Below, one piece after another: positions 1 to 64,000 of a DNA stretch of 64,000 nucleotides. The stretch comes from Patescibacteria group bacterium (lineage in GTDB: Bacteria > Patescibacteriota > Patescibacteriia > UM-FILTER-42-10). A program made the position numbers and the translations under genes. Under the pieces are notes generated by a model. The model was given only the letters and a program-made list of their open reading frames with translations, had not been told where the DNA came from and made no database searches. Each line of letters opens with the position of its first letter. The stretch's first letter is position 1. Location: positions 10,341-74,340 of the forward strand of contig JBAYGW010000004.1 in the NCBI GenBank assembly GCA_041666485.1. Direction: 5' to 3'.

Positions 1-1
1 A

Positions 2-190
2 ATTTCTTTCGCCACCCCTGACCAGCAAAGAGATATCCGCGATATTGAAAAGTTAATCCGGACTCAACTGACTTTGGGAGAGGGCAGTGCCTTCCCGAAA
101 GCACCGGCTAAAAGCCCATACCGCCAGCGACGCAATTTTTCCCGCAGTCGTCCGCGTTCTTCAAACAGAGGACAGGGTAGAAGAAGGTAA
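2..190 (+). CDS. 3' fragment (C-terminal 62 aa) of a DEAD-box ATP-dependent RNA helicase; gene starts upstream of the window
   Basis: Frame 2 runs open from the window edge to TAA at 188-190 and reads ...DQQRDIRDIEKLIRTQLTLGEGSAFPKAPAKSPYRQRRNFSRSRPRSSNRGQGRRR*. The RDIEKLI motif and the basic RG/RS-rich tail are typical of RhlE/DeaD-type helicase C-termini. It displaces the antisense ORF 64-369. Confidence 0.55.
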   Translation: MSFATPDQQRDIRDIEKLIRTQLTLGEGSAFPKAPAKSPYRQRRNFSRSRPRSSNRGQGRRR

Positions 191-335
191 TTAGGATGTA
201 GGGGCGAGGGTTTGGGGTGTAGGATAAAAAATTGATTACAAAAATAAAGATCCGTCCGCAGTTGCAGAGGGGTCTTTTTTGTTAGGATCAGGATATGGGA
301 GTTAGGGATTAGTAAATGTAGGTGGCGAGCTTGCT
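190..335. repeat. Intergenic tract of degenerate G-rich TTAGGG/TAGGAT-like words (copy 1)
   Basis: Contains ttaggatgtaggggcgagggtttggggtgtaggat ... gttaggatcaggatatgggagttagggattagtaaat. The words taggat and agggattag recur, and the segment caggatatgggagttagggattagtaaat is nearly identical to 1872-1902. Confidence 0.5.
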
Positions 336-527
336 CGCCTTGGTAAAAGAAAGTGTACAAGAATGACAATTTATACTTCCCCGGAAAATTATTTTTTATT
401 TAATAATCAGACTTATAGCAAGCCCTATTCCAGAGGGGGGTGGGGGTGCCGATTGACAACGAATAGAAAAAGGAATAAATTTACCGACCTGGTTCGTCGC
501 ACCTTTTACTAATCATCCCGGAAGGGG

Positions 528-1202
528 GTGAGAATCATGTCTACCTTAGAACTAGCCGCCTTGGTTTTGTTTGGTATGTTGATTCTGGTTGTTGGAGGGC
601 TGCTCTATCTCCAGAATTGGGTTCAGACAAAACACACCGAGGCAAAAGCTAGGTTTGAAGAAAGGCAGCGGCCCCATAGGCTGGCTAACGAAGCATGGCT
701 GGCTGAAGAAAAAAAGACGGCGCGCTACATCCTCACCCACAATCCTACCAAAGGTCAAATACGAGAAATTCTGCAGAATCCGGCTAGCCCGCATGACAAG
801 GATCTTGCGATTGAGACCGCATTGTCAAGTGGCAACATATGGACTATCGGTCTGATCCATGATTTTGCACCAGAAGCGTCCCCACGAGCTAGAATGGCTA
901 CTCTTGATATTTTTTTCCTGTCAATGACGGGCGAAGAAGCTTTGGCCACGCTGAAAAAGTGGGAGGATCTGCACTCACTAGATACGCCATATCGGGAATG
1001 GTGGCGTGCCTGGAAACCCAAACTGGAAGCAAAAGCTCAGCGCGTCATTGACCGGCAACAGGCCGAGGCGGAGGCAGAACGCCGGGCCGCTTCGCAAGCT
1101 TCTTCGGACGAAGAAGATGATGACAAAGCAGAACCATCTGTCTGGGACGATGATGACAGTGATTACTGGGAGCCCGAGCCTACGGATTGGTCTTCCGGTT
1201 AG
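528..1202 (+). CDS. Hypothetical protein with an N-terminal TM anchor and an acidic Asp/Glu-rich C-terminal tail
   Basis: RBS ggaagggggtgag lies upstream of ATG 528. Hydrophobic N-terminus LAALVLFGMLILVVGGLLYL. C-terminus DEEDDDKAEPSVWDDDDSDYWEPEP. All overlapping ORFs on other frames are shorter antisense artefacts. Confidence 0.5.
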   Translation: MRIMSTLELAALVLFGMLILVVGGLLYLQNWVQTKHTEAKARFEERQRPHRLANEAWLAEEKKTARYILTHNPTKGQIREILQNPASPHDKDLAIETALSSGNIWTIGLIHDFAPEASPRARMATLDIFFLSMTGEEALATLKKWEDLHSLDTPYREWWRAWKPKLEAKAQRVIDRQQAEAEAERRAASQASSDEEDDDKAEPSVWDDDDSDYWEPEPTDWSSG

Positions 1203-1245
1203 ACCCTGTGTCGTGTGCATGGGGTTATTTTTTTTAAAAGAGTTT
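1203..1245 (+). terminator. Putative intrinsic terminator after the 528-1202 gene
   Basis: ccctgtg-tcgtgtg-catgggg forms an imperfect hairpin followed by ttattttttttaaaag. Confidence 0.35.
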
Positions 1246-1304
1246 ATATATTAGTGATTCTCTGTTATGATAGAGAAGGATTATTATTTTAAACAAATAT
1301 TTAT

Positions 1305-1496
1305 ATGAACGGACAAACACGGGAAAGCATATCCAAAGGTCTGCGCGTAGCGGTAGTAAAAAAAGAGGATCAGAAAACAGGGCAGCTGACAGAAGGAATA
1401 GTACAGGACATCCTGACCAGTTCTTCCAGTCACCCGCACGGGATTAAAGTACGCCTGGAATCCGGCGAGGTGGGGAGAGTGAAGGAGATATTATAA
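1305..1496 (+). CDS. ywbE: YwbE-family small protein (DUF2196)
   Basis: 63 aa: MNGQTRESISKGLRVAVVKKEDQKTGQLTEGIVQDILTSSSSHPHGIKVRLESGEVGRVKEIL. The layout matches the conserved YwbE/DUF2196 family (KGL.V..V.K.DQ.TG.LT.G.V.DILT.S..HPHGIKVRLE.G.VGRV). Confidence 0.75.
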   Translation: MNGQTRESISKGLRVAVVKKEDQKTGQLTEGIVQDILTSSSSHPHGIKVRLESGEVGRVKEIL

Positions 1497-1854
1497 TTAC
1501 TGTCATCTTCGGACTCGATCCGGAGATCCACAAGAATAATGGATTCCTGGATCGTCTACAGTGTAGACGTCCGAGAATGACAACGCTATTGACACCATTA
1601 ACATGTCATGCTATCATACAATCTCAAGTATTTAATGGTTTTATAGTAGCACTTCAGAAAGTAATACAGACACACAATTAATGCGTGTTGTTGCGAAGAT
1701 CAGGCAAACAGAAACCAAAACAGTATCAGTTTTTCTAAGAATGAGTTAATAACGTTATTGAATCCAACCCAAGTAATACAGCGGTTATCAGGATAAAAAA
1801 CGTCACTCGTCGGAAGTTAATTGGGACCCTTTAAATGAGGGTTTTTTGATTTGG

Positions 1855-1900
1855 TATTAATAGGGGTTAGGGTTTAGGATATAGGGATTAGGGTATTGGT
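1855..1900. repeat. G-rich TTAGGG/TAGGAT-like degenerate repeat tract (copy 2)
   Basis: ggtattaataggggttagggtttaggatatagggattagggtattggtaaat shares aggatat(a)ggga..ttagggatt..gtaaat with 293-322. Confidence 0.5.
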
Positions 1901-1911
1901 AAATAACAGCA

Positions 1912-2040
1912 CCCATTGCGAGGAATTCTGTTTTAGCAGAATGACGAAGCAATCCCGATGCTTAATGCATTGGTAATTAAACTTCGTATCGCGTGGGGTT
2001 TATAGAGTTAATCGGGAACCGCCTAAAAAGGCGGTTTTCT
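1912..2040 (+). repeat. Structured intergenic element X, copy 1 (candidate small RNA or repeat), ending in a hairpin/T-run
   Basis: The core is cCATTGCgagg-[ttctg ttttag cagaa]-tgacgaaGCAATcccgatgcttaa, then ggggtttatagag, then aaccgcctaaaaaggcggttttctt. The core is shared with 7490-7545. The outer stem ATTGC/GCAAT is conserved, and the inner hairpin differs between copies but keeps complementarity. Confidence 0.5.
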
Positions 2041-2050
2041 TGATTATATT

Positions 2051-2641
2051 TTGTTTAAGAGCTATTGTGAATGTATAATAAGTAATTTTAATAATGTGCC
2101 TACAAAAAATATTTGGTCGTTGAATATTGATGAATTACTTGTAGCGGATAGACTGAAAAGTCTTTTCAATAAATCAAAATATGAGGTCCTGTTTCCACTA
2201 AATTCTCAAATGAAGGATATTGATTTAGTGCTATTAAAATTGAAAAATAATTCTGTCGCAACAATCCAGGTAAAAGGAAGTAGAACATATGATCCAAAAC
2301 GTGCGGAAGTAGAAAAATATGGAGAAGGATCGGTAGCTTGGTTTAGATTAACAAAGGAATCAATTAATATTCCAACTAATAAGATTGATTACTATATTTT
2401 TGTTTTACATTGCTTTAATGATAATGAACATAAAAAAGAAATAGTCATTAATTATTTAATAGTTCCAAGTAACCAATTTATATCTTTATGTAAGAAAAAG
2501 ACCTTAAGAAAGGGCGGAATTTATCACTTTTTTGTTTGGGTTGATTCTAATCACAATCGTGCGTTTGATTATAATAATAAAGGTAATAAGATTATTAATT
2601 TATCAAAGTATTTAAATAATTGGGAATTAATAAAATATTAA
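2051..2641 (+). CDS. Hypothetical protein, possible PD-(D/E)xK nuclease fold (AT-rich cassette gene 1)
   Basis: 196-aa ORF in ~28% GC DNA. The start is uncertain (TTG 2051, GTG 2093 or ATG 2209). The motif order NIDELLVADRL (helix with Glu) ... KYEVLFP ... KDIDLVLLK ... VATIQVKGS resembles the E...D...(E/Q)xK core of Hjc/restriction-endonuclease-like folds. No other recognisable family. Confidence 0.4.
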   Translation: MFKSYCECIISNFNNVPTKNIWSLNIDELLVADRLKSLFNKSKYEVLFPLNSQMKDIDLVLLKLKNNSVATIQVKGSRTYDPKRAEVEKYGEGSVAWFRLTKESINIPTNKIDYYIFVLHCFNDNEHKKEIVINYLIVPSNQFISLCKKKTLRKGGIYHFFVWVDSNHNRAFDYNNKGNKIINLSKYLNNWELIKY

Positions 2642-2655
2642 TTACTAATATTATT

Positions 2656-3462
2656 ATGCCCAAAATTCTTCATTTTGAAGACGACAAAGTTCTGTCTGAT
2701 ATGTTTGCGATTAAATTTAAGCAAGTTGGATTTGAATATGTAAATTATGAAAGTCCAACTGATAATCCTGTTGATTTAATTAAGAAAGAAAATCCAGATT
2801 TGATTATCATGGATATAATTATGCCGATAATGAATGGTTTTACGGCAACAAAATTAATAATGGCAGATAGATCAATAAACACTATTCCGATTATTGGTCT
2901 TACTAATATGAATCAGGATACTGATGTAAATAAGGGGCTAGGTCTGGGCATGAAAGATTATATGATTAAAGCATCTTTTACTCCGTCACAGATGATTCAG
3001 AAAATTGGGAAGATACTGAATATCGAAGTAAAGATCGAAGAAGTGCATTTTCCTCCGATTAAACCAAATTATTCTATACCGTCTATCCAAGATGATTCGC
3101 CGCATGAGAAAAAAGAGCCGGATCATAAAAAACTATACATTACGCTCAGTATCATAGCAGTAATAATATTAGCAGCTATTCTACCACCTTTTATGATGCC
3201 AAAAGTAAAAAGCGGCATTGTGATTTCTGATAAAGTCAGAAATGAGATATTACTGGCGGTTGATACACATTTTGATCATCCCGCGGAACGGTTGCTGGTG
3301 CTACGTTACCAAATTACAGAAAAATCAGAATGGCGGGGAGCAGATCGGTATTTTGTCTCAGGAATAACAATATTTGGTATAAAGTTTAACATGGCAGATG
3401 TTTATGTAGATGGTGGGATTATTAATATCCCAAGCCTGGAGAACGACATAATTACTAATTAA
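2656..3462 (+). CDS. Response-regulator receiver (REC) domain protein with an internal TM helix and a C-terminal ~85-aa domain (AT-rich cassette gene 2)
   Basis: N-terminus MPKILHFEDDKVLSDMF...NPDLIIMDIIMPIMNGF...IPIIGLT...K is a CheY-like receiver: acidic pair, acceptor Asp in IIMD, conserved Thr and Lys. Followed by the TM helix LYITLSIIAVIILAAILPPFMM and a non-REC C-terminal domain. ATG 2656 is preferred over in-frame TTG 2620, which overlaps the upstream gene. Confidence 0.6.
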   Translation: MPKILHFEDDKVLSDMFAIKFKQVGFEYVNYESPTDNPVDLIKKENPDLIIMDIIMPIMNGFTATKLIMADRSINTIPIIGLTNMNQDTDVNKGLGLGMKDYMIKASFTPSQMIQKIGKILNIEVKIEEVHFPPIKPNYSIPSIQDDSPHEKKEPDHKKLYITLSIIAVIILAAILPPFMMPKVKSGIVISDKVRNEILLAVDTHFDHPAERLLVLRYQITEKSEWRGADRYFVSGITIFGIKFNMADVYVDGGIINIPSLENDIITN

Positions 3463-3469
3463 ATATACA

Positions 3470-3772
3470 ATGGCTGCAGACCCGGAAATAGTTAATGCTA
3501 CAAAAATTTTAACATCTACTGTCGCACGTATACTTATACCATTTATAATCATTATTGGTATTATTGTAGCCGGTATTACTTACTTTAAGATAAAACTATT
3601 TAAGAAGGTTGATGAAATAAAGAAGCGAAAGAAGGATAGCAAAAATAATCATTCTTCTGAATTAAATTGCCCCCTTTGTGGAAATGCACTGGTAGAACGT
3701 TCGGGCAAATTTGGCAGTTTTTATGGTTGTTCAATTTATCCGAAATGTAAATATACAAAGAATATTGGATAA
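3470..3772 (+). CDS. Membrane-anchored topoisomerase-type C4 zinc-finger protein (AT-rich cassette gene 3)
   Basis: 100 aa. TM helix ILIPFIIIIGIIVAGITYF followed by a K/R-rich stretch (positive-inside). C-terminus CPLCGNALVERSGKFGSFYGCSIYPKCKYT is the CxxC...CxxC zf-C4_Topoisom pattern. Confidence 0.6.
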   Translation: MAADPEIVNATKILTSTVARILIPFIIIIGIIVAGITYFKIKLFKKVDEIKKRKKDSKNNHSSELNCPLCGNALVERSGKFGSFYGCSIYPKCKYTKNIG

Positions 3773-3792
3773 ATACACTTTAATATGGAGTA

Positions 3793-3870
3793 ACGGGATT
3801 ACTTCGTCGTCCCACCAAATAGTACTCCTCATAATGGGCACTGTTTTTTTATTCACTCAATGCTATAATG
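3793..3870 (+). promoter_or_regulatory. Repeat element Y, copy 1: ACGGGATT box plus conserved promoter-like module ending in TATAAT
   Basis: acgggattacttcgtcgtcccacc...cataATGGGcaCTGTTTTTTTATtCaCTCAATGcTATAAT (TATAAT at 3864-3869) is ~36/41 identical to 7783-7825. It lies 32 nt upstream of the PIF1 helicase ATG. Confidence 0.5.
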
Positions 3871-3901
3871 CCTCCACAGAGAATTAGCATTAAAAACAGT
3901 A

Positions 3902-5227
3902 ATGAAGCAATCGGAAGCGCTGGATATATTGAAAATGGGACACAATGTGTTTCTGACAGGATTTGCCGGCAGCGGCAAAACTTTTTTGTTAAACAAATAT
4001 ATTGAATACCTGAAAGGTAACAATGTAGAAGTAGGCGTAACCGCGTCTACCGGCATTGCGGCCACCCATATGGAAGGCCGGACGATTCATTCGTGGGCGG
4101 GAATGGGGATTAATGACAAAATGACGAAGACGGAGATTAAGAAGATTTTGAAGAAACCGCATCTGCGGAAGCGGATTGCCAATGCGAGGGTTTTGATTAT
4201 AGATGAAATATCCATGCTTGGCCACCGGCAACTGGATCTGGCGGATCAAATCTGCCGGATCGGAAAAGAGCAGGATCTGCCGTTCGGCGGGATGCAGGTG
4301 ATCCTTTCGGGCGATTTCTTTCAACTGCCTCCGATTAACAGAGCTTCCAATGAGGAGCAGAATAAATTTGCTACCGAGTCTGCTGTTTGGCAGGAAATGG
4401 AACTGAAAATTTGTTATCTGGACGAGCAGTTTCGTCAGTCGGATCAGTTATTTACAAAAATTTTAAATGAGATCCGGGATGACCGCGTGACCGCGGATAC
4501 GATCAGCACTCTGATGACCCGCCTGAATATTGAGGTCGCACCGGATGTGATCCCTACCAAGTTGAATACCCACAATGCTGATGTGGACAGCATTAATGAG
4601 CGGGAACTTGCTAAGATTCAGAGCAAAGAAGTTCTGTTTGAGATGAATGCGACCGGTTCTCCCGAGATTGTAAAAATTTTAAAGAAGGGGTGTCTCGCAC
4701 CGGAGGAGATAATATTAAAACAAGGCGCGGTAGTGATGTTTGTAAAAAATAATTTCAACAAAGGATACGTAAACGGGACACTTGGGACTGTAGTAGGTTT
4801 TGATCCGGAAAAGGGGTGGCCGGTGGTGGAGATCCGCTCGGGAAAAAGAATCCTCGCCGAGCCGGAAAGTTGGGGGATTGAAGAAGAGGGAAAAGTAATC
4901 GCGGAAGTGGACCAGGTACCCCTGCGTTTAGCGTGGGCGATCAGCGTGCATAAAAGCCAGGGGATGAGTTTGGAAACCGCGGAGATTGACCTGAGCCGGG
5001 CTTTTGAACGCGGGATGGGTTATGTTGCTTTGTCCCGCGTGCGGACTCTGGACGGCATAAAGCTGACCGGTTTGAATAATATGGCGCTTTCTGTGAACAA
5101 AGATGTGGTGGGGCTGAATAGGGAATTTATCATCCGTTCGCAAATGGATTCGGACCAACTGAAGGGGTTCGGTAAAAAGCGGGTACACAAAATGCAGAAG
5201 GATTTTATAAACGAGGCGCGGGGATAA
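3902..5227 (+). CDS. PIF1-family 5'-3' DNA helicase (RecD/Pif1 superfamily 1)
   Basis: Walker A GFAGSGKT and Walker B LIIDEISML. Pif1 signature GDFFQLPPI. C-terminal motif AISVHKSQGMSLETAEIDL. Confidence 0.85.
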   Translation: MKQSEALDILKMGHNVFLTGFAGSGKTFLLNKYIEYLKGNNVEVGVTASTGIAATHMEGRTIHSWAGMGINDKMTKTEIKKILKKPHLRKRIANARVLIIDEISMLGHRQLDLADQICRIGKEQDLPFGGMQVILSGDFFQLPPINRASNEEQNKFATESAVWQEMELKICYLDEQFRQSDQLFTKILNEIRDDRVTADTISTLMTRLNIEVAPDVIPTKLNTHNADVDSINERELAKIQSKEVLFEMNATGSPEIVKILKKGCLAPEEIILKQGAVVMFVKNNFNKGYVNGTLGTVVGFDPEKGWPVVEIRSGKRILAEPESWGIEEEGKVIAEVDQVPLRLAWAISVHKSQGMSLETAEIDLSRAFERGMGYVALSRVRTLDGIKLTGLNNMALSVNKDVVGLNREFIIRSQMDSDQLKGFGKKRVHKMQKDFINEARG

Positions 5228-5420
5228 ACAACGGTGGATCTCCGGACCAAGTCCGAAGATGACAATTGCTTATTAATTTGTCATTCCCGCGCAGGCGGAA
5301 ATCCAGAAAGGTGACACGGCGGCGTGCCACCCCCTTCTTATTTATGGGTAGGGTTTTTTATTTCTTATTCAAATGGTATAATAACAATTACCAATTTATT
5401 CAATTATTAATCTCAAAAAC

Positions 5421-5987
5421 ATGAAAAAAAATGAAGCTGCCAGAATATATGATGTCAGCAAAAATGAAAGACGACAAGGAGAAATACAGCCTATTCTTCC
5501 GGTAGAAGAACCGGAAGATCCTGATATACTGCCGTCCGCCAAGATGACGTCTATGAATGAATTTGAGCTAGCAGAACAACAGCTCAAAGCTGAAGAAAAG
5601 CGCCAAAAAGAATTGGCGGTTCTGCGCGCTAATATGGCTAATTTTATCAATGAAGCTGGAACGACTGTGATTAATTTTGATAAACCGGGAACTGTACCCG
5701 ATGAAAATTTTGAAGATACTGAAGAGATGGGCCGGATTAATGAAATATTCGGGGTTATTGAACAAAGCGGTTTGGATCAGAGAACAATTGATCTACTGTA
5801 CGAAACTATGGAGAATCTGATTATTGCCATTACACCGGAGCAAATTGACCAGGAAAGAATAGATCAGATAATTGAAGTGATTGAAGCTAGCGAATTAGAG
5901 TCCACTCGTAAGCAAGATTTAATCCTGGAGCTGAAAAACATGATCGCGACAGCAATAATGGATATGGACGATGATGCGGTGGCATAA
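5421..5987 (+). CDS. Hypothetical acidic protein
   Basis: 188-aa ORF, Glu/Asp-rich, with no recognisable motif. Clean start following a T-rich hairpin region after the helicase gene. Confidence 0.5.
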   Translation: MKKNEAARIYDVSKNERRQGEIQPILPVEEPEDPDILPSAKMTSMNEFELAEQQLKAEEKRQKELAVLRANMANFINEAGTTVINFDKPGTVPDENFEDTEEMGRINEIFGVIEQSGLDQRTIDLLYETMENLIIAITPEQIDQERIDQIIEVIEASELESTRKQDLILELKNMIATAIMDMDDDAVA

Positions 5988-6007
5988 ATAATCCACTATA
6001 TAAAATT

Positions 6008-6649
6008 ATGCGTAAAATTCTATTGGCCTCGCGGGGTACTTATGTAACGGACGGAAAGTACGATCTTTTTGATAAACCCCGCAAAGAAATAAAATGGGCT
6101 TACATTACGACAGCCGGAAAAAGCGTGCCGAGAGTTGAATATATTAAAAAACATGAACAGCGGATGCGCGAGCTCGGCTGGGATTTTGAGGAAATTGATA
6201 TTGACGGAAAAACCCCGGATCAGTTAAGGAAAATTTTAGCGGATAAGGATGCAATTAATATGCTGGGCGGCAATTCCTTTTTTCTGATCAAATGCATCAG
6301 AGAAAGCGGATTCAAAGCAGTACTGGAAGAATTTCTAGACAGAGGAGGGGTATATTGCGGTTCCAGCGCCGGGTCATATGTTGCGTGCCCCAGTATGGAA
6401 ATGGCAACCTGGAAAAAACCCGCCAAATTTGACCGCCACGGCGTTACTGATTTTACCGGGATGAATCTGGTGCCGTTTCTGATTGTTGCGCACTGCACGC
6501 CGGAAATTGTTGCAATGGTTAAACCATATGTTGAACAGTCAAAATACGAAGTAAAATTATTAAATGATCAGCAGGCGATTCAGATAAATGGGGATCAGAT
6601 AGAATTTTTGGAAGATCTGGAAATACGATCTAAAGATTTCGGAGGATAA
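6008..6649 (+). CDS. Peptidase S51 family (dipeptidase E-like)
   Basis: GGNSFFL and the nucleophile motif GSSAGS, plus a downstream His (VAHC), match the PepE/cyanophycinase-like S51 layout. Confidence 0.7.
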   Translation: MRKILLASRGTYVTDGKYDLFDKPRKEIKWAYITTAGKSVPRVEYIKKHEQRMRELGWDFEEIDIDGKTPDQLRKILADKDAINMLGGNSFFLIKCIRESGFKAVLEEFLDRGGVYCGSSAGSYVACPSMEMATWKKPAKFDRHGVTDFTGMNLVPFLIVAHCTPEIVAMVKPYVEQSKYEVKLLNDQQAIQINGDQIEFLEDLEIRSKDFGG

Positions 6650-6652
6650 ATT

Positions 6653-7057
6653 ATGACAGACAATAAAGAACCGGAATTAAATCCCTATGACAATGAAGCC
6701 CGCGAGCGGTGGGGTAATACGCAGTTTTATCAGCAGTCCCAAAAGCGTGTAAAAGCGCTGGGAGAGGACGGGTTGGGGGAGGTTATCAGGAAAAGTCAGG
6801 AGCTAATTCAGAAAATTGCCGGTGCGATGAAAAAGGGAAAAACGGCTCAAAGTGAGGCCGTGCAAAAATTAATTGACCGTCATTATAACGCGCTCAATGC
6901 CTTCTATGATCCGACTTTGGGACTATATCGCGGACTGGCTGAAACATATATCAGCGACGAGAGATTTAAGGAAAATTATGAAAAAGTGGCGGTTGGACTG
7001 GCCCAATTTATGCATGATGCCATGATTTATTATGTTGATACAAAGGAAACTGAATGA
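6653..7057 (+). CDS. TipAS antibiotic-recognition domain protein (stand-alone, no MerR HTH)
   Basis: RBS ggagga. [20 protein letters not shown]...[34 protein letters not shown] matches the TipAS-domain signature (ERWG.T..Y..S). Confidence 0.7.
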
Positions 7058-7470
7058 AAGAACTGCAACATATTGAAATAGTATTGAGAGCAATTATTGT
7101 TTTTAATGATAAACTTTTAATGTGCGTTTTACATGATCAACCACCGATTCATTTTTTGCCCGGCGGGCATTTGGAATTCGGTGAAACCTTGGAAGATTGC
7201 CTAAGAAGGGAGATTAAAGAAGAAATGGGTGTTGAAATAAAATCAATGGAATTTTTGAAACAATTTGAAAATATTTATGATGTGCATGGAATAAAACATC
7301 ACGAAATAAATTTGGTACATAAAGTTTCATTAAGCATAGAAAACACGGAAGAAGTAAAAGCACAAGAGGATCATATTTCATTTACTTGGGTTGAAATTGA
7401 AAAGATGAAGGACGTTAAAATGCTGCCGCCAGTGATACATCAATACTTGGTAGAATATTTTTCCAAGTAA
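7054..7470 (+). CDS. NUDIX hydrolase
   Basis: Nudix box [24 protein letters not shown] (Gx5Ex7REUxEExGU). ATGA start overlaps the upstream stop. Confidence 0.8.
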
Positions 7471-7489
7471 TCACAGAACAATTACAGTA

Positions 7490-7606
7490 ACCATTGCGAG
7501 CCCATAAATATGGGCGAAGCAATCCCGATACTTACACCATGAGGGTTTTATAGACGGGATTACCACGCCCCCTGTTTAGAGTCAAAGCGAGCCAGTGTTT
7601 TTTTAA
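7490..7606 (+). repeat. Structured element X, copy 2, followed by an ACGGGATT box
   Basis: aCCATTGCGAG-[cccat aaat atggg]-CGAAGCAATCCCGATaCTTAca...gggttttatagACGGGATTaccacgcc...gagccagtgttttttt. The inner hairpin differs from copy 1 (ttctg/cagaa versus cccat/atggg) but still pairs. Confidence 0.5.
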
Positions 7607-7699
7607 GAGAAGCCTTCGATTCCGCTCCGCTGCACTCAGGCAATATCCCATGAGAATATTTGGTGAGCCTGTCGAATCATACTTGAAAAGAGGTATGGA

Positions 7700-7716
7700 A
7701 CGGGATTGCCACGTCT
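7700..7716 (+). repeat. ACGGGATTRYCACGYC box (third occurrence)
   Basis: acgggattgccacgtct. The consensus occurrences are 3793, 7554, 7700 and 7756 (cgggattgtcacgtc). Confidence 0.45.
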
Positions 7717-7755
7717 TGCGTTCGCAAGTCTCGCAATGGTTACTATCATTCTGTC

Positions 7756-7826
7756 CGGGATTGTCACGTCCCGCTTTGCGTGATTCACAATGGGTGCTGT
7801 TTTTTTATCCTCTCAATGATATAATT
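7756..7826 (+). promoter_or_regulatory. Repeat element Y, copy 2: ACGGGATT box plus conserved promoter-like module. Its TATAAT sits 6 nt before the YgjP ATG, so the transcript is possibly leaderless
   Basis: cgggattgtcacgtcccgctttgcgtgattcacAATGGGtgCTGTTTTTTTATcCtCTCAATGaTATAAT with TATAAT at 7820-7825. ATG at 7832. Confidence 0.5.
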
Positions 7827-7831
7827 CGTGC

Positions 7832-8401
7832 ATGCAAAAGATAATTACTATTGATAATCAGGCACTGACCTACACCGTGCGGAAAAGCCTGCGGGCCAGA
7901 AGTATGCGCCTCGCGGTGCACAGCGACGGCACAGTGGTGGTGACCATGCCTTTCCGGTTTCCCGGCAGTCTGGCGGATAAATTTGTACATGAGAAATATG
8001 ACTGGATTATTCGGAAGATTGCATATTTCAAACAAAGCAAAAAACCCGCATCACGGGTATATACCAAAAAAGATTATTTGAAATACCGGGAAGCCGCAAA
8101 GAAATTTGCACTGGAGCGAGTGGAGCATTTTAATGCAACATATAATTTTACGTATAATCGGATAAGTATCCGCAACCAAAAAACAAGATGGGGGAGTTGT
8201 TCCGGGAAAGGCAATCTGAATTTCAATTATAAAATAATCCATTTACCTTTGCGGATTGCCGACTATATTATTGTCCACGAGTTGTGCCATTTGAAGCAAA
8301 TGAATCATTCTAAAAATTTCTGGGATTTAGTGGGAGTATTCTTTTCGGACCACAAGGCAATCAGAAAAGAATTAAAGCGGTTGAGTATTGATCTGGGCTA
8401 G
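7832..8401 (+). CDS. YgjP-like metal-dependent hydrolase (DUF45 / M48-like, HExxH)
   Basis: WGSCSGKGNLNFNYKIIHLP...IIVHELCHLKQMNHSKNFWDLV is the DUF45/YgjP signature. Confidence 0.8.
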   Translation: MQKIITIDNQALTYTVRKSLRARSMRLAVHSDGTVVVTMPFRFPGSLADKFVHEKYDWIIRKIAYFKQSKKPASRVYTKKDYLKYREAAKKFALERVEHFNATYNFTYNRISIRNQKTRWGSCSGKGNLNFNYKIIHLPLRIADYIIVHELCHLKQMNHSKNFWDLVGVFFSDHKAIRKELKRLSIDLG

Positions 8402-8455
8402 AGGCTTTTATTTAAATTTGGTATAATAGAACTATAATTAATAATCATTATATTT

Positions 8456-9019
8456 ATGAATGAAAGTATAAAATATCCGCATGCAGCGGAAGAAGGAGTA
8501 ACCCCGGAAATGGATCAGGCCCGAAAACTGGGGTTATTAGAACCTATGGAGGATACGCTGGAATGGTTGGATATTAAGGCAGATATTCATCTCAAATACA
8601 ATGACAAAAAAGCCAGACAGCTAGAAGAGCAAACGCAATCTGATTATTTAATTGCAAAAGAAAAGGATGATGTGGGTAATTTGCAGGATCCGCATGAGAG
8701 ACCAAATCTTGAATCAAAATTTGCTATTGATACAGGACTGGTGGAAGCAAGAAGGTTGCGTGAAGCAAATAACACAATGGAAAAAGAAATCGCCGACATG
8801 CTTCTAGGTCATGATTTTGAACAGTTTCGCACACCAAACCAAGCACAATTACAGGCTATTCGTGAAGCACTTCACGTCGCCTATCAGCAAGATCCAGAGA
8901 TCAATGATCGGATAAAGGCGAAAGAACGCATCAGAGAAATTATTGCATTAGAAAAACAGTTAGCTGAATTGCTTGTAATTTTTGGACAAGAGGTGCAGGA
9001 TGTTGTCAGTAGACAATAA
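8456..9019 (+). CDS. Hypothetical protein
   Basis: 187-aa ORF with host-like composition and no recognisable motif. Confidence 0.45.
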   Translation: MNESIKYPHAAEEGVTPEMDQARKLGLLEPMEDTLEWLDIKADIHLKYNDKKARQLEEQTQSDYLIAKEKDDVGNLQDPHERPNLESKFAIDTGLVEARRLREANNTMEKEIADMLLGHDFEQFRTPNQAQLQAIREALHVAYQQDPEINDRIKAKERIREIIALEKQLAELLVIFGQEVQDVVSRQ

Positions 9020-9153
9020 TAATTTAGTGATATGAATTACGTCCAACCCCCCCCTAACCCCCCTCCTTAGGAAGGAGAGGGGGTGCGGTTCGCAAGGAAT
9101 AGGGAAGTGTTTAGTTCCTCTCCTTTTTAAGGGGAGGATTTAGGAGGCGTAAT

Positions 9154-9195
9154 AAAAAAATACCGCCGGGCTCTCAGAGGAGAGGGGCGGTTTTC
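9154..9195 (-). terminator. Intrinsic terminator for the minus-strand gene 9223-10125 (possibly bidirectional)
   Basis: The sequence aaaaaaataCCGCCgggctctcagaggagagGGGCGGttttcgg reads on the minus strand as a GC-rich hairpin followed by a T7 run. Confidence 0.55.
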
Positions 9196-9222
9196 GGATT
9201 GCCTACAGAGTAGGCGAAGGTG

Positions 9223-10125
9223 CTATTCCAAACGCTCTTGGAGCGGGTCAAAGTCCGAGTAGAGCGCGAGCAGGAAATCAATCATGTCGGCTCCGAAATC
9301 CTCGTCGGATACGGCGTACTGCTCAATCGTGAGCATGTTGGCGCTCACAACCAAGTCGGTTCCGTAGAAGCCGACATCAAGCGGAGATTCAATCGGAACG
9401 CATTTGCGTATCCGATCTTCGTCATCGGTCAACGGACCCATCGTGTAGGCGTAGGGTTCATGACCTTCCGCAACGGTGATCTGCTGGCGCTGCAAAGCGC
9501 TTTCGCGAGTGGCGGCGAGCCACTTCCCTTCGGTCATCTCGTTGATGATCATGAACACCGCATGGTGTGCCTCGTACTCCTCAAGGAGCCACGGGTCGGA
9601 AAGCGGTTCCGTAACCGTTCCCTCTTCGTCGTAGTCGTTCTCCGTGCAGTCCCGGGCGTGGACGATTTCATGTGCGAGGCAGAGCCCGCGCACGAGCTGT
9701 CCGAAACCGCAGGTTGTGAGCTTCACCGAACGCGATTCGCAGAAGAATTCCGCGAAAATCGCATCTTCCTCCCGAAGGAGCGGAATCGGATTCGGATCCG
9801 CCACGATGAAGAAGTCTAGCGGACTGTCCAGTGTTTCCACCACCTCAAAGAGCTGGGAATCAACGAACTTCGCACGCACGGCATGCGCGTCGTAGAACTC
9901 CAGGAGCTCCTTGGCGGTTGCCGACTGCTCGGCGAGTGCCGCGAGGTCTTCCCGCGCCGTGTCAAGAATCCGGTTCTCGGGCTCGGTCAGCACAGGTAGA
10001 GCCAGTGCGGAGGAGACGGGCTCCTCCTGAGACTGAGCAGGGACACAGTAGGCGAAGGCGCACAGGGTGGGAATGAGGGACAGGTACAAAGCGACCTTAT
10101 GCCACGTACGCATGAGCGGTTCCAT
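9223..10125 (-). CDS. Secreted protein with HExxH...E zinc-binding-like motif (putative metalloprotein/peptidase), high-GC island
   Basis: Signal peptide MRTWHKVALYLSLIPTLCAFAYCVPAQSQ. Motifs CLAHEIVHARDC and, ~30 aa downstream, LLEEYEAHH. Codon usage is ~60% GC, unlike the flanks. The overlapping plus-strand ORFs are antisense artefacts. Confidence 0.55.
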   Translation of the reverse strand: MEPLMRTWHKVALYLSLIPTLCAFAYCVPAQSQEEPVSSALALPVLTEPENRILDTAREDLAALAEQSATAKELLEFYDAHAVRAKFVDSQLFEVVETLDSPLDFFIVADPNPIPLLREEDAIFAEFFCESRSVKLTTCGFGQLVRGLCLAHEIVHARDCTENDYDEEGTVTEPLSDPWLLEEYEAHHAVFMIINEMTEGKWLAATRESALQRQQITVAEGHEPYAYTMGPLTDDEDRIRKCVPIESPLDVGFYGTDLVVSANMLTIEQYAVSDEDFGADMIDFLLALYSDFDPLQERLE

Positions 10126-10390
10126 CCTTTCGGGTCTTCCTAGTCTTTTCTTTGGTTGCTGTGTGAAAATTGTGCCTGTACTACGATCCTCGGTCAGAAA
10201 CCTGCAAATCTCCTTTCAACAGGAATTCTGACTACACTGTATAACATGATATTATATTTTTGTCCAGAGTGGTTAAAGATAATTAATCATTCGCGAATTA
10301 AAAATGTATATAAATCTTGCAAAAAACTGCTGTTATGCTAGGGTTGCGATAGTCGTGAGTTATTTGATGCCTGCAGAAAGGACGGATGCT

Positions 10391-10612
10391 ATGAGTCATC
10401 GGTTCACTCCAGCCCGCCTCAACGAGGTATTGGTTGCTGCCAATGCTTCGCGCCAGCCGGAAGCGGTTGAAGCGACAACTCTGCTGCGGGACTTCATGGA
10501 GCGCGAAGATCTGATCGGCTCCGATGAAACCGACCGGCATGTGCATGTGCCGGAAGACCTGGTCGGCATCATTGAATACCCCTGGAACGGGCATTCCCAG
10601 TCGGCTCTCTAG
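10391..10612 (+). CDS. Small hypothetical protein (start uncertain)
   Basis: gaaaggacggatgctATG gives an RBS-like sequence. Followed by two hairpins and a T-run (10619-10668). It competes with antisense ORF 10298-10642, which has no such signals. Confidence 0.3.
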   Translation: MSHRFTPARLNEVLVAANASRQPEAVEATTLLRDFMEREDLIGSDETDRHVHVPEDLVGIIEYPWNGHSQSAL

Positions 10613-10641
10613 TACATCTGCGGTTCCCAGAAACCGCGCCA

Positions 10642-10668
10642 CTCTTTCCTGACTGAAAGAGTTTTTTA
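10642..10668 (+). terminator. Intrinsic terminator
   Basis: ctctttc-ctgactg-aaagag followed by ttttttattt. Preceded by a second hairpin, gcggtt-cccagaa-accgc. Confidence 0.5.
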
Positions 10669-10688
10669 TTTAAAACATTATGACAATT

Positions 10689-10726
10689 AAAAAAATCGAG
10701 GGTGAGTCCGGATGGGCTCACTCTCG
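10689..10726 (-). terminator. Intrinsic terminator for minus-strand gene 10802-11344
   Basis: aaaaaaaTCGAGGGTGAGTCCggaTGGGCTCACTCTCG forms a 12-bp stem with a T-run on the minus strand. It shares the AAAAAAATCGAGGG.GAG head with the terminator at 13003. Confidence 0.55.
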
Positions 10727-10801
10727 GGTTAAAGGAATGATCAGATGATGAAAAGCAGAAGGTGTGGTGCAACAGTGGACGCGCGGGATCGCGGGTCAGG
10801 A

Positions 10802-11344
10802 TCAGAGGTCGATGCGCTCAGTCGGAGCGTCACCGCCCTGATCGTCCGCAGCGGGAGCAGTCGCCTCCATGGCCTGCCCGGTCTCGGCACCAGCGGCAGC
10901 CTGGTCGCCGGCCGCGACAACGGCCGGGTCCACCTCGGGAGCGGCGTTGACATCCGCAGCGGCGGCCACGACGGGAGCCTCCACGCTGGCGGCAGCGAGC
11001 GGGGTCGCATCCGTCCCATCCTCGTCACCGAGCTGGGGATTGCCGACGGTTGCGGCGGCCTGATGCTCGGCGTGAGCCTCGTCCTCGTCCTCGGGCACGT
11101 CCTCCCAGGGCACGTCCTCGGGGATCAGCAGGGTGCCGATCATGAGGTCGCCTTCGGCGATGAGGTCGTAGAGACCGACTTTGGCCACCGTCGGCTCCCC
11201 CTCGTCGGACAGGCCGAGGATCACGATCAGGTGCTGGTTCTCGTCGTACTGGATCCCTCTCGCCTTGAGGGTCTCCAGGACGGGGGTGCCTTCCTCCCCC
11301 TCGAACAGCGGATGGAGACGGAGGCAGGGTTTTGTTCTTGACAT
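10802..11344 (-). CDS. Hypothetical acidic protein with an Ala/Asp/Glu-rich low-complexity C-terminus
   Basis: RBS AAGGAG lies 8 nt before ATG (MSRTKPCLRLHPLFEGEEG...). The ordered N-domain (...HLIVILGLSDEGEPTVAKVGLYDLIAEGDLMIGTLLIPEDVPWEDV) is weakly reminiscent of DUF1292-type small acidic proteins. The overlapping 198-aa plus-strand ORF is rejected. Confidence 0.5.
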   Translation of the reverse strand: MSRTKPCLRLHPLFEGEEGTPVLETLKARGIQYDENQHLIVILGLSDEGEPTVAKVGLYDLIAEGDLMIGTLLIPEDVPWEDVPEDEDEAHAEHQAAATVGNPQLGDEDGTDATPLAAASVEAPVVAAAADVNAAPEVDPAVVAAGDQAAAGAETGQAMEATAPAADDQGGDAPTERIDL

Positions 11345-11490
11345 CGCACACACTCCTTCTTGGGAACGGGACCATAATTTGCCGACGGCTTATCCGCCAG
11401 CAGCGAACATGTCAGATGTTATCACGCCTTTTTGTCTATGTCAAAATGCCTTTCAAACTGTGGATTTACAGACGGCTGCTAATCCTTTAT

Positions 11491-11508
11491 GCGGTTTTTG
11501 AAAACCGC
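11491..11508. promoter_or_regulatory. Perfect inverted repeat GCGGTTTT-tg-AAAACCGC in a divergent intergenic region (candidate operator)
   Basis: gcggtttttgaaaaccgc has 8-bp arms and a 2-nt spacer. It lies between the start of the minus gene at 11344 and the promoter of the plus gene at 11578. Confidence 0.4.
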
Positions 11509-11577
11509 AATTAATTTATTCTCACTGAGGAGAGTTTATTTATTGCAAAAAAATAAAATAATGCTTTGTATTTATAG

Positions 11578-11606
11578 TTGACATTCTATAATCATGGGTG
11601 TTAAAT
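11578..11606 (+). promoter_or_regulatory. Sigma70-like promoter for gene 11660
   Basis: TTGACA (11578-11583), then a 17-nt spacer, then tgTTAAAT with an extended-10 TG. RBS aaaggggg lies 8 nt before ATG 11660. Confidence 0.45.
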
Positions 11607-11659
11607 GGGCATGAAAACCAAAACACGAAACCGTTGCTCTTTGAAAGGGGGTGACCACC

Positions 11660-12085
11660 ATGCTAGCAGTCTTTCAAATTGAACCGGGCGCATTGTTCGG
11701 GATAATACTAGTGGCTGTAATAGCAGCAATCGGAATTTGGGTACAAGTTGATGCTGCTACTGCAAAAACCCGGCAAGAAGAGGAATTCAAAGAACAAAGG
11801 AGATTAGCAAAAGAGAAAAAAAATCAGGAATACAGAGAGGGGTCGGCTCGCGAGGAACAATCAGATGAGGAAAGGTACAGGCAAAAACAAGTAAGCGATG
11901 AAGAACGTGATCGGGAAATGCGACCAATACTGGAAGCTGCTATAGCAAGAGGGGAAAAGGTTTGTTGGACACATTATATTGTTGGTGTCCAATATTGCAA
12001 TAGGGGGTGTGGTCGTTGTCTTTGTCTCGAAGGTGGCCCAATGTGTGATCAGTGTTGGTTTGATGATCATGACGACGATGACTAG
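11660..12085 (+). CDS. Small membrane-anchored protein with a charged linker and a Cys-rich, poly-Asp C-terminus
   Basis: TM helix FGIILVAVIAAIGIW. Linker QEEEFKEQRRLAKEKK...DEERDRE. Tail CWTHYIVGVQYCNRGCGRCLCLEGGPMCDQCWFDDHDDDD with 8 Cys in 31 aa. Confidence 0.5.
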   Translation: MLAVFQIEPGALFGIILVAVIAAIGIWVQVDAATAKTRQEEEFKEQRRLAKEKKNQEYREGSAREEQSDEERYRQKQVSDEERDREMRPILEAAIARGEKVCWTHYIVGVQYCNRGCGRCLCLEGGPMCDQCWFDDHDDDD

Positions 12086-12173
12086 TTCGTTCAAGACTCT
12101 TTAGTTTAGAGTCTTTTTTATCGAATTGTTAATTATATTTCACCTGAATAATAAATTGTGCTACGATTAAGCT

Positions 12174-12905
12174 ATGAATTTAGCAGAGAAATTGGAGTTG
12201 TACTTCTTTGACCCAATGAGAGGGGAGGAGGACTATTTTAAACGGTTCAAAGAGTGCACCGATATTCAGATTTCCTACGCGCCGCTGTATTTATTACGCC
12301 GGCAGATATTATTGTTGACCGGCAAACTGATTACATTTCCCAACCCGCCCATTCATCAGATTCCGTATTTTTCCGCCATTCTCCTGGCACACATTGCGGT
12401 AAAAAAAATGACTATGCTGTCCAGCGGTCAGGACTACGTTAAGTACGGCGATTATATTTTGTTTTATGATAAATACATGGGCATGAAGCCGCTGGATTAT
12501 GTGGCGGCCAGACTTCTGCGTAATGGAATAGAACACAATAATTTCCAGTTGTATATGCGTCTGAAAGCGGACAGCGCACCAATGTTCCGCGAGTTCGCCC
12601 GATATTTTATTAATAATAAAATTATGACCCGTGAGCAGCTGAGGTCTATGCGCAATTTTAACGTAACGTTTGCGATGGTGGAAACAGGTCACACTGGCGC
12701 GATTGTTTCTCCACCGGAACTGTTAAAATTTGATCCGGAGCTGGGTATCGCACGGATCCAGTTCTATATTCAGCCATATCTATTTTTGGAAGCATTTGAA
12801 AAGGGGGTGCAGAAAGTGGAACAAGATATCCGTGATTCAAAAGAATTGAAAGAGAATTTTGACCGTGCTGTGATTGAAGCAAACTGGATGGATGTGCATC
12901 CGTAA
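12174..12905 (+). CDS. Hypothetical protein
   Basis: 243-aa ORF, ~42% GC, with no recognisable motif. Confidence 0.45.
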   Translation: MNLAEKLELYFFDPMRGEEDYFKRFKECTDIQISYAPLYLLRRQILLLTGKLITFPNPPIHQIPYFSAILLAHIAVKKMTMLSSGQDYVKYGDYILFYDKYMGMKPLDYVAARLLRNGIEHNNFQLYMRLKADSAPMFREFARYFINNKIMTREQLRSMRNFNVTFAMVETGHTGAIVSPPELLKFDPELGIARIQFYIQPYLFLEAFEKGVQKVEQDIRDSKELKENFDRAVIEANWMDVHP

Positions 12906-13002
12906 TCGGTACTTAAAAAGTGTAATTAGTAATTGGTAACTGGTAATTCGTAATCTCTAATATTCATCTGAATTGATGTGTGTTTTTGTTTTAGGAAAAT
13001 AA

Positions 13003-13054
13003 AAAAAATCGAGGGGGAGAGAACAATGCTTGCGCAATGTTTCTCCCGCCTCGG
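13003..13054 (-). terminator. Intrinsic terminator for the OMP/lipoprotein operon (minus strand)
   Basis: aaaaaaaaTCGAGGGGGAGagaacaatgcttgcgcaatgtttCTCCCGCCTCG is a long imperfect hairpin with a T8 run on the minus strand, immediately downstream of the stop at 13092. Confidence 0.5.
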
Positions 13055-13091
13055 GGTGACCCCGCTAAGCGGGATCTAGGAACGACTAGTG

Positions 13092-15197
13092 CTATTCGGC
13101 CGGATTGTACGTGGTACTTTCCAGACGAACGACGGGGATTTCATCGTAGGCTGAGGGGACTTCGTAGCATCCCATCAGCTTCTGCATGTACACCCAGCCG
13201 GTGCACTTGTTGGCGTCGCCGGTCCAGACGATACGAATCTCCTGGATATTCTCAAGATCGGCTTCACCGAAGTCCACCAGCAGGTAGGCCGGACGCTGCG
13301 GGTACAGATCCGGGATCGTCCAGTAACGAACGGAGCCGTTAGTGTACCGGAACTCCATGATCGTGTCCTCGTGCTGGAGGACATCAAACTTGAACAGTCC
13401 CCACATCCGCTGCCAGTAGGGGTGACCGGTCGTCACGAACGCGCAGTCCGTGAGATCGCCCGGTCCCACCTTGAAGTCGTTGATGTCAACTTCCCAGCAG
13501 ATGGTCTCCGGATCCGAAGCGGACCGGACGCGGATGTTGATTTCGCGTTGCTGAACTTCGCCGGTGACGTTGTCCGTCACCTCAACGTAGAACAGGTGAT
13601 TACCCGCGTTCAGCTCAGGATACTCGCAGACCGGGGTGGTCGCGAACGGAAACTGCTCCAGGTAACCCCACTTCACCGAGTTATCGCCGGAGCCACCCTG
13701 GATGATCACCTGGAGGCTCGCGGTCACAGGTTCCACTTCGTCCTGCGGACTGCCGAAGATCTGGGTGGTCATCGGCGGGTACTGCAGTGCTTTCACGCGG
13801 ATGGCGACGTCCTCGTTCAGAACGAGACCGGTGACGTTGTCCGTCACCTGCACGTGGAACACGTGTACGCCGGCCATCAGACCCATCACTTCAACTGCCG
13901 GAGTGGTGCCGACGACGACGTTACTGTCGTTGGTCCACTCGTAGCTGAAGTCGCCCGAACCGTTATTCACGGTCACCAGCATATTGCCGTTCACCGGCTC
14001 GGTCTCGTCCTGCGGGGTAACGAAGGTTGTGATACCCATCGGGATGATGGGATCGTCCTCGCGGGGCAGAGCGGTGACGGTAACGGTTTGCTGTCTCACC
14101 TGGCCGGTTGCGTCGGTGACGGTGGCCTGGAAACAGCGGGTGCCGGGCTGGGTGATACTGAGACGCACACTGCGTGTGGTTGCGAAGACGTTGCCGTTCT
14201 CGCTCCACACGTGCACGAAGGGGTAGATCCCTCCGAACTCGTGCATGGTCAGCGTGGTCTCAAACGAAACCGGGATCCCACTCGTGGAAGCAGTCGCATC
14301 CATGTCGAGCGGAGTCGGATCGTCCGTGTCCACATACACCGTCAAGTCCTGGAAGGTGGAGCCGTTGCCGGTGCCATCGTCCAAGAAAACGGTAAAGGTA
14401 TGTGTGCCGTCGGGGAGATTCGGGTATGCGGCGAACAGACTCTGCGAGAACATAACGCCCTCGTAGAACCACCGGTAATGGTAGTTTCCGTCACCGCCGG
14501 ACCCGTGCGCTTCCAGATAGGCTTTGTCGCCGATCGCGAAGCCGAAGGCATCCAGCGTCAGAGCGTGGAGTTCCCCAGGAGCGCCGGCACAGATGGTACG
14601 GTTGAAGGTGACTTCGTTGCCGTCGGCATCGGTGATCGTGCCGACCACTGCGTAGTTTCCCGGCTGTTCGGCCCGGAACCGGATGGACGGTTCGGTGTAC
14701 ACCGCACCGTTCACGATGATGTCAAACGAGTAGGGCAGTTTCCCACCCCAGCCGATGAGCGAGATTGACGCTTCGTAAGGCGCCATCAGGTCGTTCGGTG
14801 TGACGATCATCATACCCTGAAGCGGGCTGTCGGTTTCCACTTCCTGCTCGCTGGCCGTGACGGTCAGCTCGCGGGAGATGGTGGTGTCCGGGTAGACGAC
14901 CTTGAGCTCGAAGCTCCAGGAGCCGGGTTCGGGCGCCGTGAACACAGTGTCCGTTCCGGTAGCGTAGAACTGCCCATCCTTGTAGATTGCGACGTGTTCC
15001 GGATCGCCAAGCACGGTTCCCCAGAGGGTAGCCGTATCGACGTAGGGCCGAAACAGGTTGAGCGGTGAGGCGTTGAACGTCGCGCCGAATTCCGGAAGCA
15101 CAGGTGCCTGCGGCGCCACCAGATCAGCCTCGCTCTCGCAACCAGCGAGTACGAGGCCGAAGGCGCAGATCGCAAGCAAAGCGATGATTCTCTTCAT
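13092..15197 (-). CDS. Large lipoprotein with repeated Ig-like/PKD-like beta-sandwich domains (high-GC island)
   Basis: RBS AGGAGG lies 6 nt before ATG. Lipoprotein signal MKRIIALLAICAFGLVLAGC (lipobox LAGC). Internal repeats are visible, e.g. FVTPQDETEPVNGNMLVTVNNGSGDFSYEW and FGSPQDEVEPVTASLQVIIQGGSGDNSVKW. The 465-aa antisense ORF 13371-14768 is rejected. Confidence 0.7.
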   Translation of the reverse strand: MKRIIALLAICAFGLVLAGCESEADLVAPQAPVLPEFGATFNASPLNLFRPYVDTATLWGTVLGDPEHVAIYKDGQFYATGTDTVFTAPEPGSWSFELKVVYPDTTISRELTVTASEQEVETDSPLQGMMIVTPNDLMAPYEASISLIGWGGKLPYSFDIIVNGAVYTEPSIRFRAEQPGNYAVVGTITDADGNEVTFNRTICAGAPGELHALTLDAFGFAIGDKAYLEAHGSGGDGNYHYRWFYEGVMFSQSLFAAYPNLPDGTHTFTVFLDDGTGNGSTFQDLTVYVDTDDPTPLDMDATASTSGIPVSFETTLTMHEFGGIYPFVHVWSENGNVFATTRSVRLSITQPGTRCFQATVTDATGQVRQQTVTVTALPREDDPIIPMGITTFVTPQDETEPVNGNMLVTVNNGSGDFSYEWTNDSNVVVGTTPAVEVMGLMAGVHVFHVQVTDNVTGLVLNEDVAIRVKALQYPPMTTQIFGSPQDEVEPVTASLQVIIQGGSGDNSVKWGYLEQFPFATTPVCEYPELNAGNHLFYVEVTDNVTGEVQQREINIRVRSASDPETICWEVDINDFKVGPGDLTDCAFVTTGHPYWQRMWGLFKFDVLQHEDTIMEFRYTNGSVRYWTIPDLYPQRPAYLLVDFGEADLENIQEIRIVWTGDANKCTGWVYMQKLMGCYEVPSAYDEIPVVRLESTTYNPAE

Positions 15198-15206
15198 CTT
15201 GACCTC

Positions 15207-16274
15207 CTACATACCGAAGTTGTAGTTGACGCCGGCGGCGATGGAAGGCTCGACCGAGCGATCCGTGCCGAGGCGATCGAAGAACATGAGACCGGGCGTG
15301 ATGTAGCCCAGGACGTGTCCCTTGGTGATCGCGAACCCTCCGTAAAGGCCGTAGCCGTTTTGGAGGTATTCGCCGAACGTCTCCACGCATTCGGAAGCGT
15401 AGAGGATCCGTGCCGTCAGACCGAACCACGGCTTATTCCCGTAGAAATGCGCCATGTTCAGGCTGAACAGCTTCTGCTCGACCGACTGCTCGACTGAGCC
15501 GAGATGCTCAGAGCCGAAACTGCCGTAGCCGAGAGTGCCCGAGATGAAGTTGCGTCCGCTCCGAATCCCGAAGGAAACGGATGGGACCAACGTGGGCTGG
15601 CCGCTTGATACGGTAACCCATTCCGCTCCGAACCCGAGCATGTAGCTCTTGTCGGAATTGGTCGGGTGAACCGGGTGAACACAGGGCGCCGGCCGCTCAA
15701 CGATGCGTTCGGTGACGATGCGTTCAACGACGACTCGTTCGGTCGACTTCGTCGGCAGCTTGTCCACGTAGATGTGGATGTAGCGGTCGCCGATGCGCTG
15801 GGAGCGGATGTGGAAGTAGTCAATCGGGACCTTGAACGGGTCCACACCGACGTACTCTAGCACCTGGTTGGCCGAAGCCTCCCGGGCGCCGTTCGTTCCT
15901 CCATCCCAGTCCAGATTCTGGGCATCAAAGTCAATGTCCTTGAACCTGGGGTCGTCCTTGAAGATCTCCAGGATTCCGTACTTCGTGGGGTCCGTGCAAC
16001 AGACCACCACGAGACGCTTGTTCCCGGCGCGGACGCTGTCCAGTTCGGTCCGGAACTCCGGCGTGACCAGCGGAAGAACCTCTTCCTTGGTCACCAGATG
16101 CCCGGGCTTTCCCTTCCCGAGCTGGATGAAGATGCCGCGATCCCGAGGGATCACGGTGTGGTCGGGCTGGTCCGCCTGCGCGATGCTCGATTCTGCGACC
16201 AGCATCAGCACGGCGATGAGAAACACGGTGATTTTCCTCACTACTCTCTCCTTCAGTTGTGCTGTCATATCCAT
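15207..16274 (-). CDS. Secreted protein with a C-terminal outer-membrane beta-barrel-like domain (co-transcribed with the lipoprotein)
   Basis: Signal peptide ...RKITVFLIAVLMLVAESSIAQA. The start could be ATG 16274, ATG 16268 or GTG after AAGGAG. The C-terminal ~150 aa shows an alternating hydrophobic pattern with Gly/aromatic-rich strands (GFGAEWVTVS...LGYGSFGS...YGLYGGFAIT...VNYNFGM), typical of OMP beta-barrels. The stop overlaps the RBS of the downstream lipoprotein gene. Confidence 0.55.
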   Translation of the reverse strand: MDMTAQLKERVVRKITVFLIAVLMLVAESSIAQADQPDHTVIPRDRGIFIQLGKGKPGHLVTKEEVLPLVTPEFRTELDSVRAGNKRLVVVCCTDPTKYGILEIFKDDPRFKDIDFDAQNLDWDGGTNGAREASANQVLEYVGVDPFKVPIDYFHIRSQRIGDRYIHIYVDKLPTKSTERVVVERIVTERIVERPAPCVHPVHPTNSDKSYMLGFGAEWVTVSSGQPTLVPSVSFGIRSGRNFISGTLGYGSFGSEHLGSVEQSVEQKLFSLNMAHFYGNKPWFGLTARILYASECVETFGEYLQNGYGLYGGFAITKGHVLGYITPGLMFFDRLGTDRSVEPSIAAGVNYNFGM

Positions 16275-16556
16275 TATGACAGCGGGTGAAACCTCGAACG
16301 GGAACCAAACAAAACCAAAAACCACGTGAAACGACAGATTTTCAAATAGCACCTCTCCTAAAGATGAAACATCTCAGTAGAGGGGAATAAGGACATTTAC
16401 AAACATCCTGATTCCTCCCTTCTAACATGCAAAAAGCGTGGATTTATAGGTGAAATTATCCACTAAATATTATTTGAATTTATAAAGTATTTTTTCTGAT
16501 ATTACCACCTGATAGTAAATAATTACGACTGACTACTATATGCTTATTTAATCGTT

Positions 16557-16586
16557 TTGTCAAGAGCGAGTGTTTACTGCTACAAT
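16557..16586 (+). promoter_or_regulatory. Sigma70-like promoter upstream of the ECF sigma gene
   Basis: TTGTCA (16557-16562), then an 18-nt spacer, then TACAAT (16581-16586), about 36 nt before ATG 16622. Confidence 0.45.
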
Positions 16587-16621
16587 GAAATAATACTAAT
16601 TAATAATGCGTAGTAATCACA

Positions 16622-17206
16622 ATGGCTGTCATCAGAGACTGTAGTCAAAAATCAGATGAGGAGTTGGTTGCCTTAACACTTTCTGATCAAGGGTGGTATT
16701 TGTGTTTGATGCAAAGGTATGAGGCAAAATTGACCCGGTTTATCCGGCGCATCTCAGGGGTTAATGATCAGGATTTGGAAGACATTTTACAGGATGTATT
16801 CATTAAAGTGTATCGTAACCTGAACAGTTTTGATCTGGATCTGAAATTTTCTTCCTGGATTTACCGTATATGCAGAAACCATGTCATCAGTCATTACCGC
16901 AAAGTACAAAGCCGTCCGGAACTAATCGGCGGTGATGACGGAGAATTGATTTTGAATCAAATAAAAGATGACAGTGATCCGCACGCTTTGATTGACGAAG
17001 TATTGTCTAACGAAAAAATTCAGTCGGTGCTTTCCAAAATGGATAAAAAATATCAGGAAGTAATTATTCTGAAATATTTGGAAGACAAGGATTATCAGGA
17101 AATAGCGGATATTTTAAAAAAACCGGTCGGCACGGTCGGTACGCTTTTAAGCAGAGCAAAAGAACAATTTAAAACAATTACTCAAAAACAAGGAACCGAA
17201 TTTTAA
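16622..17206 (+). CDS. ECF-type RNA polymerase sigma-70 family factor
   Basis: Region 2: DILQDVFIKVYRNLNSFDLDLKFSSWIYRICRNHVISHYRK. Region 4 HTH: YQEIADILKKPVGTVGTLLSRAKEQFK. Confidence 0.85.
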   Translation: MAVIRDCSQKSDEELVALTLSDQGWYLCLMQRYEAKLTRFIRRISGVNDQDLEDILQDVFIKVYRNLNSFDLDLKFSSWIYRICRNHVISHYRKVQSRPELIGGDDGELILNQIKDDSDPHALIDEVLSNEKIQSVLSKMDKKYQEVIILKYLEDKDYQEIADILKKPVGTVGTLLSRAKEQFKTITQKQGTEF

Positions 17207-17207
17207 T

Positions 17208-17963
17208 ATGGAAGACACATCAAAACAAGTATTGGCAAAAATTGAAAAGGAAAAAATCACCCCGAAGCCGAAATGGCAATTCAGGCTAGAGCAGATTGGT
17301 ATTTGGTTTCTGGCTATTATTTCTGTATTAATCGGCAGTAATGCCTTTTCGCTGATTATCTTCGCTATGGTGAATAATGACTGGGAAGTGCTGGAACTGC
17401 TGGATAGAAATCCTGTTAGTCACACACTGGCAACTATCCCGTACCTTTGGCTGGTTGTTTTGGCTCTGTTTGTTCTGCTGGCATATTATAATACCCGCCA
17501 TACCAACAAAGGTTACCGTTACAGTACGTACGGCATTGTAATCGGCAGTATTGCCGCAAGCATGTTGGTCGGCACAGTATTATACTCAGTTGGTTTTGCG
17601 CCGGGCGTGGATCGTCTGATCAGGGGGGTACCGGGTATAAATATGCTGATGCATGATCGCGAGGAGATTTGGAGCCATCCAGAAAATGGATTTATGGCCG
17701 GTGAAATAATTAATGTAAAAAATAACACCAGTGAGTTTGAAATAATAGATTTGAACGATGAGGAATGGATAGTGAATGCCAACAATGCAGTCATTTTCCC
17801 CTCCGTTATAATAGAAAATGGTGAATTAGTAAGAATTATCGGACAGGTGCAGGATGATAAATATATATTTGAGGCTCAGCGTATTCTGCCTTGGCAGGTT
17901 GGTCCATCGTCTGGCGGGGTTTTCGGTGGCGGCATGCATCAGGGCTTTATCCAAGTGAAATAA
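17208..17963 (+). CDS. Polytopic membrane protein, candidate anti-sigma factor (translationally coupled to the ECF sigma gene)
   Basis: Starts 1 nt after the sigma stop (taatATG). Cytoplasmic N-terminus of ~25 aa, then at least 4 TM helices and a C-terminal extracytoplasmic domain. The call is positional. Confidence 0.45.
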   Translation: MEDTSKQVLAKIEKEKITPKPKWQFRLEQIGIWFLAIISVLIGSNAFSLIIFAMVNNDWEVLELLDRNPVSHTLATIPYLWLVVLALFVLLAYYNTRHTNKGYRYSTYGIVIGSIAASMLVGTVLYSVGFAPGVDRLIRGVPGINMLMHDREEIWSHPENGFMAGEIINVKNNTSEFEIIDLNDEEWIVNANNAVIFPSVIIENGELVRIIGQVQDDKYIFEAQRILPWQVGPSSGGVFGGGMHQGFIQVK

Positions 17964-18034
17964 ATTATTATACTGATACGTAGTAACAGTTGAAAGGTCG
18001 AACATTACAAATTAAAGAAAGGGACAAGTTAGGC

Positions 18035-18535
18035 ATGAAAAAAATGCTTTTAACAGCCATTGTATCTGCAGTTGCGTTAGCGACTGTAGGCATTGGTTTT
18101 ACAATGGCTCAAGGTGTCGCAATATCGGATACGCAAGTTGCGACATCTGAGGCAGTGAGTGCCGCAGATACTCCATCCGACGTTACAACTGATTGTGGCA
18201 TGGGAAGACATCTTGGTTCTGGTCCAGGCTTTGAGAAAATGCTCGACCAGAAAGCTGAGATTCTGAACCTGACTACGGATGAACTCCAAGCGAAGCTAGA
18301 TGAAGGCAAGACCTTTATTGAAATAGCTGAAGAGCAAGGAGTCACTTATACTGACATTCAAAACTATATGAATGCACAGTTTGAGGAAAATCTGCAGGCA
18401 CGCGTTGACTCAGGTTTTCTGACACAGGAACAGGCAGATCAATTCCGCACACAACACAATGAAAACAGCGGGACGATGCTGGGTCTGGGACTGGGTGATG
18501 GTATGGGGATGCATAGAGGCGGTATGCATTTCTAA
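18035..18535 (+). CDS. Secreted hypothetical protein (third gene of the sigma operon)
   Basis: MKKMLLTAIVSAVALATVGIGFTMAQG signal peptide. Gly/Met-rich C-terminus. ATG 18035 preferred over the upstream ATG 17990. Confidence 0.5.
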   Translation: MKKMLLTAIVSAVALATVGIGFTMAQGVAISDTQVATSEAVSAADTPSDVTTDCGMGRHLGSGPGFEKMLDQKAEILNLTTDELQAKLDEGKTFIEIAEEQGVTYTDIQNYMNAQFEENLQARVDSGFLTQEQADQFRTQHNENSGTMLGLGLGDGMGMHRGGMHF

Positions 18536-18564
18536 AGATTGAAATTAATTGATCGTCAAAACGC

Positions 18565-18598
18565 AAAAAGGCCGGTTGACCTACGCCGGTCTTTTTGT
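18565..18598. terminator. Bidirectional intrinsic terminator
   Basis: AAAAAGGCCGG-ttgacctacg-CCGGTCTTTTT forms an 11-bp stem flanked by an A-run and a T-run. Confidence 0.55.
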
Positions 18599-18693
18599 AT
18601 TATGGAGTATTAAATTTTCTGTTTACTGCCACTTTATTTTTTTTGGCTTTTGTGTTAAAATAGCACAAGCAAAATAGACTAATAATAAGTGAT

Positions 18694-19611
18694 ATGCCGC
18701 GAACAACGATCGAGCACAATGGTTTGGAGTGGACAAATATCATTCAGCCCACGGAAGAAGATACAAACCATTTAAAGACCAAATATGGTTTCCATTATTT
18801 TGATTTACGTGACTGTCTTTCCGTAACTGAATCACCAAAACTGGATATTTATGAGAAATATCTGTTTATTGTTTTTCACTTTCCGGACTATAATCGGAAA
18901 GAAAAAAGAATGATTTATCGGAGGTTAAATGTATTCATTGGAGACGGATTCTTAGTAACTTTGTATAAAGGCGAGTTTGATGCGGTGGAAGGGATGATGA
19001 ATTATGTGCAAGAAAATAACGATCCGCGTGACCAGTTTATGGGTAAAGGTTCTGGCTACTTGCTATACAATTTAATCAACCCGATTTTCAAAAAAGCATT
19101 TCCGATGGTAGATAAAATCGGAGAAAATTTGAGGGGAATTGAGGAGGATATTTACAGCGATAAGACAATTGATGTAGTAAAGGAATTGGCAATGGAACGC
19201 CGGAATATCCTTAATTTCCGGAGAATAATTGAACCGCAGAGGTTCTTGATTGACACCATGGTGCACCTTAAAAGGGGATTTTTAGGTACGGATTCTGATA
19301 TATATTTTGATGATATTCATGATCATATAGAGCGGATTTGGATGTTGCTAGAAAATTACCGGGAAATTGTAAGGGGGCTTAGCGACACCAACGATGCGCT
19401 TATTTCCCACAAGATGAATGAAACAATGAAAATGCTGACTTTGATTTCAGTGTGTTTGTTGCCATTGACTCTAATCGCAAGTATTTATGGTATGAATGTC
19501 ACAAGTCTGCCGTACGCAGAGAGCCCCGTGGCGATATGGGGATTTTTTGTAATAATGGTTTCATTAATTGCCGGAACGGTTATTTACTTCAGGAAAAGAG
19601 GCTTAATTTAA
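18694..19611 (+). CDS. corA: CorA-family Mg2+/Co2+ transporter
   Basis: Two C-terminal TM helices with the YGMN signature (ASIYGMNVTSLPY). A 305-aa length is typical. Confidence 0.85.
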   Translation: MPRTTIEHNGLEWTNIIQPTEEDTNHLKTKYGFHYFDLRDCLSVTESPKLDIYEKYLFIVFHFPDYNRKEKRMIYRRLNVFIGDGFLVTLYKGEFDAVEGMMNYVQENNDPRDQFMGKGSGYLLYNLINPIFKKAFPMVDKIGENLRGIEEDIYSDKTIDVVKELAMERRNILNFRRIIEPQRFLIDTMVHLKRGFLGTDSDIYFDDIHDHIERIWMLLENYREIVRGLSDTNDALISHKMNETMKMLTLISVCLLPLTLIASIYGMNVTSLPYAESPVAIWGFFVIMVSLIAGTVIYFRKRGLI

Positions 19612-19628
19612 ATTTAAATTTATCTATC

Positions 19629-20096
19629 GTGCTTAAGTCTTTGAAACAGTTTGGTTATCCGTTTGCCGTGTTTTTTTTGGTGGTCGGTTTACTGATGGGC
19701 TATCAGGAATTAATCACAGATCCGGTCACAAAGGAAAATATCACGGTGCTTTCCGCGACTGTGTCAGTAGATGATGAGCCTGTTGTTTTAGTTTCACCGG
19801 CAGAGCTGATAAACACTTATCAGGAAGATATCGCATTAATGGTATCAGAATTGGAATCAATTTTGGATCAGCAAAAGACATATTTGGTTGATTCGGAGCG
19901 TATAAAAGAAATCACAGAAATTGAACAAAAATTAATGAATACAAAAGTTCCTGAAATATATCGGGATTTGCATTTAAAAATATTCGGTATTATGCATTCA
20001 GTCAAACAGTTTGCTACACAAGAATCTGATCAACAGAATATTTCAGATATTCAGTCTAAAATTTTAACTATAAAAAATCAGTATGCTTGGTTTTAG
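19629..20096 (+). CDS. Hypothetical N-terminally membrane-anchored protein (start uncertain)
   Basis: The ORF-track start at 19452 overlaps corA. In-frame GTG 19629 (or ATG 19693) lies just after the corA stop and gives a TM helix AVFFLVVGLLMGY. Confidence 0.35.
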   Translation: MLKSLKQFGYPFAVFFLVVGLLMGYQELITDPVTKENITVLSATVSVDDEPVVLVSPAELINTYQEDIALMVSELESILDQQKTYLVDSERIKEITEIEQKLMNTKVPEIYRDLHLKIFGIMHSVKQFATQESDQQNISDIQSKILTIKNQYAWF

Positions 20097-20112
20097 CAAA
20101 AACACTGTCCGA

Positions 20113-21168
20113 ATGAAATATCTTTATATTATTTTCATTTTACTAGTGATTACCCTGGTGGGCGGGGGAGTATTAGTTTTGATTAACGGACAAGATAGAG
20201 CGCAGGTGCTTTCCTCGCAAGCAAACAATGTGAATAATATCCGGCCTTCAAAAAATGCAGTTACTTATATATCGGATCGTGACGGCAACGCGGAAATATA
20301 TCTTCAAAATACCGATGATCAAAAAACTCAGCGGGTGACAGAGACAAAAGTGACTGAGTATAGTCCCATCCTGTCTTCAGATGGAAGAAAACTGGCATTT
20401 TTTTCTGAAGAAGAAGGTTTCTACGGAATCTGGACATATTCTTTGGAAAATTATGAAAAAAAATTATTATCAATTACAAAAGCTGTTCCCAAAAGATTAT
20501 TATTTTCTCCGGACGGACTACTGCTGGCGTATTTTGAGCGGGATAATAGCCAAAATAATTTATATATTATTAATACGGTTAGCGGTCGTAAGGAGCGGGT
20601 CACTACATCGGCATATGATTTTTCCTGGTCGGATGACAGCTCGTCAATTGTTTATACGGAAAATTCTTTACCGAGCATCTTAAAGACTGAAATAATCATT
20701 CGGACAATCGCAGAAGATGGAAAATTGGAAGATCCGAATACCATGTTTGTCGGCGGGGTCGCGCCGGTGTTTGTGTCGGGAAGTGAGAGGCTGTATTTTA
20801 TTGATACGGGTGGTGAATATATCAGCCTGGCATCCACCAGTTTGCGCGGAGAAGGATATGCGGAAGAGTTTCAGATTAAAATTCAGCCCAAAGATGGAAT
20901 GCTGTACCGGCTGGCAAAAAACCCGGTGCGGAACGAATTACTGTTGTCAATATTTTCGGAAGAAAAACTTGTCGGGACTCTTTTCATTTCGCTGGATGAT
21001 AAAGTTGCGCTTCCGATAAATAACAAAGTCTTGGCAATTAACTGGGACAACAACGGAAAAATTATGTTTGTGGAGAAAGACGAGGCTGATAATAATCAGG
21101 TCTGGTTAAAAAATGATTATGACACTCAACCGGTTAAGTTAACAGACAAATATAATAATTGGTTTTAA
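20113..21168 (+). CDS. TolB-like beta-propeller protein with N-terminal TM anchor
   Basis: Anchor MKYLYIIFILLVITLVGGGVLVLI. YISDRDGNAEIY matches the TolB/PD40 hallmark (DRDGN.EIY). Further PD40-like repeats follow (SPDGLLLAY, SWSDDSSSIVY). An alternative ATG at 20083 overlaps the upstream gene. Confidence 0.6.
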   Translation: MKYLYIIFILLVITLVGGGVLVLINGQDRAQVLSSQANNVNNIRPSKNAVTYISDRDGNAEIYLQNTDDQKTQRVTETKVTEYSPILSSDGRKLAFFSEEEGFYGIWTYSLENYEKKLLSITKAVPKRLLFSPDGLLLAYFERDNSQNNLYIINTVSGRKERVTTSAYDFSWSDDSSSIVYTENSLPSILKTEIIIRTIAEDGKLEDPNTMFVGGVAPVFVSGSERLYFIDTGGEYISLASTSLRGEGYAEEFQIKIQPKDGMLYRLAKNPVRNELLLSIFSEEKLVGTLFISLDDKVALPINNKVLAINWDNNGKIMFVEKDEADNNQVWLKNDYDTQPVKLTDKYNNWF

Positions 21169-21172
21169 CGGA

Positions 21173-21937
21173 ATGATAATCCTACGAAGAATCAGCTCCA
21201 TTTTCTCTGTATTATCCGTTTTAGTTTTGTTTGAAATTTTGGTTTATAATCCGAACTGGTTTTTATACATCATATTAATTTTGGAAGCGATAGTAGTAAT
21301 TTCAATAATCGGTTTAGCCTGGAAAAAAATAGAATTGAAGGAAATCTGGCAGTTTTTAATACCGCCGGTATTTTTAGTTGCCTCAGCTTATGTCTTTATT
21401 TTTTTTGTTGAAGGAGTACTTTCAACGCAGCTATTTATTTTTTTTGTAGTATTCCTGTATGGTGTCTTTATTGAGAATACTTTTTTATATTTGTATCAGC
21501 CGGTCAAATACCAGCCTTACGCTTTAGAAAATATTTCAGCGTACGTTAACCTGGTGGCAGTATTTTTTATGGGGGCTTCTTTTCACAGCAATATGGTATT
21601 TTTTGGAACATCCGGTGCGATATCGTCAGTCTTCGTATTCATCTTTACGTTTGTTTTAGTAATTCAGATGATTTGGATAAATAAGATTGTGCTGAAGGGT
21701 AATTACGCCGTAGCCGGTATGCTGGCTCTGCTTGTCACGGAAATATTCTGGGCAACAGTATTCCTGCCGTCCAGTTATTTGGTAAACGGGTTGATAATCG
21801 CGCTCAGCTATTATTTCCTGGTCGGTGTATTCCGTTACTGGTTGCTTAAGAGTCTTGATCGTAAGGTGTTTAAACGATATATTATAATTACCGTTTCGGT
21901 TTTTATCGTTGTCGCCTTGTCCGCACGTTGGACTTAG
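21173..21937 (+). CDS. Polytopic integral membrane protein, hypothetical
   Basis: 254 aa with about 7 hydrophobic helices and no motif. Confidence 0.5.
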   Translation: MIILRRISSIFSVLSVLVLFEILVYNPNWFLYIILILEAIVVISIIGLAWKKIELKEIWQFLIPPVFLVASAYVFIFFVEGVLSTQLFIFFVVFLYGVFIENTFLYLYQPVKYQPYALENISAYVNLVAVFFMGASFHSNMVFFGTSGAISSVFVFIFTFVLVIQMIWINKIVLKGNYAVAGMLALLVTEIFWATVFLPSSYLVNGLIIALSYYFLVGVFRYWLLKSLDRKVFKRYIIITVSVFIVVALSARWT

Positions 21938-21965
21938 ATTTATAAAAATAATCATTAATAAATAT

Positions 21966-23249
21966 ATGAAAACAAAACCAGTACCAACATCACCAAAAGT
22001 CAGAAATAAAAAGGATATTGTAGAAGATATCTATAATTCAGGCGGCCAGAAGTCATTTGACAAACCGCGGATAAAACAGCGCAACGGAGTATTGATTCTG
22101 GTGCTGGCGATTTTGTCCGGTTTTTTTGCGGGTATTTTCGGAGAAACCATTGTGAATGCCTTGGCGGTAGCATATCCTAACTTGCCGGTAATCAGCTCGT
22201 TATACGTCAGGACATATCCGAACGAAGGTAATGTCCTGATTGTAAAAAATGAAAAAACAATTGAAGCTCAGGAACTGCAGGTGCTCAATACATTGAGCCA
22301 AATACAGCCCGCGGTAGTTACAGTATTTGAAAAGAAAAGTGTAAATCCGGGTGGCGCGGATTTATTGGATGATAATTACCAATTCGGTAATGCGTTGGGC
22401 AACGCGTTAATTTTAACTAATGACGGATTGTTAGTGACGACCAATCAAATAGTAACTGATGCGGAGAAAGAATATGTGGCAGTGACGTCTGACCGGAAAA
22501 TATATTTAGCTGAAAAAGTAATACGGGATTCCGCGACAAATCTGGTGTTTTTCAGAATAAGTGCCACGAACTTATCTATAGTAGAATTCATTAATCCCCA
22601 GGATTTGCATATTGGTCAGCAGGTATTGGCTCTGTCCAATAAAGTAAACGGTAATTATGAAAGTGAGGCATCCACAATCAGAGACCTGCTTTATTATCCG
22701 GATAACGAACTTATTGATATTATTTATTCATCGGAAAAACTTAATGATCAGATAAAAATAACAGATTCTCTGCCGGAGGTTTTTCTGGGCGGTCCGCTAG
22801 TTACCAATGACGGAAAGGTGGTCGGGATTGCAACGGCTGATAGAAATAATGTAATAAATCAAATTTTGCCGGGCGAATATATTCAAAAAATAATCCCAGG
22901 CATTCTGACAGATGGTACACCAGGCAGAGTATATTTTGGCACAAATTATATTGATTTAAGCCGCACAACCCAGTTGGATGTCAGTACTGTTGGTGAAAAC
23001 AAAGTCGGAGCGCTGTTATATGGAAATGATTCATTATCAATCACAGCTGTTGAGAGCGGCAGTCCCGCGGAAAAGGCCGGGTTAATGAAAGACGATATTA
23101 TTACAGCGGTTGACGGTAGGGAAATATCAAATAACGACAGCTTGTCGGAAATTATACAAAATTATAAAGCAGGTGATAAAGTTGATATTCAATACATCCG
23201 CTCGGGCGAGAAATTAACATTACCGGATGTGACGCTGACTGAAGAATAA
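21966..23249 (+). CDS. HtrA/DegP-like trypsin-fold protein with C-terminal PDZ domain. The catalytic triad is substituted, so it is a predicted pseudoprotease
   Basis: N-terminal TM anchor. The protease-domain landmarks align, but the catalytic residues are replaced: His box GLLVTTNQIV (H->Q), Asp box TNLVFFRI (D->N), Ser box EVFLGGPLVTNDGKVVGIATA (GNSGGP -> VFLGGP, S->L). The PDZ is intact (SPAEKAGLMKDDIITAVDGREI). Confidence 0.7.
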   Translation: MKTKPVPTSPKVRNKKDIVEDIYNSGGQKSFDKPRIKQRNGVLILVLAILSGFFAGIFGETIVNALAVAYPNLPVISSLYVRTYPNEGNVLIVKNEKTIEAQELQVLNTLSQIQPAVVTVFEKKSVNPGGADLLDDNYQFGNALGNALILTNDGLLVTTNQIVTDAEKEYVAVTSDRKIYLAEKVIRDSATNLVFFRISATNLSIVEFINPQDLHIGQQVLALSNKVNGNYESEASTIRDLLYYPDNELIDIIYSSEKLNDQIKITDSLPEVFLGGPLVTNDGKVVGIATADRNNVINQILPGEYIQKIIPGILTDGTPGRVYFGTNYIDLSRTTQLDVSTVGENKVGALLYGNDSLSITAVESGSPAEKAGLMKDDIITAVDGREISNNDSLSEIIQNYKAGDKVDIQYIRSGEKLTLPDVTLTEE

Positions 23250-23251
23250 AT

Positions 23252-23716
23252 ATGAAGAAAATATTTCACGCAATAAAAAATCACGAACAGATCAAAAGCC
23301 GCCCGTACATTGCGCAATTTGTTAAATTTGCGATTATCGGTACCGCCAACACCTTTGTTGACTTTGGTATATATTTTGGTTTGACCCGTTCCTCACAATT
23401 CTGGGAAACGCATTACTTGTGGGCAAATTTTATCGCTTTTGTTGTTGCTGCTTCTTCAAGTTATATATTTAACAAAAACTGGACCTTTAAAGACAAAAAT
23501 AGAAAAATACGGATTCAATATTCAAAATTCATACTGGTAAGCGCGATCGGACTTTCACTAAATGAGACGATTCTTTACTTTTTAGTCACGCATGCTGGGC
23601 TGCACGACTTAATATCAAAAGCAATGGCAATTAGCGTGGTGTTGTTCTGGAATTTTACGATTAACAAAATATGGACTTTCAGACCCGAAACAACAAACCA
23701 AGATGCAGAGTTGTAA
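23252..23716 (+). CDS. gtrA: GtrA-family membrane protein (lipid-linked sugar translocation)
   Basis: 154 aa with 4 TM helices. FVKFAIIGTANTFVDFGIYF...NKNWTF...NKIWTF are GtrA hallmarks. Confidence 0.75.
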   Translation: MKKIFHAIKNHEQIKSRPYIAQFVKFAIIGTANTFVDFGIYFGLTRSSQFWETHYLWANFIAFVVAASSSYIFNKNWTFKDKNRKIRIQYSKFILVSAIGLSLNETILYFLVTHAGLHDLISKAMAISVVLFWNFTINKIWTFRPETTNQDAEL

Positions 23717-23753
23717 AATATTGAAGTTTAAGTTATAATCACGATGATCAGAA

Positions 23754-24494
23754 ATGAATAAAGCACCCATATTTGAAGCACTTTCCCTTGTAATCCCGGT
23801 ATATAACGAGGAAAAAAGGATTGCGAAATCACTGGCAATTATCATTAAATATCTTGATCAGGTATGTCAGGAATACGAGATTATCATTGTTGATGACGGA
23901 AGTCAGGATCGGACTTTAGATGTGATAAATGAACTGAGTACGGATCGTTTTCGGATAATCAGATTGGAACGGAACAGGGGAAAAGGATACGCGGTAAAAC
24001 AGGGAATGTTAGCAGCCAAAAATGAACATATTCTTTTTTCTGATGCAGATCTTTCAACGCCGATTGAAGAACTGGAAAAATTTGTAGAATACACGAAAGA
24101 TTATGATGTGATTATCGGTTCGCGGGCAATGCAGGGTTCAAATATTGAAATTCATCAGCCGAAGTTCAAGGAGTTTCTAGGCAGGGTGGGAAACAAGTTT
24201 GTTCAGCTGGTATTGCTTCCCGGAATTCAGGATACGCAGTGCGGATTTAAACTTTTCAACAAAAGAACTATCGCAGTATTTGAGAATCAAACTATTGACC
24301 GATGGGGGTTTGATTTTGAAGTTTTGTGGCTAGCCAAGCAAATGGGTTTTAAAATCAAAGAGGTGCCGGTGCATTGGATTAATGATTTTGCAACGAAAGT
24401 TTCCGGATTTTCAAATTACGTCAGTACCTTCATGGAACTCATGAAGATAAGATGGAACGCCATGACTAATAAATATAATATTCAAAAAAAATGA
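23754..24494 (+). CDS. GT2 glycosyltransferase, polyprenyl/dolichyl-phosphate sugar synthase-like (GtrB/DPM1-like, soluble form)
   Basis: LSLVIPVYNEEKRI...EIIIVDDGSQDRT...GKGYAV...SDADLS (DxD). Confidence 0.8.
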   Translation: MNKAPIFEALSLVIPVYNEEKRIAKSLAIIIKYLDQVCQEYEIIIVDDGSQDRTLDVINELSTDRFRIIRLERNRGKGYAVKQGMLAAKNEHILFSDADLSTPIEELEKFVEYTKDYDVIIGSRAMQGSNIEIHQPKFKEFLGRVGNKFVQLVLLPGIQDTQCGFKLFNKRTIAVFENQTIDRWGFDFEVLWLAKQMGFKIKEVPVHWINDFATKVSGFSNYVSTFMELMKIRWNAMTNKYNIQKK

Positions 24495-25513
24495 CTGAGA
24501 CACCAATTTTTGACCAAGAAAATGTCCTAGTCTCCGGCGGAGCCGGGTTTATTGGATCTCATTTGTGTGATGAATTGGTGAAAAAATACAAAGTCATTTG
24601 TATTGATAATTTTATTACCGGACAGGAACGCAATATTGACCATTTATTGGATCATCCGAATTTTGAATTTGTCCGGCACGATATTAATGAACCGGTTGAT
24701 CTTGCCAAATACCCGGGTCTGAAAAAATTCAAAGTGGAATTTCAGGGTGTGCAGCAGATATTTAACCTGGCCTGTCCTACTTCACCAAAAGAATATAACA
24801 GAATCCCGATTGAAACGCTTTTGACCAATTCACACGGAACCCGCAATATGCTGGAGTTGGCGGTTAAATATAAAGCTAAATTCCTGCATGTTTCCAGTTC
24901 GTCAGTTTACGGCGAGCCGCTAGAAAATGCCCCTTTTCAGGAAGACTACTGGGGTTTTATCAATCCCGTAGGACCCCGAAGCTGTTATAACGAGGGGAAA
25001 AGATTCGCTGAAAGCATGGTTACAAATTACAAACGGGCATATGAACTAGAAACTAAAATTTTAAGAGTGTTTAATACTTTCGGCCCCCGGATGCGCATGG
25101 ATGACGGCAGAATGATTCCTGATTTTGTGGTATCGGCGATTGAAAACAGGGATATTGAAATATACGGTGATGAGAACGCGAACAGCACTTTTTGTTATAT
25201 CAATGATTTAATTGAAGCAATCACCCGGGCAATGAAAGCAAGCTTTACCGGAATACTGAATATCGGAAACCCGGAGGAACATCGGATTGTTGATATCGCG
25301 AGCGAAATTATTAAAATAACCGGGTCAAGTTCAAAAGTCGTATATAAAGAAGCATTACCGTTTACTTCCAAGCAGGGGGTACCCGATATAACATTAGCAA
25401 AAGCAAAACTAGGCTGGTTTCCGGTTGTACCATTATCTAGTGGACTGAAGGAAACTATTGAATATATGCGTGGGAGCAGTCATATTTTAAATTTTAATCC
25501 TAATAAACTTTAA
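24491..25513 (+). CDS. NAD-dependent epimerase/dehydratase, divergent UDP-glucuronate decarboxylase (UXS)-like paralogue
   Basis: [16 protein letters not shown]...[14 protein letters not shown]...SSSSVYGEP...YNEGKRFAE (YxxxK). Confidence 0.7.
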
Positions 25514-25524
25514 CAAAACAAATA

Positions 25525-26706
25525 ATGTCAAAAACAGCAAAAAATAATAGGAATTATATTTTCACATCAGAATCAGTAACCGAAGGTCATCCGGACAAGG
25601 TCTGTGATCAAATCTCCGACGCTATTCTGGATGAACTATTAAAAAAGGATAAATTTTCACATGCGGGAATTGAAACCTTTGCCACGACCGGACTAGTGAT
25701 CGTGGGCGGTGAAATTCGAACCAAAGGATATGTAGATGTGGCGGGGGTTGTAAGAAAAACCATCAAAGAAATAGGCTACGATGATCACGAAATCGGGTTT
25801 CACTGGGAAGATTGCGGAGTCATGGTGACAATTAACGAACAAAGTCCGGATATTGCCCAGGGCGTAGATGCCGGCAAGGGAAAGTTTAAAGAACAGGGTG
25901 CGGGTGACCAGGGGTTAATGTTTGGTTTCGCGACCAATGAAACTAAGGACTTTATGCCGCTGCCAATTGCACTGGCGCATAAGATAACTCATCGTCTGGC
26001 GCAGGTTAGGAAAAACAAGACACTGCCATACCTGAGACCCGACGGTAAATCAGCGGTGGCTGTGGAATATCAGAACGGCAAACCGAAAAGAATTGATACG
26101 GTGATCGTGGCAACAAGTCACAATGAAAATGTTTCATCAGCCAAAATTGAAAGAGATGTAATTAATAAAGTTATCAAGCCGGTTTGTGGTAAATATATTG
26201 ATGCTAAAACCAGATTTTTTGTAAATGCCACCGGTCGTTTTGTAAAATGCGGACCTACGGCGGACGCAGGACTTACGGGAAGAAAAATTATTGTTGATAC
26301 CTACGGCGGGCACGGCAGTCACGGCGGTGGAGCATTCTCCGGCAAAGATCCTTCAAAAGTTGACCGTTCAGCTTCTTACATGGCACGCTACATTGCAAAA
26401 AACATTGTCGCGTCCGGACTGGCGGAGAAATGTGAAGTACAGCTCGCTTATGTCATCGGCTACGCAAAACCGATCAGTGTTTTAGTGGATACTATGGGCA
26501 CTGGAAAAATATCGGAAGAAAAAATTGTGGAGCTGGTAAAGAAGAACTTCCCAATGACCCCGGCCGGTATTATCAATCATCTGAAACTTCTCAGGCCGAT
26601 CTATAAAAAGACCGCAGCCTACGGCCATTTTGGCAGAAGTGACAAGGACTTTACCTGGGAAAAAACGGATAAAGTTGCCGTACTAAAAAAAGCATTAAAA
26701 AAATAA
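25525..26706 (+). CDS. metK: S-adenosylmethionine synthetase
   Basis: [24 protein letters not shown]...[12 protein letters not shown]...[19 protein letters not shown]. Canonical MetK motifs throughout. Confidence 0.95.
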
Positions 26707-26712
26707 AGTAAA

Positions 26713-27657
26713 ATGGCAAAAATTCTGGTTACAGGTGGTGCCGGATTTATTGGCTCACATCTATGTGAATACTTGTTGGATAAAGGTGATGAGGTTATTT
26801 GTATTGATAACTTTTTTACCGGCCAGAAGAAGAATATTCAGCCTCTGCTTAGTAACAAGAATTTTGAACTGATCAGGCACGATATTACCTTTCCGATTTT
26901 TTTGGAAGTGGACCAAATTTATAACCTGGCCTGTCCCGCTTCCCCGATTCACTATCAGAAGAACCCGGTCAAAACCATCAAACTTTCTACAGTAGGAATG
27001 GTGAATATGCTGGGGATGGCCAGAAGATGCAATGCGCGTATTCTGCAAGCTTCTACTTCTGAAGTATATGGTGACCCCAAAGAACATCCGCAAAAAGAGG
27101 AATACTGGGGCAATGTCAATCCGATCGGCCCGAGGAGCTGTTACGACGAGGGTAAGAGGGTATCAGAATCACTCATGTACGCCTATAAACTGCAAAATAA
27201 AGCGGATATCCGCATTGTGAGGATTTTTAACACATACGGACCGAAGATGGCTTTCAACGACGGTAGGGTTGTATCAAACTTTATTTTGCAGGCTTTGCGC
27301 GGGGAGGATATTACAATCTACGGTAAGGGGGATCAGACTAGGAGTTTCTGTTTCGTGTCAGACATGGTGAAGGGGATTGTCACTATGATGAATACGGAGA
27401 ATTTTGACGGTCCGGTAAATCTTGGCAATCCGGTGGAAAACACAATTCTGGAACTGGCGGAAAAAATTATCAAGCTAACCGGATCCAAATCTAAAATTGT
27501 GTTCAAAGATTTACCGCAGGATGATCCTGTGCGCCGGAAACCGGATATTTCATTAGCCAAACGTAGATTGAAATGGAATCCGGAAATTGGGATTGATGAG
27601 GGTTTAAATACAACGATAGATTGGTTTAAAAAAGAATTAATAAATAGTGAGAAATAA
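26713..27657 (+). CDS. uxs: UDP-glucuronate decarboxylase (UDP-xylose synthase)
   Basis: [39 protein letters not shown]...[11 protein letters not shown]...[10 protein letters not shown] is the canonical UXS1 pattern. Confidence 0.85.
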
Positions 27658-27673
27658 TTAATACGAAGAGAAT

Positions 27674-28963
27674 ATGAAAATATCAGTCATTGGGATAGGA
27701 TACGTCGGTCTGGTTACCGCCACCTGTTTTGCGGAGTTAGGTAATACCGTAACCTGCGTGGATATTGATAAAAAGAGAATTGAAAACCTTAAAAAGGGAA
27801 TTATCCCTATTTATGAGCCGGGTCTTTCCGAGCTGGTAAAGAAAAATATCAAGCAGAAAAGGATTATCTTTACCACCAGCACTAAACTGGCGGTACAAAA
27901 CGGAAAAGTGATCTTTATTGCTGTGGGAACCCCTTCAGATAAAGACGGCCAGGCAGATTTAAAATACGTAAAGCAGGTCGCCAAAGAAATCGCTTTGAAT
28001 ATGGATGGTTATCGGATTATTGTGAATAAAAGTACTGTACCGGTGGGAACAGGTGATATTGTAAGAGGAATAGTTCAGAAAAAGTATAAAGGAAACTTTA
28101 CAGTTGTTTCCAATCCGGAGTTTTTAAGAGAAGGATCAGCAATTTATGATACGATGAATCCGGACAGGGTAGTAATTGGCAATGGTGATGATAAAGCCAG
28201 AAAAATTATGGAGGAATTGTACCGCCCGTTCAAAGCTCCGATTGTGTTTACGGATGTAAAAAGCGCGGAACTGATCAAATATGCCTCCAATTCCATGTTG
28301 GCAACCCAGATTTCTTTTATCAACAGTCTGGCGAATATCTGCGAAAAAGTGGGGGCGGATGTTGATTTTGTAGCGGAAGGTATGAAACTTGATAAGCGAA
28401 TTGGTAAACATTCCTTTTTATCTGCGGGTGGCGGGTATGGAGGCAGCTGTTTCCCGAAGGACGTAAAAGCCTTGATCAAGGCTTCGGATAAATACGGTTA
28501 TGATTTTTCAATTCTGAAAGCCGTTGAAGATGTAAATGATGCTCAGAAAAGACATGTTGTTACGAAAACAAAAGCATTGATTGGAAATTTGAAAGGAAAA
28601 AAGATCGGTATTTGGGGTTTGGCCTTTAAACCACATACGGATGATATGCGGGAGTCAATTTCTATTGTAGTAATTGACAAATTATTACAGGAAGGCGTGA
28701 AAGTAAAAGCTTTTGATCCGGTGGCACAGGAAGAAGCACAAAAAATATTCAAGAATAAAATTACTTATTGTGAAGATGTCTGGGATGCAGTGAAAAATGT
28801 GGATGCGCTGATTATTCTGACCGAATGGCCGGAATTTAAAGAAATAGATTTATTCAAACTGAAGAAAATAATGGATAAGCCATATATTATGGACGCCAGA
28901 AATATCTTCACGCTGGAAGAAATGGAAGAAAAAGGATTTCACTATCTAAGCATTGGCAGATAA
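27674..28963 (+). CDS. ugd: UDP-glucose 6-dehydrogenase
   Basis: MKISVIGIGYVGLVTATCFAELG...GGSCFPKDVKAL. The Rossmann fold and catalytic Cys motif are typical of Ugd. Confidence 0.9.
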   Translation: MKISVIGIGYVGLVTATCFAELGNTVTCVDIDKKRIENLKKGIIPIYEPGLSELVKKNIKQKRIIFTTSTKLAVQNGKVIFIAVGTPSDKDGQADLKYVKQVAKEIALNMDGYRIIVNKSTVPVGTGDIVRGIVQKKYKGNFTVVSNPEFLREGSAIYDTMNPDRVVIGNGDDKARKIMEELYRPFKAPIVFTDVKSAELIKYASNSMLATQISFINSLANICEKVGADVDFVAEGMKLDKRIGKHSFLSAGGGYGGSCFPKDVKALIKASDKYGYDFSILKAVEDVNDAQKRHVVTKTKALIGNLKGKKIGIWGLAFKPHTDDMRESISIVVIDKLLQEGVKVKAFDPVAQEEAQKIFKNKITYCEDVWDAVKNVDALIILTEWPEFKEIDLFKLKKIMDKPYIMDARNIFTLEEMEEKGFHYLSIGR

Positions 28964-28967
28964 AAAA

Positions 28968-29918
28968 ATGCGGTTAATAGTTACAATTCCGGCTTATAAC
29001 GAGGAGGAAAACATTGAAGCGGTCATCAAGGAAATACCACGCGTGATTAATGGGATAACTGACGTGAAGGTTTTAGTTTTAGATGATGGTTCAAAGGACC
29101 GGACGGTTGAACTGGCAAAAACAGCCGGTGCGGACTATGTCATATCGCATAAACAGAATAAGGGGCTGGCCGCAACCTTTCAGGATGCTATGGCGGCTGC
29201 TTTGGAAAGAGGTGCGGATGTGGTTGTAAACACTGACGGTGACAATCACTATAATCAGTCCCGCATACCGGATTTAATCCGTCCGATTCTTGAACAAAAG
29301 GCGGATATTGTGATTGGTGACCGGGAAATAAGAAAACTGGAATACATGCCGTCCGCTAATAAATATCTGAACCTAATCGGCAGTTACTGCGTTTCCCGTC
29401 TGATTGGCGTGAAAAAAACGCTGGATGTCTCATCCGGATTCCGTGCGTACACCAAAGAGGCGGTAATGAGAATTTCCATTCTTTCCAGACACACCTATAC
29501 CCATGAAACACTAATCCAGGCATTGGATCACAATTTAATTGTAACATCCGTTCCGATAAAAGCCCGCAAGGTAACAAGAAAGTCCAGGTTAATCACAAGC
29601 ATACCAAAACACCTGGCCCGATCCATTCTTGTAATATTACGGGTATTCACAGTATATAAACCATTGAGGGTGTTATCATTTATCGGGTCATTGATTATAA
29701 TTCCTGGGTTAGTCCTTGTAATCCGGTTTTTGTATTATTATATTCTTGATATTAGAGGTGGAGACGGCCACATTCAATCATTAATAATAGCCGCAATATT
29801 TATACTGGTAGGATTTCAGGTATTTGTATTAGGCTTGATAGCATCAGCGATCGGCTGGAACAGAAAAACGCTGGAAGAGATTTTATACCGCAGTAAAAAA
29901 GATAACCTGCAAAAATGA
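28968..29918 (+). CDS. GT2 polyprenyl-phosphate glycosyltransferase with C-terminal TM helices (GtrB/DPM1/ArnC-like)
   Basis: VTIPAYNEEENI...VLVLDDGSKDRT...NTDGDNHY (DxD), plus two C-terminal TM helices. ATG 28968 preferred over TTG 28953 inside the ugd 3' end. Confidence 0.75.
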   Translation: MRLIVTIPAYNEEENIEAVIKEIPRVINGITDVKVLVLDDGSKDRTVELAKTAGADYVISHKQNKGLAATFQDAMAAALERGADVVVNTDGDNHYNQSRIPDLIRPILEQKADIVIGDREIRKLEYMPSANKYLNLIGSYCVSRLIGVKKTLDVSSGFRAYTKEAVMRISILSRHTYTHETLIQALDHNLIVTSVPIKARKVTRKSRLITSIPKHLARSILVILRVFTVYKPLRVLSFIGSLIIIPGLVLVIRFLYYYILDIRGGDGHIQSLIIAAIFILVGFQVFVLGLIASAIGWNRKTLEEILYRSKKDNLQK

Positions 29919-30982
29919 AAGTACTGTTTATAACCAGAAAGTATCCTCCGCAAGTCGGCGGGATGGAGAATTACAGCTACGGCCTGATTAATAATATTAA
30001 TTGTCAGAAATACATAATTGCACTGAAACACAAACAGGCGCACCTGGTTTGGTTCTTGCCCTATGCGTTTTTAAAAAGTTTGGTGCTTTTTTGGCGCGTG
30101 GATGTGATTTATCTGTGTGATGCATTACTTGTACCTTTGGGGTATCTCTTGAAGCTAATAACAAGAAAGCCGGTTTTTGTCACAGCACACGGGCTTGATG
30201 TGACATATAGCAGATTCAGATATCAAAAATTAGTGGCACCATTTCTGAAAAAAATGGACCGGGTATTTGCGGTCAGTCAGAATACGGTAGAGGAATGTGT
30301 GAAACGCGGAGTAAAAAGAAAGAAATGCAAATTTGTGCCGAATGGAGTAGCTGTCCCGGCCAATGAAAATGAATTTCAAAGAAATGATTTGGAAAAATTC
30401 ATTGACCTGTCGCTGGATAACAGAAAAGTATTATTATCACTGGGCAGGTTGATTCCGAGAAAAGGCGTGGAATGGTTTATTAGTGAAGTTTTTGAAAAAC
30501 TGCCTTCGGAAGTTATTTACATTGTAGTCGGTGAAGGGGCAAACAGGGAGGAGATAGAACATTCCGTCCATGAACGGGGTTTGGGCAACCGCGTGTTTAT
30601 CGTCGGCAGGGTTGGCGACAGGGAACGTGAAATGTTATTTCAAACAGCGGATATATTTGTCATGCCTAATATTCGGGTAGAGGGCGATGTTGAGGGATTC
30701 GGGATTGTGGCGATAGAGGCTGCAATCCAGGGCCTGCCGGTTGTAGCATCCAATATTGAAGGGATTAATGACGCGATTATTGAAGGTCATAACGGTTTTC
30801 TTGTGGAATCGGGTAATGCCCAGGCGTTTGAAGATAAAATAAGGGATATTCTAGATAACGTAAATCTTAATGAACTTTCTGAACAGGTTTCAGAATATAC
30901 CAAGCAGAATTACAGTTGGGAACATGTCAGTGATCTGTATTTGAAGGAATTTATGCGGATTCAGAAGGATCCCAACGCGTAG
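29915..30982 (+). CDS. GT4 (group 1) glycosyltransferase
   Basis: EGFGIVAIEAAIQGLPVVASNIEGINDAIIEGHNGFLVE is the GT4 EX7E region. Confidence 0.8.
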   Translation: MKVLFITRKYPPQVGGMENYSYGLINNINCQKYIIALKHKQAHLVWFLPYAFLKSLVLFWRVDVIYLCDALLVPLGYLLKLITRKPVFVTAHGLDVTYSRFRYQKLVAPFLKKMDRVFAVSQNTVEECVKRGVKRKKCKFVPNGVAVPANENEFQRNDLEKFIDLSLDNRKVLLSLGRLIPRKGVEWFISEVFEKLPSEVIYIVVGEGANREEIEHSVHERGLGNRVFIVGRVGDREREMLFQTADIFVMPNIRVEGDVEGFGIVAIEAAIQGLPVVASNIEGINDAIIEGHNGFLVESGNAQAFEDKIRDILDNVNLNELSEQVSEYTKQNYSWEHVSDLYLKEFMRIQKDPNA

Positions 30983-31029
30983 CAGTAATTATTTGTATCT
31001 GTGTAAATATTTAATATTGAAAATAGTTA

Positions 31030-31890
31030 ATGCATCATAAACTGTATATTATAATTGTCACCTGGAATGGAGAGCAATACATTTATGATTGCTTGAATTC
31101 AGTTTACAATCAATCTGAAGCTGATTTTGGCGTGATTGTGGTGGATAACGGCTCAAATGACCGGACCAGGGAGATTATTAAAGAACAGTTTAAAGATGTT
31201 ATATTGATTGAAAACGGAACGAATCTCGGTTTTGCAGGCGGAAATAACATCGGGATCAGAAAAGCGCTTTCTCTTGGTGCTGAATATGTAGCTTTATTGA
31301 ATCAGGATACTGAAGTACCCAATATTTTTGTAAGCAATTGCGTTGCATATTTACAAGCGAATAGCAATATTGGTCTGGCGTCACCAATAGTTTTATATCC
31401 AAAAGATAATAGAATATGGTTTGCCGGATCCAGAATTTTCAGAGGCAGGGAAATATTGACTCATCCGACAACTAAAATAGGCGAGCATATTAATAAGAAA
31501 ATGTTACTGGATGGAAAAACAGATAAGTACACTGCTGATTGGCTTTCCGGCTGCGCGCTTTTTATCAAAAAAGAAGTATTCAGTAAAATAGGTTTCATTG
31601 ATGAAAAATTTTTTATGTATGGTGAAGATGTAGACTTTAGTCTTCGTGCTGTCAGGGCGGGCTATGATCTAGGTATTGTAAGTAATACCAAAATCATCCA
31701 TAAAGAAGAATTGAATAAGAAATTAATAATAAATTCCCGTTTAGTCAAAAAAGCAATCTATATGATCAAAGCCAGATGGACGATTGTTTATCGCTATTAT
31801 GGTTTTAAAGAAAAGTGCTATTATATAATTAAGCTTGTGTATACGCCTTTTTTTCAATTAATATATGCGGTTAGAAAAATTATTTCTTAA
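31030..31890 (+). CDS. GT2 glycosyltransferase
   Basis: YIIIVTWNGEQYIYDCLNSVYNQ...VIVVDNGSNDRT...NLGFAGGNN...DED region. Confidence 0.75.
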   Translation: MHHKLYIIIVTWNGEQYIYDCLNSVYNQSEADFGVIVVDNGSNDRTREIIKEQFKDVILIENGTNLGFAGGNNIGIRKALSLGAEYVALLNQDTEVPNIFVSNCVAYLQANSNIGLASPIVLYPKDNRIWFAGSRIFRGREILTHPTTKIGEHINKKMLLDGKTDKYTADWLSGCALFIKKEVFSKIGFIDEKFFMYGEDVDFSLRAVRAGYDLGIVSNTKIIHKEELNKKLIINSRLVKKAIYMIKARWTIVYRYYGFKEKCYYIIKLVYTPFFQLIYAVRKIIS

Positions 31891-34045
31891 AGTCAGTATC
31901 CTATTTACTGTATATTTATCCTCCATCTTATTTCTGGCTGTTTTTGGCTATTTTGCCAAACTTCCCGTAGTCGTGTTAACAGTACTCTTTTTAGTTGTTT
32001 GCCTTTATTTTGCGATTGATATTATTAAGCGAGCTGAGAAGGGAAGAATTAATTCAATCGCCATTGTTTCATTTGTCATTATTGCCGTATTTTGTTTTGT
32101 TATCGGATATTTTCACCATGATTTGCCGACAGGGAGGGATGATTTTAGTTATATATATGCGGCTGATCGATTATCGGTATCAGGTTCACTGGAATGGAAT
32201 GATTATTTCACGCGCCCGGTTCATGGGGTAAGAAATTTGGGAGGGGATACATTCACTTCACAATTTTTACCGTCTTATACAACTTACCTTGCAGTGTACA
32301 ATTTGTTCGGCGGATTGGAAGCATTAATGTGGGCAAACGTTTTATTGTTTCTGCTAACGTTGGGAGTATTTTATTTTTTGATAAAAAATCTGGCGGGCAG
32401 AAAAGCATCTTTAATCGGAATAATACTGATGTTATCGTCCTATGTATTTTTCTGGTTTCCCAAACGGACTAACTCCGAAAACATTTCTATGTTTCTAATC
32501 TGGCTTGGTATATGGCTAATGATCTTGGCATTAAAGAACAAAAAAACCGGATACCTTTTGCTTGGCCTGATTCCATATTCTCTACTGCTTTTAACCAGAC
32601 CGGAGGGGGTGATATTTTTTGCAGTTTACTGCACTGTTACCTTATTCCTGATATTTAGCAAGTATAACAATATGATATTTAGGGATAGGTTAACAAACAT
32701 TGCTGGATTATTCAGCACTATTTTTAATCTGATAATCTTCTATTTTTATATTTCCAGATATGAAGCTAACTACATACTAACTCAGGCCATTGATGTTTTT
32801 GAGGGATTTGATTTTGTATATAAAAACATTAGTATCCTATTATTGTTTATACTGATGTTAGTAGTATTGATAGCATCGGCAATTAAGCTCAGAAAGAAAA
32901 TTGATTTTCAGCGGTTGATATTTTGGACTACAATCGTCCTGATTGTAATTTTTGAAGCAGTCTTTTTATATTCGGTCAGCGTCGGGGATTTGAAGTGGAT
33001 AGTTTATCGTACGCAATACGTCCTAGAAAATTTTGTGTTTTATTTTTATTTTCTTTATATTTTTATAATATTACTTGGACTAAAAAAGAAAGTATTTACA
33101 CAAAATGAGTTTTTAATGACCGTGATTTTGCTTCCCGCCTTTTTCTTCATAATTGAACCGAATATCGCACTGGACCAGCCGTGGTTTATGAGAAGATTTT
33201 TTCCGACATTAATACCTCTTTTTATCATACTGTCAGCAGTTGCATTATCACGATTAAGTCTCACTGGCAGAAAATTGAAATACGTTGTTTTTTCTTTGGT
33301 GCTTATCGGTATAGTTACGACCAGATCAATTTTCTTCTTTGTGGAAAATGACGGAATTTTAAGTCAGGTAGAATCTTTTAATAAAATATTTCCAAAAGAA
33401 TCACTGGTGGTAATGAATCCCGGATGGGATTGGCAAAAAATAGCAGTGATCCAGCACTATTTTTATGATATTGATGCTTTGCCGAATATTGATTTATATC
33501 GGGTTGAAGAATTCAAAAAGGATTTACCTGAATTGCTATCACAATACCCGAATTGGGAGCAGAGTGATGCAGATTTGATTTCAATAATGAACTGGGACGA
33601 TGACCGGGCGGAGCAGGAATTTATCCAGCTACTTGGTAATTATAAAGAGGTGTATATTGTAACAGATGAACCAAATTCAAACTTTTTTAAAGGGTTCAGG
33701 GATGATAATCTGGAATATGTGGATACATATACATTCAAATATGATGAACTAAATATGGAATCAAATTTGACCGGGTATATTCAGCAGACAGAAATAATTG
33801 ATATAAAAAAAGTGCGCAGCATGCAAAACAATATTCCTCCAAATACAATAAATTCCATAGAAACTGAGTTATACGTATACAAGGTTAAGGATATTAAGTC
33901 ATACATCCCACTACAATACGTTTTTGAGATAACTGATGGTTTAGATAAAGGATATAATTATATTGTATTAAAACCAGCAGATCTCGCGGCATACAAAAAA
34001 GAACTACAAAGCGTTGTAAGAAATATAGGACTTGGACTGGATTAA
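31865..34045 (+). CDS. Large polytopic membrane protein, putative GT-C-fold glycosyltransferase
   Basis: 726 aa with at least 12 N-terminal TM helices. The first extracytoplasmic loop carries GRDDFSYIYAADR (an acidic DD motif as in ArnT/PMT-type GT-C enzymes). Soluble C-terminal domain. Confidence 0.45.
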   Translation: MRLEKLFLKVSILFTVYLSSILFLAVFGYFAKLPVVVLTVLFLVVCLYFAIDIIKRAEKGRINSIAIVSFVIIAVFCFVIGYFHHDLPTGRDDFSYIYAADRLSVSGSLEWNDYFTRPVHGVRNLGGDTFTSQFLPSYTTYLAVYNLFGGLEALMWANVLLFLLTLGVFYFLIKNLAGRKASLIGIILMLSSYVFFWFPKRTNSENISMFLIWLGIWLMILALKNKKTGYLLLGLIPYSLLLLTRPEGVIFFAVYCTVTLFLIFSKYNNMIFRDRLTNIAGLFSTIFNLIIFYFYISRYEANYILTQAIDVFEGFDFVYKNISILLLFILMLVVLIASAIKLRKKIDFQRLIFWTTIVLIVIFEAVFLYSVSVGDLKWIVYRTQYVLENFVFYFYFLYIFIILLGLKKKVFTQNEFLMTVILLPAFFFIIEPNIALDQPWFMRRFFPTLIPLFIILSAVALSRLSLTGRKLKYVVFSLVLIGIVTTRSIFFFVENDGILSQVESFNKIFPKESLVVMNPGWDWQKIAVIQHYFYDIDALPNIDLYRVEEFKKDLPELLSQYPNWEQSDADLISIMNWDDDRAEQEFIQLLGNYKEVYIVTDEPNSNFFKGFRDDNLEYVDTYTFKYDELNMESNLTGYIQQTEIIDIKKVRSMQNNIPPNTINSIETELYVYKVKDIKSYIPLQYVFEITDGLDKGYNYIVLKPADLAAYKKELQSVVRNIGLGLD

Positions 34046-34056
34046 TTTAGGACTGG

Positions 34057-34923
34057 CTAACGGATAAATCGGATATATTTTTTTTCAATATCACGGTTTT
34101 TATATACTTTTCCGAAAAAGTACATTTCTTTTAGTATAAGAAATATTGTATAAAAAATTACCAGCAATATTGATAGGGGATACATTTCCCATGTTGTGTA
34201 GCTAAAAATCAGCAAATCGGCAATTACCGTCAGCGTAATGATATTCATTGATGTCGGATACTCTGAGATATCCTTTGCTATTGCTTCAATAATATTTGAA
34301 AGTGATTTTTTCCTAGCCGGCATGTCCGGTAATGATTGGGTATTCTGTTCTCCAATATGCAATTCCTCATCCTGTGCCATGTTCTCAAATTGATATTTAG
34401 GATTGTCCCGTCTTTCCAACATATAAAATAATGTGGAAAGCATTCCTTTTTTTACCGGATCACCTGAGACAATTACCAAAACAAGTCCGACGTAAAGTAT
34501 CCAAATTTCATTCACTAGATTATATGAGAATATTACCAAACCGAGAAAAATAAATGGTATGACAATTGAGTGGTTAAGAGAGTCCAGGAATATACCGTTT
34601 ACCGATGATTTCTTCCGGTACCGCGCGATTTCCCCATCCACACAATCAAATACATAACCCAATTGAATCAAAAGCAGTGCCAAAAGTGACCATTGATATC
34701 CGCCAAAAGCAAGCAGTACCGCGCCGGCAATTCCCAGCACCATCTGGATCAATGTTGCCTGATTAGCGGTCAGGGGAGTGTGTAATAATATCCAGGTAAA
34801 ATAAATAGAAATCTTTCTGATGATGTATTTTGCATACCAAACTGTTTCTTTTTTGGGATCGGGTTGTATAGTTGCCTTTAATTCCTTAATTGATGGTAGT
34901 TTCTCCATGCTAAATTTCTCCAT
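34057..34923 (-). CDS. CDP-alcohol phosphatidyltransferase family protein
   Basis: DCVDGEIARYRKKSSVNGIFLDSLNH is the D-x2-D-G-x2-A-R...G-x3-D-x3-D signature, in a multi-TM protein. The start is ATG 34923 or 34908, both near the upstream stop. Confidence 0.75.
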   Translation of the reverse strand: MEKFSMEKLPSIKELKATIQPDPKKETVWYAKYIIRKISIYFTWILLHTPLTANQATLIQMVLGIAGAVLLAFGGYQWSLLALLLIQLGYVFDCVDGEIARYRKKSSVNGIFLDSLNHSIVIPFIFLGLVIFSYNLVNEIWILYVGLVLVIVSGDPVKKGMLSTLFYMLERRDNPKYQFENMAQDEELHIGEQNTQSLPDMPARKKSLSNIIEAIAKDISEYPTSMNIITLTVIADLLIFSYTTWEMYPLSILLVIFYTIFLILKEMYFFGKVYKNRDIEKKYIRFIR

Positions 34924-35611
34924 TATTAGTATTGGATTCATTAATATATTTCTGGACTTCAAGTAGATCCTGTTCAAAATCAATTTCTTTGCAGTAATAA
35001 TTGCCGATATTGACAGCCTTAAGGTCTAATTTTCCAGATAAGGTAAGATTCTCCAAAGCCTTTTCAAAATAATCCTTTTGTCCGACGTTGCGCAGTTCAC
35101 TGACAAAATTATGCAGATCTTTTTGTTTGATTAAATTTATTCCAACTGCTTCACCAATTCCATCCGTTACTTCCTTTGACAGCTCTTTAATAAATCCTTG
35201 ATCATTTTGTTTATATTTAATTTCTTCATCACCACATTTCTTAGTATCCACTAAGCAGGCAGATGTATCTGAATTTACCAGCAGATCTAAAATTGCCGAA
35301 TCAAAATACACATCACCGTTCAACCAGATGACGTCATCATTTATTTTTTCAAGGGCGGTCAGCAAACTTTTAGCGGTGTTGGTATGGGCATATGCATCAT
35401 TATAAACAAATATCCCTTCTGGATGCGCTTCCATGATTATTTCTTTTTTGTATCCCACCACGATAAAAATATTATCCAACCCTTCAACTTTAGACAGTTT
35501 GGCTATCTGGGAATCTAAAATCGTTTTTTCGTTTTTTAAACTCGTCAGTGGCTTCGGTATTAACGTGCCAAATCTGGTTCCCATTCCTGCCGCCAAAATT
35601 ACCGCTTTCAT
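34910..35611 (-). CDS. Sugar/alcohol-phosphate cytidylyltransferase (LicC-like NTP-transferase)
   Basis: MKAVILAAGMGTRFGTLIPKPLTSL is the nucleotidyltransferase N-terminal signature. ~230 aa, as for LicC/CTP:phosphoalcohol cytidylyltransferases. Confidence 0.7.
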   Translation of the reverse strand: MKAVILAAGMGTRFGTLIPKPLTSLKNEKTILDSQIAKLSKVEGLDNIFIVVGYKKEIIMEAHPEGIFVYNDAYAHTNTAKSLLTALEKINDDVIWLNGDVYFDSAILDLLVNSDTSACLVDTKKCGDEEIKYKQNDQGFIKELSKEVTDGIGEAVGINLIKQKDLHNFVSELRNVGQKDYFEKALENLTLSGKLDLKAVNIGNYYCKEIDFEQDLLEVQKYINESNTNNGEI

Positions 35612-35624
35612 TATTTTATATTTA

Positions 35625-36638
35625 TTATTTAAATATTATATCCCTTATTGCTTCAACTTTGATATTCTTTTTCACAATCAATGCGTGAAGAAATTTCAGC
35701 AGTGGGTAGTCATTTAGGGGAACAATCTTATTCAGAATTGAAATTGTGTTAATTCCTTCAACAGTTTTCCCCATTTTTTTCATGCGTAGGATTGCTTTGT
35801 CGGGCGTTATCCCTTTGCCTAATAGTATACCAAATTCCCTGTTTCTAGTAGACCCCGTACAACTCATCCAAAGATCGTTGCTCCAAGCCTGACTTTTCAT
35901 GCTAAATGTGGCTTTTTTGCCCCCTAAATGGCCCGTAACGATGTTTTCCAGCTCATCTGCGATAACTGTAATAATATGCGTTTCCGAACCGTAAGAGAAG
36001 CCCATTCCTTTGATTATTCCGGCTAGGATTGAAACTACATTTTTAAAGGCCGAAGCATATTCAACGCCTGAAAGATCGGTACTGGGGTATACGCGGAGGT
36101 TTGTTGATTCAAATATTTTTACCAGCTTGTTTAATGTCTTTTGATCACTGGAGGCCATCGTGGCGCCAAGCGGTTCGTGGCGGAATAAATCCGCCGCAAT
36201 GGTTCCGCCGGCAAACAGGGCGTATTTATAATTTTTACCCTTTAATTCTTGCTTAATGATTTCCGAGAGCCTGCTGCCTGTTTGATAATCAAGTGCTTTT
36301 GATGTGTTTACAATAATGATATTGTCTGGCAGAAATAGCCTAATTTTTTTAATTACTTCTCTGGTGGCATAAGACGGGGCGGCAAGAATAAGTATGTCAC
36401 AATCGCTCAATAATTCTTTGATGCTGTTTGCAAAAATTACATCCTTTGAAACTTTATATTCCTGATATAGCGTAAGATGCGTGCGCTCTCTTTTTAAATT
36501 TTCAATTAATTTTTTGTTTCGGTCAAACCCATAAATTAATAAGTCAGTTCTCTTTCTGTCAAAATGTTTTAAAAACGCATAGCCGAAGTTTCCCAAGCCG
36601 TAAATCGCAATCTTTATTTTTTTAGTGTCATTACTCAT
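35625..36638 (-). CDS. gpsA: NAD(P)H-dependent glycerol-3-phosphate dehydrogenase (GpsA-like)
   Basis: KIAIYGLGNFGYAFL (Rossmann fold) and NVVSILAGIIKGMGFSYGSETHIITV resemble the GpsA central and C-terminal motifs. 337-aa length. Confidence 0.65.
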   Translation of the reverse strand: MSNDTKKIKIAIYGLGNFGYAFLKHFDRKRTDLLIYGFDRNKKLIENLKRERTHLTLYQEYKVSKDVIFANSIKELLSDCDILILAAPSYATREVIKKIRLFLPDNIIIVNTSKALDYQTGSRLSEIIKQELKGKNYKYALFAGGTIAADLFRHEPLGATMASSDQKTLNKLVKIFESTNLRVYPSTDLSGVEYASAFKNVVSILAGIIKGMGFSYGSETHIITVIADELENIVTGHLGGKKATFSMKSQAWSNDLWMSCTGSTRNREFGILLGKGITPDKAILRMKKMGKTVEGINTISILNKIVPLNDYPLLKFLHALIVKKNIKVEAIRDIIFK

Positions 36639-38091
36639 TAGAGGTAGTTTGTTTATTTGAAGATTTATCCAGAAACGGAAGTATTTCTTTAATTAGTTTA
36701 ATATCATAAGGCTCTAAAAATCGGATAAAATATAGTGCCAATAAATATGCTGATGTACTAATAATTGAATTAAAGACCACGTTCACTTTATCGGAAAGCT
36801 CAAAAAATATTATTGCCATTAATGATCCGCAAATAAGGGTCGGTAGCAGGTATTTTAAACTCTTGAGGATACCATGCTGAAAATATCTTTCAATATAAAC
36901 ATAAAACAGTATCCCGAGCACTAATTCGGATATTAGCGTGGCGATAGCGGATCCCGTGTAACTGTATAACGGAATTAGAAACAGGTTAAGCACAATATTC
37001 AGCCCGGCTGTAATTCCTTCTATTCCGGCTCGCACCTTTTGTTTATTGATTGCTGTAATTGATTCTGATGAACCGTAGGTAAAGAAACGGATAATAATGA
37101 TGACGCCCATTATTTGCATCACGATTGTGGCCGGAAGATATTCCGCGCCATAAACAATTTTAATAATTTGTTCTGCACCCAGCCACAGTATAACAGTAAT
37201 AGGAACAGCGATTGCCAGCAGAAATTTTTGTATCGTGTGGGTGATTCTGATCAGTTTTTCTTTATTGTTCAAACTGAACTTATATATTTGCGGTAGGGCA
37301 ACTTGGAATATAATCTGCGGTATCATGTAAAATGCCACGACTAGTCTATACGCGGCGGAATATAGTCCGACCTCAACTTCAGATTTCATAATTGAAAGCA
37401 TTACGGCATCAATCTGAAAATATACAATAAAAAAAACAGAAGAAATACAAAAGATCCATGAGCGTTTTAATAGGGAAGGAATCTCGCGTAACCTAACAAT
37501 TGGACGCACATATTTAAACACAAATATCAGATAGAATAAAAATAACAGCGCGGAAACAAAGAGCTGAATGTACGCAACTAATTTAACTTCGGGCTTATAG
37601 AATATGGCCGCCAGTACAAGCAGAAAAAATAATATGGAATAAATAATCTGTTGCCAGCTGATCAGGCTGAATTTTGTTAACGCCTGCAAAGTTGACTGAT
37701 AAATTTTTCTGCTTTCAAACAGCAGTTCTGCGATAGCTAATATGATAAAAAGCTCAACAATTACTCCCGAGTAACCGATTAATTTCACAATTATGGTCAT
37801 CAGGCCGAATAAGACCAACGAAAGCACGAGCTCAATGATTAATCCGTTCCCCAATAAAGTTCCTAATTTTTCCTTATCCCTTGATCCTTCCAGTAGGCTT
37901 AATCTGGAAACACCAAGGTCGTTGAATACCATAAATAAATTAACAAAAGCGATTACGGTAGCGTATTGACCGAATTGTTCTAGACCTAGGTATCTTGCCA
38001 GGAGTATTCCGATCAGGGCACTCATTACCCGGAAGAAAATACGCGAAAAAAGCATAAATAAAGTTGATGAAAATGCCTTTCTAATTGTCAT
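36631..38091 (-). CDS. wzx: Wzx-like polysaccharide biosynthesis/flippase protein (MOP superfamily)
   Basis: 486 aa with ~14 TM helices. N-terminus FSRIFFRVMSALIGILLARYLGLEQFGQYATVIAFVNLF is typical of Polysacc_synt. Confidence 0.7.
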   Translation of the reverse strand: MTIRKAFSSTLFMLFSRIFFRVMSALIGILLARYLGLEQFGQYATVIAFVNLFMVFNDLGVSRLSLLEGSRDKEKLGTLLGNGLIIELVLSLVLFGLMTIIVKLIGYSGVIVELFIILAIAELLFESRKIYQSTLQALTKFSLISWQQIIYSILFFLLVLAAIFYKPEVKLVAYIQLFVSALLFLFYLIFVFKYVRPIVRLREIPSLLKRSWIFCISSVFFIVYFQIDAVMLSIMKSEVEVGLYSAAYRLVVAFYMIPQIIFQVALPQIYKFSLNNKEKLIRITHTIQKFLLAIAVPITVILWLGAEQIIKIVYGAEYLPATIVMQIMGVIIIIRFFTYGSSESITAINKQKVRAGIEGITAGLNIVLNLFLIPLYSYTGSAIATLISELVLGILFYVYIERYFQHGILKSLKYLLPTLICGSLMAIIFFELSDKVNVVFNSIISTSAYLLALYFIRFLEPYDIKLIKEILPFLDKSSNKQTTSNE

Positions 38092-38274
38092 GATTTCAGA
38101 CTATGTTGGTAAAATGACAGTTTAATTCAGATGCAAGTATATCAGAAAATTGACCTCATGAAAAGATATAATTAATTGGTAATAAACCCAAAATAGGCAT
38201 ATATAATTATTTAGTAAAATATAAAAAATTATGTTTGACCAATGAGTAAATTGCTCATATAATTAGAGTAATTT

Positions 38275-39783
38275 ATGATCTATAAGAAATGTCTAACTAT
38301 TTTGCTTTGGGTGATTAAAATAGCTGCTTTAGGTGCATCCGTGATGCTTTTTGTAATGGTTTTTAACCGATATTTTGTACCACTTGGTAAGTTGGAAGTT
38401 GCTTATGATTTTACAGAAGGTTCGGATTACATTTCCAAATTGGAACCTTGGCAGAGACTATTACCCCCCGAAGAATCAAATGGGGATTGGTCACAGGCCA
38501 TGAAAGATGATCTGGTGTATTTTGATGTTAAAATTCCCCGGTGGTTTCAGTCTGTTTCGGCTGAGATAACATTTCAAAACAATGCCGTACCGATTTTGGA
38601 AATCGGGGCGCGAGCCGATTTGGCGGGTAATTATCTTTCAGCGCCGTTGCAGAATAAATTGATTGATTCATTGGAATGGAGTAAGAGTTTGCTTAGTGAG
38701 ACAACTCTCTATCAAAGAAACAATAAATACTCGGATGTAACAAGCTTCGTGCAGCAACCACCGAATAAGGAGATTATCGGAGAATATTTTTATGACCTTA
38801 AGTTAGACAAAATAATTTCCGGTTATAAAAAATCCCAGAAGGAAACAATTATAGACAGAAGCCTTCGGGGAAAGCATACGCTGTATACGTATCTGAAAGA
38901 TGAGGAATTGAATTTTAGTTTTGATAAGTTTGATTTGAATTGGTATGCCGGACCGGATGATCTTAAAATTGAAGTGTACAGGCAAAATAACGGGGAAAAA
39001 ATTTATAGCGCAAGCTTGGAGGATGACGGGGATGTCGGGATTACCGGTATTTATCAGCCTGTTCAGAATCTGTCTGTCAAAATTCCGAATTTAGAAGAGG
39101 GTGTTTATCGTATTGAAATAGGTGCAAACGAAGATACAGTTGTTAACAAAATATCTACAAGACAAAGTTTGATCGTTTTTGCCAGATCAATTTTCCTGAT
39201 TGATAATGAAGAATATTATAAAAACATAACTCCGGGCAGTAGACCCACTAAACTTTTTACAGCTTCTTCCACTGTAGCCTTTAAGACTTCTCATCCTGCC
39301 GGATTGCAGAAGGTTATAGCCGACAATCAGTCTGTTAATATTGATGTGGTGAATAGGGATTTTAAATTTCAAAATAATTCCGGATTAATGCAAATCAGCA
39401 TACCCAGTAACGATTTAACTTTAAACTTCAGCGGATTCGTGGCATTTGCGTCAAGTCAGTATTTTAACCCTTTCCCTGAAAACATTGTAGGTATTAATAG
39501 TAATACGGATGTTGAATCTTTGGATTATGTAATTACGAAATATCTGACGCCCAGGAGTGCGGGGGATTGGCTTGTCAATTCAGCAACGTTTGATTTAAAT
39601 AAATTGTATAAGGACAAAAACGATAATATCAGGTTAAGGATCAGCGCGCCTTTGTTAAGCGGTACGGGCGGAGTAGTAAAAATAAGCGAGATAAGAATCA
39701 GCTATGAGAAACCTCCCTTAACCTTACAGAATCTACCAAATAAAATTAAATCATATTTAAATGAATTATTCACCAGGAATTAG
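38275..39783 (+). CDS. Hypothetical membrane-anchored extracytoplasmic protein
   Basis: N-terminal TM helix ILLWVIKIAALGASVMLFVMVF followed by a 470-aa soluble domain with no motif. Confidence 0.5.
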   Translation: MIYKKCLTILLWVIKIAALGASVMLFVMVFNRYFVPLGKLEVAYDFTEGSDYISKLEPWQRLLPPEESNGDWSQAMKDDLVYFDVKIPRWFQSVSAEITFQNNAVPILEIGARADLAGNYLSAPLQNKLIDSLEWSKSLLSETTLYQRNNKYSDVTSFVQQPPNKEIIGEYFYDLKLDKIISGYKKSQKETIIDRSLRGKHTLYTYLKDEELNFSFDKFDLNWYAGPDDLKIEVYRQNNGEKIYSASLEDDGDVGITGIYQPVQNLSVKIPNLEEGVYRIEIGANEDTVVNKISTRQSLIVFARSIFLIDNEEYYKNITPGSRPTKLFTASSTVAFKTSHPAGLQKVIADNQSVNIDVVNRDFKFQNNSGLMQISIPSNDLTLNFSGFVAFASSQYFNPFPENIVGINSNTDVESLDYVITKYLTPRSAGDWLVNSATFDLNKLYKDKNDNIRLRISAPLLSGTGGVVKISEIRISYEKPPLTLQNLPNKIKSYLNELFTRN

Positions 39784-39987
39784 ATGAATCTGCAATGGAT
39801 TAAAGAAACCAAAATATTCATCGGTAAAGCAAGCTGGTTTGTGTTTGTAGTATCCTTGATTGATTATATTATTTTGTTTACTTTTAATTCTATAGCCAAC
39901 AACTTCCTTAACGCATTTTTTGACATCAAAAGTATAATGGTAGTTGTTGTTGTCTCAGGGTTACTTTGTGTTTTGTCCAGGGAATAA
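39784..39987 (+). CDS. Small hydrophobic protein (translationally coupled to the upstream gene)
   Basis: The ATG directly abuts the TAG of the upstream gene. Two predicted TM helices. Confidence 0.35.
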   Translation: MNLQWIKETKIFIGKASWFVFVVSLIDYIILFTFNSIANNFLNAFFDIKSIMVVVVVSGLLCVLSRE

Positions 39988-40004
39988 CTGATTTTGTAAT
40001 CATA

Positions 40005-40026
40005 AAACACCATTTAAGGTGTTTTT
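40005..40026. terminator. Bidirectional terminator between convergent genes
   Basis: aaAACACC-attta-GGTGTTtttgtgttttt. Confidence 0.45.
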
Positions 40027-40052
40027 GTGTTTTTGAATATTAACAACATCTA

Positions 40053-43049
40053 TTATTGGTTTGCATATATTTTCATATTGCTTATCCAGATAGGGCAATT
40101 TTGTTCATTGTTTTCTGTGTGCAAGATTCCGATTGTCAGTTGGTTAATACCTTTTTGTAGCAGATCTTTGGATGTTGTGGTAATTTGTTTAAAATCCGAA
40201 CCTCCAATAGTGAATGAGTTATTTAACTCGCCGTTTATCATTATCGTGCCCGAATTGCCTTCTTCCGTGCATGTTCTGGCGTCAAAAGACAGATCAATAT
40301 ACATCTCTTCAGAAGCATAAAGATATATATTCGCTTCATCATTAATTTTCCTTCTTTTATTTGTGCCAAGTTTATTTTCCAGAATATCCCAACCACTGCT
40401 GATGACAAATGGCACGCTGTCATTACTGCCAATTTCATTTATTTTATAAATAATGTAATCATGTCCATCTATTTTTTGTACTGATGGAATTATTTCTTCA
40501 AGATAATTTGACAGCTCTTCCCCCACATCGGTATTAATGATGTTCTTATCAAGATAGATGTATCCGATCTCTTTGTCTTTTAGTATTTTGGCAACATTGT
40601 CTTTATAGTAATTGATTTCACGAATGTCGCGGAAGGACAATAATTTTTTATCACCGTAGGGTAAATGAAACAGCTCATTGATCAGTGGTAGGGTATCAAG
40701 CAATTTCTGATTGCCACTACGATCTAGCTCAATGAAGTCCCGCAGTGAAATTACTGGATGGTTATTTATTTTTTGTATATTACTGCCATCTTCATTTATG
40801 GAGTCTGACTGGATAGGGGGATTCAGCATTAAAACAGCTTGAGTGTCACTATTGTCAAGATAGTTGAAATCAGAATGCATTTCTACCTTTTCAGTGATGG
40901 TTTTGTAATGTATATTTTTGAAATACACCCGTGGATCTTTACCTGGTTTGTTGATATTTAATACTTTGATGTATATAGTACTTTCGCCTGAAGGAATGTT
41001 TTGTAGTTTAATATTGGTTGTGGTGCTATTTTCATAAGCAAAATGCTTCCCGATTATTTGGTTGTTATAATAAAATTCCACTACGTTGTACTCGTCATTA
41101 TAGGAATTAATTTCCAGATCAATCAGTAGATTTGCATCATAAGCATTTAAATTAAATATCTTTAACTCAGCTTCATTAGTAATTTTTCTGTTGCGATCTT
41201 TAGTGTTAAAATCTTCCCATCCGTTACCAATGGCAATATATGCGGAATCTGGCTTTATTTCCTGTTTTATTTTGTATGCGTAAATATAACTATCTTGATA
41301 TCTTTCTTCAATTAAAAAGTTGTTTTCAATAAATGCCTGAAGACTGTTAAAATTTTCCGGCTCAATATAATCCAAGCCTGTTCCGATAAATTCTTTTTGA
41401 ATTACTAAATAGGGGATATGGTAATAAGTAAATATGCTATTGGCCAGCTGTTTATAATCATGGTTGATAATATCCCTTGGAATTTCATTGCCACTTGGAA
41501 GGTTATATAGTATTTCCGATAGCACGGGTGTATTGGCTTGAAAATCCCAGTTTCCTTCTATTTTTCTTGCAGGATCCAGGCCTGATATACGTTCTTTCTG
41601 ATATATTGATGAATAGTATCGTGTTTTAGCGTCCGCCAGATAATTCGTAGAAGCGGGTAAGTCTACAACGCCAAAATCGCCGTTTTCAGCCTTAAGTTGG
41701 TCATAGAAAGGAGAATAGTTAAGAGAGGAGGTTGGTATCGGGATAGCCAAAAATTCTACCGAAAGCATCAAGATTACAAGGGTGGCAAGCGCAAACTGTA
41801 GTTTATACTTTTGGACTATTTTATTGCTGAATAAATATTGCATCCCGAACGCTATGGCAATTGAAAAGCAAAGCAGGGCGATTACCCAAAACCTTCCGAC
41901 GGACCGGATGTTTTCAAAGAATGGAACGTACTTATAAATCAGCAAATAGGGGAGGGGAATTTTTGGTTCAATAGTTCCCGCAAAATGAAGAAATGGTCCA
42001 AGGGAAAGGATAAAAAAACCAATAGCAGACACTGACCAAAAAAGAATTTCTTTAACCTTATTTCTTTTATAAAGGATTAAAGCAAAGATAAATAGAGCTA
42101 TAGCCGTGAAGCCTATGTAGTTTGAATTTTCCGCCGGATTTCCGGTAAACAGATCTCTTAAGGGTTTAAAAAAATCGGAAAAAACAGTGCTAAATATAGG
42201 TGGAGTAATAATTGAAAGCGCGTCTGATGAGTATCTGATTGTCTGTTCAATGCCGGGATTCAAATAGTTTTCGTTTGAGGTTGAAATATTGATCAGCGGA
42301 ATATAATACCAAAGTAGAACAGATATTCCGATAATTATTCCAAGCATAGTATATCTTCGGAATAACATATTTTTTACCACTTTGCGGTTGGCATTAAGAT
42401 AAAAAATCAGAAAGGGTGTTAAGAATATGAAAAAGAATACAGCAAAATGTGGTTCTCCCTTAATCAGCAAAATAAAAAACAATCCTGATAGCAGAAGATA
42501 TTTCAAAGAAGGTTTTTTTATAAACTTCATGATATATAAAACGGTGAAGGGGATCCATTCAATATGTATCGCTCCTCTGAAACCGCTCCAAGCAAAATGA
42601 GCCGGGCTGAAAGTATAAATAAAACCTGCGATGAATGCGGAAATTTGTGACTGTACTCCAGTGAGCTTCAGTTGAGATAAAATATACTTTGTCAGCAAAT
42701 ATACCCCGAATCCTGATGCAACAAAAGAAAAAAACCAAAATAGATTATATCCTAAAGGTTCGCCAAATAAAAACATGAAGTATGTGTGAATCGTTACAGG
42801 ATCCAAATTGATATTGCTAATTGTGTCCCAAATTCCATTTAAATACCCCAGTTCTTTTAACCTGCCAAAATTTTTTATTATTTCAGCTAAACTCTGGAAT
42901 ACGTCACCGCCATCACCGATAATTCTATTCTTGAAATTCAGTATAAGAGGGAATGTCAGAAGTAAAGAAAATATGGAATACAAAAAAACAATAAAGATAT
43001 TTTGTATATATATTGATTTATTTCTCTCGGGTTTTCGGTCTTTGTTCAC
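40053..43049 (-). CDS. Very large polytopic membrane protein (998 aa), putative GT-C-like glycosyltransferase with a ~550-aa extracytoplasmic C-terminal domain
   Basis: About 13 TM helices in the N-terminal 450 aa. The first loop carries IGDGGDVFQSL. The large soluble C-terminal domain has no recognisable motif. Confidence 0.4.
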   Translation of the reverse strand: MNKDRKPERNKSIYIQNIFIVFLYSIFSLLLTFPLILNFKNRIIGDGGDVFQSLAEIIKNFGRLKELGYLNGIWDTISNINLDPVTIHTYFMFLFGEPLGYNLFWFFSFVASGFGVYLLTKYILSQLKLTGVQSQISAFIAGFIYTFSPAHFAWSGFRGAIHIEWIPFTVLYIMKFIKKPSLKYLLLSGLFFILLIKGEPHFAVFFFIFLTPFLIFYLNANRKVVKNMLFRRYTMLGIIIGISVLLWYYIPLINISTSNENYLNPGIEQTIRYSSDALSIITPPIFSTVFSDFFKPLRDLFTGNPAENSNYIGFTAIALFIFALILYKRNKVKEILFWSVSAIGFFILSLGPFLHFAGTIEPKIPLPYLLIYKYVPFFENIRSVGRFWVIALLCFSIAIAFGMQYLFSNKIVQKYKLQFALATLVILMLSVEFLAIPIPTSSLNYSPFYDQLKAENGDFGVVDLPASTNYLADAKTRYYSSIYQKERISGLDPARKIEGNWDFQANTPVLSEILYNLPSGNEIPRDIINHDYKQLANSIFTYYHIPYLVIQKEFIGTGLDYIEPENFNSLQAFIENNFLIEERYQDSYIYAYKIKQEIKPDSAYIAIGNGWEDFNTKDRNRKITNEAELKIFNLNAYDANLLIDLEINSYNDEYNVVEFYYNNQIIGKHFAYENSTTTNIKLQNIPSGESTIYIKVLNINKPGKDPRVYFKNIHYKTITEKVEMHSDFNYLDNSDTQAVLMLNPPIQSDSINEDGSNIQKINNHPVISLRDFIELDRSGNQKLLDTLPLINELFHLPYGDKKLLSFRDIREINYYKDNVAKILKDKEIGYIYLDKNIINTDVGEELSNYLEEIIPSVQKIDGHDYIIYKINEIGSNDSVPFVISSGWDILENKLGTNKRRKINDEANIYLYASEEMYIDLSFDARTCTEEGNSGTIMINGELNNSFTIGGSDFKQITTTSKDLLQKGINQLTIGILHTENNEQNCPIWISNMKIYANQ

Positions 43050-43180
43050 AATATAATATGCTAATTAAACGTAACTGAATATTAGCAGTAAAACATCAGT
43101 AATTCAAGTTTTGTACATACGTTCGTAATATGATATATTTGGGTGGAAAGTAGGCTGTCTTAATCAGTGAAAATGCATTT

Positions 43181-45559
43181 GTGAACGTAAATTTTCTTAA
43201 ACTACAAAATAAAGTTTTGATTCGGCGCAAATATCACAGGTTGCATAGATTTGCATATCTCATGTCTTTTTTAGGAATTGTTGGTACTGCCATAATTCTT
43301 TTTTTACAGCTTCCTATAATGCAGAAGTTTGCATGGTCGCTAAATGCGGATGTATTTATGTTTTTGTTTATTTTGCTGGATTTTATAATTGTGTTTGGTA
43401 CATTATCAAATAGAAAGTTCGTTCGGAACAATTCCTGGATTTGTTTGTTTCTTTTTCTTATATTGTTAAATTCAATTTGGGAAATTGCAGGGCGGACATA
43501 TGAAGGTGTTTATCAGTTTAATATTTGGCAGAATTATTTGATTTTGTTTGCTGGATTGCTTTTTTTGGAGCCGGTGAAGAATTATATTAGGAATGTATAT
43601 AATGAGCCAATCAGTATTGGTATTGATTTTAATAAAGCAAAGGAAGATGAAGAAAAGTCAGAGGGGAAAAGAATTGAACAATTCAGTAAAAAACATAAAG
43701 TACTAAATTCGGTTCCATTAGTGAATAAATTAGTAAAATGGTTTTATAAGCAGGGCAAAGTTTACAGTATTGGATTGATATCTATTTTCATTTTAGGATT
43801 ATTGATTCGGCTAATACTTGCAGTAAAGGGAGGAATTGATTTTGATGAGGGGATTCATATTTATGATGCAAAAATGGTTTTTGATGGACTGTTACCGTTC
43901 CGGGATTATTTTACCAGGGAACCATATTATATATATTTACTAGCGATTTTTGTTAAAATATTTGGTGCAAATTTACTGACATCTCGTTTATTATCTGTTA
44001 TTTTTTCCAGTCTCACGATTTTTGTTATTTATACCATCGGGAAAAGTATTTCCTCCAGAAAGGTTGGGTTGCTTTCTGCTAGTTTTTTTGCAGTTTCACC
44101 TTTTGTAATCTATAACACTTATTTGGGGAATCTATATGGAGTGTATCCGTTTGTGTTATCCATACTAGTTTTATCTACACTAAATATTCTGAAAAATAAA
44201 GGCAATTCAAATATAGTGTTGGCCGGAATTATTGCCGGTCTGGCCGCGCATTTTTATCGGATAACTATTTTCTATTTTCCGATTGTTGGATTTATGTTTG
44301 GACTAAGATATGCAAGTGATTTTGGTTTAAAAAAATTGCTTAAATACTATATTTTTCTATCAATTCCATTTTTCTTTCCAATAATATTTTTTTCCTACTA
44401 TGCCGGGTACAAAAACTTTGAAATTATATATGGAACAAACGAGCTTCTGATAGGTTATGTATTTATATTTATTGGATACTTGGTAGGAGTAATAAAGGTT
44501 AAATGGTTTTCAAGCAAAAAATCCAACATATTCTTGGCCGCTATTACACCTCTAGCTATAGTTGGATTATATATTGTTTCTATGTATAAATTTGGAGCAG
44601 GATTTGAGAATAAGATTAAAATTTTATTTGATTCACTTATAAAAAATTATCATTACATATTTTTAATTCTGTTTGCCATAATGGTATACATTAAGAATAT
44701 GTTTTCAAATAAGTTATATTTGTATAAAATCCTAATAGCTCTGTCTGTCTTTATTATGGTTTTGATTGCATATCTTGGGTATGTTTCTCCGGAGGGGCTT
44801 CAACTTTGGGGTGTCAGTATATTGACATTTGATTTCAAATATTTATTTTTTATATTGATAATATGTTCTCTTTCAGCGCTGCTATTCTTACTATCAAAAT
44901 TCAATTTCAATAAAATAAAATTCCCCAACGAAATGGGAACTTTGTTACTAATTTTCTTTGCGCCGATACCTTTCTTTATTGTCAGTGCCCAGTGGTTTGC
45001 CGGCTACTTTTTACCATTTACTGTTGTAGGCAGCATTATCGCAATTATTGGCATAATTATTTTATCCAGAATTTATAAATTTCTGAATTTAATTGCAAAA
45101 TTATTTCTTATTATTATCATATTAGGCACGTGGTATTTCTCCGTATCAATTTATGTAAATAGTCCAATCCGCCAGCGATCACTTTGGAGTCAAAAATCGT
45201 ACATTGAAATAGGAGAATATATTCGGGAGAACACAAGTGAAAACGAAGAGGTATTTACGAATGCACTGGTATATGTTGTTCCCAACAATCGCAGGTCAGT
45301 AATGGATCTATCACGAATTTCACTATACGCAATCAGTCCGGTTGATATGCCGGATTATATCGGTACGGCAAAGAATCTGGTTCCTTCCGGTGAATTGGCT
45401 ACCTATGTGAAGAATAACGTAAATATTATTCTCATGGACAGTCGGACAAAGGTAATATTCAAAACTAATTCTGATTTCGCAGATATTTTGGACGGATATC
45501 ACATAGATAAAAGCTGGCCGGAATATGAAATTTCCGCCTGGAAAAAAAATATCAAATGA
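43181..45559 (+). CDS. PMT/ArnT-like GT-C glycosyltransferase (GT39/GT83-type)
   Basis: The first periplasmic loop has FDEGIHIYDAKMVFDG, a DE-motif as in dolichyl-phosphate-mannose protein mannosyltransferases and ArnT. 792 aa with many TM helices. The start is GTG 43181 or a downstream Met (43259). Confidence 0.6.
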   Translation: MNVNFLKLQNKVLIRRKYHRLHRFAYLMSFLGIVGTAIILFLQLPIMQKFAWSLNADVFMFLFILLDFIIVFGTLSNRKFVRNNSWICLFLFLILLNSIWEIAGRTYEGVYQFNIWQNYLILFAGLLFLEPVKNYIRNVYNEPISIGIDFNKAKEDEEKSEGKRIEQFSKKHKVLNSVPLVNKLVKWFYKQGKVYSIGLISIFILGLLIRLILAVKGGIDFDEGIHIYDAKMVFDGLLPFRDYFTREPYYIYLLAIFVKIFGANLLTSRLLSVIFSSLTIFVIYTIGKSISSRKVGLLSASFFAVSPFVIYNTYLGNLYGVYPFVLSILVLSTLNILKNKGNSNIVLAGIIAGLAAHFYRITIFYFPIVGFMFGLRYASDFGLKKLLKYYIFLSIPFFFPIIFFSYYAGYKNFEIIYGTNELLIGYVFIFIGYLVGVIKVKWFSSKKSNIFLAAITPLAIVGLYIVSMYKFGAGFENKIKILFDSLIKNYHYIFLILFAIMVYIKNMFSNKLYLYKILIALSVFIMVLIAYLGYVSPEGLQLWGVSILTFDFKYLFFILIICSLSALLFLLSKFNFNKIKFPNEMGTLLLIFFAPIPFFIVSAQWFAGYFLPFTVVGSIIAIIGIIILSRIYKFLNLIAKLFLIIIILGTWYFSVSIYVNSPIRQRSLWSQKSYIEIGEYIRENTSENEEVFTNALVYVVPNNRRSVMDLSRISLYAISPVDMPDYIGTAKNLVPSGELATYVKNNVNIILMDSRTKVIFKTNSDFADILDGYHIDKSWPEYEISAWKKNIK

Positions 45560-45568
45560 TATGACAAA

Positions 45569-46459
45569 TTATGTTTTCTTGTTTTTTAAAAAAGATATGA
45601 TTTGAGCTTTCTCAAATGTAGCGTTCAGATAAATGTTGTTCAGCCTGAACAGTTTTCCGAAAAACATGGCAATAATGTCTTTTAGAATAATCAGTTTGAG
45701 GAAGTCTGGGTTGCTCCACAGATTATTCAGTTCTGGATGGAGATTAAGTAATATATTTTTGTTTCTTCCCGCCGACTCCTGCCTTTTAATATAGCTATCA
45801 ATATCAGCATAAAAATGGTCATGGTATACTACTGCTTTTTGATTGTAGTGTATTTTGTAGCCTAATTTTTCCAGCCGGTAACCAAGCTCAATATCCTCCA
45901 GATTACAGCCGGGAAAGCCCTCGTGAAATTTCTCCTGCTTTAAAATATCCGCTGGAACAGAGATGTTTGATGTGTAAAATCTCCGATATCCGACATCTGT
46001 GATATTTTTTATTCTGAAATCAAACTGGGGTCCGGTCGGAGAAATAAATCTCATCAGGCTGTTCAGTTTTAAATTCTTGTACCAGTCAACAAAGCCCAGG
46101 ACACTTATCTCTGCGCCGGCATTTTTATGACTTCGCAGATGTTCGGACAGCAAATCAGCATCTGCATATGTATCATCGCCCAGGAATATTATATACTGAC
46201 CAATGGCATTATCTATCCCCATATTACGTGCGGCTGCGGCACCTTTGTTGTTTTGGATCAAATATAATAATTCAAATGAGTAATTATTTTTCAATGAAGC
46301 GATGTTTTTATATTCTGGTTGAGTGGATCCGTCATTGATTATAATTACTTCAAATTCTTGTTTGGAGAATGACTGATTTTCCAACGACTTCAAAACTTTT
46401 ACAAGTTTTTCAAAACGGTTAAATGTGGGGATTATTATGGAAAAAGTATATTTGGACAT
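45569..46459 (-). CDS. GT2 glycosyltransferase
   Basis: FSIIIPTFNRFEKLVKVLKSLENQ...EVIIINDGSTQPEY...GDDT (DxD-like). ATG 46459 follows the upstream TAA, so there is no overlap. The longer ORF start at 46534 is rejected. Confidence 0.75.
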   Translation of the reverse strand: MSKYTFSIIIPTFNRFEKLVKVLKSLENQSFSKQEFEVIIINDGSTQPEYKNIASLKNNYSFELLYLIQNNKGAAAARNMGIDNAIGQYIIFLGDDTYADADLLSEHLRSHKNAGAEISVLGFVDWYKNLKLNSLMRFISPTGPQFDFRIKNITDVGYRRFYTSNISVPADILKQEKFHEGFPGCNLEDIELGYRLEKLGYKIHYNQKAVVYHDHFYADIDSYIKRQESAGRNKNILLNLHPELNNLWSNPDFLKLIILKDIIAMFFGKLFRLNNIYLNATFEKAQIISFLKNKKT

Positions 46460-46463
46460 TAAA

Positions 46464-47150
46464 TTATTTTTCAATAAAATATATCTTTCTGTAACATTTG
46501 CCGGAATTAACTGAAGAGGCAAGTTTTCTAACAAAATCTGATTTTGATCTAGAAATTTTGCTTGAAATTTTATTCAGCAGGGGGAGGCTCTCAAATATAA
46601 CCAGAAGAAAATGGAATATGACATTTTCGTTTTTTACTACAGAGTATTTATAGCTCCTTTGTTTCAGAATTTCATCAATAAAGTACTCGGACGGATATTC
46701 ATTGGATAAATGTTCGGTCAGCCATAACGGCGCCTTTCTGCCGAATAGCCGGTAATATTTATTGATACGCTTATCCATTTTTTTTGCCGGTTCGCCACAA
46801 GGGAAACCGATCACGGCATATTTGCCGGCGACTCTTAATATTTCATTCACTGATTGTTCCCGTGCCGACTGGCTGATATGTTCAAATGTATCAAGTGAAA
46901 ATACCAAATCAATACTAGATGATTCCAGCGGGATCCGGTCGGCGCTTGCCACTATTTGACGCATTTTGGTATTTCTGTTTTCTTTTATTTTTTTACTATA
47001 ATCATCAAAAGTTGTATCAATACCGATAAAATCAATATCCAAAAACCGTCCGATACCATAACTACCGCTGCCTATTTCACACACTGAATCCAGTTTATTG
47101 TCGGTTATATATTTGATTATAGGAATGTATCTGACTAGCTGGTTTAACAT
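46464..47150 (-). CDS. Class I SAM-dependent methyltransferase
   Basis: VCEIGSGSYGIGRFL (motif I), then a DLVFSLDTFEHI region. Confidence 0.7.
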   Translation of the reverse strand: MLNQLVRYIPIIKYITDNKLDSVCEIGSGSYGIGRFLDIDFIGIDTTFDDYSKKIKENRNTKMRQIVASADRIPLESSSIDLVFSLDTFEHISQSAREQSVNEILRVAGKYAVIGFPCGEPAKKMDKRINKYYRLFGRKAPLWLTEHLSNEYPSEYFIDEILKQRSYKYSVVKNENVIFHFLLVIFESLPLLNKISSKISRSKSDFVRKLASSVNSGKCYRKIYFIEK

Positions 47151-47164
47151 ATATAAGGAAGATA

Positions 47165-47986
47165 TTATTTTTTAATTGCTACAGCCCAAATGTTATTAGC
47201 GAATATTTCTCTCAAAAAGGGAAATAACGATGGGGTAAGAAGTAAATATCGAAATATCCCAATGGGGCTTTTGAGTAAGAAAAGGTCACTGAGATATGCT
47301 TTTTTAATGACAAAATTAGCACGAACTAAGTTAGATTTTACTGATGCTAACGTTTGCTCGTTTACATGCATGATTTTGTCATAAGGTATGCGCGGATCAT
47401 CATCATACCTAATTTTTCTTTTTAAGAATGGTTCAAATAATACTTTACTCAAAATATGATAAATGTGTTTTGTGTAATACTTGTAGCCGATTTCAAAATA
47501 TTTTTTATTAGGATATGTGTGTACAACTATTCTGCCACCCGGCTTTAATACGCGGAAGATTTCGTTCAAAGCCTGATCAACTTCTTCCTGGTACAAATGT
47601 TCAATAACATCAAGGAAATATACCATATCAAAGGTGTTATCAGAGAAGGGGAGTATTTTAGACGTTTGATGTGCAATTTTGATCCTATTTTGGATTTCTA
47701 TATTGCACGCTGAGCGTGCTTCTTCGGCTAGTGAAATTGCATCTGAAGCATAGTCGATCCCCCAAATATATGCTCCGTGTTGAGCTGATTGAACCAGCAT
47801 TTCTCCCCGACCGCAGCCATAGTCCAATATCTTTTCTCCAGGTTTGATTTCAGCCAGTTTCACGGACTTTTGCAGACGTTTATCAACCTTTTTTCCTTTA
47901 TATGTTTCCCATATTCCCGCACTTCCGCATCCTTCATCGGTTGTAAAATATTGTTTATCGTATTCCTTCTGGTCTACTTGTTTCAT
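47165..47986 (-). CDS. Class I SAM-dependent methyltransferase
   Basis: ILDYGCGRGEMLVQSAQHGAYIWGIDYS...FDMVYFLDVIEHL...LKPGGRIVV. Confidence 0.75.
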   Translation of the reverse strand: MKQVDQKEYDKQYFTTDEGCGSAGIWETYKGKKVDKRLQKSVKLAEIKPGEKILDYGCGRGEMLVQSAQHGAYIWGIDYASDAISLAEEARSACNIEIQNRIKIAHQTSKILPFSDNTFDMVYFLDVIEHLYQEEVDQALNEIFRVLKPGGRIVVHTYPNKKYFEIGYKYYTKHIYHILSKVLFEPFLKRKIRYDDDPRIPYDKIMHVNEQTLASVKSNLVRANFVIKKAYLSDLFLLKSPIGIFRYLLLTPSLFPFLREIFANNIWAVAIKK

Positions 47987-49208
47987 AATTTGTTGGTTTT
48001 AGTTTAAATATTATTAGTAAAATTATTGCTGATAAAAACATGCTTGTGAGTGCACTATATGCAGCACCTATTGAACCATATCGCGGGATTAGCCACAAAT
48101 TGCTGCCAATGTTTATTACTACATTAAAGCATGTTACATACAAGGCGGTTCTTTGTCTATTGGTGGACGAAAGGAGCACTCCTAAGAAATTTGTTAAAAA
48201 TGCAAATGGAAGAACAAAACCAAGAACTTGCAACGATGAAGATCCCGGTAAATATTCTTTACCGTATACAATTGAAATAAGCCATTCCGCGCTAAAATAA
48301 ATCCCGATAGCCATTGCAATACCAGTAGCAAATTGAATAAGTAGCCAGATATTTATTTTCCGTTTTAGAAGATGCAATTCTTTATGTTGTCTAGATAGTA
48401 CTGGGTAAATTGAGGCATTAGCTAAACTAGGAAATAGCATTGAAATAAAGAGGAAATTATATGCTGCGCTATACCATCCGGTTTCCACATCTCCTTTTAT
48501 CCAGGAAACCATAACTGTATCAATATTAAAATATGCGGTGACAAAAATTCCGGATAGTGCAAAGGGCCATCCTTCCTTAACTAAAAACAAAAAAGTTTGC
48601 TTATCAAATTTGAAATTAAATTTAGTAAAAAATTTCTTGATCCAGCGGATTGACATTAGGAATGTTACCGCTGAAGCAAAAACAAAACCAAAAATCAACA
48701 CGGTCATATCCTTGATGTAGATACTTGCAAATATTACGTATAAAACCAGAATGATACTTTCTATCAGCTTCAGCAGTGTTTCAAACTTCATTTTTTCAAA
48801 TGCGCGGTAGATTGATTTAGAAAATGTGTTATAGGAATTAAAAACGACATATAATGACAAGACATAAACTAGCAAATTTACTTCAGCCGGTTTGTTAGTA
48901 AAGATTGTTGAAATAAAGATGAGTATGATAGTCAGAATGCTCAGAAAAATTTTTAAAATAAAGCTGTTGCCGATCAGTTTATCCGCACTGTCTTTATCTC
49001 GGGCAACTTCACGAATTATCAAGTTATTTATGCCAAAATCAGCAATCACCGAAAAAATTATTACGAATGATATCGCGTAGTTGAATTGCCCGAATAAATC
49101 TGTGCCGAATGATCTTGCAATAATTATTGTAACCAGAAAAAAGACACCTTTATTCAGCAATTCCGCGACAACCAGCCAGCTGGCATTTTTAAAAATACTT
49201 TTTAGCAT
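47955..49208 (-). CDS. wzx: Wzx-like polysaccharide flippase (MOP superfamily), second copy
   Basis: 417 aa with about 12 TM helices. N-terminus ASWLVVAELLNKGVFFLVTIIIARSFGTDLFGQFNYA. Confidence 0.7.
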   Translation of the reverse strand: MLKSIFKNASWLVVAELLNKGVFFLVTIIIARSFGTDLFGQFNYAISFVIIFSVIADFGINNLIIREVARDKDSADKLIGNSFILKIFLSILTIILIFISTIFTNKPAEVNLLVYVLSLYVVFNSYNTFSKSIYRAFEKMKFETLLKLIESIILVLYVIFASIYIKDMTVLIFGFVFASAVTFLMSIRWIKKFFTKFNFKFDKQTFLFLVKEGWPFALSGIFVTAYFNIDTVMVSWIKGDVETGWYSAAYNFLFISMLFPSLANASIYPVLSRQHKELHLLKRKINIWLLIQFATGIAMAIGIYFSAEWLISIVYGKEYLPGSSSLQVLGFVLPFAFLTNFLGVLLSSTNRQRTALYVTCFNVVINIGSNLWLIPRYGSIGAAYSALTSMFLSAIILLIIFKLKPTNYETSRPEGIR

Positions 49209-49210
49209 AT

Positions 49211-50251
49211 CTATTTATATATCATATCTTTCATCGATACTGGAAAACGCTTGAACCATGTTGCTACTGTTTTTAAATCCGTTGTTTTGTTTTTTTGAAT
49301 GAGTGATCTTTTTTTAAGCATATTGTGCATATATCTAATAACGCTGCCCCATCCTTGCAAAGTTATTTTTATTGGCAAAAGTGGGCTGGTGTTTTTTGAT
49401 AATTCATGAGAAGGACCTTTCTTGATTCTAATACTGTTAAATAGTAGTAGATATCGGTATGGTGTGAGTAGGACAGCTCTCCAAAAATATTTTGCCGGCA
49501 AATCCTTAATAATAATAAAAAATCTGTTTCTGTTTATATAGTATGATTTAAATGGAGAAAATGATTTTGACGTTGCCGAATGAATATGATGGACAATAGC
49601 ATTTGGACAAGCAAACGAAATCCAACCTTTTAGCCTTAATCGCCAGTCTAAATCAAAATCTTCATAGTAAGCAAAAAATATTTTATCAAAAACCTCGTCT
49701 TCAATCATTGCATCTTCTAACGCTTCTTTTCTAAAAAGAGCAGCACCGGCGCATACTCCAAAAATTTCTTCTTCTTCATCATATTGATGATTGTCAATTT
49801 CTTTAGAACCTCTTCCTAAACCACCGCCGTCAATTCCCACTGTAACACCAATACTATCAATTAGATTATTTTGATGATAATAAATCATCTTAGGTGCAAT
49901 TGACCCGATTTGTTTATTTGATTCTGCAAGCCGGACAAGATTGGCCAAAAATTTATTATCTGCCTTTGTGTCATTGTTTAGAGTTACTACATATTTAATT
50001 TCAGCGTCTTTAAATATTTCGCGTAATGCTATGTTATTACCTTCAGCAAAACCGACATTTTTATTCAATTGAATAATTTTTGTATCGGGAAAACTGGATT
50101 TAATGAATGCTACCGAATCATCTTCTGAACCATTATCAACAAAATACACATCAAAATTTCTAAAAGTTTGATTCTGAATAGCAGTGAAACAATCTTTCAA
50201 ATAAGAATAACCATTCCAGTTAACTATAATTATAGCAACTTTATCTATCAT
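49211..50251 (-). CDS. GT2 glycosyltransferase
   Basis: VAIIIVNWNGYSYLKDCFTAIQNQ...VYFVDNGSEDDS...GFAEGNN...YEDFD. Confidence 0.75.
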   Translation of the reverse strand: MIDKVAIIIVNWNGYSYLKDCFTAIQNQTFRNFDVYFVDNGSEDDSVAFIKSSFPDTKIIQLNKNVGFAEGNNIALREIFKDAEIKYVVTLNNDTKADNKFLANLVRLAESNKQIGSIAPKMIYYHQNNLIDSIGVTVGIDGGGLGRGSKEIDNHQYDEEEEIFGVCAGAALFRKEALEDAMIEDEVFDKIFFAYYEDFDLDWRLRLKGWISFACPNAIVHHIHSATSKSFSPFKSYYINRNRFFIIIKDLPAKYFWRAVLLTPYRYLLLFNSIRIKKGPSHELSKNTSPLLPIKITLQGWGSVIRYMHNMLKKRSLIQKNKTTDLKTVATWFKRFPVSMKDMIYK

Positions 50252-50966
50252 TTTTTCGAGCTATTACAATTATCTCACCAAAGTATGGATAGAGTTTAGC
50301 CGGTATTAAATTAACTAAAAAATCCATTATCTTCCATAATATGTTGAATTTTGAAAAGAAACCTGAAAATATAATTGAATTGTATGTTTTGATATTTTCA
50401 ATTTGAAAACCATTATCCCTTAATTTATTACTGAGATATTTTGGATCGTAGTATCTCAAATGTCCTTCATGGTATTTTTTTGTAATCAGCTCAGAAAACC
50501 AACCAGAGAAGGGGACTTCTATAATTATTTTTGTATTATCACTTGATGCTTGATGAACACTCTTAATTAACTTATCAGGATTAAAGGCATGTTCCAACAC
50601 ATCTAACATAACTATTGTATCAATTTCGCCGACATCAGGAATATTTTTTCCATCAAAGAGTAGAAAACTTAATTTATTATTATTGTTTGATTTGTTATTC
50701 TCGTCTATTACAGTCTTAGAAATATCAATACCTACGCCATTATTAATTTTGTGTATAATCTTTTTTAAAAATAATCCTTTTGAACAACCAATATCAAGGA
50801 CTTTATTTTTTGAAGAAAAATTATAAAGAGTTTCAACTCTTTTTATTTTAATGTCCATTTTTTTTTCCTGATCCGTGCTGTGTTGCCTAATAGATGAATT
50901 ATTGTAAAAATTTATCAGTTTACTTTCCACTTCAGAGTTGAATGTGTATTCAAAATATTTTTTCAT
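50241..50966 (-). CDS. Class I SAM-dependent methyltransferase
   Basis: VLDIGCSKGLFLKKI (motif I) and DTIVMLDVLEHAFNPDKLI. Confidence 0.7.
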   Translation of the reverse strand: MKKYFEYTFNSEVESKLINFYNNSSIRQHSTDQEKKMDIKIKRVETLYNFSSKNKVLDIGCSKGLFLKKIIHKINNGVGIDISKTVIDENNKSNNNNKLSFLLFDGKNIPDVGEIDTIVMLDVLEHAFNPDKLIKSVHQASSDNTKIIIEVPFSGWFSELITKKYHEGHLRYYDPKYLSNKLRDNGFQIENIKTYNSIIFSGFFSKFNILWKIMDFLVNLIPAKLYPYFGEIIVIARKNDR

Positions 50967-50970
50967 TTTT

Positions 50971-52101
50971 TTATATTAAAGCTAAATGTTCTTTTGCGAT
51001 TATCGTAGGGGAATAATTTTCCAATAATTTATTGTTATATTCAATAAATGAACTGATTAATTTTTTATTGTGAATGATTGTATTTATTGCATTTGCGAGC
51101 AAAGTCTCATTTTCCGGATCAACAAGCAAACCATTTTTCATGTTCTCAATAATGTCGGTCTGCCCACCATAATTTGTTGCAACAATGGGCAATCCTGCCT
51201 GCATCGCTTCTAAAATTACAATACCAAGACCCTCATGGATGGAGCTCAGCACGTAAACATCGGCAATGTGCAAATATTGAAATTTATTTATATCATCAAG
51301 TGCGCCAAGAAAATGAACCCGTTCCGCCACATTTTCATCATCTGATAGTGACCTTAAATTATCTGATTCAGGACCGTCTCCGATTAGTAATAATTCAATA
51401 TTATTATCAAGATATTTCAATGACTTGATTAAATAATCAAATCCCTTTCTTTTAACTAACCGACCGACTGAAATCAAATATTTTTTATCGGTATCTAATT
51501 TCAAATCATCTCTGTTAAGAGGTATATATTCAGTTATTTCATAAGCAAGCGGTATTACTTTAACTGTGCATTTTGGTTTATATAGTTTAAGTGTATTTGA
51601 ACTAGTATTATTGGACTGAGCAACCACCGCATCGGCTCGATTTAATATGAATCGTATTATGGATCTGTAGTACCAGCGTCTATGGGGGGAGTTGTTTTTT
51701 GAAGGATCGTAAATGTCTCCGCCATGAACTGATAAGATGTTTTTTATGCTAAATAATTTTGAAAGCAGATATCCAACCGGTCCGGTAGGGACTACAAAAT
51801 GGGTATTGATAAAATCGTATTTGTTTTTCCTGCAAAGTGTAAAGCCTTTTAAAAATCCAAACACAACAAAAGAAAACATTGAGATAAATGATGCGGTTGA
51901 TAAATATTTTCTGCCAAAAGTTTTAACTCTGTAAAGATTAATGTCGTCAATTTGATCATACTTTTTTAATCCAGAAAATCTAGATGTCACATAATCAACA
52001 TGATGTCCGTTAGCGATAAATCCTTTAGCAAGTTTGTGGGCGGCAACGCCACCGCCACCGCCCAATGGCGGGAATTCGTAGTTAAGTATCAGAATTCTCA
52101 T
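50971..52101 (-). CDS. GT4 (group 1) glycosyltransferase
   Basis: MRILILNYEFPPLGGGGGVAAHKLAKGF...SSIHEGLGIVILEAMQAGLPIVATNYGGQTDII (EX7E). Confidence 0.8.
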   Translation of the reverse strand: MRILILNYEFPPLGGGGGVAAHKLAKGFIANGHHVDYVTSRFSGLKKYDQIDDINLYRVKTFGRKYLSTASFISMFSFVVFGFLKGFTLCRKNKYDFINTHFVVPTGPVGYLLSKLFSIKNILSVHGGDIYDPSKNNSPHRRWYYRSIIRFILNRADAVVAQSNNTSSNTLKLYKPKCTVKVIPLAYEITEYIPLNRDDLKLDTDKKYLISVGRLVKRKGFDYLIKSLKYLDNNIELLLIGDGPESDNLRSLSDDENVAERVHFLGALDDINKFQYLHIADVYVLSSIHEGLGIVILEAMQAGLPIVATNYGGQTDIIENMKNGLLVDPENETLLANAINTIIHNKKLISSFIEYNNKLLENYSPTIIAKEHLALI

Positions 52102-53053
52102 TTCTATCCTTATTCACAATTACTTCTTTGATTGAATAGATTGTGCGCTTGCGATCGTAAAATGTTTTGACTGCAATATCGGCAAGCAGTCCCGATACGA
52201 AAAGCTGTATACCGGTTAGCATCAGAAATACGGCAATCAAGGGCCAGATACTGTTTTGGAGTGCTATCTTGCCCATAATCCTGGCTATGGCCAGATAAAT
52301 CCCGAGCAGTACACCGGCTGTACCTAAAAATGCTCCCATTGTGCCGAAAAGATGCAAAGGACGGCCGGAATACTTGCGCCAGAACCAGACGGAAATCATA
52401 TCTATCAGTCCTTTTATTACACGCTTCCAGTTGTATTTTGTTTTGCCGGTAGTTCTGGGTCGGTGGTTTACTTTTACTTCACCAATTCTGAAACCCTGCC
52501 ATTTCAACATTCCCGGGATGAATCTGTGTATCTCACCGTATAGGGTTATATTTTCAAAACACTCACTTCTGAATGCTTTAAGCGTGCAACCGGAATCATG
52601 GATCTGGTCATTGATAAAGAATTTTCTTAAGTAATCCGCTCCGCGTGAGACAAATCTTTTGGAGAAATCATCTTTACGGTCAAATCTCCATCCGGAAACA
52701 ACATCATACCCCTCAGTCATTTTGGCAAGTAGGGTGGGAATATCTTTTGGATCGTTCTGACCGTCACCATCCATGGTAATAAATATCTCGCCTTCAGCAT
52801 TTTTGAATCCGGCATCCATCGCGGCCGTCTGACCGAAATTTTTCCTGAAATGGATGATTTTGATAGGGGAAAGTGTCTTTAGTTTTTCTAAAGTATGATC
52901 AATTGAACCGTCATCAACAAATACTATTTCGTATGGTTCATTTATACTTTCCATTACTGATTTGATTTCAGTGAATAATGGTTGTACAGCGTCCTGTTCA
53001 TTATAAACAGGGACAATTATGGAATATTTATATTTTTTTTCTGCATTACTCAT
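52082..53053 (-). CDS. ArnC/GtrB-like polyprenyl-phosphate glycosyltransferase (GT2 with C-terminal TM helices)
   Basis: YSIIVPVYNEQDAV...EIVFVDDGSIDHT...FRKNFGQTAAMDAGF...MDGDGQNDP, plus two C-terminal TM helices. Confidence 0.8.
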   Translation of the reverse strand: MSNAEKKYKYSIIVPVYNEQDAVQPLFTEIKSVMESINEPYEIVFVDDGSIDHTLEKLKTLSPIKIIHFRKNFGQTAAMDAGFKNAEGEIFITMDGDGQNDPKDIPTLLAKMTEGYDVVSGWRFDRKDDFSKRFVSRGADYLRKFFINDQIHDSGCTLKAFRSECFENITLYGEIHRFIPGMLKWQGFRIGEVKVNHRPRTTGKTKYNWKRVIKGLIDMISVWFWRKYSGRPLHLFGTMGAFLGTAGVLLGIYLAIARIMGKIALQNSIWPLIAVFLMLTGIQLFVSGLLADIAVKTFYDRKRTIYSIKEVIVNKDRNENSDT

Positions 53054-53058
53054 AGTAT

Positions 53059-54012
53059 TTATTTATAATATTCTTTATACCACTGAATAAAATGATGAAT
53101 ACCTTCTTCAATATTTATTTTAGGTGTAAACCTGAGCATTTTTTTCGCCTTACTGATATCAGCATGCGTTTTTTCTACATCACCGGCTTGCATTGGAAGC
53201 ATATTTATTTTCGCTTTCAAACCAAGCTCTTTTTCCATTATTCCGATAAAATATTTTAAATCAACAGTATGAGAATTGCCTAAATTAAAAATCTCATATT
53301 TATGCGGAAGCTTCAGCGCACTTATCACGCCGTCAATTACATCATCAATATAAGTAAAATCGCGGTGATGCTTGCCGAAGTTATATACGTCAATTTTTTC
53401 TCCTGCGATGATTTTTTTTGTGAATTTAAAATATGCCATGTCCGGACGGCCGTATGGCCCATAGGCAGTGAAAAAGCGCAAGCCGGTAACATTTAAACCG
53501 TAAAGTTTGTGATATACATGCGCTAATAGCTCACAGGATTTTTTGGTTGCAGCATAAACAGAAATAGGAGAATCTACAAGATCACTTTCTGAGAATGGTA
53601 TTTTTTTATTGCCTCCATATACAGACGATGATGAAGCAAATACAAAATTACTTATTTTGTAGTCTTTTGCCAGCTCCAATAGATTTAAAGTACCTCGGAT
53701 ATTTACATCTTGGTAAATAAACGGATCTTCAATAGATGCTCTAACGCCTGCACGAGCCGCAAGATGGCAAATTCGGTCAATTTTGTGCTCCTTAAATATT
53801 TGTTTTAATCGGTCATAATCTCTGATATCTGTCCGATATATTGGAAACTCAAATTTGCCCAGGAGTTTATTTATCCGGTCTTCTTTTAGTTGTGGATCGT
53901 AATAATCGTTGAAATCATCAACACAGATAATGTTTTCACCGTTTTCAATCAACCTTTTGATTGTATGCGAACCAATAAACCCTGCACCACCGGTTACGAG
54001 TGTCGTTGTCAT
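53059..54012 (-). CDS. UDP-glucuronate 4-epimerase (UDP-GlcA to UDP-GalA), CapI/Gla-like
   Basis: [13 protein letters not shown]...DDFNDYYDPQLKEDR...HLAARAGVRASIEDP...YAATKKSCELLAHVYHKLYGLNVTGLRFFTAYGPYGRPDMAYFKFTKKI...KHHRDFTYIDD closely follows the UDP-GlcA 4-epimerase family pattern. Confidence 0.8.
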   Translation of the reverse strand: MTTTLVTGGAGFIGSHTIKRLIENGENIICVDDFNDYYDPQLKEDRINKLLGKFEFPIYRTDIRDYDRLKQIFKEHKIDRICHLAARAGVRASIEDPFIYQDVNIRGTLNLLELAKDYKISNFVFASSSSVYGGNKKIPFSESDLVDSPISVYAATKKSCELLAHVYHKLYGLNVTGLRFFTAYGPYGRPDMAYFKFTKKIIAGEKIDVYNFGKHHRDFTYIDDVIDGVISALKLPHKYEIFNLGNSHTVDLKYFIGIMEKELGLKAKINMLPMQAGDVEKTHADISKAKKMLRFTPKINIEEGIHHFIQWYKEYYK

Positions 54013-54131
54013 TCGGTATCGAAATTAGTTATTTTACTCTGAGATTATACAAATTTTATCAGTTTTTGGCAACTTATTATTGCTTAGCACAAAACAGGGA
54101 ATTAATGTCTAGCAAATACCTGATTTATCAG

Positions 54132-55316
54132 CTAAATTATTTTGTATTTTTTCCCAACTTTTTCAAACGCGGAAATTGCCTGATCAAGATCACTTTTTGA
54201 GTGCGCAGCGGATATTTGTACTCTGATTCTGGCTTTGCCCTGCGGAACAACCGGATAGTAGAATCCAATAACATAAATTCCTTCAGCCAATAAATCTTCA
54301 GCCATTTTTTGAGCTAGCTCCGCTTCATACAGCATGATAGGAACGATCGGGTGAATTCCTTCCTTGATATCAAATCCTAATTTGGTCATCTTGTCACGGA
54401 AATATTTGGCATTATCTATTACTGTTTCACGGAAAGACGAATTCTTTTGAATGATTCCCAAAATTGCAATTGATGTTGCGGTAACCAGCGGAGACAGGGA
54501 ATTGGAAAAGAGATATGTTCTGGAACGTTGCCTCAGAAGATCAATAATTTCTTTTCTGCCGGAAATAAAACCGCCGGACGAACCGCCCAGAGCTTTGCCG
54601 AGCGTGCCGGTCACTAAATCTACTTTGTCGGAGACTCCGTAATACTCCGGTGTACCCTTGCCGTTTTCGCCGATAAACCCGCTGGCATGTGAATCATCCA
54701 CAACTACCAGCGCTTCGTATTTTTCCGCCAGTTCACAGATAGATTTAATATCCGCAATATGGCCGTCCATGCTGAACACGCCGTCCGTTGCAATTACTTT
54801 TCTGCGGGAATCTTTACTTTCAATCAGTTTCGCTTCCAGATCATTCATATCCATATGCCGGAATATTTTTCGTTCTGCTTTACTGAGTCGTACGCCGTCA
54901 ATGATACTGGCATGGTTCAGTTCGTCAGAGATAATAACATCTTCTTTGCTGGTGATGGTTTCAAACAGGCCGGTGTTGGCGTCAAAACAGGAGGAATACA
55001 ATATCGTATCTTCTGTGCCGAGAAATTCTGAAAGTTTATTTTCCAACTTTTTATGAATAGTTTGTGTACCACAGATAAATCGGACGGACGATAAACCATA
55101 GCCCCACTGGTCCAAGGCATTTTTTGTGGCTGAAATAACCTCCGGATTGTTGGAAAGGCCGAGATAATTATTGGCGCAGAAATTCAAAAGTTCTTTGCCG
55201 TTGGCAATTATCTTAGCGCCCTGCGGTGTTTCCAGCACGCGTTCATTTTTATAAAGATTATTATCTTTAATTGACTGCACTTCAGCAATAAAGCCGGCTT
55301 TTGTAGTACGATCCAT
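54132..55316 (-). CDS. kbl: 2-amino-3-ketobutyrate CoA ligase (glycine C-acetyltransferase)
   Basis: Near-collinear with enterobacterial Kbl: NFCANNYLGLSNNP...SVRFICGTQ..H..LE.KL..FLGTEDTILYSSCFDAN.GLFET...DELNHASIIDGVRL...ATDGVFSMDG.IA...DDSHA.GF.GENGKG...TGTLGKALGGSSGG...YLFSNSL.P...GIYV.GF.YPVVP.G.ARIR.Q.SAAH. Confidence 0.9.
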   Translation of the reverse strand: MDRTTKAGFIAEVQSIKDNNLYKNERVLETPQGAKIIANGKELLNFCANNYLGLSNNPEVISATKNALDQWGYGLSSVRFICGTQTIHKKLENKLSEFLGTEDTILYSSCFDANTGLFETITSKEDVIISDELNHASIIDGVRLSKAERKIFRHMDMNDLEAKLIESKDSRRKVIATDGVFSMDGHIADIKSICELAEKYEALVVVDDSHASGFIGENGKGTPEYYGVSDKVDLVTGTLGKALGGSSGGFISGRKEIIDLLRQRSRTYLFSNSLSPLVTATSIAILGIIQKNSSFRETVIDNAKYFRDKMTKLGFDIKEGIHPIVPIMLYEAELAQKMAEDLLAEGIYVIGFYYPVVPQGKARIRVQISAAHSKSDLDQAISAFEKVGKKYKII

Positions 55317-55583
55317 ATATTTACTATTATTGAATTAATTAAACCAAAACTCTTTCATGGAAACTGAAAGTATAAATGCGTTGCAATGATTACCGCAAAT
55401 ATATGAAGTATTATATCAATATCCCGGATGTTTTAGTAGTGTATAACTATATACAATATTTTATAAATGGATGATTTTGACTAAGAGAACAAAAATTAGT
55501 AAAATGTAGGTTGTTGTTAGTATATATTTAAAGAAAATTGCAGGCCATTTCGAAGCATTATTAAGCAAAATAATGAAAAAACT

Positions 55584-56306
55584 ATGAAAGGAATTATATT
55601 AGCGGGCGGACAGGCGACCAGACTGCGCCCTTTGACTCTGGTGACCAATAAACATCTTTTGCCGGTGTACGACAAACCGATGATTTATTATCCTCTGTTG
55701 ACTCTGGCAAATGCCGGTATCAAGGATATCATGATTATTTCCGGTAAGGGACACGCCGGCCACTTTTTAGAACTGTTGCGCTCCGGCGAGGAATTCGGTG
55801 TTAGACTTTCCTATGGCGTGCAGGAGGAGGCCGGCGGGATTGCGCAGGCGCTGGCTTTGTGTCGGGATTTTGCGGATGAAGACAAGATAGCGGTGATTCT
55901 TGGTGATAATATATTTGAAGACAATGTGGCGAAAAAAGCCGCTCAAGATTTTGAACAGCAGGAGAAGGGCGCTAAAATATTTCTAAAAGAGGTTCCGGAC
56001 CCGGAGCGTTTTGGCGTGGCGGAAATCAGCGGCGATAAAATACTGGGCATTGAAGAAAAGCCAAAAAGTCCAAAAAGTTCCATGGCAGTAGTTGGACTGT
56101 ATATGTATGACAATCAAGTGTGGAAGGTGATTGAAAATCTGAAGCCGTCGGGCAGGGGAGAGCTGGAAATTACGGATGTGAATAATTATTATATTAATCA
56201 GGGGACAATGACTTATGAAGTGCTGAGCGGACTATGGACCGACGCGGGTACTTTTGATTCCCTTTATCGCGCTAATAAAATTGTAGCGGAAAGAAATAAA
56301 CAATAA
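55584..56306 (+). CDS. rmlA: Glucose-1-phosphate thymidylyl/nucleotidyltransferase, short RmlA-like form
   Basis: MKGIILAGGQATRLRPLT...NKHLLPVYDKPMIYYPL...GDNIFED. 240 aa. Confidence 0.7.
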   Translation: MKGIILAGGQATRLRPLTLVTNKHLLPVYDKPMIYYPLLTLANAGIKDIMIISGKGHAGHFLELLRSGEEFGVRLSYGVQEEAGGIAQALALCRDFADEDKIAVILGDNIFEDNVAKKAAQDFEQQEKGAKIFLKEVPDPERFGVAEISGDKILGIEEKPKSPKSSMAVVGLYMYDNQVWKVIENLKPSGRGELEITDVNNYYINQGTMTYEVLSGLWTDAGTFDSLYRANKIVAERNKQ

Positions 56307-56310
56307 TCAT

Positions 56311-56790
56311 ATGATTGACGGAGTAAAAATTAAAGAGTTAATTGTGCGCCAGGATATTCCTGATACGGATGAAGCCACGGAAAAACCGGGTTTTCTTATG
56401 GAAGTATTAAGGGATGACGAAAGTCTGTTGAAAAAATACGGGCAGACGACATTCACAGTCGCTTATAAAGGGACGATAAAAGCTTTTCATTATCATGAAA
56501 AACAGGATGATTTATGGTTTGTCGCGACCGGCAAAGCAATGATTGTGCTGTATGATTTGAGAGAAAGCTCGCCGACATTCGGGGAGACGCAGGTAATCAG
56601 CGCCGGGACAGATGATTATAAGCTGGTTGTTATCCCGATCGGTGTTGCGCATGGCTATAAAGTGCTGTCGGATGAGCCGGTATTGCTTTTTTACCACACG
56701 ACGGAGAGTTACAATGCTAACAATCCTGATGAGAAGCGCATGCCGTACAATGACCCGAAAGTGGGTTTTGACTGGAGTCGTAATTCATAA
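56311..56790 (+). CDS. rmlC: dTDP-4-dehydrorhamnose 3,5-epimerase family (RmlC-like cupin)
   Basis: KAFHYHEKQDDLWFVATGKAMIVLYDLRESSPTFGE...GVAHGY matches the RmlC core (RG.H.Q...Q.KLV.V..G.I.DV.VDLR..SPTFG). Confidence 0.75.
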   Translation: MIDGVKIKELIVRQDIPDTDEATEKPGFLMEVLRDDESLLKKYGQTTFTVAYKGTIKAFHYHEKQDDLWFVATGKAMIVLYDLRESSPTFGETQVISAGTDDYKLVVIPIGVAHGYKVLSDEPVLLFYHTTESYNANNPDEKRMPYNDPKVGFDWSRNS

Positions 56791-56886
56791 TTGAAAATGT
56801 ATTATGTATAATTGATTCAATTTCAATCTTACATTATGAATTATGCATTATTTATTCGCCACCTACAGTACTAATTAAAATAGATT

Positions 56887-57822
56887 ATGAAAATACACAT
56901 TTCAGGATCGCTTGCATATGACCGAATAATGGATTTCCCCGGACATTTTAAGGATCACATTTTGCCGGAAAAAGTGCATATGATTAATGTCAGTTTCGGG
57001 ATAAATGTATTAAAGGAAAATTTCGGCGGAACGGCGGGTAATATTGCATATTCCTTAAGATTGCTTGGTAGTGATCCGACGATTGTTGGCACAGCCGGTA
57101 GAGATTTCAGGCCGTATGCGGAGTGGTTGAAAAGAAATAAAATAAGCATGGCTGGGATTAAAATTATACCGTCCGAACTGACGGCCGGGGCATATATTAT
57201 TACTGACCGATCCAATAATCAGATTACGGCGTTTCATTTTGGCGCCATGTCACATTCCGTAGGGAAACTGGGCATGCCAAGTAAAGACAGTTTAGTTATT
57301 ATTTCCCCAGGCAATGCTTCAGATATGGTGAAAACGGTCAGAGCATGTAAAAAAGGTAAAATACCTTATATTTTTGACCCGGGTCAGCAAATACCGGCGT
57401 TGAACACAAAAGATCTTTTTTTCCTACTGAACGGTTCAAATATGTTTATTGTGAATGATTATGAATATGCATTGGTTACAAAAAGATTAAAGCTTAGTCA
57501 TGCAAAATTGATGAAAATGACCAACACGGCGATTGTTACCAAAGGTGAAAAAGGATCACAGGTTACCACCCAAAATAGCAATTTTTCCATAAAGGCAGTT
57601 ACACCGAGAAACGTGGTTGACCCGACCGGTGCAGGAGACGCATTTCGTTCCGGGCTGATTCATGGTATAATAAAAAAGTACCCATTAAAGAAAGCTGTTC
57701 AGCTGGCCACATTAGTGGCAACCTACCCGATTGAGCATCATGGTACCCAAGAACATCGGTTTACAAAAAAAGAGATTTCAAGCCGATTTGCGCATAATTT
57801 TAAAGCAAAATTAACTAATTAA
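56887..57822 (+). CDS. PfkB-family carbohydrate/nucleoside kinase (ribokinase-like)
   Basis: GGTAGNIAYSLRLLG (motif 1) and DPTGAGDAFRSGLIHG (motif 2). Confidence 0.75.
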   Translation: MKIHISGSLAYDRIMDFPGHFKDHILPEKVHMINVSFGINVLKENFGGTAGNIAYSLRLLGSDPTIVGTAGRDFRPYAEWLKRNKISMAGIKIIPSELTAGAYIITDRSNNQITAFHFGAMSHSVGKLGMPSKDSLVIISPGNASDMVKTVRACKKGKIPYIFDPGQQIPALNTKDLFFLLNGSNMFIVNDYEYALVTKRLKLSHAKLMKMTNTAIVTKGEKGSQVTTQNSNFSIKAVTPRNVVDPTGAGDAFRSGLIHGIIKKYPLKKAVQLATLVATYPIEHHGTQEHRFTKKEISSRFAHNFKAKLTN

Positions 57823-57829
57823 TAAATAA

Positions 57830-57955
57830 ATGAGCTCTATGAATCTCTCATTTTCCAAACAAAGCCCGACAACGAAAGTACTGGTCATAGTACTTGGTCT
57901 AGCATTGCTTGCATTCCTGGTTTTCGGAGTCATCACAGTAGTTCTGGGTAAATAA
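57830..57955 (+). CDS. Possible 41-aa single-TM micro-protein
   Basis: ATG...MSSMNLSFSKQSPTTKVLVIVLGLALLAFLVFGVITVVLGK*. It is below the ORF-track cut-off and is supported only by a clean hydrophobic helix and its position. Confidence 0.25.
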   Translation: MSSMNLSFSKQSPTTKVLVIVLGLALLAFLVFGVITVVLGK

Positions 57956-58024
57956 ATTCGCTAAATCAAATGCAAAAAGTAGGGGGCTGCTCCTCTGCTT
58001 TTGTGTCTTAAAATCATTAATTAA

Positions 58025-59314
<1,290 letters not shown>

Positions 59315-59382
59315 ATAATGCATAATGCATAATTAATAATGTATAATTTAATCAATTAATTATACATATTACATTTTAAATT

Positions 59383-60462
59383 ATGAATTTACTAATTACT
59401 GGAGGAGCGGGATTTATCGGCTCCAACTTCATCCACTACTGGCTGAAAAATCATCCGGAAGACCACATTGTGAATCTGGACAAATTAACGTACTGCGGAA
59501 ATCTGGAGAATTTAAAAAGCATTGAAACCAGCCCCAATTACAAATTTGTAAAAGGGGATGTTTGTGATTTGCGCCTTGTTACTGAAATACTGGTTGATAA
59601 TTCAATAGATACAATAATACATTTCGCCGCACAGTCTCATGTGGATAAATCAATCGCATTTATTTATGAAGAGAGTCGGAAAAGTATAAAAAGTATATCA
59701 GAGTTATTCGATAAATCTTTACCTGATGATTTTATTCTTAACAATGTCTGGGGAACGCACGTTCTTCTTGAGGCAGCCGTTAAGAATAACATTAAAAGGT
59801 TCCACCATATTTCAACCGATGAGGTTTTTGGCGCGCTGCCTTTGGAGGACAAATCAAAGTTCACCGAAAGCACTAAGTATGACCCCCGGAGTCCCTATTC
59901 CGCTTCTAAAGCCGCTTCTGATCATCTTGTAAACGCATATTACACGACCTACGGCCTTCCGGTGACAATTACCAACACTTCAAACAATTACGGTCCGTTA
60001 CAGTATCCGGAAAAGCTGTTGCCACTGGCTATTACTAACTTGATTGAAAATAAAAAAGTGCCGATCTATGGAGACGGCAAATATGTCCGTGACTGGCTCT
60101 ATGTGGAAGACCACTGCCGGGCGGTGGAACTAGTGCTGGAAAAAGCAAAAATCGGTGAAACATACCTGATCGGCGGACTGACTGAGGATGTAAACAATCT
60201 GGAGCTGATCAAAAAAGTATTATCAATCATGGGAAAATCGGATGATATGTTGGAATACGTAAAGGACAGACCGGGGCATGACCGTCGCTACGCTGTGGAT
60301 TGGACTAAAGCGAAGAATGATTTAGGCTATAAACCCTTATATGATTTAGATACTTATCTGGAAAAAACGATTGATTGGTATCAGAAAAATGAAGGTTGGT
60401 GGAAGCGCATCAAATCCGGCGATTATTTGAAATATTACAAAGCACAGTATGAGAAGCGATAA
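59383..60462 (+). CDS. rmlB: dTDP-glucose 4,6-dehydratase
   Basis: [19 protein letters not shown]...HIVNLDKLTYCGNLENL...HFAAQSHVDKSI...YSASKAASDHLV...YGDGKYVRDWLYVEDH. It carries a ~20-aa insertion (AFIYEESRKSIKSISELFDKSLPDDF) relative to typical RmlB. Confidence 0.9.
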   Translation: MNLLITGGAGFIGSNFIHYWLKNHPEDHIVNLDKLTYCGNLENLKSIETSPNYKFVKGDVCDLRLVTEILVDNSIDTIIHFAAQSHVDKSIAFIYEESRKSIKSISELFDKSLPDDFILNNVWGTHVLLEAAVKNNIKRFHHISTDEVFGALPLEDKSKFTESTKYDPRSPYSASKAASDHLVNAYYTTYGLPVTITNTSNNYGPLQYPEKLLPLAITNLIENKKVPIYGDGKYVRDWLYVEDHCRAVELVLEKAKIGETYLIGGLTEDVNNLELIKKVLSIMGKSDDMLEYVKDRPGHDRRYAVDWTKAKNDLGYKPLYDLDTYLEKTIDWYQKNEGWWKRIKSGDYLKYYKAQYEKR

Positions 60463-61282
60463 ATTAGTTTTAATTCTGGGAGCGAAGGGAATGCTCGGAT
60501 CCGAGCTTTCTCTTGTTTTTGCCGACCTGAAACCGATCTGTTGGGATATTGATGATCTGGATATTACCAAAGAGGAGATTGTGCAAAAAAGAATCAGGGA
60601 AATGTCGCCATCCGTTATTATTAATGCTTCGGCCTACACGAATGTGGATGGTGCGGAAGATAATGAAGAATTGGCCAACCGAATCAACGGAACAGCCGTC
60701 GGGCATTTGGCGAAAACCGCGGAACTGATCGGAGCGAAACTGATCCATTATTCTACCGATTATGTGTTTAATGGCAAAAATAAATACGGCTATAAAGAAT
60801 CCGACAAACCGGATCCGGTCAATGCGTACGGACGATCTAAACTTCTTGGAGAAAACGCAATTTTGAATGAGTGTAAAAGTTTTTATATAATCCGTACATC
60901 CTGGCTTTATGGTAGGGGTGGAAAGAATTTTGTTGATACAATGATCAAGCTAGGTAAAGAGCATAATGAAGTAAAGGTAGTAAATGATCAGTTCGGCAAA
61001 CCGACCTATACTTTTGATTTGGCTAAGCAGACCAGAAAACTAATTGAGGAAGAAAGGCCATATGGAATTTATCATGTTACCAACGAAAAACAGGCTAGCT
61101 GGTTTGAATTTGCGGAAAAAATATTTAAACTTTCCGGAATAAAAACGTCAGTCCTACCTGTTAATTCCGACGAATTCCTGCGACCTGCCAAAAGACCGAA
61201 TTATTCTTCTTTAATTAACACAAAAATTAAACCTCTCAGGAGCTGGGAAAGCGCGCTGGCAGAATATCTGTCCGTAAAATAA
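60449..61282 (+). CDS. rmlD: dTDP-4-dehydrorhamnose reductase
   Basis: LILGAKGMLGSEL...INASAYTNVDGAEDNEELANRINGTAVGHLAK...IHYSTDYVFNGK matches RmlD motifs. Confidence 0.85.
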   Translation: MRSDKLVLILGAKGMLGSELSLVFADLKPICWDIDDLDITKEEIVQKRIREMSPSVIINASAYTNVDGAEDNEELANRINGTAVGHLAKTAELIGAKLIHYSTDYVFNGKNKYGYKESDKPDPVNAYGRSKLLGENAILNECKSFYIIRTSWLYGRGGKNFVDTMIKLGKEHNEVKVVNDQFGKPTYTFDLAKQTRKLIEEERPYGIYHVTNEKQASWFEFAEKIFKLSGIKTSVLPVNSDEFLRPAKRPNYSSLINTKIKPLRSWESALAEYLSVK

Positions 61283-61283
61283 C

Positions 61284-62621
61284 TTATTGTAGTTGTTTTT
61301 GGAATAAGTTCTGAGAAGAGTCATAATAAAACATGACTCTTGTATTTGTATTAACGCCGAATGGTGTTGAGTCAGTCTGTGCCAAATTCAGCATATTCCG
61401 CTTGCCACGCCCGTCCAGCTCTACTGCCTTAATATATCCTTCCTGACTGTAAATTATCCATTGACCATCGGGAGACCAGACGGCATATTTTATTTTACCA
61501 CTGGATCTGATCAGCAGGTCCTGCTGTTTCAGCTCAGGATTGTATACCCAAATTTCAAAATCATTATATAGTAATAAATTATTAATATCCGGCGACCAAC
61601 TAAAACCGATTACATCCGGGTTGAGTTTGTCCAACGTAATTGAAAATTGGTTTTGGATTTTTATTAATGATAATTCCTTATTTATTAAATCATGAACGGT
61701 TATGTAGTCCTGAACCGAATGAGACAAACGGTATTGATCATTGCTTGAAAATGTTGATATTTCTTCGGCACTTTTAAAATTTACTGCGTTTGATTTATAT
61801 AGTACGGGATAATTCTCCTTATCTTGTATGTAATAAACTGATTCGTTGATTGTCAGCGCGTCCTGAATCCGACCCGCAATTAAAAGTTGGATTGAATTTT
61901 CTGTAAGATTAAGCTGGCTCAACCCATTTTCTGTGACTGCGTACAATACGGAGTCCGAACCACTCTCAATAAGGTTTAATACCGGAAAATCGGTAATATC
62001 TTTTAGTAGGATATCATACTGCCCTGATAGTGAGAGCACTCTGGTAATGTAATTTGTTTTAATGTCTTTTAAGAAAATAAACCGTTCACCTTCTGAAAAT
62101 ACCGGTTGCTGATCACGGCCTATTGTACTGATGGACAAAACGGTGCGCAAAGTATTTTGTTGTTTAACAATCAATGCTGGATTAACGCCATCCGGATTTG
62201 TGATATAGGCAAAATAAGAGTTGGCTGTTGAAAAAACGAGATCCGTAACTTTTTCTTCAGTAACCAATGTTGGACCGTCTGTTTTCAGCAAACTGACTCT
62301 TTCAGTCGTGGTTGCTTGATTGGCAAAAACTGGCAGAATTTTTTCCCATGGAAAATACCCCTGTTTTTCTATTAAAACGGAATATTCACCGGGAAACAGA
62401 TTTTTTACAACTTTGGGGGTTTTTGCCCCGGTAGCTTCGCCATTAATTTCTATTTGTGCATTGCGCGGATCGGAATCAACTGCCAAAACACCTGTCTTAA
62501 TTACTTTATATTCATTGAAATCATAACGAAATCCGGTTGCATATAATATCAGCAATGGAGCTACGATTATAAACACAAAAACCAGGCTTAATGCGTATAT
62601 TCTGCGGTATTTCTTCTTCAT
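61284..62621 (-). CDS. Membrane-anchored PEGA-domain protein with TolB-like beta-propeller repeats
   Basis: N-terminal TM helix. PEGA domain VDSDPRNAQIEINGEATGAKTPKVVKNLFPGEYSVLIEKQGYFPWEKI. C-terminal PD40-like repeats (AVWSPDGQWIIYSQEGYI). Confidence 0.6.
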   Translation of the reverse strand: MKKKYRRIYALSLVFVFIIVAPLLILYATGFRYDFNEYKVIKTGVLAVDSDPRNAQIEINGEATGAKTPKVVKNLFPGEYSVLIEKQGYFPWEKILPVFANQATTTERVSLLKTDGPTLVTEEKVTDLVFSTANSYFAYITNPDGVNPALIVKQQNTLRTVLSISTIGRDQQPVFSEGERFIFLKDIKTNYITRVLSLSGQYDILLKDITDFPVLNLIESGSDSVLYAVTENGLSQLNLTENSIQLLIAGRIQDALTINESVYYIQDKENYPVLYKSNAVNFKSAEEISTFSSNDQYRLSHSVQDYITVHDLINKELSLIKIQNQFSITLDKLNPDVIGFSWSPDINNLLLYNDFEIWVYNPELKQQDLLIRSSGKIKYAVWSPDGQWIIYSQEGYIKAVELDGRGKRNMLNLAQTDSTPFGVNTNTRVMFYYDSSQNLFQKQLQ

Positions 62622-62705
62622 TTTGACCAGAATGAAATTAGTAGGTAATATACATCATGTAGGATATCTTATTTTACCATATTTTGAAATTATAGGAATT
62701 TTTTT

Positions 62706-63968
62706 ATGGAGAAATTTATTATCAATGGTGGCAATCAACTTTCTGGTGAGATTGAAGTTGGTGGAGCAAAAAATGCCGTACTTAAAATACTGCCGGCAGC
62801 TTTACTATCCAGTGAAACTATTACAATCCGTAATTTTCCACTGATTGAAGATATTCACAGAGCCTCTGATTTACTGAAAGATCTGGGTGCTACGGTTGAT
62901 CTGAATGGCAGAAATTGCACGGTAAGCATACCGGAAATAAAGAAAAACACTCTAGAGCCTGTATTTGTCAATAAGTTCCGTGCGTCTATTATGTTTGTCG
63001 GGCCAATGCTGGCCAGAACCGGGGAAGTTCGGTTTCCGCACCCGGGCGGTTGCGTAATCGGCGCGGGTAAAAGACCGATAGATTTGTTCCTTGAGGGTTT
63101 CAGAGCATTGGGGGCTGAAGTACAGGAAAAAGATGATATGTATGTCATAAAAGCAAAAAAACTTAAAGGTTGTAATTATTTCTTTACAACGGTAAGCGTC
63201 ACTGGAACAGAGGGTATGATTTTAACCGCAGTTTTGGCGGAGGGCGTCACGACACTGAAGAATTGTGCAATGGAGCCGGAAATTGTGGCGTTAAGTGAAT
63301 ATTTGAATCAAAATGGAGCGAAGATTAAAGGGGCTGGTTCACCGACTATTACGATTGAGGGTGTCCGGGAATTATCCGCAGGAGAGTATACAATAATTCC
63401 CGACCGAATTGAGACGGGAACTTTTGCGATTCTGGCGGCGGCAGCTAAATCGGAACTGATGATCACCAAATGTAATCCGGATCATATTGAATCATTGCTG
63501 AGTGTACTTACTAAAACCGGCGTATCATTTGAAAAGGGTAATGATTGGCTCAAAATCAAAGCGGCTAAAAAAATAAATCCGTACGACATAAAAACACATG
63601 AATATCCCGGGTTTCCGACGGACTTGCAGTCACCATACACTGTGCTGATGACTCAAGCGTCCGGCAGATCAACAATCCATGAGGTGATTTATGATCGGCG
63701 CCTGTTATTTACCGATATGCTTGTGCAGATGGGGGCTGATATTATTATGTGCGATCCGCACCGCGTAGTAATCAGCGGTCCGACAAAACTGTATGGTAGG
63801 AAGCTGACCAGTCCGGATTTACGCGCCGGTATTGCGATTGTGATAGCAGCGGCGATTGCTGAGGGTAAAACTGAAATTGATAATATTTATCAGATTGACC
63901 GGGGTTACGAAAAAATTGAAGACCGGCTGAAAGATATTGGCGTAAATATTAAGAGAACAAACGAATAA
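62706..63968 (+). CDS. murA: UDP-N-acetylglucosamine 1-carboxyvinyltransferase
   Basis: FIINGGNQLSGEIEVGGAKNAVLKILPAALL...HPGGCVIGAGKRPIDL (catalytic Cys loop)...canonical MurA throughout. 420 aa. Confidence 0.95.
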   Translation: MEKFIINGGNQLSGEIEVGGAKNAVLKILPAALLSSETITIRNFPLIEDIHRASDLLKDLGATVDLNGRNCTVSIPEIKKNTLEPVFVNKFRASIMFVGPMLARTGEVRFPHPGGCVIGAGKRPIDLFLEGFRALGAEVQEKDDMYVIKAKKLKGCNYFFTTVSVTGTEGMILTAVLAEGVTTLKNCAMEPEIVALSEYLNQNGAKIKGAGSPTITIEGVRELSAGEYTIIPDRIETGTFAILAAAAKSELMITKCNPDHIESLLSVLTKTGVSFEKGNDWLKIKAAKKINPYDIKTHEYPGFPTDLQSPYTVLMTQASGRSTIHEVIYDRRLLFTDMLVQMGADIIMCDPHRVVISGPTKLYGRKLTSPDLRAGIAIVIAAAIAEGKTEIDNIYQIDRGYEKIEDRLKDIGVNIKRTNE

Positions 63969-64000
63969 TGGAAAATAAGATTCATAAACATTCACACCTG

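Follow-up and report, generated by a model that had tools for sequence, protein, structure and literature searches.

The segment from position 1895 to approximately 3844 of the analysed stretch of Patescibacteria DNA (64,000 nucleotides, referred to as the window) is, with a probability of roughly 60%, a strain-specific mosaic of two modules with separate histories in a variable hotspot. This hotspot would be a hypervariable intergenic site between a conserved non-coding locus and a resident PIF1 gene. Module A would comprise gene 1, a putative stand-alone, metal-dependent PD-(D/E)xK DNA endonuclease without a fixed partner gene, and module B would comprise genes 2 and 3, a rare membrane pair. 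The main practical result is a negative one, namely that the locus should not be listed as a system of three genes. Little is known about immunity and gene exchange in Patescibacteria and DPANN archaea, the genomes of which are tiny; at this locus, near-identical strains differ in what the hotspot contains, which makes it a clean natural example of such variation.

Absence of the insert in close relatives

Two close relatives, L070 and L071, whose PIF1 is 83-84% identical to that of the window, lack the segment (~1.95 kb, Table 1) at the same site, and their flanks are directly joined there. In L070, the window positions 1584-1894 correspond to 7634-7938 and the positions 3845-5232 to 7944-9331, and the junction in L071 is 7939/7945; the right edge of the indel is ambiguous within 3836-3850. 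The preliminary description had regarded the segment as an acquired accessory cassette, and these alignments support strain-specific accessory DNA. It had further proposed that the genes were inserted as cargo into an existing module formed by an upstream element X and a downstream element Y, and had suggested a comparison with relatives lacking the cassette. An empty site was indeed found in both relatives, but its breakpoints enclose the copies of a hairpin repeat, R, that form the cores of X and Y. Since X, the genes and most of Y are jointly missing from the relatives, the whole unit of R, genes and R is, on these alignments, the indel, which contradicts an insertion of cargo between X and Y. 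The gene content of the interval between DUF2196 and PIF1 differs in each of the three genomes compared. Since PIF1 is conserved at this position in the relatives without the insert, a role of this gene in the cassette, as suggested earlier by its neighbourhood, was rejected; this gene is resident and conserved in the lineage and lies outside the acquisition.

Table 1. Features of the insert, its right flank and the second R-bounded unit (positions in the window).
Feature	Position	Strand	Remarks
Indel segment versus close relatives	1895..3844	+	R1, terminator, genes 1-3, R2; GC 31.8%; base-level junction alignments
R1, hairpin repeat (core of X)	1899..1960	+	five-copy alignment; nhmmer E 2.5e-12, self-trained model
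Intrinsic-terminator-like hairpin between R1 and gene 1	2014..2039	+	11-bp stem, then T-rich tail
TATAAT hexamer	2074..2079	+	17 nt upstream of the GTG start of gene 1
Gene 1, 181 aa	2096..2641	+	GTG start at 2096 by gene callers and homologs
Gene 2	2656..3462	+	receiver domain 1-125, linker, TM ~157-185, ~85-aa C-terminal domain
Gene 3	3470..3772	+	short N-terminus, TM ~18-39, Lys/Arg-rich linker, C4 zinc ribbon
R2, R inverted (core of Y)	3791..3852	-	five-copy alignment and R model search
PIF1 promoter, extended -10, TGCTATAAT	3861..3869	+	common to relatives, outside the indel
Second R-bounded unit, geneless	7473..7831	+	R3 7478-7530 (+), R4 7698-7754 (-), R5 7755-7808 (-), promoter

The base composition only partly agrees with the earlier estimate of ~28% GC in the cassette against ~45% in the flanks. 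Gene 1 shows a GC content of 26.7%, whereas genes 2 and 3 reach 34.3% and 31.7%, and the window has a mean of 39.8% (sd 7.3) and is very patchy, ranging from 27% to 60% per kb. Only 1.9% of the 600-bp windows show a GC content of 28% or less; these fall at three places, one of which is gene 1. The homologs of gene 1 lie below their flanks in GC in 53 of 58 loci, and genes 2 and 3 are likewise low in GC relative to their flanks in both genomes compared.

As had been described, the three open reading frames are packed on one strand, with spacings of 14 nt between genes 1 and 2 and of 7 nt between genes 2 and 3; the start of gene 1 is moved from 2051 to 2096. The TATAAT hexamer is the likely promoter of the three-gene unit, judged by its sequence and position; a consensus promoter scan missed it, as there is no -35 hexamer. 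Genes 1-3 probably share one transcript, which would extend from this hexamer to the hairpin and T-run of R2. The terminator-like hairpin upstream of gene 1 has a near-copy in another genome (L066, 6851-6887), located 3' of a vsr gene. An equivalent of the extended -10 of PIF1, TGATATAAT, was found at 7817-7825 upstream of a YgjP-like gene. Rfam searches of the window and of 1480-2060 gave nothing above threshold, and the tRNA search of the window gave no tRNA.

The repeat R and a second R-bounded unit

The ends of the insert are inverted copies of the 55-62-nt repeat R. R1 folds into an outer ATTGC/GCAAT stem and an inner 7-bp hairpin. R2 alone folds poorly, and the alignment of five copies shows compensatory changes in its stem (ATTAT/GTAAT compared to ATTGC/GCAAT). 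On the + strand, R2 reads as a hairpin followed by T7, which gives the three-gene unit a terminator-like end. R resembles an ordinary terminator when read in the minus orientation.

The similarity of X and Y, noted in the preliminary description, clearly exceeds chance, since the motif CATTGCGAG…GAAGCAATC occurs twice compared to 0 expected occurrences, and copies in other genomes, which were not part of the model-building set, were found with E-values of 2e-10 and 3e-9. X and Y are not two distinct modules, as had been assumed, but one repeat in opposite orientations. Altogether, five copies are present at two sites of the window, with inverted pairs at both. The copies in other genomes (L070, 7455-7509 and 16666-16721; L066, 4147-4257) occupy non-homologous sites. 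In L066, no right-hand R was found beside the zinc-ribbon gene, where a different repeat (S) is located. A search of viral contigs for the core motif gave four matches, which by a rough estimate is about chance level.

The second unit (0.36 kb) had been described as an X-Y pair with nothing in between and had been read as a pre-existing empty module. It contains three R copies, and it is itself an insertion relative to L070 and L071, in which the unit is missing and the NUDIX and YgjP genes abut precisely at this point. An integron gene cassette, which would carry one attC each in the same orientation beside an integron integrase, was rejected for the R-bounded units, as the repeats on either side of the genes point in opposite directions, and an IS200/IS605-like element was rejected, as the end hairpins are inverted and do not lie on one strand. 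A search limited to serine recombinases found none within the 64-kb window.

Gene 1

As had been suggested from an E…D…QVK arrangement, the fold of gene 1 is that of a PD-(D/E)xK nuclease, and residues of the catalytic type are conserved. None of 39 homologs, with 35-69% identity to gene 1, departs from this pattern, and E13, P34, D43, Q58 and K60 are the invariant residues. The structure comparison that had been proposed as a check showed a restriction-endonuclease-like alpha/beta core; the Foldseek search against the PDB returned only weak matches (E >= 0.05), which have the right fold. Sequence searches of the PDB with gene 1 alone and with a profile of the 39 sequences gave no nuclease match. 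In Pfam, NCBIfam, PHROGs and PADLOC nothing usable was found for gene 1, the best match being phrog_5018 (E 0.002, function unknown), and the family has no Pfam or NCBIfam model.

The family of ~180 aa is rare: 63 of ~185,000 species genomes and 1 of 2.9 million viral contigs contain it, and it is spread over Patescibacteria and DPANN archaea. It would move horizontally among these two groups. Gene 1 defines a compact and highly conserved putative nuclease family across two domains, for which no database model exists.

The surroundings of gene 1 often contain restriction-modification (R-M) genes, nucleases and serine recombinases. Among the 116 immediate neighbours at 61 loci, 114 Pfam families were found, and even the commonest, DUF2779, occurred in only 5. 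Within 4 kb of the homologs, N4/N6 methylases were present at 9 loci, C5 methylases at 6 and serine recombinases at 7, along with parts of type I, IIG and III systems. A methylase lies within 4 kb in ~15 of 61 loci, from two unrelated classes, and is adjacent in only 2. Four methylase queries found none in the 64-kb window, and a type II R-M system was rejected here, as a cognate methyltransferase beside gene 1 is absent from the window. At locus L012, 1.8 kb separate a gene-1 homolog from a PIF1 homolog downstream of it, and a methylase adjoins the gene-1 homolog; because of this arrangement, some members of the family may be classical type II enzymes or may be linked to the hotspot.

We infer that gene 1 acts alone as a solitary restriction-type nuclease. 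Its tolerance without a cognate methylase could be explained by modification-dependent cutting, as in BisI and NhoI, or by a long and rare target, as in I-Ssp6803I. The family could be tested as a solitary restriction or homing-type enzyme.

Genes 2 and 3

The domain assignments of the preliminary description for genes 2 and 3, a receiver with a TM helix and a TM helix with a topoisomerase-type zinc ribbon, agree with the profile searches. In gene 2, Pfam Response_reg covers residues 5-117 (E 3.5e-15, 56.6 bits compared to a cut-off of 30.2), and the acidic pocket, phospho-acceptor aspartate, threonine and lysine of a two-component receiver can be read from the sequence as E8-D9-D10, D53, T83 and K105. 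One strongly hydrophobic segment is present at ~157-185. In the structure prediction, the receiver shows a pLDDT of 73-96 in most 10-residue blocks, and residues 129-268 have a pLDDT below 50. In gene 3, Pfam Zn_ribbon_Top1 (PF01396) covers residues 66-99 (E 6e-15, 55.1 bits compared to a cut-off of 32) with the ligands C67, C70, C87 and C93 read from the sequence, and the single strongly hydrophobic segment lies at ~10-45.

Full-length homologs of gene 2 form only three clusters among 5.8 billion proteins, and for gene 3 also only three protein clusters were found. The receiver of gene 2 is one of a broad family of Patescibacteria receivers, the C-termini of which vary. The C-terminal TM helix and domain also exist as stand-alone proteins of ~100 aa, which lie in unremarkable surroundings such as the interval between recX and a DedA-family gene; Pfam gave no match for this domain or its stand-alone relatives. 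Among the open reading frames of the window, two HisKA-containing queries, a weak test for a histidine kinase near gene 2, matched only the receiver of gene 2 itself.

The pair of genes 2 and 3 is kept in L066-L068 with 67-73% identity and without gene 1. In L066, a contig from another member of the Patescibacteria, the pair adjoins an island of HpaII R-M, Vsr and SIR2-HerA genes. In L069, gene 2 follows a type I R-M system, a ThsB-like TIR gene, PDC-S06 and YgjP and is itself followed by DUF2779, with no zinc-ribbon gene at this place. The proposed test for co-occurrence with defence islands thus turned out positive for gene 2 and for the pair, although this association comprises three independent contexts only.

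Based on this architecture, gene 2 would present a receiver anchored by its TM helix to a small outside domain, and gene 3 a zinc ribbon of the ssDNA-binding topoisomerase type that a TM helix holds on the cytoplasmic side. Both proteins may interact in the membrane, where phosphorylation of the receiver by an unlinked kinase could gate the hold of the zinc ribbon on DNA. The role of the pair is probably tied to the defence islands in which it occurs. With its rare architecture beside R-M and SIR2-HerA genes, the pair is a reasonable, if tentative, candidate for functional screening.

Separate histories and alternative explanations

The preliminary description had considered the three genes as one co-inherited system, acquired together, that resembles small defence or abortive-infection modules. 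In such an undescribed three-component system, the receiver would sense, the zinc ribbon would bind DNA at the membrane and the nuclease would execute. The tight packing on one strand without an internal terminator, the AT-richness of all three genes and the confirmed nuclease fold of gene 1 are in line with this idea, as is the frequent fusion of topoisomerase-type zinc ribbons to PD-(D/E)xK or NERD nucleases. Yet no homolog of gene 2 or gene 3 was found near gene-1 homologs at any of 61 genome loci or at the one viral locus, and conversely genes 2 and 3 (L066-L068) or gene 2 alone (L069) occur elsewhere without gene 1. Furthermore, the DNA similarity to L066 begins only 27 nt upstream of gene 2, and therefore a module boundary is placed there. 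The three-component reading is largely refuted by this lack of co-occurrence and is highly improbable. The earlier statement that no named system was recognised still holds true, since none of the three proteins matched a family in PADLOC-DB 2.0 at E <= 1. A housekeeping role of genes 2 and 3, as an accessory of the envelope or of DNA uptake in a few Patescibacteria (for example one that anchors incoming single-stranded DNA to the membrane under phospho-control) that lies near defence genes only through shared variable regions, would agree with the missing PADLOC match, with the ordinary contexts of the stand-alone relatives and with the broad receiver family. It is nevertheless unlikely, considering the three full-length gene-2 clusters, the low GC, the chromosomal position that differs in each genome, and the islands of defence or nuclease genes that make up all three contexts.

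With respect to gene 1, a free-standing homing-type (selfish) endonuclease that spreads by cutting alleles without gene 1, the remaining genes being hitch-hiking or unrelated, is doubtful. Gene 1 is not encoded inside a group I intron, an intein or a tRNA gene: Rfam showed no family in the window and only tRNAs, a SAM riboswitch and LOOT RNA at 12 homolog loci, none of them at the gene, and ARAGORN detected tRNAs near few of 60 gene-1 loci, none hosting it. A conserved neighbouring target gene is likewise absent, viral contigs almost never carry the gene, and the resemblance to I-Ssp6803I is confined to the fold, with no detectable sequence homology. Concerning the indel, the window could also represent the older state, and a deletion between short homologies would have removed the segment from the relatives, R being an ordinary terminator that has spread or converged. 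The empty site retains ~15 nt resembling the outer R end (GGGTGCAGATTTATT compared to GGGTGCTGTTTTTTT), and GGG(T) microhomology is present at both edges; therefore a deletion in the relatives fits these junctions as well as an insertion here. The promoter shared with the relatives, the terminator-like order of R(-) and T7, and the absence of flanking-base duplications and of a transposase point in the same direction. However, gene 1 is among the 2% of the window lowest in GC, genes 2 and 3 are at a different chromosomal place in L066, the second unit is also missing in both relatives, precisely between two abutting genes, and R copies occupy non-homologous sites in other genomes. This reading of the indel is rather unlikely.

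Going beyond the mosaic reading, the R-bounded units might constitute undescribed non-autonomous cassettes of Patescibacteria, with genes 2 and 3 as a new phospho-controlled, membrane-anchored, DNA-sensing defence module and gene 1 as a new family of solitary nucleases. As a combined statement this is quite improbable. If true, R-bounded units would move or be exchanged at intergenic hotspots, bringing their own terminator and promoter, and the gene-1 family would be exchanged between ultra-small bacteria and archaea.

Comparison with known systems

The fold of gene 1 matches the PD-(D/E)xK homing endonuclease I-Ssp6803I (PDB 2ost). A cyanobacterial tRNA gene carries I-Ssp6803I in its group I intron, whereas gene 1 stands on its own, away from any intron or tRNA; sequence similarity between the two is undetectable, and gene 1 comprises an extra C-terminal beta-hairpin and a conserved KYLNNW tail. 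The structural match to the modification-dependent BisI family (NhoI, N-terminal domain of Eco15I) is weaker than that to I-Ssp6803I, and this comparison refers to structure only, as no sequence similarity exists. Contrary to the archaeal Holliday-junction resolvase Hjc, which is a core and widely conserved enzyme, gene 1 is rare, occurs in variable contexts and shows an atypical GC content.

Similar to REP/BIME- or MITE-like repeats, such as the Correia elements with their promoters and terminators, R is a short, dispersed intergenic hairpin that occurs in inverted pairs, with terminator-like and promoter sequences nearby and with presence or absence differing between close relatives. As in MITEs and IS elements, the R-bounded units show terminal inverted repeats, R1(+)/R2(-) and R3(+)/R4,R5(-), as well as empty sites and copies at unrelated sites. 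In contrast to them, the junction alignments showed no target-site duplication at either unit, no cognate transposase or RAYT was identified, the copy number is low, and one inverted pair encloses three genes.

By analogy, genes 2 and 3 may be compared to ToxR/ToxS-like pairs and to response regulators, with a canonical receiver in gene 2 and a membrane-held, presumed DNA-binding module in the adjacent gene 3. Different from these, the receiver of gene 2 appears to have no DNA-binding or enzymatic output and no kinase was found near it, and the DNA-binding module would be a topoisomerase-type zinc ribbon in gene 3 instead of a winged helix. Compared to known defence islands (R-M, SIR2-HerA, Thoeris-like TIR), genes 1-3 differ in matching no described defence family. 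Nonetheless, such islands adjoin the pair in L066 and gene 2 in L069, and, like defence islands and variable hotspots in general, the insert is located in a hotspot with a different content in each of three close genomes.

Organization of the insert

The AT-rich locus is a two-part mosaic within inverted hairpin repeats, located in a hotspot that varies between strains. It combines a solitary nuclease (gene 1), from a new family of a well-known superfamily, with a rare pair of membrane proteins, a receiver-TM protein (gene 2) and a TM-zinc-ribbon protein (gene 3). The preliminary description was largely right in its observations; the exceptions are the nature of the edging elements X and Y and the GC value given overall. 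The single three-gene system that it had proposed is not supported, since neither gene 2 nor gene 3 had a homolog at any of 61 gene 1 genome loci (retrieved with 6 kb of flanking DNA per side) or at the one viral gene 1 locus, and the pair occurs without gene 1 in L066, a different Patescibacteria contig of the same sample.

Positions of genes, repeat copies and promoter boxes
Feature	Position	Strand or orientation	Remark
Gene 1	2051 (TTG) or 2096 (GTG) to 2641	+	ORF
Gene 2	2656-3462	+	ORF, 268 aa
Gene 3	3470-3772	+	ORF, 100 aa
PIF1-family helicase gene	3902-5227		downstream of insert genes
R1	1899-1960	+	five-copy alignment and profile search
R2	3791-3852	-	five-copy alignment and profile search
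R, second locus	7478-7530	+	five-copy alignment and profile search
R, second locus	7698-7754	-	five-copy alignment and profile search
R, second locus	7755-7808	-	five-copy alignment and profile search
Extended -10 box TGCTATAAT	3861-3869		after T run behind R (-)
Extended -10 box TGATATAAT	7817-7825		after T run behind R (-)

The three closely packed plus-strand ORFs described before were confirmed in position and strand. For gene 1, the start at 2096, giving a product of 181 aa, is backed by public gene calls and by all homologs. The GC content amounts to 26.7%, 34.3% and 31.7% for genes 1, 2 and 3 and to 31.8% for the whole insert, compared to 47.7% for PIF1 and a window mean of 39.8%, so that the approximately 28% proposed earlier applies to gene 1 but not to the insert overall. 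The window is very patchy (27-60% GC per kb), just 1.9% of 600-bp windows have a GC of ≤28%, and among the three genes only gene 1 is extreme. Elsewhere in the approximately 40% GC window, a block at ~9000-16400 reaches 55-72% and contains long minus-strand ORFs (e.g. 13092-15197, 701 aa); such a composition points to foreign DNA or to a join made in assembly.

Repeat R

X and Y, taken for two distinct elements, are one unit R in opposite orientations. Their similarity is real: the motif CATTGCGAG…GAAGCAATC occurred twice in the window versus 0 in 100 shuffles, and the five-copy profile detected R in other genomes (E 2e-10 in the close relative L070, E 3e-9 in L066). All five aligned copies share the form AAA-ACAG(Y)(R)CCCATTGCGAG, variable hairpin, GACGAAGCAATCCCG. 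Most copies fold into an outer ATTGC/GCAAT stem around an inner hairpin, the sequence of which is wholly different between copies, while the alignment showed compensatory changes in the outer stem (ATTAT/GTAAT in R2, ATTGT/ACAAT in R5). Since seven consecutive T and then an extended -10 box come after R in minus orientation, "Y" comprises a terminator-like hairpin and a promoter for the gene that follows. Within "X" there is additionally an independent terminator-like hairpin (2014-2039). The R core CCATTGCGAG-hairpin-GAAGCAATCC was also present in four IMG/VR viral contigs (L092-L095, 44-68% GC), which by our rough estimate is about the chance number for a database of that size; these matches may reflect a much wider hairpin-repeat superfamily.

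Presence and absence in close relatives

Two syntenic relatives, L070 and L071, were retrieved by a PIF1 search (PIF1 identity 83-84%). They share with the window the order DUF2196 … PIF1, a homolog of the unannotated gene 5421-5987, S51 peptidase, NUDIX and YgjP. Base-level alignment of both junctions showed that the matches to window 1584-1894 in L070 (junction 7938|7944) and to 1814-1894 in L071 (7939|7945) join directly to the match from 3845; therefore R1, the terminator, genes 1-3 and most of R2 are missing as a single block. The second X-Y locus (7473-7831) is likewise missing: in both relatives, the NUDIX and YgjP genes are immediate neighbours. Accordingly, both R-bounded units are present/absent polymorphisms. 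This supports the earlier idea of foreign, accessory DNA, but the cargo was not inserted into a pre-existing X-Y module, as the relatives have neither the R-bounded block nor the second locus.

No flanking duplication was visible at either unit when the junctions were compared with both relatives, which keep a 15-mer similar to R's outer end, with the same promoter behind it. It is therefore equally conceivable that the segment was inserted in the window genome or that the relatives deleted it, possibly through GGG(T) microhomology. Since the gene content of the DUF2196-PIF1 interval differs in each of the three genomes, this interval represents a hotspot. In L071 it contains two tandem paralogous genes of ~280 aa (6130-7856), each followed by a copy of the window 1814-1840 terminator.

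Upstream of the insert, the non-coding stretch 1584-1856 showed 90-94% identity to L070 7634-7938 and L071 5788-6059, compared to ~79% for the flanking genes. It contains a promoter-like site close to consensus (1589-1617, TTGACA-17-TATCAT) as well as a terminator (1823-1845) and is regarded as a candidate small RNA of ~220 nt. Rfam gave no match, and the folding energy of the stretch was unremarkable (z -0.4). Telomere-like G-tracts (GGGG TTA GGG … GGG ATTA GGG) follow terminators at 1860-1894, 195-225 and 285-312. The first is conserved in the relatives directly upstream of the PIF1 gene, and lies 1.95 kb upstream in the window because the insert intervenes. As PIF1 helicases unwind G-quadruplexes, a regulatory G4 is conceivable. 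Another family of hairpin repeats, TGTCATCTTCGG…CCGGAGATCCAC, was found at window 1501-1531 and 5234-5264, L071 5487-5569 and L066 11333-11398. The window copies form a 31-nt inverted pair (94%) that encloses the small-RNA-like locus, the insert and PIF1; the relatives lack the downstream copy and the GTCATTCCCGCGCAGGCGGAAATCC element at 5287-5311.

The membrane pair

The receiver domain and the topoisomerase-type zinc ribbon recognized earlier were both matched (gene 2 residues 5-117, E 3.5e-15; gene 3 residues 66-99, E 6e-15), and each protein has one strongly hydrophobic segment. The canonical receiver residues E8 D9 D10, D53, T83 and K105 are all present, and the receiver belongs to a broad Patescibacteria family with varied C-termini. 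Among 5.8 billion proteins, full-length homologs of gene 2 formed only three clusters, as did those of gene 3. The TM-plus-domain part of gene 2 (window 3040-3462, TM and 85-aa domain) also exists as stand-alone membrane proteins of ~100 aa with an HFDxPxQR motif, one of which sits in an ordinary context. These proteins (P0137-P0147) form with it an unannotated family with the fuller motif HFDxPxQR…Y.I.E…G.T.FG. The family has no Pfam model, and structure prediction of this part gave no usable model.

In L066, the pair (67% and 73% identity) occupies the right edge of a low-GC island that encodes an HpaII-type methylase and endonuclease, Vsr and SIR2-HerA and has two copies of R at its left edge. 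This defence island spans 7 kb (4147-11122), the R copies are in tandem, and HerA matched PADLOC with E 4.6e-177. The DNA similarity between window and L066 starts just 27 nt ahead of gene 2, so that genes 1 and 2 are separated by a module boundary. In L069, another homolog-bearing locus, gene 2 is preceded by a type I R-M operon that includes a ThsB-like TIR protein, a PDC-S06 ATPase and a YgjP-like protein, and DUF2779 comes next in place of the zinc-ribbon gene. In our working model, based only on architecture and three contexts, genes 2 and 3 are a phospho-controlled membrane pair connected with defence islands, which would tether or release DNA via the cytoplasmic zinc ribbon. Two HisKA-containing queries against the window ORFs, a weak test, found no kinase.

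The nuclease family

We were able to collect 106 gene 1 homologs (~180 aa, 36-69% identity), none with a Pfam domain, labeled as Patescibacteria, Nanoarchaeota, Pacearchaeota and Micrarchaeota. A one-genome-per-species scan gave 63 loci in these groups, Woesearchaeota, Aenigmatarchaeota and Omnitrophota, including a few distant matches. The family has no fixed partner gene: the 116 immediate neighbours in 61 loci gave 114 Pfam families, with DUF2779 the commonest (five). Within 4 kb, N4/N6 methylases occurred in 9 loci, C5 methylases in 6 and large serine recombinases in 7, besides type I, IIG and III restriction parts.

DUF2779 recurs in islands as a companion of both modules: proteins of ~500 aa are encoded directly upstream of gene 1 homologs in five loci (L029, L019, L020 and others) and directly downstream of the gene 2 homolog in L069 (10807-12306). 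In the Patescibacteria locus L012 (3286-9779), a gene 1 homolog has an N4/N6 methylase and a PvuII-like endonuclease as neighbours. A PIF1 homolog comes 1.8 kb downstream of this gene 1 homolog, with a large serine recombinase after it. Across the clade, the DNA upstream of PIF1 may be a hotspot.

Gene 1 homologs were GC-poorer than their surroundings in 53 of 58 loci; no intron hosting them and no adjoining tRNA genes were found at the homolog loci searched. Viral contigs gave a single match, beside a serine recombinase, and four queries detected no methylase in the window. Together with the missing fixed partner, these observations are best explained by a solitary restriction-type or selfish nuclease. 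Its tolerance without a methylase could be explained if it cut only modified DNA, in which it would resemble the small BisI-family enzymes, which cut only such DNA (PMC11347163). Alternatively, it might recognize a long, rare site and would then be comparable to I-Ssp6803I, for which such a site is described (PMC3384342).

Follow-up and report, generated by a model that had tools for sequence, protein, structure and literature searches.

A hairpin-forming DNA repeat in a Patescibacteria genome, most likely a structural variant of the repeats recognised by small Ssn nucleases

The closest described relatives of the element reported here are the hairpin repeats NTS, dRS3 and SRM, which are recognised by small single-domain GIY-YIG nucleases called Ssn. 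SsnA binds the NTS hairpin in ssDNA but does not bind the RNA form, and its cleavage is restricted to ssDNA (Chenal et al., 2025, PMC11893778). In the same study, the identity of the NTS loop was found to be dispensable and the loop to be extendable, and the three 5' positions (GTC in NTS) were the most important ones for cleavage by SsnA. Element X, found in a stretch of 64,000 nucleotides from a Patescibacteria genome (hereafter the window), shares many features with these repeats. Like them, it forms a hairpin with a defined orientation, in which CATT and AATCC flank a palindrome and a C stands right 3' of the palindrome, it occurs in multiple, clustered and intergenic copies in both orientations, and it is found in repeat-gene-repeat arrangements around ssn-type genes. 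Moreover, canonical SRM and near-NTS copies share the window with it.

Nevertheless, the architectures differ. NTS forms a single stem of 8-9 bp with a short loop, whereas X consists of a 5-bp foot (ATTGC/GCAAT), an internal loop (GAG/CGWR) and a nested, variable top; the freedom of the loop in NTS (PMC11893778) agrees with this combination of conserved foot and free top. The X subtype of Patescibacteria carries (A/C)CC upstream instead of GTC, and the hosts of X include Patescibacteria, which are unmentioned in PMC11893778, as well as Dehalococcoidia, Omnitrophota and others. A more distant likeness exists to the subterminal hairpins of IS200/IS605, where ssDNA hairpins near the ends are served by a small nuclease that cleaves outside the hairpin, as may by analogy also hold for X. 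However, in IS200/IS605 one HUH enzyme cuts both ends on the same strand, while the recognisable strands of an X(+)...X(-) pair lie on opposite strands. Element X is most likely a hairpin-forming DNA repeat and a structural variant of the repeats recognised by small Ssn ssDNA nucleases.

Copies of element X and sibling hairpins in the window

The first-pass annotation had described X as an element occurring twice, and both copies were found where it had placed them (c1 and c2, Table 1). The count itself was an artefact of reading one strand, because with the minus strand included, five copies of X are complete and one is partial, and they lie in both orientations, all at 1.9-7.8 kb of the window. 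The copies share the conserved foot CCATTGCGAG...CG(A/T)(A/G)GCAATCCCG around a top hairpin, which has a different sequence in each copy but keeps its self-complementarity; the outer stem ATTGC/GCAAT and the unlike, yet self-complementary inner hairpins reported for c1 and c2 could be seen in both.

The top of c1 (ATTCTG-TTTTAG-CAGAAT) has GA/GA on its two sides and the copy folds into a good DNA hairpin (z -2.1); its extended head ACAGCAC and its tail ATGCTTA are common to other Patescibacteria copies. The cleanest two-tier hairpin of the window is formed by c2 (top CCCAT-AAAT-ATGGG, DNA fold z -3.3). The DNA fold of c4 is modest and those of the degenerate copies c3 and c6 are poor, c6 also having a weak top. 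The partial copy c5 stands tail-to-tail with c2, with approximately 31 nt between their GCAATCC motifs, which agrees with tail-to-tail pairs in general (median gap 27 nt). Both c1 and c2 are followed by the motif GGGKTTTATAGA and by the trailing hairpin or T-run that had been noted before, i.e. a hairpin with T-run called by the terminator scan downstream of c1, and a plus-strand T-run downstream of c2 and after c5.

The X motif in the window is genuine and its recurrence lies well beyond chance. With a gap of 6-36 nt, the exact pattern occurs three times (c1, c2 and c4), compared to a chance expectation of approximately 1e-5 (64 kb x 2 strands x 31 gap lengths / 4^19), and GCAATCCCG at one mismatch or less gives 29 matches against 12.9 +/- 3.8 in shuffled sequences.

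Table 1. Positions of element X copies, sibling hairpins, accompanying motifs and X-bounded insertions in the window.
Feature	Position	Strand	Remarks
Sibling hairpin, SRM search motif match	1501..1531	+	TGTCATCTTCGGACTCGATCCGGAGATCCAC
Sibling hairpin, GTCATT...GAATCC type	1541..1583	-	read from sequence; tail-to-tail with 1501-1531 copy
1,950-bp insertion	1895..3844		relative to two relatives; c1 (+) at left end, c6 (-) at right end, heads outward
c1	1906..1965, core 1913-1957	+	core CCATTGCGAG-GAATTCTGTTTTAGCAGAATGA-CGAAGCAATCCCG
Spacer motif after c1	1996..2007	+	GGGGTTTATAGA
Hairpin with T-run downstream of c1	2014-2039
c6, degenerate	3794..3844, shorter span 3794-3837	-	foot ATTAT/GTAAT, one compensated and one wobble pair; head ACAGTGC right-facing
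Repeated 48-nt unit	3829..3876, again at 7785-7832	+	81% identity
Second SRM-matching hairpin	5234..5264	-	94% complementary to 1501-1531
Near-canonical NTS	5280..5306	+	GTCATTCCCGCGCAGGCGGAAATCCAG
361-bp insertion	7473..7831		between NUDIX and YgjP genes; c2 (+) at left end, c3 (-) at right end
c2	7484..7535, core 7491-7527	+	core CCATTGCGAG-CCCATAAATATGGG-CGAAGCAATCCCG
Counterpart of c1 spacer motif	7543-7554		GGGTTTTATAGA; between c2 and c5
c5, partial	7555..7597	-	recognisable part is the 3' half (CGTGGTAATCCCG) only
T-run downstream of c2	~7598-7605	+
c4, canonical	7701..7739	-	CCATTGCGAG-ACTTGCGAACGCAAGA-CGTGGCAATCCCG
c3, degenerate	7756..7800, shorter span 7756-7793	-	foot ATTGT/ACAAT, a compensated change; head ACAGCAC right-facing, against T7 run

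The same region contains sibling repeats of the described kinds. The SRM search sequence HGTCWYN(0-2)YYVSBRHN(0-5)WNVSBRGN(0-2)RNCYNB matches two of them and nothing else in the window, compared to 0.24 matches in shuffled sequences, and it fits none of 313 X-like copies. The near-canonical NTS together with its preceding base agrees at 26 of 28 positions with the Neisseria consensus CGTCATTCCCGCGMAVGCGGGAATCYRG (PMC11893778).

Spread, covariation and arrangement across genomes

The search for further copies, which the first-pass annotation had proposed, was successful beyond the window as well: a scan with the exact pattern recovered X from 93 genome loci, which represent more than 15 phyla and in which the same short element stands beside unrelated genes. 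The top hairpins are clearly structured. Their mean MFE is -6.27 kcal/mol compared to -3.44 kcal/mol in shuffles (n = 139, p = 4e-17), and among 109 copies the pairing of the top exceeds all 500 shuffles, while the covariation score of 0.276 (0.095 in shuffles) was reached by none of 500. Hence, the earlier structural inference, changing inner hairpins with complementarity retained, holds far above shuffled controls.

Such covariation is genuine, and taken together with the intergenic position of the copies and with c1 and c2 running in the same direction as their downstream genes, it could speak for a structured RNA, either a sRNA or a cis-regulatory leader with hairpins selected at the RNA level, as the first-pass annotation had preferred. 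However, covariation is equally expected of an ssDNA hairpin, and the claimed co-direction with downstream genes applies to only two of the five to six copies in the window and results again from one-strand reading; the other three to four are antisense to flanking genes, so that a fixed orientation is not found. Inverted doublets and alternating arrays, downstream genes without a common class, and a distribution over more than 15 phyla with unrelated neighbours also argue against RNA. Furthermore, Rfam gave no match, neither at gathering thresholds nor, for X itself, at relaxed ones (E <= 10). Finally, X bounds insertions that are missing from close relatives, and the protein family linked to it acts on ssDNA and is not RNA-binding (PMC11893778). 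We regard a structured RNA as very unlikely; from the original suggestion of a small RNA or a structured mobile repeat, the second half fits the data, whereas the small RNA or riboswitch-like half is unsupported.

As a DNA element, X shows further regularities. The loops of the tops, read on the strand with CATTGCGAG, have a strong bias towards GNA (GAA 17, GCA 9, GGA 6, GTA 4), and no complementary TNC loop is among the 25 commonest loops. GNA triloops are classic loops of stable DNA mini-hairpins. The wobble pairs are split evenly between the strands (35 vs 35), so the suggestion that one particular strand folds draws on the loop bias and on analogy. From CATT to ATCC, X spans 20-59 nt with a median of 34 nt, which agrees with the approximately 20-50 nt of Ssn-related repeats. 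The polarity of those repeats comes from their non-palindromic flanks, a conserved GTC(A/T)Y on the 5' side and the C after the palindrome. GTCATT is the commonest 5' context outside the seeded copies and GT precedes CATT in 138 of 313 X-like copies; in the window, ACC or CCC takes the place of the GTC of NTS, and every copy has the 3' C.

Pairs of X are arranged tail-to-tail in 75 cases, head-to-head in 25 and in tandem in 32, and one locus (L106) carries an array of 12 alternating copies. These arrangements resemble REP, BIME and REPIN elements with their RAYTs in E. coli and Pseudomonas, which are likewise short imperfect intergenic palindromes in inverted doublets (REPINs) or alternating arrays (BIMEs); in REPs, the ssDNA hairpin is read by a dedicated nuclease with a repeat-flanked gene, and the same may by analogy hold for X. 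One could hence propose that X is moved by a RAYT, an IS200/IS605-like Y1 HUH transposase, and one Y1_Tnp ORF indeed occurs in an X-bearing locus (L081). But this ORF is 4.8 kb away from the X copies and without X flanks, no further Y1 gene was noticed in the loci during the other scans, and the consistent neighbour gene of X encodes a GIY-YIG nuclease instead of a HUH transposase. RAYT-associated REPs reportedly carry a typical 5' GT[AG]G tetranucleotide, which is absent from X. In addition, REPs are lineage-specific, whereas the foot of X keeps its sequence from phylum to phylum; part of this conservation is circular, because the foot was the search key and a further search freed only three positions per arm. 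Mobilisation by a RAYT is highly improbable in our view.

Linkage to GIY-YIG nucleases of the Ssn type

X is physically linked to homologues of SsnA. In 0.93 Mb of X-seeded loci we found nine distinct small GIY-YIG genes, every one of them at most 180 bp from a hairpin. Eight adjoin X (L013, L051, L054, L079, L095, L100, L126 and L127), several in the order X(+)-gene-X(-), and the ninth (L045) has another hairpin type, GTCATT...AATCC, on both flanks. The reverse look-up gave the same picture, as X-type hairpins lie no more than 260 bp from each of the four homologues examined (P0109, P0005, P0008, P0014), and the hairpin type in L141 is exactly that of Patescibacteria, acagtaaCCATTGCGAA. Most of the X-linked Ssn loci belong to Patescibacteria, the same group as the window.

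The X-linked proteins have a length of 85-116 aa and a single GIY-YIG domain, Pfam PF01541 being the sole strong one (E = 1e-11 to 1e-16). For comparison we used the GIY-YIG protein of N. gonorrhoeae, the SsnA orthologue, which has 94 aa, is encoded inside 16 NTS copies and contains Y6, Y17 and E64, which had been mutated in the SsnA study (PMC11893778). Eight of nine compared proteins share 40-54% full-length identity with it; seven of these eight are X-linked (40-51%) and the top value of 54% belongs to the L045 protein with the other hairpin type. The exception is the L054 protein with 30% identity. On the basis of these comparisons, the X-linked proteins apart from L054 probably fall into the Ssn clade (cd10448; homologues of N. 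meningitidis SsnA).

We therefore consider it probable that X is a hairpin repeat at the level of DNA, akin to NTS/dRS3/SRM, and that Ssn recognises it. Once exposed as a single strand, be it by replication, DNA uptake or cruciform extrusion, the strand with CATTGCGAG...GCAATCC would fold. The conserved foot would then form the 5-bp stem ATTGC/GCAAT, above which the conserved non-Watson-Crick internal loop GAG / CG(A/T)(A/G) would be situated, and the variable top hairpin would stabilise the fold. The polarity could result from the unpaired flanks, 5' (G/C)(T/C)C and the C that follows the palindrome on its 3' side. If Neisseria SsnA is a guide, the fold may be bound by a cognate Ssn, whose gene would lie in another part of the genome, and the strand nicked a few nt 5' of the fold. 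This cognate Ssn is assumed, because an HMM of 120 homologues run against the six-frame translation detected no GIY-YIG gene in the window or 6 kb upstream (70 kb, best E = 0.23). An inverted, heads-outward pair X(+)...X(-) would delimit a unit that is either empty (a doublet) or contains a ssn gene or other cargo, and such units would be gained and lost between related genomes.

Insertions bounded by X

Two insertions in the window, each with inverted X copies as bounds, are missing from two close and syntenic relatives. The larger one carries three ORFs, at 2051-2641 (unknown), 2620-3462 (receiver domain) and 3470-3772 (Zn ribbon) according to Pfam, and is compositionally foreign, its GC content being 0.24-0.36 compared to 0.42-0.53 in the flanks. 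These flanks are contiguous in the relatives L146 (5733|5739) and L147 (4048|4054). Besides the copies c2 (+), c5, c4 and c3 (-), the smaller one includes a TGaTATAAT promoter-like box and a T-run; the NUDIX and YgjP genes on its two sides overlap in both relatives (TAATG). Judged from these comparisons, the X copies of this genome enclose recently inserted DNA.

A three-gene cassette between such repeats also recalls integrons, in which X would act as attC recombination sites between gene cassettes. Both elements combine a single-strand fold with conserved outer boxes, an unpaired centre and variable terminal structure, and both can bound genes. The attC sites are characterised by R''/R' core sites, RYYYAAC / GTTRRRY. 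Such cores are absent from X on reading the sequence, its feet being ATTGC/GCAAT, its orientations are mixed compared to the uniform ones of an integron array, and no sign of tyrosine-recombinase chemistry was seen, with no integrase among the subset of window ORFs scanned. An attC function is extremely improbable.

The junctions of the insertions raise the question of a role in transcription, i.e. that X acts mainly as intrinsic terminator or mRNA-stabilising hairpin, as REP elements do at the RNA level, with the Ssn link being secondary. Each minus-oriented copy is followed by a T-run, c3, c5 and c6 (-) continuing on the sense strand with ...CTGTTTTTTT and then the promoter-like TCAATGnTATAAT; the hairpin past c1 passes the terminator scan, and the relatives have other hairpins with T-runs in place of X at these junctions. 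However, 6-8 nt separate the X stem from the start of the T-run, which is thus not directly abutting, c3, c5 and c6 are not called by the terminator scan, and such a T-run is absent after plus-oriented copies. Moreover, termination explains neither why the non-palindromic flanks and, across phyla, the foot sequence are conserved nor why GIY-YIG genes are linked to X, and we see it as an unlikely main function.

Correia/NEMIS elements of Neisseria are comparable to X as small intergenic repeats able to bring promoter- or terminator-like signals beside genes, but they are MITEs of 100-150 bp with terminal inverted repeats and TA duplications, and their sequence is unrelated to X. In the window, the repeated 48-nt unit is made up of the X head in reverse complement, a T7 run and an extended -10-like box, TCAATGnTATAAT, and its two occurrences lie shortly before the start codons of PIF1 and YgjP. 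The promoter of this unit is also present in the relatives, but there it occurs without X.

Copies, spread and structure of element X

The two-tier hairpin repeat named element X combines an ATTGC/GCAAT foot and a GAG/CGWR internal loop with a variable top hairpin. The first-pass annotation had described a motif occurring twice, and re-reading of the sequence confirmed the positions of both copies, c1 and c2, exactly; however, the count was too low, since searching both strands added four more (Table). All of them are confined to four spacers between genes in the 1.5-7.8 kb interval, and the remaining 56 kb of the window held no X copy on either strand. DNA folding gave convincing hairpins for c2 (z -3.3) and c1 (z -2.1), a modest one for c4 and decayed ones for c3 and c6. 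Two copies are in sense with the genes, and for these the earlier statement of co-directionality with downstream genes is correct, but it does not apply to the 3-4 antisense copies. The heads (5' sides) of X are located precisely at T-run/promoter junctions. The motif GGGkTTTATAGA (1996-2007 and 7543-7554) represents the spacer after c1 and c2, which in the second case stands between c2 and the inverted partial copy c5. It is doubtful that the hairpin following c1 (2014-2039) is an inverted X copy in decay; this hairpin is part of a small terminator-like family distinct from X (51-65, 1815-1845, 2006-2039), whose members are each preceded by AGTTAATYGGGA and then followed by a T-run.

Table. 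Coordinates of X copies, related hairpins and cargo genes in the window
Feature	Position	Strand	Description
c1 core	1913-1957	+	CCATTGCGAG-GAATTCTGTTTTAGCAGAATGA-CGAAGCAATCCCG
c2 core	7491-7527	+	CCATTGCGAG-CCCATAAATATGGG-CGAAGCAATCCCG
c3	7756-7793	-	foot ATTGT/ACAAT; two-strand search
c4	7701-7739	-	canonical; two-strand search
c5	7555-7597	-	3' half-copy, tail-to-tail with c2; two-strand search
c6	3794-3837	-	foot ATTAT/GTAAT; two-strand search
Sibling hairpin	1501-1531	+	GTCATCTTCGGA...TCCGGAGATCC; same flanks as X
Sibling hairpin, second copy	5234-5264	-	GTCATCTTCGGA...TCCGGAGATCC; same flanks as X
Sibling hairpin	1541-1583	-	GTCATTC...GAATCC; same flanks as X
Near-NTS	5280-5306	+	GTCATTCCCGCGCAGGCGGAAATCCAG; 26/28 positions of Neisseria NTS consensus, preceding base counted
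Cargo ORFs of 1,950-bp insertion	2051-3772		three proteins; GC down to 0.24

An exact scan for CCATTGCGAG-N6-36-CGWRGCAATCCCG in one genome per species resulted in 93 loci, with approximately 2 expected by chance according to our own arithmetic. These loci belong to Dehalococcoidia and other Chloroflexota, Alphaproteobacteria, Patescibacteria, Nitrospirota, Leptospira, Omnitrophota, Bacteroidota, Acidobacteriota, Elusimicrobiota, Gemmatimonadota and further groups. A single foot sequence is kept across more than 15 phyla. Metagenomes contributed 31 further loci, and viral contigs six matches, of which L003 is the sole true copy and the other five were dismissed as chance matches inside coding sequence. 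The approximately 0.9 Mb of fetched DNA contained 313 X-like copies. Their interior varies from copy to copy, yet it is nearly always a hairpin. Within a genome, the tops are unrelated to one another, and the feet and flanks are near-identical. The commonest triplet before CATT is YGT, which gives GTCATTGCGAG; the window subtype reads ACAGTAACCATT or ACAGCACCCATT with the tail (3' side) GCAATCCCGWT and recurs in Patescibacteria MAGs. The window is itself of Patescibacteria origin, since its adenosylhomocysteinase shares 89-97% identity with proteins labelled 'Patescibacteria group bacterium' and 77% with one from Kerfeldbacteria. X midpoints fall inside ORFs in 60% of cases compared to 91% for the background, based on a six-frame ORF mask that is a poor proxy for intergenic location in GC-rich genomes. 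The GTCATTGCGAG...GCAATCC repeat often gives rise to spurious small ORFs. A literature search with the literal strings CATTGCGAG and GCAATCC returned primers only.

The covariation which the first-pass annotation had recognised in the inner hairpin is real. Among tops 13 nt or longer (n = 139), the mean MFE was -6.27 kcal/mol versus -3.44 kcal/mol after shuffling (Wilcoxon p = 4e-17), and in 98 of them no more than 2 nt at either end remain outside the helix. For the alignment, 109 distinct copies were cut to the foot and the outer seven positions per side of the top, a manipulation of ours that allows the comparison of tops of unequal length. Paired cells amounted to 77.3% versus 63.7% in shuffled data and the covariation score to 0.276 versus 0.095, values that were reached by none of 500 shuffles; slid partners scored 0.05-0.13, and double changes occurred at all seven top pairs. 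In the same alignment, pairing in the foot helix reaches 99% and its sequence hardly varies. When three positions in each arm of the foot were left unconstrained, TGC/GCA was kept in 136 of 144 copies, and the rare variants are mostly compensated (TAC/GTA twice, TAT/GTA in c6). Unlike the covarying top, the foot is conserved as sequence, a conservation that is partly circular because the copies were gathered by a foot search.

Folding strand and the nature of the molecule

Wobble pairs do not decide which strand folds, since each strand shows 35 of them. The loops of the CATTGCGAG strand are GNA triloops (GAA 17, GCA 9, GGA 6, GTA 4) or G..A tetraloops, and none of their complements is found among the 25 commonest loops. 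Loops of the cGNAg type are classic hyperstable DNA mini-hairpins. Neighbouring copies form 75 tail-to-tail inverted doublets (median gap 27 nt), 25 head-to-head and 32 tandem pairs, while in L106 (1393-2048) X(+) and X(-) take turns over 12 copies, the period being 112 nt and the tops alternating between two types, in appearance a BIME-like cluster. Rfam 15 returned nothing on X, neither at gathering thresholds nor at E <= 10.

The first-pass annotation had taken the covariation as a sign of selected RNA structure and considered a small RNA or a structured mobile repeat. Taken together, loop bias, inverted doublets, arrays, mixed orientation and the empty Rfam search speak against an RNA gene or leader bound to one strand, and we have abandoned the small-RNA reading. 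In general, covariation alone is insufficient for calling such elements sRNAs or riboswitches, which should be regarded as a warning for annotation. As a side function, minus-oriented X copies may also act as RNA-level terminators. The sRNA/riboswitch, RAYT-REP and attC readings did not withstand their defining tests. One X-bearing Patescibacteria contig encodes an IS200-like Y1 transposase (L081, 2114-2713, minus strand; PF01797, E = 5e-12), an ORF without flanking X copies.

Relation to the Ssn/NTS system

A full-text search with GTCATTCCCGCGCAGGCGGAAATCCAG led to the Ssn/NTS system, which was first described in 2025 (Chenal et al., 2025; PMC11893778). The Neisseria NTS (CGTCATTCCCGCGMAVGCGGGAATCYRG, including dRS3) is bound by SsnA, a 94-aa single-domain GIY-YIG protein, and cut a few nt upstream; the activity is restricted to ssDNA and absent on dsDNA, RNA and the reverse strand (PMC11893778). 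Binding depends critically on the C right after the palindrome and cleavage on the three bases in front of the palindrome, the identity of the loop does not matter and loop extensions are tolerated, and thousands of Ssn homologues are accompanied by flanking Ssn-related motifs (SRM; PMC11893778). The near-NTS GTCATTCCCGCGCAGGCGGAAATCCAG occurs here in a Patescibacteria genome, head-to-head with the SRM-type hairpin at 5234-5264. The SRM regular expression matched the window at 1501-1531 and 5234-5264, with 0.24 matches expected.

Element X resembles the NTS in its frame of CATT, palindrome and AATCC and in the 3' C. However, the published SRM regular expression fits 0 of the 313 copies. The foot palindrome of X is short, and GAG/CGWR and a nested hairpin come after it.

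GIY-YIG genes in the fetched loci were identified by tblastn with generic GIY-YIG sequences and subsequent Pfam confirmation; a crude GIY...YIG regular expression missed them. In the forward test, the X-seeded loci contained nine distinct small GIY-YIG genes, all situated within 180 bp of a hairpin. Eight adjoin X (L013, L051, L054, L079, L095, L100, L126, L127; X-adjoining loci belong to Patescibacteria, Dehalococcoidia and Methylocella), for example in L126, where the gene (969-1241) is framed by X(+) at 918-952 and X(-) at 1267-1308, and the ninth (L045) has GTCATTCCGG...CCGGAATCC hairpins on both sides. The proteins comprise 85-116 aa, with PF01541 as sole strong domain (E = 1e-11 to 1e-16). 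In the reverse test, X-type hairpins were found within 260 bp in all four looked-up homologues of the L079 protein; L141, with acagtaaCCATTGCGAA...GCAATCCCG and ...CTCGCAATGGGTGC, represents the window subtype.

Two N. gonorrhoeae chromosome records contain a 94-aa ORF with Y6, Y17 and E64, at which the SsnA study introduced its mutations (PMC11893778). Because of these residues and the 16 NTS copies surrounding the gene within 2.6 kb (L144, NZ_CP119140.1 1881087-1883741), we took it as the SsnA orthologue. NZ_CP119140.1, a 2.17-Mb chromosome, and NZ_CP119142.1 are both filed as plasmids in PLSDB. The X-linked proteins share 40-51% identity with this orthologue over the full length (pairwise E 1e-21 to 1e-33), the L054 protein only 30%. 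Neither NCBIfam nor PADLOC assigned the GIY-YIG proteins to an informative family, and a PDB sequence search returned UPF0213 GIY-YIG structures only. No GIY-YIG protein is encoded in the window and 6 kb upstream of it (L007, 100% identical), so that we infer the enzyme for the window copies.

We conclude that element X is most likely a new structural variant and host-range extension of Ssn-related hairpin repeats and not a small RNA. The Ssn/NTS system is thereby extended to Patescibacteria, and GTCATTGCGAG...GCAATCC, which is among the most widespread short repeats of environmental bacterial genomes, is now tied to Ssn-family nucleases. The published SRM search motif misses it. In the proposed mechanism, the strand with CATTGCGAG...GCAATCC, once single-stranded, would fold into the two-tier hairpin, and an Ssn homologue would read foot, internal loop and unpaired flanks and nick 5' of the foot, while pairing alone would be required of the top. 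The modular anatomy of conserved foot and free top agrees with the loop-extension tolerance of the enzyme (PMC11893778).

Insertions bounded by X

Two syntenic relatives from the same samples, L146 (~80-86% nt identity) and L147 (~75-80%), have the gene order of the window. The regions 1584-1894 and 3845-5232 are contiguous in both, and therefore 1895-3844 is a 1,950-bp insertion in the window. Its ends are formed by c1 (+, ACAGCACCCATTGCGAG...) and c6 (-, ...CTCATAATGGGCACTGT) with their heads outward, and its three cargo ORFs have a GC of 0.24-0.36 versus 0.42-0.53 outside. They encode a 196-aa protein without family match, a receiver-domain protein whose C-terminal half, judged from sequence, is apparently membrane-spanning, and a zinc-ribbon protein (Top1 type) of 100 aa; PADLOC had no match and NCBIfam no informative family for them. 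Furthermore, NUDIX stop and YgjP start overlap (TAATG) in both relatives and are separated by 361 bp in the window, consisting of c2 (+), c5, c4 and c3 (-), a T-run and a TGaTATAAT box. Hence, the window sites 1895-3844 and 7473-7831 are filled and have matching empty sites in two relatives, the empty site GGGATTAGGGTGCAGATTTTTTAT looking like X(-) minus its interior. These paired sites indicate that X hairpins delimit DNA of recent insertion. A gain in the window lineage is the parsimonious reading, given that both relatives are empty and L146 is the one closer to the window.

X copies also occur elsewhere in the relatives, in L146 between S51 and NUDIX (8516-8556), with a decayed copy at the same place in L147, and in L147 additionally at 3579-3616 and 12775-12821. 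The spacer downstream of PIF1 contains a different hairpin in each genome. A TipAS-domain gene (6653-7057), present in the window only, occupies the S51/NUDIX junction.

The heads-outward X(+)...X(-) arrangement is the same as that bracketing ssn genes, and with nothing between it corresponds to the predominant tail-to-tail doublet. Inverted copy pairs would delimit units that are gained and lost, and transposition-like mobilisation or recombination at repeats could account for their spread. A more specific version, which we consider rather unlikely, is that X(+)-cargo-X(-) is a mobile unit and an Ssn-type GIY-YIG enzyme mobilises it via ssDNA, nicking 5' of the outward heads on opposite strands. 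If true, a transposition or cassette-exchange system that has so far gone unrecognised would be at work. It would pass from phylum to phylum and, in Patescibacteria, carry accessory genes as well as promoter/terminator modules from place to place, and the hypervariable top hairpin would be either a by-product or a determinant of the mechanism.

A 48-nt repeat with 81% identity (3829-3876 and 7785-7832) comprises an X head, a T7 run and the TCAATGnTATAAT extended -10-like box and immediately precedes the starts of PIF1 and YgjP. Since its second copy is inside the 361-bp insertion, the latter may have given YgjP its own promoter after separating it from NUDIX. Degenerate G-rich repeats like TTAGGG/ATAGGG were observed in the window (191-312, 1864-1900), the latter just left of the 1,950-bp insertion, and in L146 (~5690-5735) and L147 (~4005-4048) just upstream of the PIF1 promoter. 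The region 10000-16000 of the window has a GC of 0.50-0.60 versus ~0.40 elsewhere, long ORFs at 13092-15197 (-) and 13371-14768 (+), and 86-nt repeats inside it (13528, 13795); it probably represents a gene for a large surface protein that contains repeats.

Follow-up and report, generated by a model that had tools for sequence, protein, structure and literature searches.

Some genes for S-layer and other surface proteins, such as slpA of Lactobacillus, are highly expressed and combine strong promoters with an extreme codon bias and a long, stabilizing 5′ leader. In CPR bacteria, codon selection is expected to be weak. The CPR have been placed in a monoderm clade, and the host phylum of the locus described here counts as monoderm (10.1101/2021.05.31.446380). 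In Patescibacteria, island callers that rely on composition flag ribosomal proteins, tuf, and groS (PMC12455944). Here, we describe a GC-rich operon and its neighborhood in a 64,000-nucleotide stretch of DNA, the window, from a Patescibacteria/Paceibacterota (CPR) metagenome-assembled genome (contig JBAYGW010000004.1). The carriers of the GC-rich operon are tiny AT-rich groundwater bacteria. Literature searches returned no report of the operon, nor of GC-rich genes being maintained in CPR. An original prediction had taken the region for a horizontally acquired island or a chimeric assembly. On balance, we lean toward a different reading, in which the region is a variable surface-protein neighborhood with vertically inherited GC-rich genes whose composition is held by selection, and not one foreign island.

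The region was predicted to be a single 7-kb high-GC block. Windowed GC and z-scores confirm the elevation. In 200-nt windows, GC is 0.55–0.74 at 9.2–11.35 kb and 13.05–16.3 kb vs about 0.40 in the flanks. GC3 is 0.72 in the gene for a 296-aa protein, 0.81 for a 180-aa protein, 0.78 for a 701-aa lipoprotein, and 0.80 for its 355-aa partner (353 aa as called), whereas the other genes of the window (n = 53) have a mean of 0.378 (sd 0.072), which places the GC-rich genes at z = 4.8–6.0. Their tetranucleotide distance reaches z = 15, GC1 and GC2 are raised too, and their amino-acid make-up is GARP-enriched. The single block did not survive, since the segment at 11.4–13.0 kb and the promoter-bearing spacers are host-like. 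The region is a mosaic of four GC-rich ORFs and one milder one, interspersed with spacers and two genes of host type. One of these two genes encodes a 141-aa protein that crosses the membrane once and has a Cys-rich C-terminus (11660–12085, plus strand, GC3 0.33), and the other a 243-aa conserved hypothetical protein (12174–12905, plus strand, GC3 0.51) that is 95% identical in the related lineages L004 and L012. Spacers that bear promoters have a GC of 0.27–0.40, compared with 0.334 for host intergenic DNA. The rise in GC ends exactly at ORF boundaries, and the adjoining conserved leader has 34% GC. A predicted 465-aa antisense ORF (13371–14768) does exist. It is rejected as a gene, being a shadow frame whose codons align exactly with those of the lipoprotein gene, and it is free of stops because TTA, CTA, and TCA are almost unused in that gene.

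Abrupt composition shifts, orphan proteins, and a metagenome-assembled source are what would be seen if DNA of a GC-rich organism had been joined to a CPR contig, whether by chimeric assembly or by recent strain-specific horizontal transfer. However, an independent MEGAHIT assembly (ENA contig k141_327959) is 99.99% identical to window positions 3092–17871, both junctions included. In L004/L003, which represent another species and come from another project, the whole mosaic recurs at this site with the same gene order (79–88% amino-acid identity). Four more lineages (L006, L007, L008/L012, and L014) have the operon at this locus, adjoining the ECF sigma gene, and the genes of the GC-rich region are orthologous with a dS of 0.3–0.57, and hence as old as the species split. 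Because the island or its core occupies the same site in relatives and the junctions recur in an independent assembly, chimerism is excluded and recent strain-specific transfer is rejected; the probability left to the two together is negligible. Synteny is kept in other species, and absence or patchiness in close relatives, a hallmark of islands, is not observed.

At the left junction, a cluster of C-run/G-run hairpins (9035–9140, plus strand; dG −43 kcal/mol, z only −1.9) lies downstream of a host 187-aa gene. The three predicted terminators are confirmed as hairpins with a T-run, and all of them read on the minus strand: those of the 296-aa gene (9150–9190; dG −17, z −3.7), the 180-aa gene (10689–10726; dG −15.6 kcal/mol, z −4.8, then T7), and the operon (13003–13054; dG −30 kcal/mol, z −5.4, then T8). 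The terminator head AAAAAATCGAGGG is common to exactly two sites. The 296-aa secreted protein (9223–10113, minus strand) has orthologs in L004 and L012 and a dN/dS of 0.21. The HExxH motif proposed for it stands in the window and L004 as HEIVH, but its glutamate is not conserved, the L012 ortholog reading HGIAH with Gly at the catalytic position. No NCBIfam or PDB match was obtained for this protein, and its Pfam score for Peptidase_M13 is 15.9 bits, under the 24.5-bit cut-off. A zincin metalloprotease was rejected on the glutamate and on the lack of a peptidase family match. A conserved 73-aa small protein (10391–10612, plus strand; read as a 102-aa ORF from 10304) has a GC3 of about 0.58–0.8 among orthologs, which are 72–73 aa long in L004 and L012 with a dN/dS of 0.19. 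The 180-aa protein (10802–11344, minus strand, GC 0.69) is acidic and Ala-rich, is present only in the window and L004 lineages, and has no family match in Pfam, NCBIfam, or PHROGs. It and the 141-aa protein are the only lineage-restricted genes in the region. Just left of the window, further GC-rich genes are scattered whose products show no evident signal peptide in the first 60 residues, as judged by eye; the term surface protein therefore does not cover the whole GC-rich class. The 6-kb extension left of the window contains no translation genes.

The operon encodes two proteins on the minus strand. The 701-aa lipoprotein (13092–15197) begins with a signal peptide and a lipobox, continues as a tandem array of six Ig-like/PKD domains, and closes with a C-terminal domain of ~140 aa. 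The predicted LAGC lipobox is present: the region reads VLAGC, agrees with the pattern [LVI][ASTVI][GAS]C after a signal peptide, and has G19 and C20 invariant in 7 lineages. In family and structure searches with all proteins of the region (Pfam, NCBIfam, PHROGs, PDB sequences), the only result above threshold is a PKD domain, Pfam K319L-like_PKD in the 701-aa protein (30.3 bits, cut-off 27 bits). The AF2 model has a pLDDT of 70–90 over residues 35–560 and is all-beta, with tandem beta-sandwiches forming about six domains, and a Foldseek search with it gave 291 PDB matches at E ≤ 1e-3, with Ig-domain arrays among them. The gene contains a 267-nt internal repeat and has a dN/dS of 0.23.

The 355-aa partner (15207–16274) is a secreted protein with a signal peptide, a conserved N-terminal domain, an ER(I/V)V linker, and a beta-rich C-terminal domain of ~150 aa that ends in NYNFGM; the dN/dS of its gene is 0.17. 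This is the protein that had been called OMP-barrel-like. Its last ~150 residues are rich in Gly and aromatics and form, by eye, about eight alternating strands. An AF2 model from a 6-sequence alignment has a pLDDT of 39 and indicates beta-strand propensity only. The barrel assignment finds no support in Pfam, NCBIfam, or PDB sequence searches: the isolated C-terminal domain has no Pfam match at E ≤ 1, the full-length protein no NCBIfam match at E ≤ 0.1, and the family profile no match to PDB sequences at E ≤ 10 apart from a spurious one. A beta-signal with a terminal aromatic residue is not seen in the window or in close lineages, where the protein ends in NYNFGM/NYNFGL (window/L004) or in TWRLK or TRRLK; aromatic, beta-signal-like ends (...TLNF or ...TWGW) are confined to remote family members. 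In the ~80 kb of genome covered, no outer-membrane biogenesis protein was detected among ~37 window proteins scanned with Pfam. The barrel and lipoprotein pair had been taken to imply a diderm donor. This inference is not supported. Lipoproteins occur in monoderms too, and the presence of one is no sign of an outer membrane; the barrel is putative, and no donor lineage emerged, the source-named close homologs all being Patescibacteria and the only other matches being PKD-domain ones of ~23–28% in Bacteroidota. An exhaustive profile search of 1.84 billion representative proteins gave 19 detectable members of the 355-aa family, mostly on short contigs and all from Patescibacteria where the source is named. 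A profile search of a 5.8-billion-protein set gave no additional family members, and a metagenome locus scan with a narrow alignment returned known loci only.

Upstream of the operon lies a leader of ~290 nt (16275–16563, minus strand), AT-rich with a GC of 0.337, which comprises the promoter, a hairpin, AGGAGAGG, and an upstream ORF with a GTG start at 16352. The promoter is of the sigma-70 type, TTGACA-N17-TATAGT (16563–16535), matches at 11/12 positions, and is conserved in 6 lineages. The leader hairpin at 16450–16375 is conserved (dG −20, z −2.8), and an Rfam scan of the whole window gave no match, so that the conserved leader belongs to no known RNA family. A conserved 9-bp hairpin, GCUGUCAUA/UAUGACAGC (16261–16283, minus strand), holds the start codon in its loop and folds in 5 lineages (−10 to −13 kcal/mol), among which G-U and compensatory changes are seen. 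The predicted AGGAGG ribosome-binding site is present at 15208–15203 (minus strand), 6 nt 5′ of the lipoprotein ATG, and overlaps the stop codon of the upstream gene. The divergent neighboring unit (16586–17963, plus strand) consists of an ECF-type promoter motif, TGAAAT-N17-CGTA (16586–16612), that is invariant across lineages, an ECF sigma factor (16622–17206; Pfam Sigma70_r2 and r4_2), and a membrane protein (17208–17963) that is a putative anti-sigma factor, from its position and transmembrane segment. The motif has 5 matches vs 1.4 expected and precedes the sigma gene (16586) and a 181-aa gene (17956). ECF control of the operon was rejected, the motif being absent from the operon promoter, where TTGACA-N17-TATAGT stands instead.

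The operon lies beside the same ECF sigma/putative anti-sigma pair in 5/5 close lineages with a readable locus (six including the window), and the gene pair is also kept in the remote loci L017 and L019, with ~24% protein identity and a flank GC near 0.30. Four-fold sites retain an identity, operon/flanks, of 0.55/0.48 between the window and L004, 0.38/0.23 with L012, 0.12/0.12 with L014, and 0.13/0.05 with L007, and the lineages rank by distance in the same order for operon and flanks. Since its synonymous divergence tracks that of the flanks, the operon is old and was inherited vertically. Purifying selection is evident from a dN/dS of 0.17–0.30.

The composition has been held over this time. 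In every lineage, operon GC3 is 0.58–0.80 vs 0.17–0.48 in the flanks, an excess of about 0.3–0.45 even at saturated synonymous sites. ATA makes up 0–5% of Ile codons in the operon in all lineages and 14–52% in the flanks, and C-ending NNY codons account for 72–81% in the operon of the close clade vs 22–30% in the flanks. A single ancient transfer into the ancestor of the clade, from a donor that was GC-rich and possibly diderm, followed by passive and incomplete amelioration, would cover the GARP-enriched amino acids and a composition that is atypical at each of the three codon positions. It also agrees with the lower operon GC3 in the more AT-rich hosts (L007, L019), with the OMP beta-signal-like aromatic ends of the remote family members, with the variable neighborhood, in which L014 has an IS200/IS605 transposase, and with polarized counts that show a net GC-to-AT drift (66 vs 29) and fit some continuing decay. 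Yet four-fold sites are nearly saturated while operon GC4 stands at 0.59–0.82 vs 0.24–0.51 in the flanks. In a simple substitution model whose neutral equilibrium is the flank four-fold composition, a retained identity of 0.13 limits the composition memory to at most sqrt(0.13) = 0.36, and neutral decay from an ancestor with 100% GC4 would leave ≤0.68 in the window and ≤0.51 in L007, where 0.82 and 0.60 are observed. Per GC site, changes from GC to AT occur at a rate of 0.139 in the operon vs 0.21–0.25 in the flanks, only ~60% of the flank rate, and the AT-to-GC rate is unchanged. Spacers and leader are fully host-like and the synonymous sites are not. No homolog from a named non-CPR lineage was found in the searches of 5.8 billion and 1.84 billion proteins. 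Hallmarks of mobility were not seen: no phage or mobile-element family, integrase, or transposase was detected among the proteins of the GC-rich region (Pfam, PHROGs), no tRNA gene in the window, and no significant flanking repeat of the att kind around the region. A candidate terminal inverted repeat, a 15-nt match between 9218 and 16340, was rejected as one of nine chance-level pairs whose two ends are unlinked in L012. We therefore consider passive decay of an ancient import unlikely. A foreign origin of the genes in the distant past is possible, although it is neither needed nor sufficient for the present composition. Because GC4 is high despite near-saturated four-fold sites, passive retention is insufficient and the bias appears to be actively maintained.

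Maintenance could also come from elevated local recombination with GC-biased gene conversion, or from repeated replacement out of a GC-rich allele pool of the same family. The surface proteins here evolve fast, and close lineages have exchanged the C-terminal domain of the 353-aa protein, the N-terminal part in L006 being 83% identical while the C-terminal domain is of the other type. Lipoprotein identities are star-like (79/77/76%) where the flanks are tree-like, and synonymous G↔C changes number 34 vs 0–3 in the flanks. Conversion tracts, however, should not respect start codons, and the GC rise stops at ORF ends; the AT-to-GC rate is not raised, synonymous divergence follows the flanks, and no GC-rich donor pool was detected. 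This account is quite improbable.

We infer instead that the GC-rich coding sequence is probably held by selection on the coding sequence or the mRNA, and the most likely reason would be to keep the expression of abundant proteins of the envelope or of host attachment high or under special regulation. A few individual genes with an extreme preference for GC-ending, and especially C-ending, codons are embedded in ordinary AT-rich regulatory DNA, the operon being composed of promoter, leader, 355-aa protein, AGGAGG, 701-aa lipoprotein, and strong terminator. The lipid anchor would tether the lipoprotein to the cytoplasmic membrane with its Ig-domain stalk projecting outward, and the 355-aa partner may act with it at the cell surface, its beta-rich C-terminal domain possibly serving as an anchor. 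A role in expression is favored by the 11/12 sigma-70 promoter, the long conserved leader, the AGGAGG, and the −30 kcal/mol terminator; a surface role is favored by the invariant lipobox and the Ig-like arrays. The flagging of ribosomal proteins, tuf, and groS by island callers (PMC12455944) lends the maintained-bias reading indirect support.

Several observations count against selection, the net GC-to-AT drift among them. G-ending codons for Lys, Gln, and Glu are also favored (0.61–0.70), and this, together with the raised GC1 and GC2, counts against classical translational selection, since it is not predicted in an AT-rich genome. An Akashi-type test of conserved vs variable sites is weak, with odds ratios of 1.2–1.6 and one p < 0.05 for the lipoprotein and no signal for the 353-aa gene. 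The weak codon selection expected in CPR argues in the same direction. A broader version, in which the operon, the HExxH pair, and the nearby small genes belong to a dispersed, vertically inherited CPR gene class under a codon-biased translation program, is a long shot. Tuning to the tRNA pool or to a wobble modification, for example queuosine salvaged by the symbiont, is a possible mechanism; proteins of attachment and of the envelope would in that case be produced in large amounts, or solely in some state that depends on the host. Linked to this version is the possibility that a monoderm phylum has in the 355-aa partner a native beta-barrel of the OMP type, for example one inserted into the outer membrane of the symbiont's host.

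Composition-based methods would label this region, and perhaps ~10% of such genomes, horizontally acquired. If bias is maintained as we favor, that label would be wrong or at best incomplete for the region, whose genes would be old residents. If general, this would mean that estimates of horizontal transfer in CPR/Patescibacteria are inflated and that selection or another directional force on synonymous sites is unexpectedly strong in ultra-small symbionts. The operon is a conserved, clade-specific candidate for part of the apparatus that Paceibacterota have at the cell surface or for attachment to a host, about which almost nothing else is known, and its 355-aa partner raises the testable question of beta-barrel-like proteins in a monoderm phylum.

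Among known systems, classical genomic islands (IslandViewer-type calls) resemble the region in GC, GC3, and tetranucleotide usage far from those of the host, in sharp boundaries, in a variable neighborhood, and in orphan and surface-related proteins. Unlike in such islands, integrase, transposase, tRNA, and flanking repeats are absent here, the anomaly is per gene and not per block, the core sits at one locus in all six close lineages including the window and co-diverges with its flanks, and the composition does not relax toward the host. Small 8-stranded outer-membrane beta-barrels (OmpX, the OmpA membrane domain, OMP_b-brl) and tethers that combine a barrel with a periplasmic domain, such as OmpM of diderm Terrabacteria, share with the 355-aa protein a Gly/aromatic-rich C-terminus and about eight strands by eye, and remote family members end in a beta-signal-like manner; a sequence-family match is lacking, however, the close-clade termini are not aromatic, and the host phylum is regarded as monoderm. 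The Aureispira grappling-hook protein GhpA (PDB 9flw) has tandem beta-sandwich domains like those of the lipoprotein, with a Foldseek E of 1e-16 to GhpA fragments, although at ~14% identity this is a generic fold match only, and the 701-aa protein is much shorter. In contrast to Ig-like/PKD adhesins such as GhpA, it is lipid-anchored and always paired with its 355-aa partner. The lipoprotein differs from S-layer proteins in being anchored through a lipobox, a Pfam search having detected neither SLH nor another domain that anchors S-layers, and the operon differs from slpA-type genes in a bias toward G/C in an AT-rich genome, G-ending two-fold codons included. With S-layer proteins it shares a secreted Ig-like array, EA1 and SbsB being among the many Foldseek Ig-array matches, and with slpA-type genes a near-consensus sigma-70 promoter, a long structured leader, a strong ribosome-binding site and terminator, and extreme codon bias.

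The compositional anomaly is real and mosaic. In a 1-kb scan, GC content stays at 27-49% throughout the window except at 9-11 kb (0.54-0.56) and 13-16 kb (0.58-0.61), and a 200-nt scan resolves the anomaly into blocks at 9.2-10.15, 10.4-10.6, 10.75-11.35 (maximum 0.74), and 13.05-16.3 kb, between which lie spacers of 0.30-0.40 GC and a 1.6 kb host-like stretch at 11.4-13.0 kb. By gene, GC3 is 0.72 (296 aa), 0.58 (102-aa ORF), 0.81 (180 aa), 0.33 (141 aa), 0.51 (243 aa), 0.78 (701 aa), and 0.80 (353 aa, the gene of the 355-aa protein below). Since the remaining 53 window genes do not exceed a GC3 of 0.56 and have a mean of 0.378 (sd 0.072), the four main GC-rich genes are 4.8-6.0 sd off; tetranucleotide distances reach z = 15. 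The original prediction of a high-GC island at 9030-16360 was thus right about the anomaly but not about a single 7-kb block. At the opposite extreme, kilobases 2001-3000 (GC 0.28) and 50001-51000 (GC 0.27) are unusually AT-rich.

In the NCBI annotation, the 353-aa protein belongs to a Patescibacteria MAG (WCT33_01605, 75.7-kb contig), and its relatives come from Patescibacteria/Paceibacterota MAGs. Both flanks hold ordinary chromosomal genes. Those on the left encode Pif1 helicase, S51 peptidase, TipAS, NUDIX, and YgjP; those on the right encode ECF sigma, CorA, HtrA, glycosyltransferases, MetK, AdoHcyase, and MurA. The TipAS gene at 6653-7057 (+) is a stand-alone antibiotic-recognition domain without the MerR DNA-binding part and has no counterpart in the related locus L004. 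The glycosylation-gene region contains two large ORFs of 502 aa (38275-39783, +) and 998 aa (40053-43049, -), neither of which has a Pfam match at E<=1e-5. A chimeric origin, one of the two explanations first offered for the island, is excluded at the assembly level: the MEGAHIT contig k141_327959 (ENA ERZ27249449) spans window positions 3092-17871, both junctions included, with 1 mismatch in 14,780 bases. Identical copies of the window's host proteins occur in two further samples.

The second explanation, recent horizontal acquisition, fails on comparison with related lineages. L004/L003, from another species and another project (126.5-kb contig), share with the window both the GC mosaic and the order of the genes, Pif1 through HtrA. 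BLAST detects L004 orthologs of 6 of the 7 island genes at 75-95% identity; the counterpart of the Cys-rich 141-aa gene is a positional 150-aa ORF only. In L006, L007, L008/L012 (1.18-Mb contig), and L014, the two-gene operon encoding the 355-aa secreted protein and the 701-aa lipoprotein lies, just as in the window, divergent to the ECF sigma/anti-sigma pair. The region is not a recent import, and with both junctions reproduced in a second assembly and synteny and mosaic shared with L004/L003, an artefact or recent transfer as the source of the GC-rich genes is wholly implausible.

The interval between the operon and YgjP varies across the lineages showing it whole (L007, L012, L014) and holds lineage-variable genes for an RND transporter, a conjugative-type pilin, a methyltransferase, an MFS fragment, and an IS200/IS605 transposase. 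This plasticity zone (L012:12274-15970, L014:11972-18931, L007:13369-18914, L006:5619-8193) carries in some lineages genes missing in the window, the pilin being T4SS-type and the transposase Y1, together with an ABC/FtsX transporter pair. In L012, about 4.5 kb of host-type genes (GC3 0.34-0.48) lie between the operon (0.77/0.75) and the gene of the 296-aa HExxH protein (GC3 0.76) with its small neighbour (0.63), which makes the GC-rich genes separate islets. Three more small GC-rich genes lie outside the window, 1.5-4.7 kb to the left of its first position, at 1448-4630 of the extended locus L021 (L021 x = window x - 6099), encoding 167 aa (GC3 0.79), 133 aa (0.73), and 77 aa (0.60); ATA is almost absent from them, host-type genes stand in between, and the first 60 residues show by eye no evident signal peptide. 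The GC-rich class is scattered and makes up about 8 of the 70 genes in 80 kb. An imperfect inverted match of 15 nt (13/15) at the outer edges of the GC-rich region, 9218-9232 and 16340-16354, was considered as element ends and rejected, being one of nine chance-level pairs whose ends are unlinked in L012. The remote operon copies in L017 (38% identity) and L019 (about 24-27% identity; flank GC 0.29-0.31) stand in different genomic contexts and are GC-rich again (GC3 0.58-0.64). Before the L017 operon, positions 1422-3070 carry a type IV pilin (N_methyl) gene of GC3 0.77 and a DHH phosphoesterase gene of 0.61, with flanks at 0.42-0.44.

The operon is a conserved, vertically inherited surface-protein operon under purifying selection; dN/dS is 0.17-0.30 for the island genes versus 0.02-0.24 in the flanks. 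Retained identity was defined as the fraction of four-fold sites (at identical residues) with a shared ancestral base, that is, the excess of observed identity over the composition expectation. Between the window and L004, L012, L014, and L007, it is 0.55, 0.38, 0.12, and 0.13 for the operon and 0.48, 0.23, 0.12, and 0.05 for the flanks; the operon values for L017 and L019 are 0.06 and 0.04, and the HExxH pair (0.57 and 0.12) is similar to the operon. This parallel with the flanks indicates co-divergence, and hence that the operon was passed on vertically in the syntenic clade and not imported repeatedly.

The GC-rich coding of the operon is also actively maintained. Synonymous sites are nearly saturated in the deeper lineages, and the memory of ancestral composition in a single lineage is at most the square root of retained identity (0.36 for the window and L007), a bound valid also under rate heterogeneity (Cauchy-Schwarz). 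Ancient import with slow passive amelioration would have let a 100% GC ancestor decay towards the flank GC4 of 0.50 (window) and 0.24 (L007), so that operon GC4 could not exceed 0.68 and 0.51, respectively; it is in fact 0.82 and 0.60, and this explanation is unlikely. With substitutions polarised by parsimony (L008 as outgroup), operon changes are net GC-to-AT (66 versus 29 AT-to-GC). The GC-to-AT rate per site is 0.139 in the operon versus 0.21-0.25 in the flanks, whereas the AT-to-GC rate is equal (0.21 versus 0.19-0.21), implying an equilibrium GC3 of about 0.6 versus 0.43-0.49 in the flanks. The exceeded saturation bound and the lower GC-to-AT rate show that some force holds the coding sequences GC-rich and that a foreign composition passively kept would not be enough, although an ancient foreign origin is compatible with maintenance.

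The bias is restricted to ORFs. Divergent, promoter-bearing spacers within the GC-rich region have a GC of 0.34-0.40 (one short spacer 0.27), host intergenic DNA has 0.334, and the operon leader, conserved between lineages, has 0.31-0.38 in 7 of 7 copies; convergent spacers are higher solely because of terminator hairpins. Codon fractions are 0.95 for TAC, 0.86 for TTC, 0.84 for ATC, 0.01 for ATA, 0.78 for AAC, 0.91 for CAG, and 0.81 for AAG, with 8% of codons ending in A. Across lineages, ATA makes up 0-5% of Ile codons versus 14-52% in flanks, and the C share in two-fold NNY codons is 0.72-0.81 versus 0.22-0.30 (close clade); both preferences remain even where four-fold GC is down to 0.62. 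The confinement to ORFs and the codon preferences fit selection at the translation or mRNA level better than regional mutation or gene conversion; gene conversion or allele replacement is improbable, more so than amelioration. A caveat to such selection is that codons ending in G are also favoured for Lys, Gln, and Glu, and that GC1 and GC2 are raised as well. A test of conserved versus variable sites gave a weak result, and no ribosomal-protein or tRNA genes that could serve as a reference for optimal codons were within reach of the DNA examined. In a survey of groundwater Patescibacteria, ribosomal proteins, tuf, and groS were over-represented in composition-based "islands" (PMC12455944), a pattern that highly expressed genes with atypical codon usage would yield. 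Expression-linked selection on the coding sequence or mRNA is the maintaining force towards which we lean, with limited confidence.

The 465-aa GC-rich antisense ORF is present but is a shadow ORF, not a gene: its start coordinate is congruent with third codon positions of the lipoprotein gene, and stops in its frame are possible solely opposite TTA, CTA, and TCA, all nearly unused there.

Several regulatory elements were located. A sigma-70-type promoter, TTGACA-N17-TATAGT (16563-16535, -; 11/12 match), is conserved in six lineages. The operon leader of about 290 nt contains, in order, a conserved hairpin, AGGAGAGG, and an upstream ORF (MLFEN...; GTG at 16352, within 16261-16352, -) whose 5' end is conserved in four lineages and whose frame relative to the main gene varies, with an in-frame fusion in the window and L012 and, in L004, a TAATG overlap. 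The main-gene start codon sits in the loop of a conserved 9-bp hairpin, which together with the upstream ORF looks like translational coupling or control. The classical AGGAGG predicted for the lipoprotein gene is present and overlaps the stop codon of the first gene, and the three noted terminators are genuine minus-strand hairpin-plus-T-run structures, their common head being real at two sites only. A sigma-W-like ECF-type motif, TGAAAT-N17-CGTA, has 5 matches in the window versus 1.4 expected. The conserved match at 16586-16612 (+) stops 9 nt short of the sigma ATG, so that the transcript would be nearly leaderless, and another (17956-17982, +) just precedes a conserved gene for a 166-181-aa secreted protein; the motif was not found at the operon.

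Among the encoded proteins, the 180-aa acidic and 73-aa proteins are orphans. The 296-aa protein has the expected signal peptide and HExxH motif (HEIVH), but Glu is replaced by Gly in L012, and Pfam, NCBIfam, and PDB searches gave no peptidase family. The 355-aa protein comprises a signal peptide, a conserved N-terminal domain (83% identical between the window and L006), a linker of ER(I/V)V repeats, and, within 15207-15830 (-), a beta-rich C-terminal region of about 150 residues. In a comparison with P0003-P0006, the latter occurs in two unrelated versions among close lineages, one in the window and L004 and one in L006, L008, L014, and L007, which indicates a domain swap within the family. 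The family has 19 matches among 1.84 billion representative proteins, its source-named members are Patescibacteria in every case, and even a remote member has a lipoprotein gene of about 700 aa directly after it. Its proposed identity as an outer-membrane (OMP) barrel is a candidate lead only, since Pfam, NCBIfam, and PDB sequence searches found no OMP family or solved structure, the structure model is unusable, and CPR are regarded as monoderm (10.1101/2021.05.31.446380). The C-termini of remote members (...TLNF, ...TWGW) resemble the OMP beta-signal, whereas those of the window's clade (NYNFGM or TWRLK) differ. Nor does the lipoprotein point to a donor outer membrane, on which a lipoprotein alone is uninformative. 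The 701-aa protein carries a signal peptide, a VLAGC lipobox whose Gly-Cys is invariant in seven lineages, and a PKD domain above the Pfam threshold. Its AF2 model shows six tandem beta-sandwich domains (pLDDT 70-90 for residues 35-560) and a C-terminal region of about 140 residues without resolved fold. Together, the 701-aa and 355-aa proteins may form a lipid-anchored surface structure of Ig domains that would serve at the envelope or at the interface with the host. In Foldseek, the 701-aa protein resembles generic Ig-domain arrays: the GhpA grappling hook, adhesion molecules, and the S-layer proteins EA1 and SbsB.
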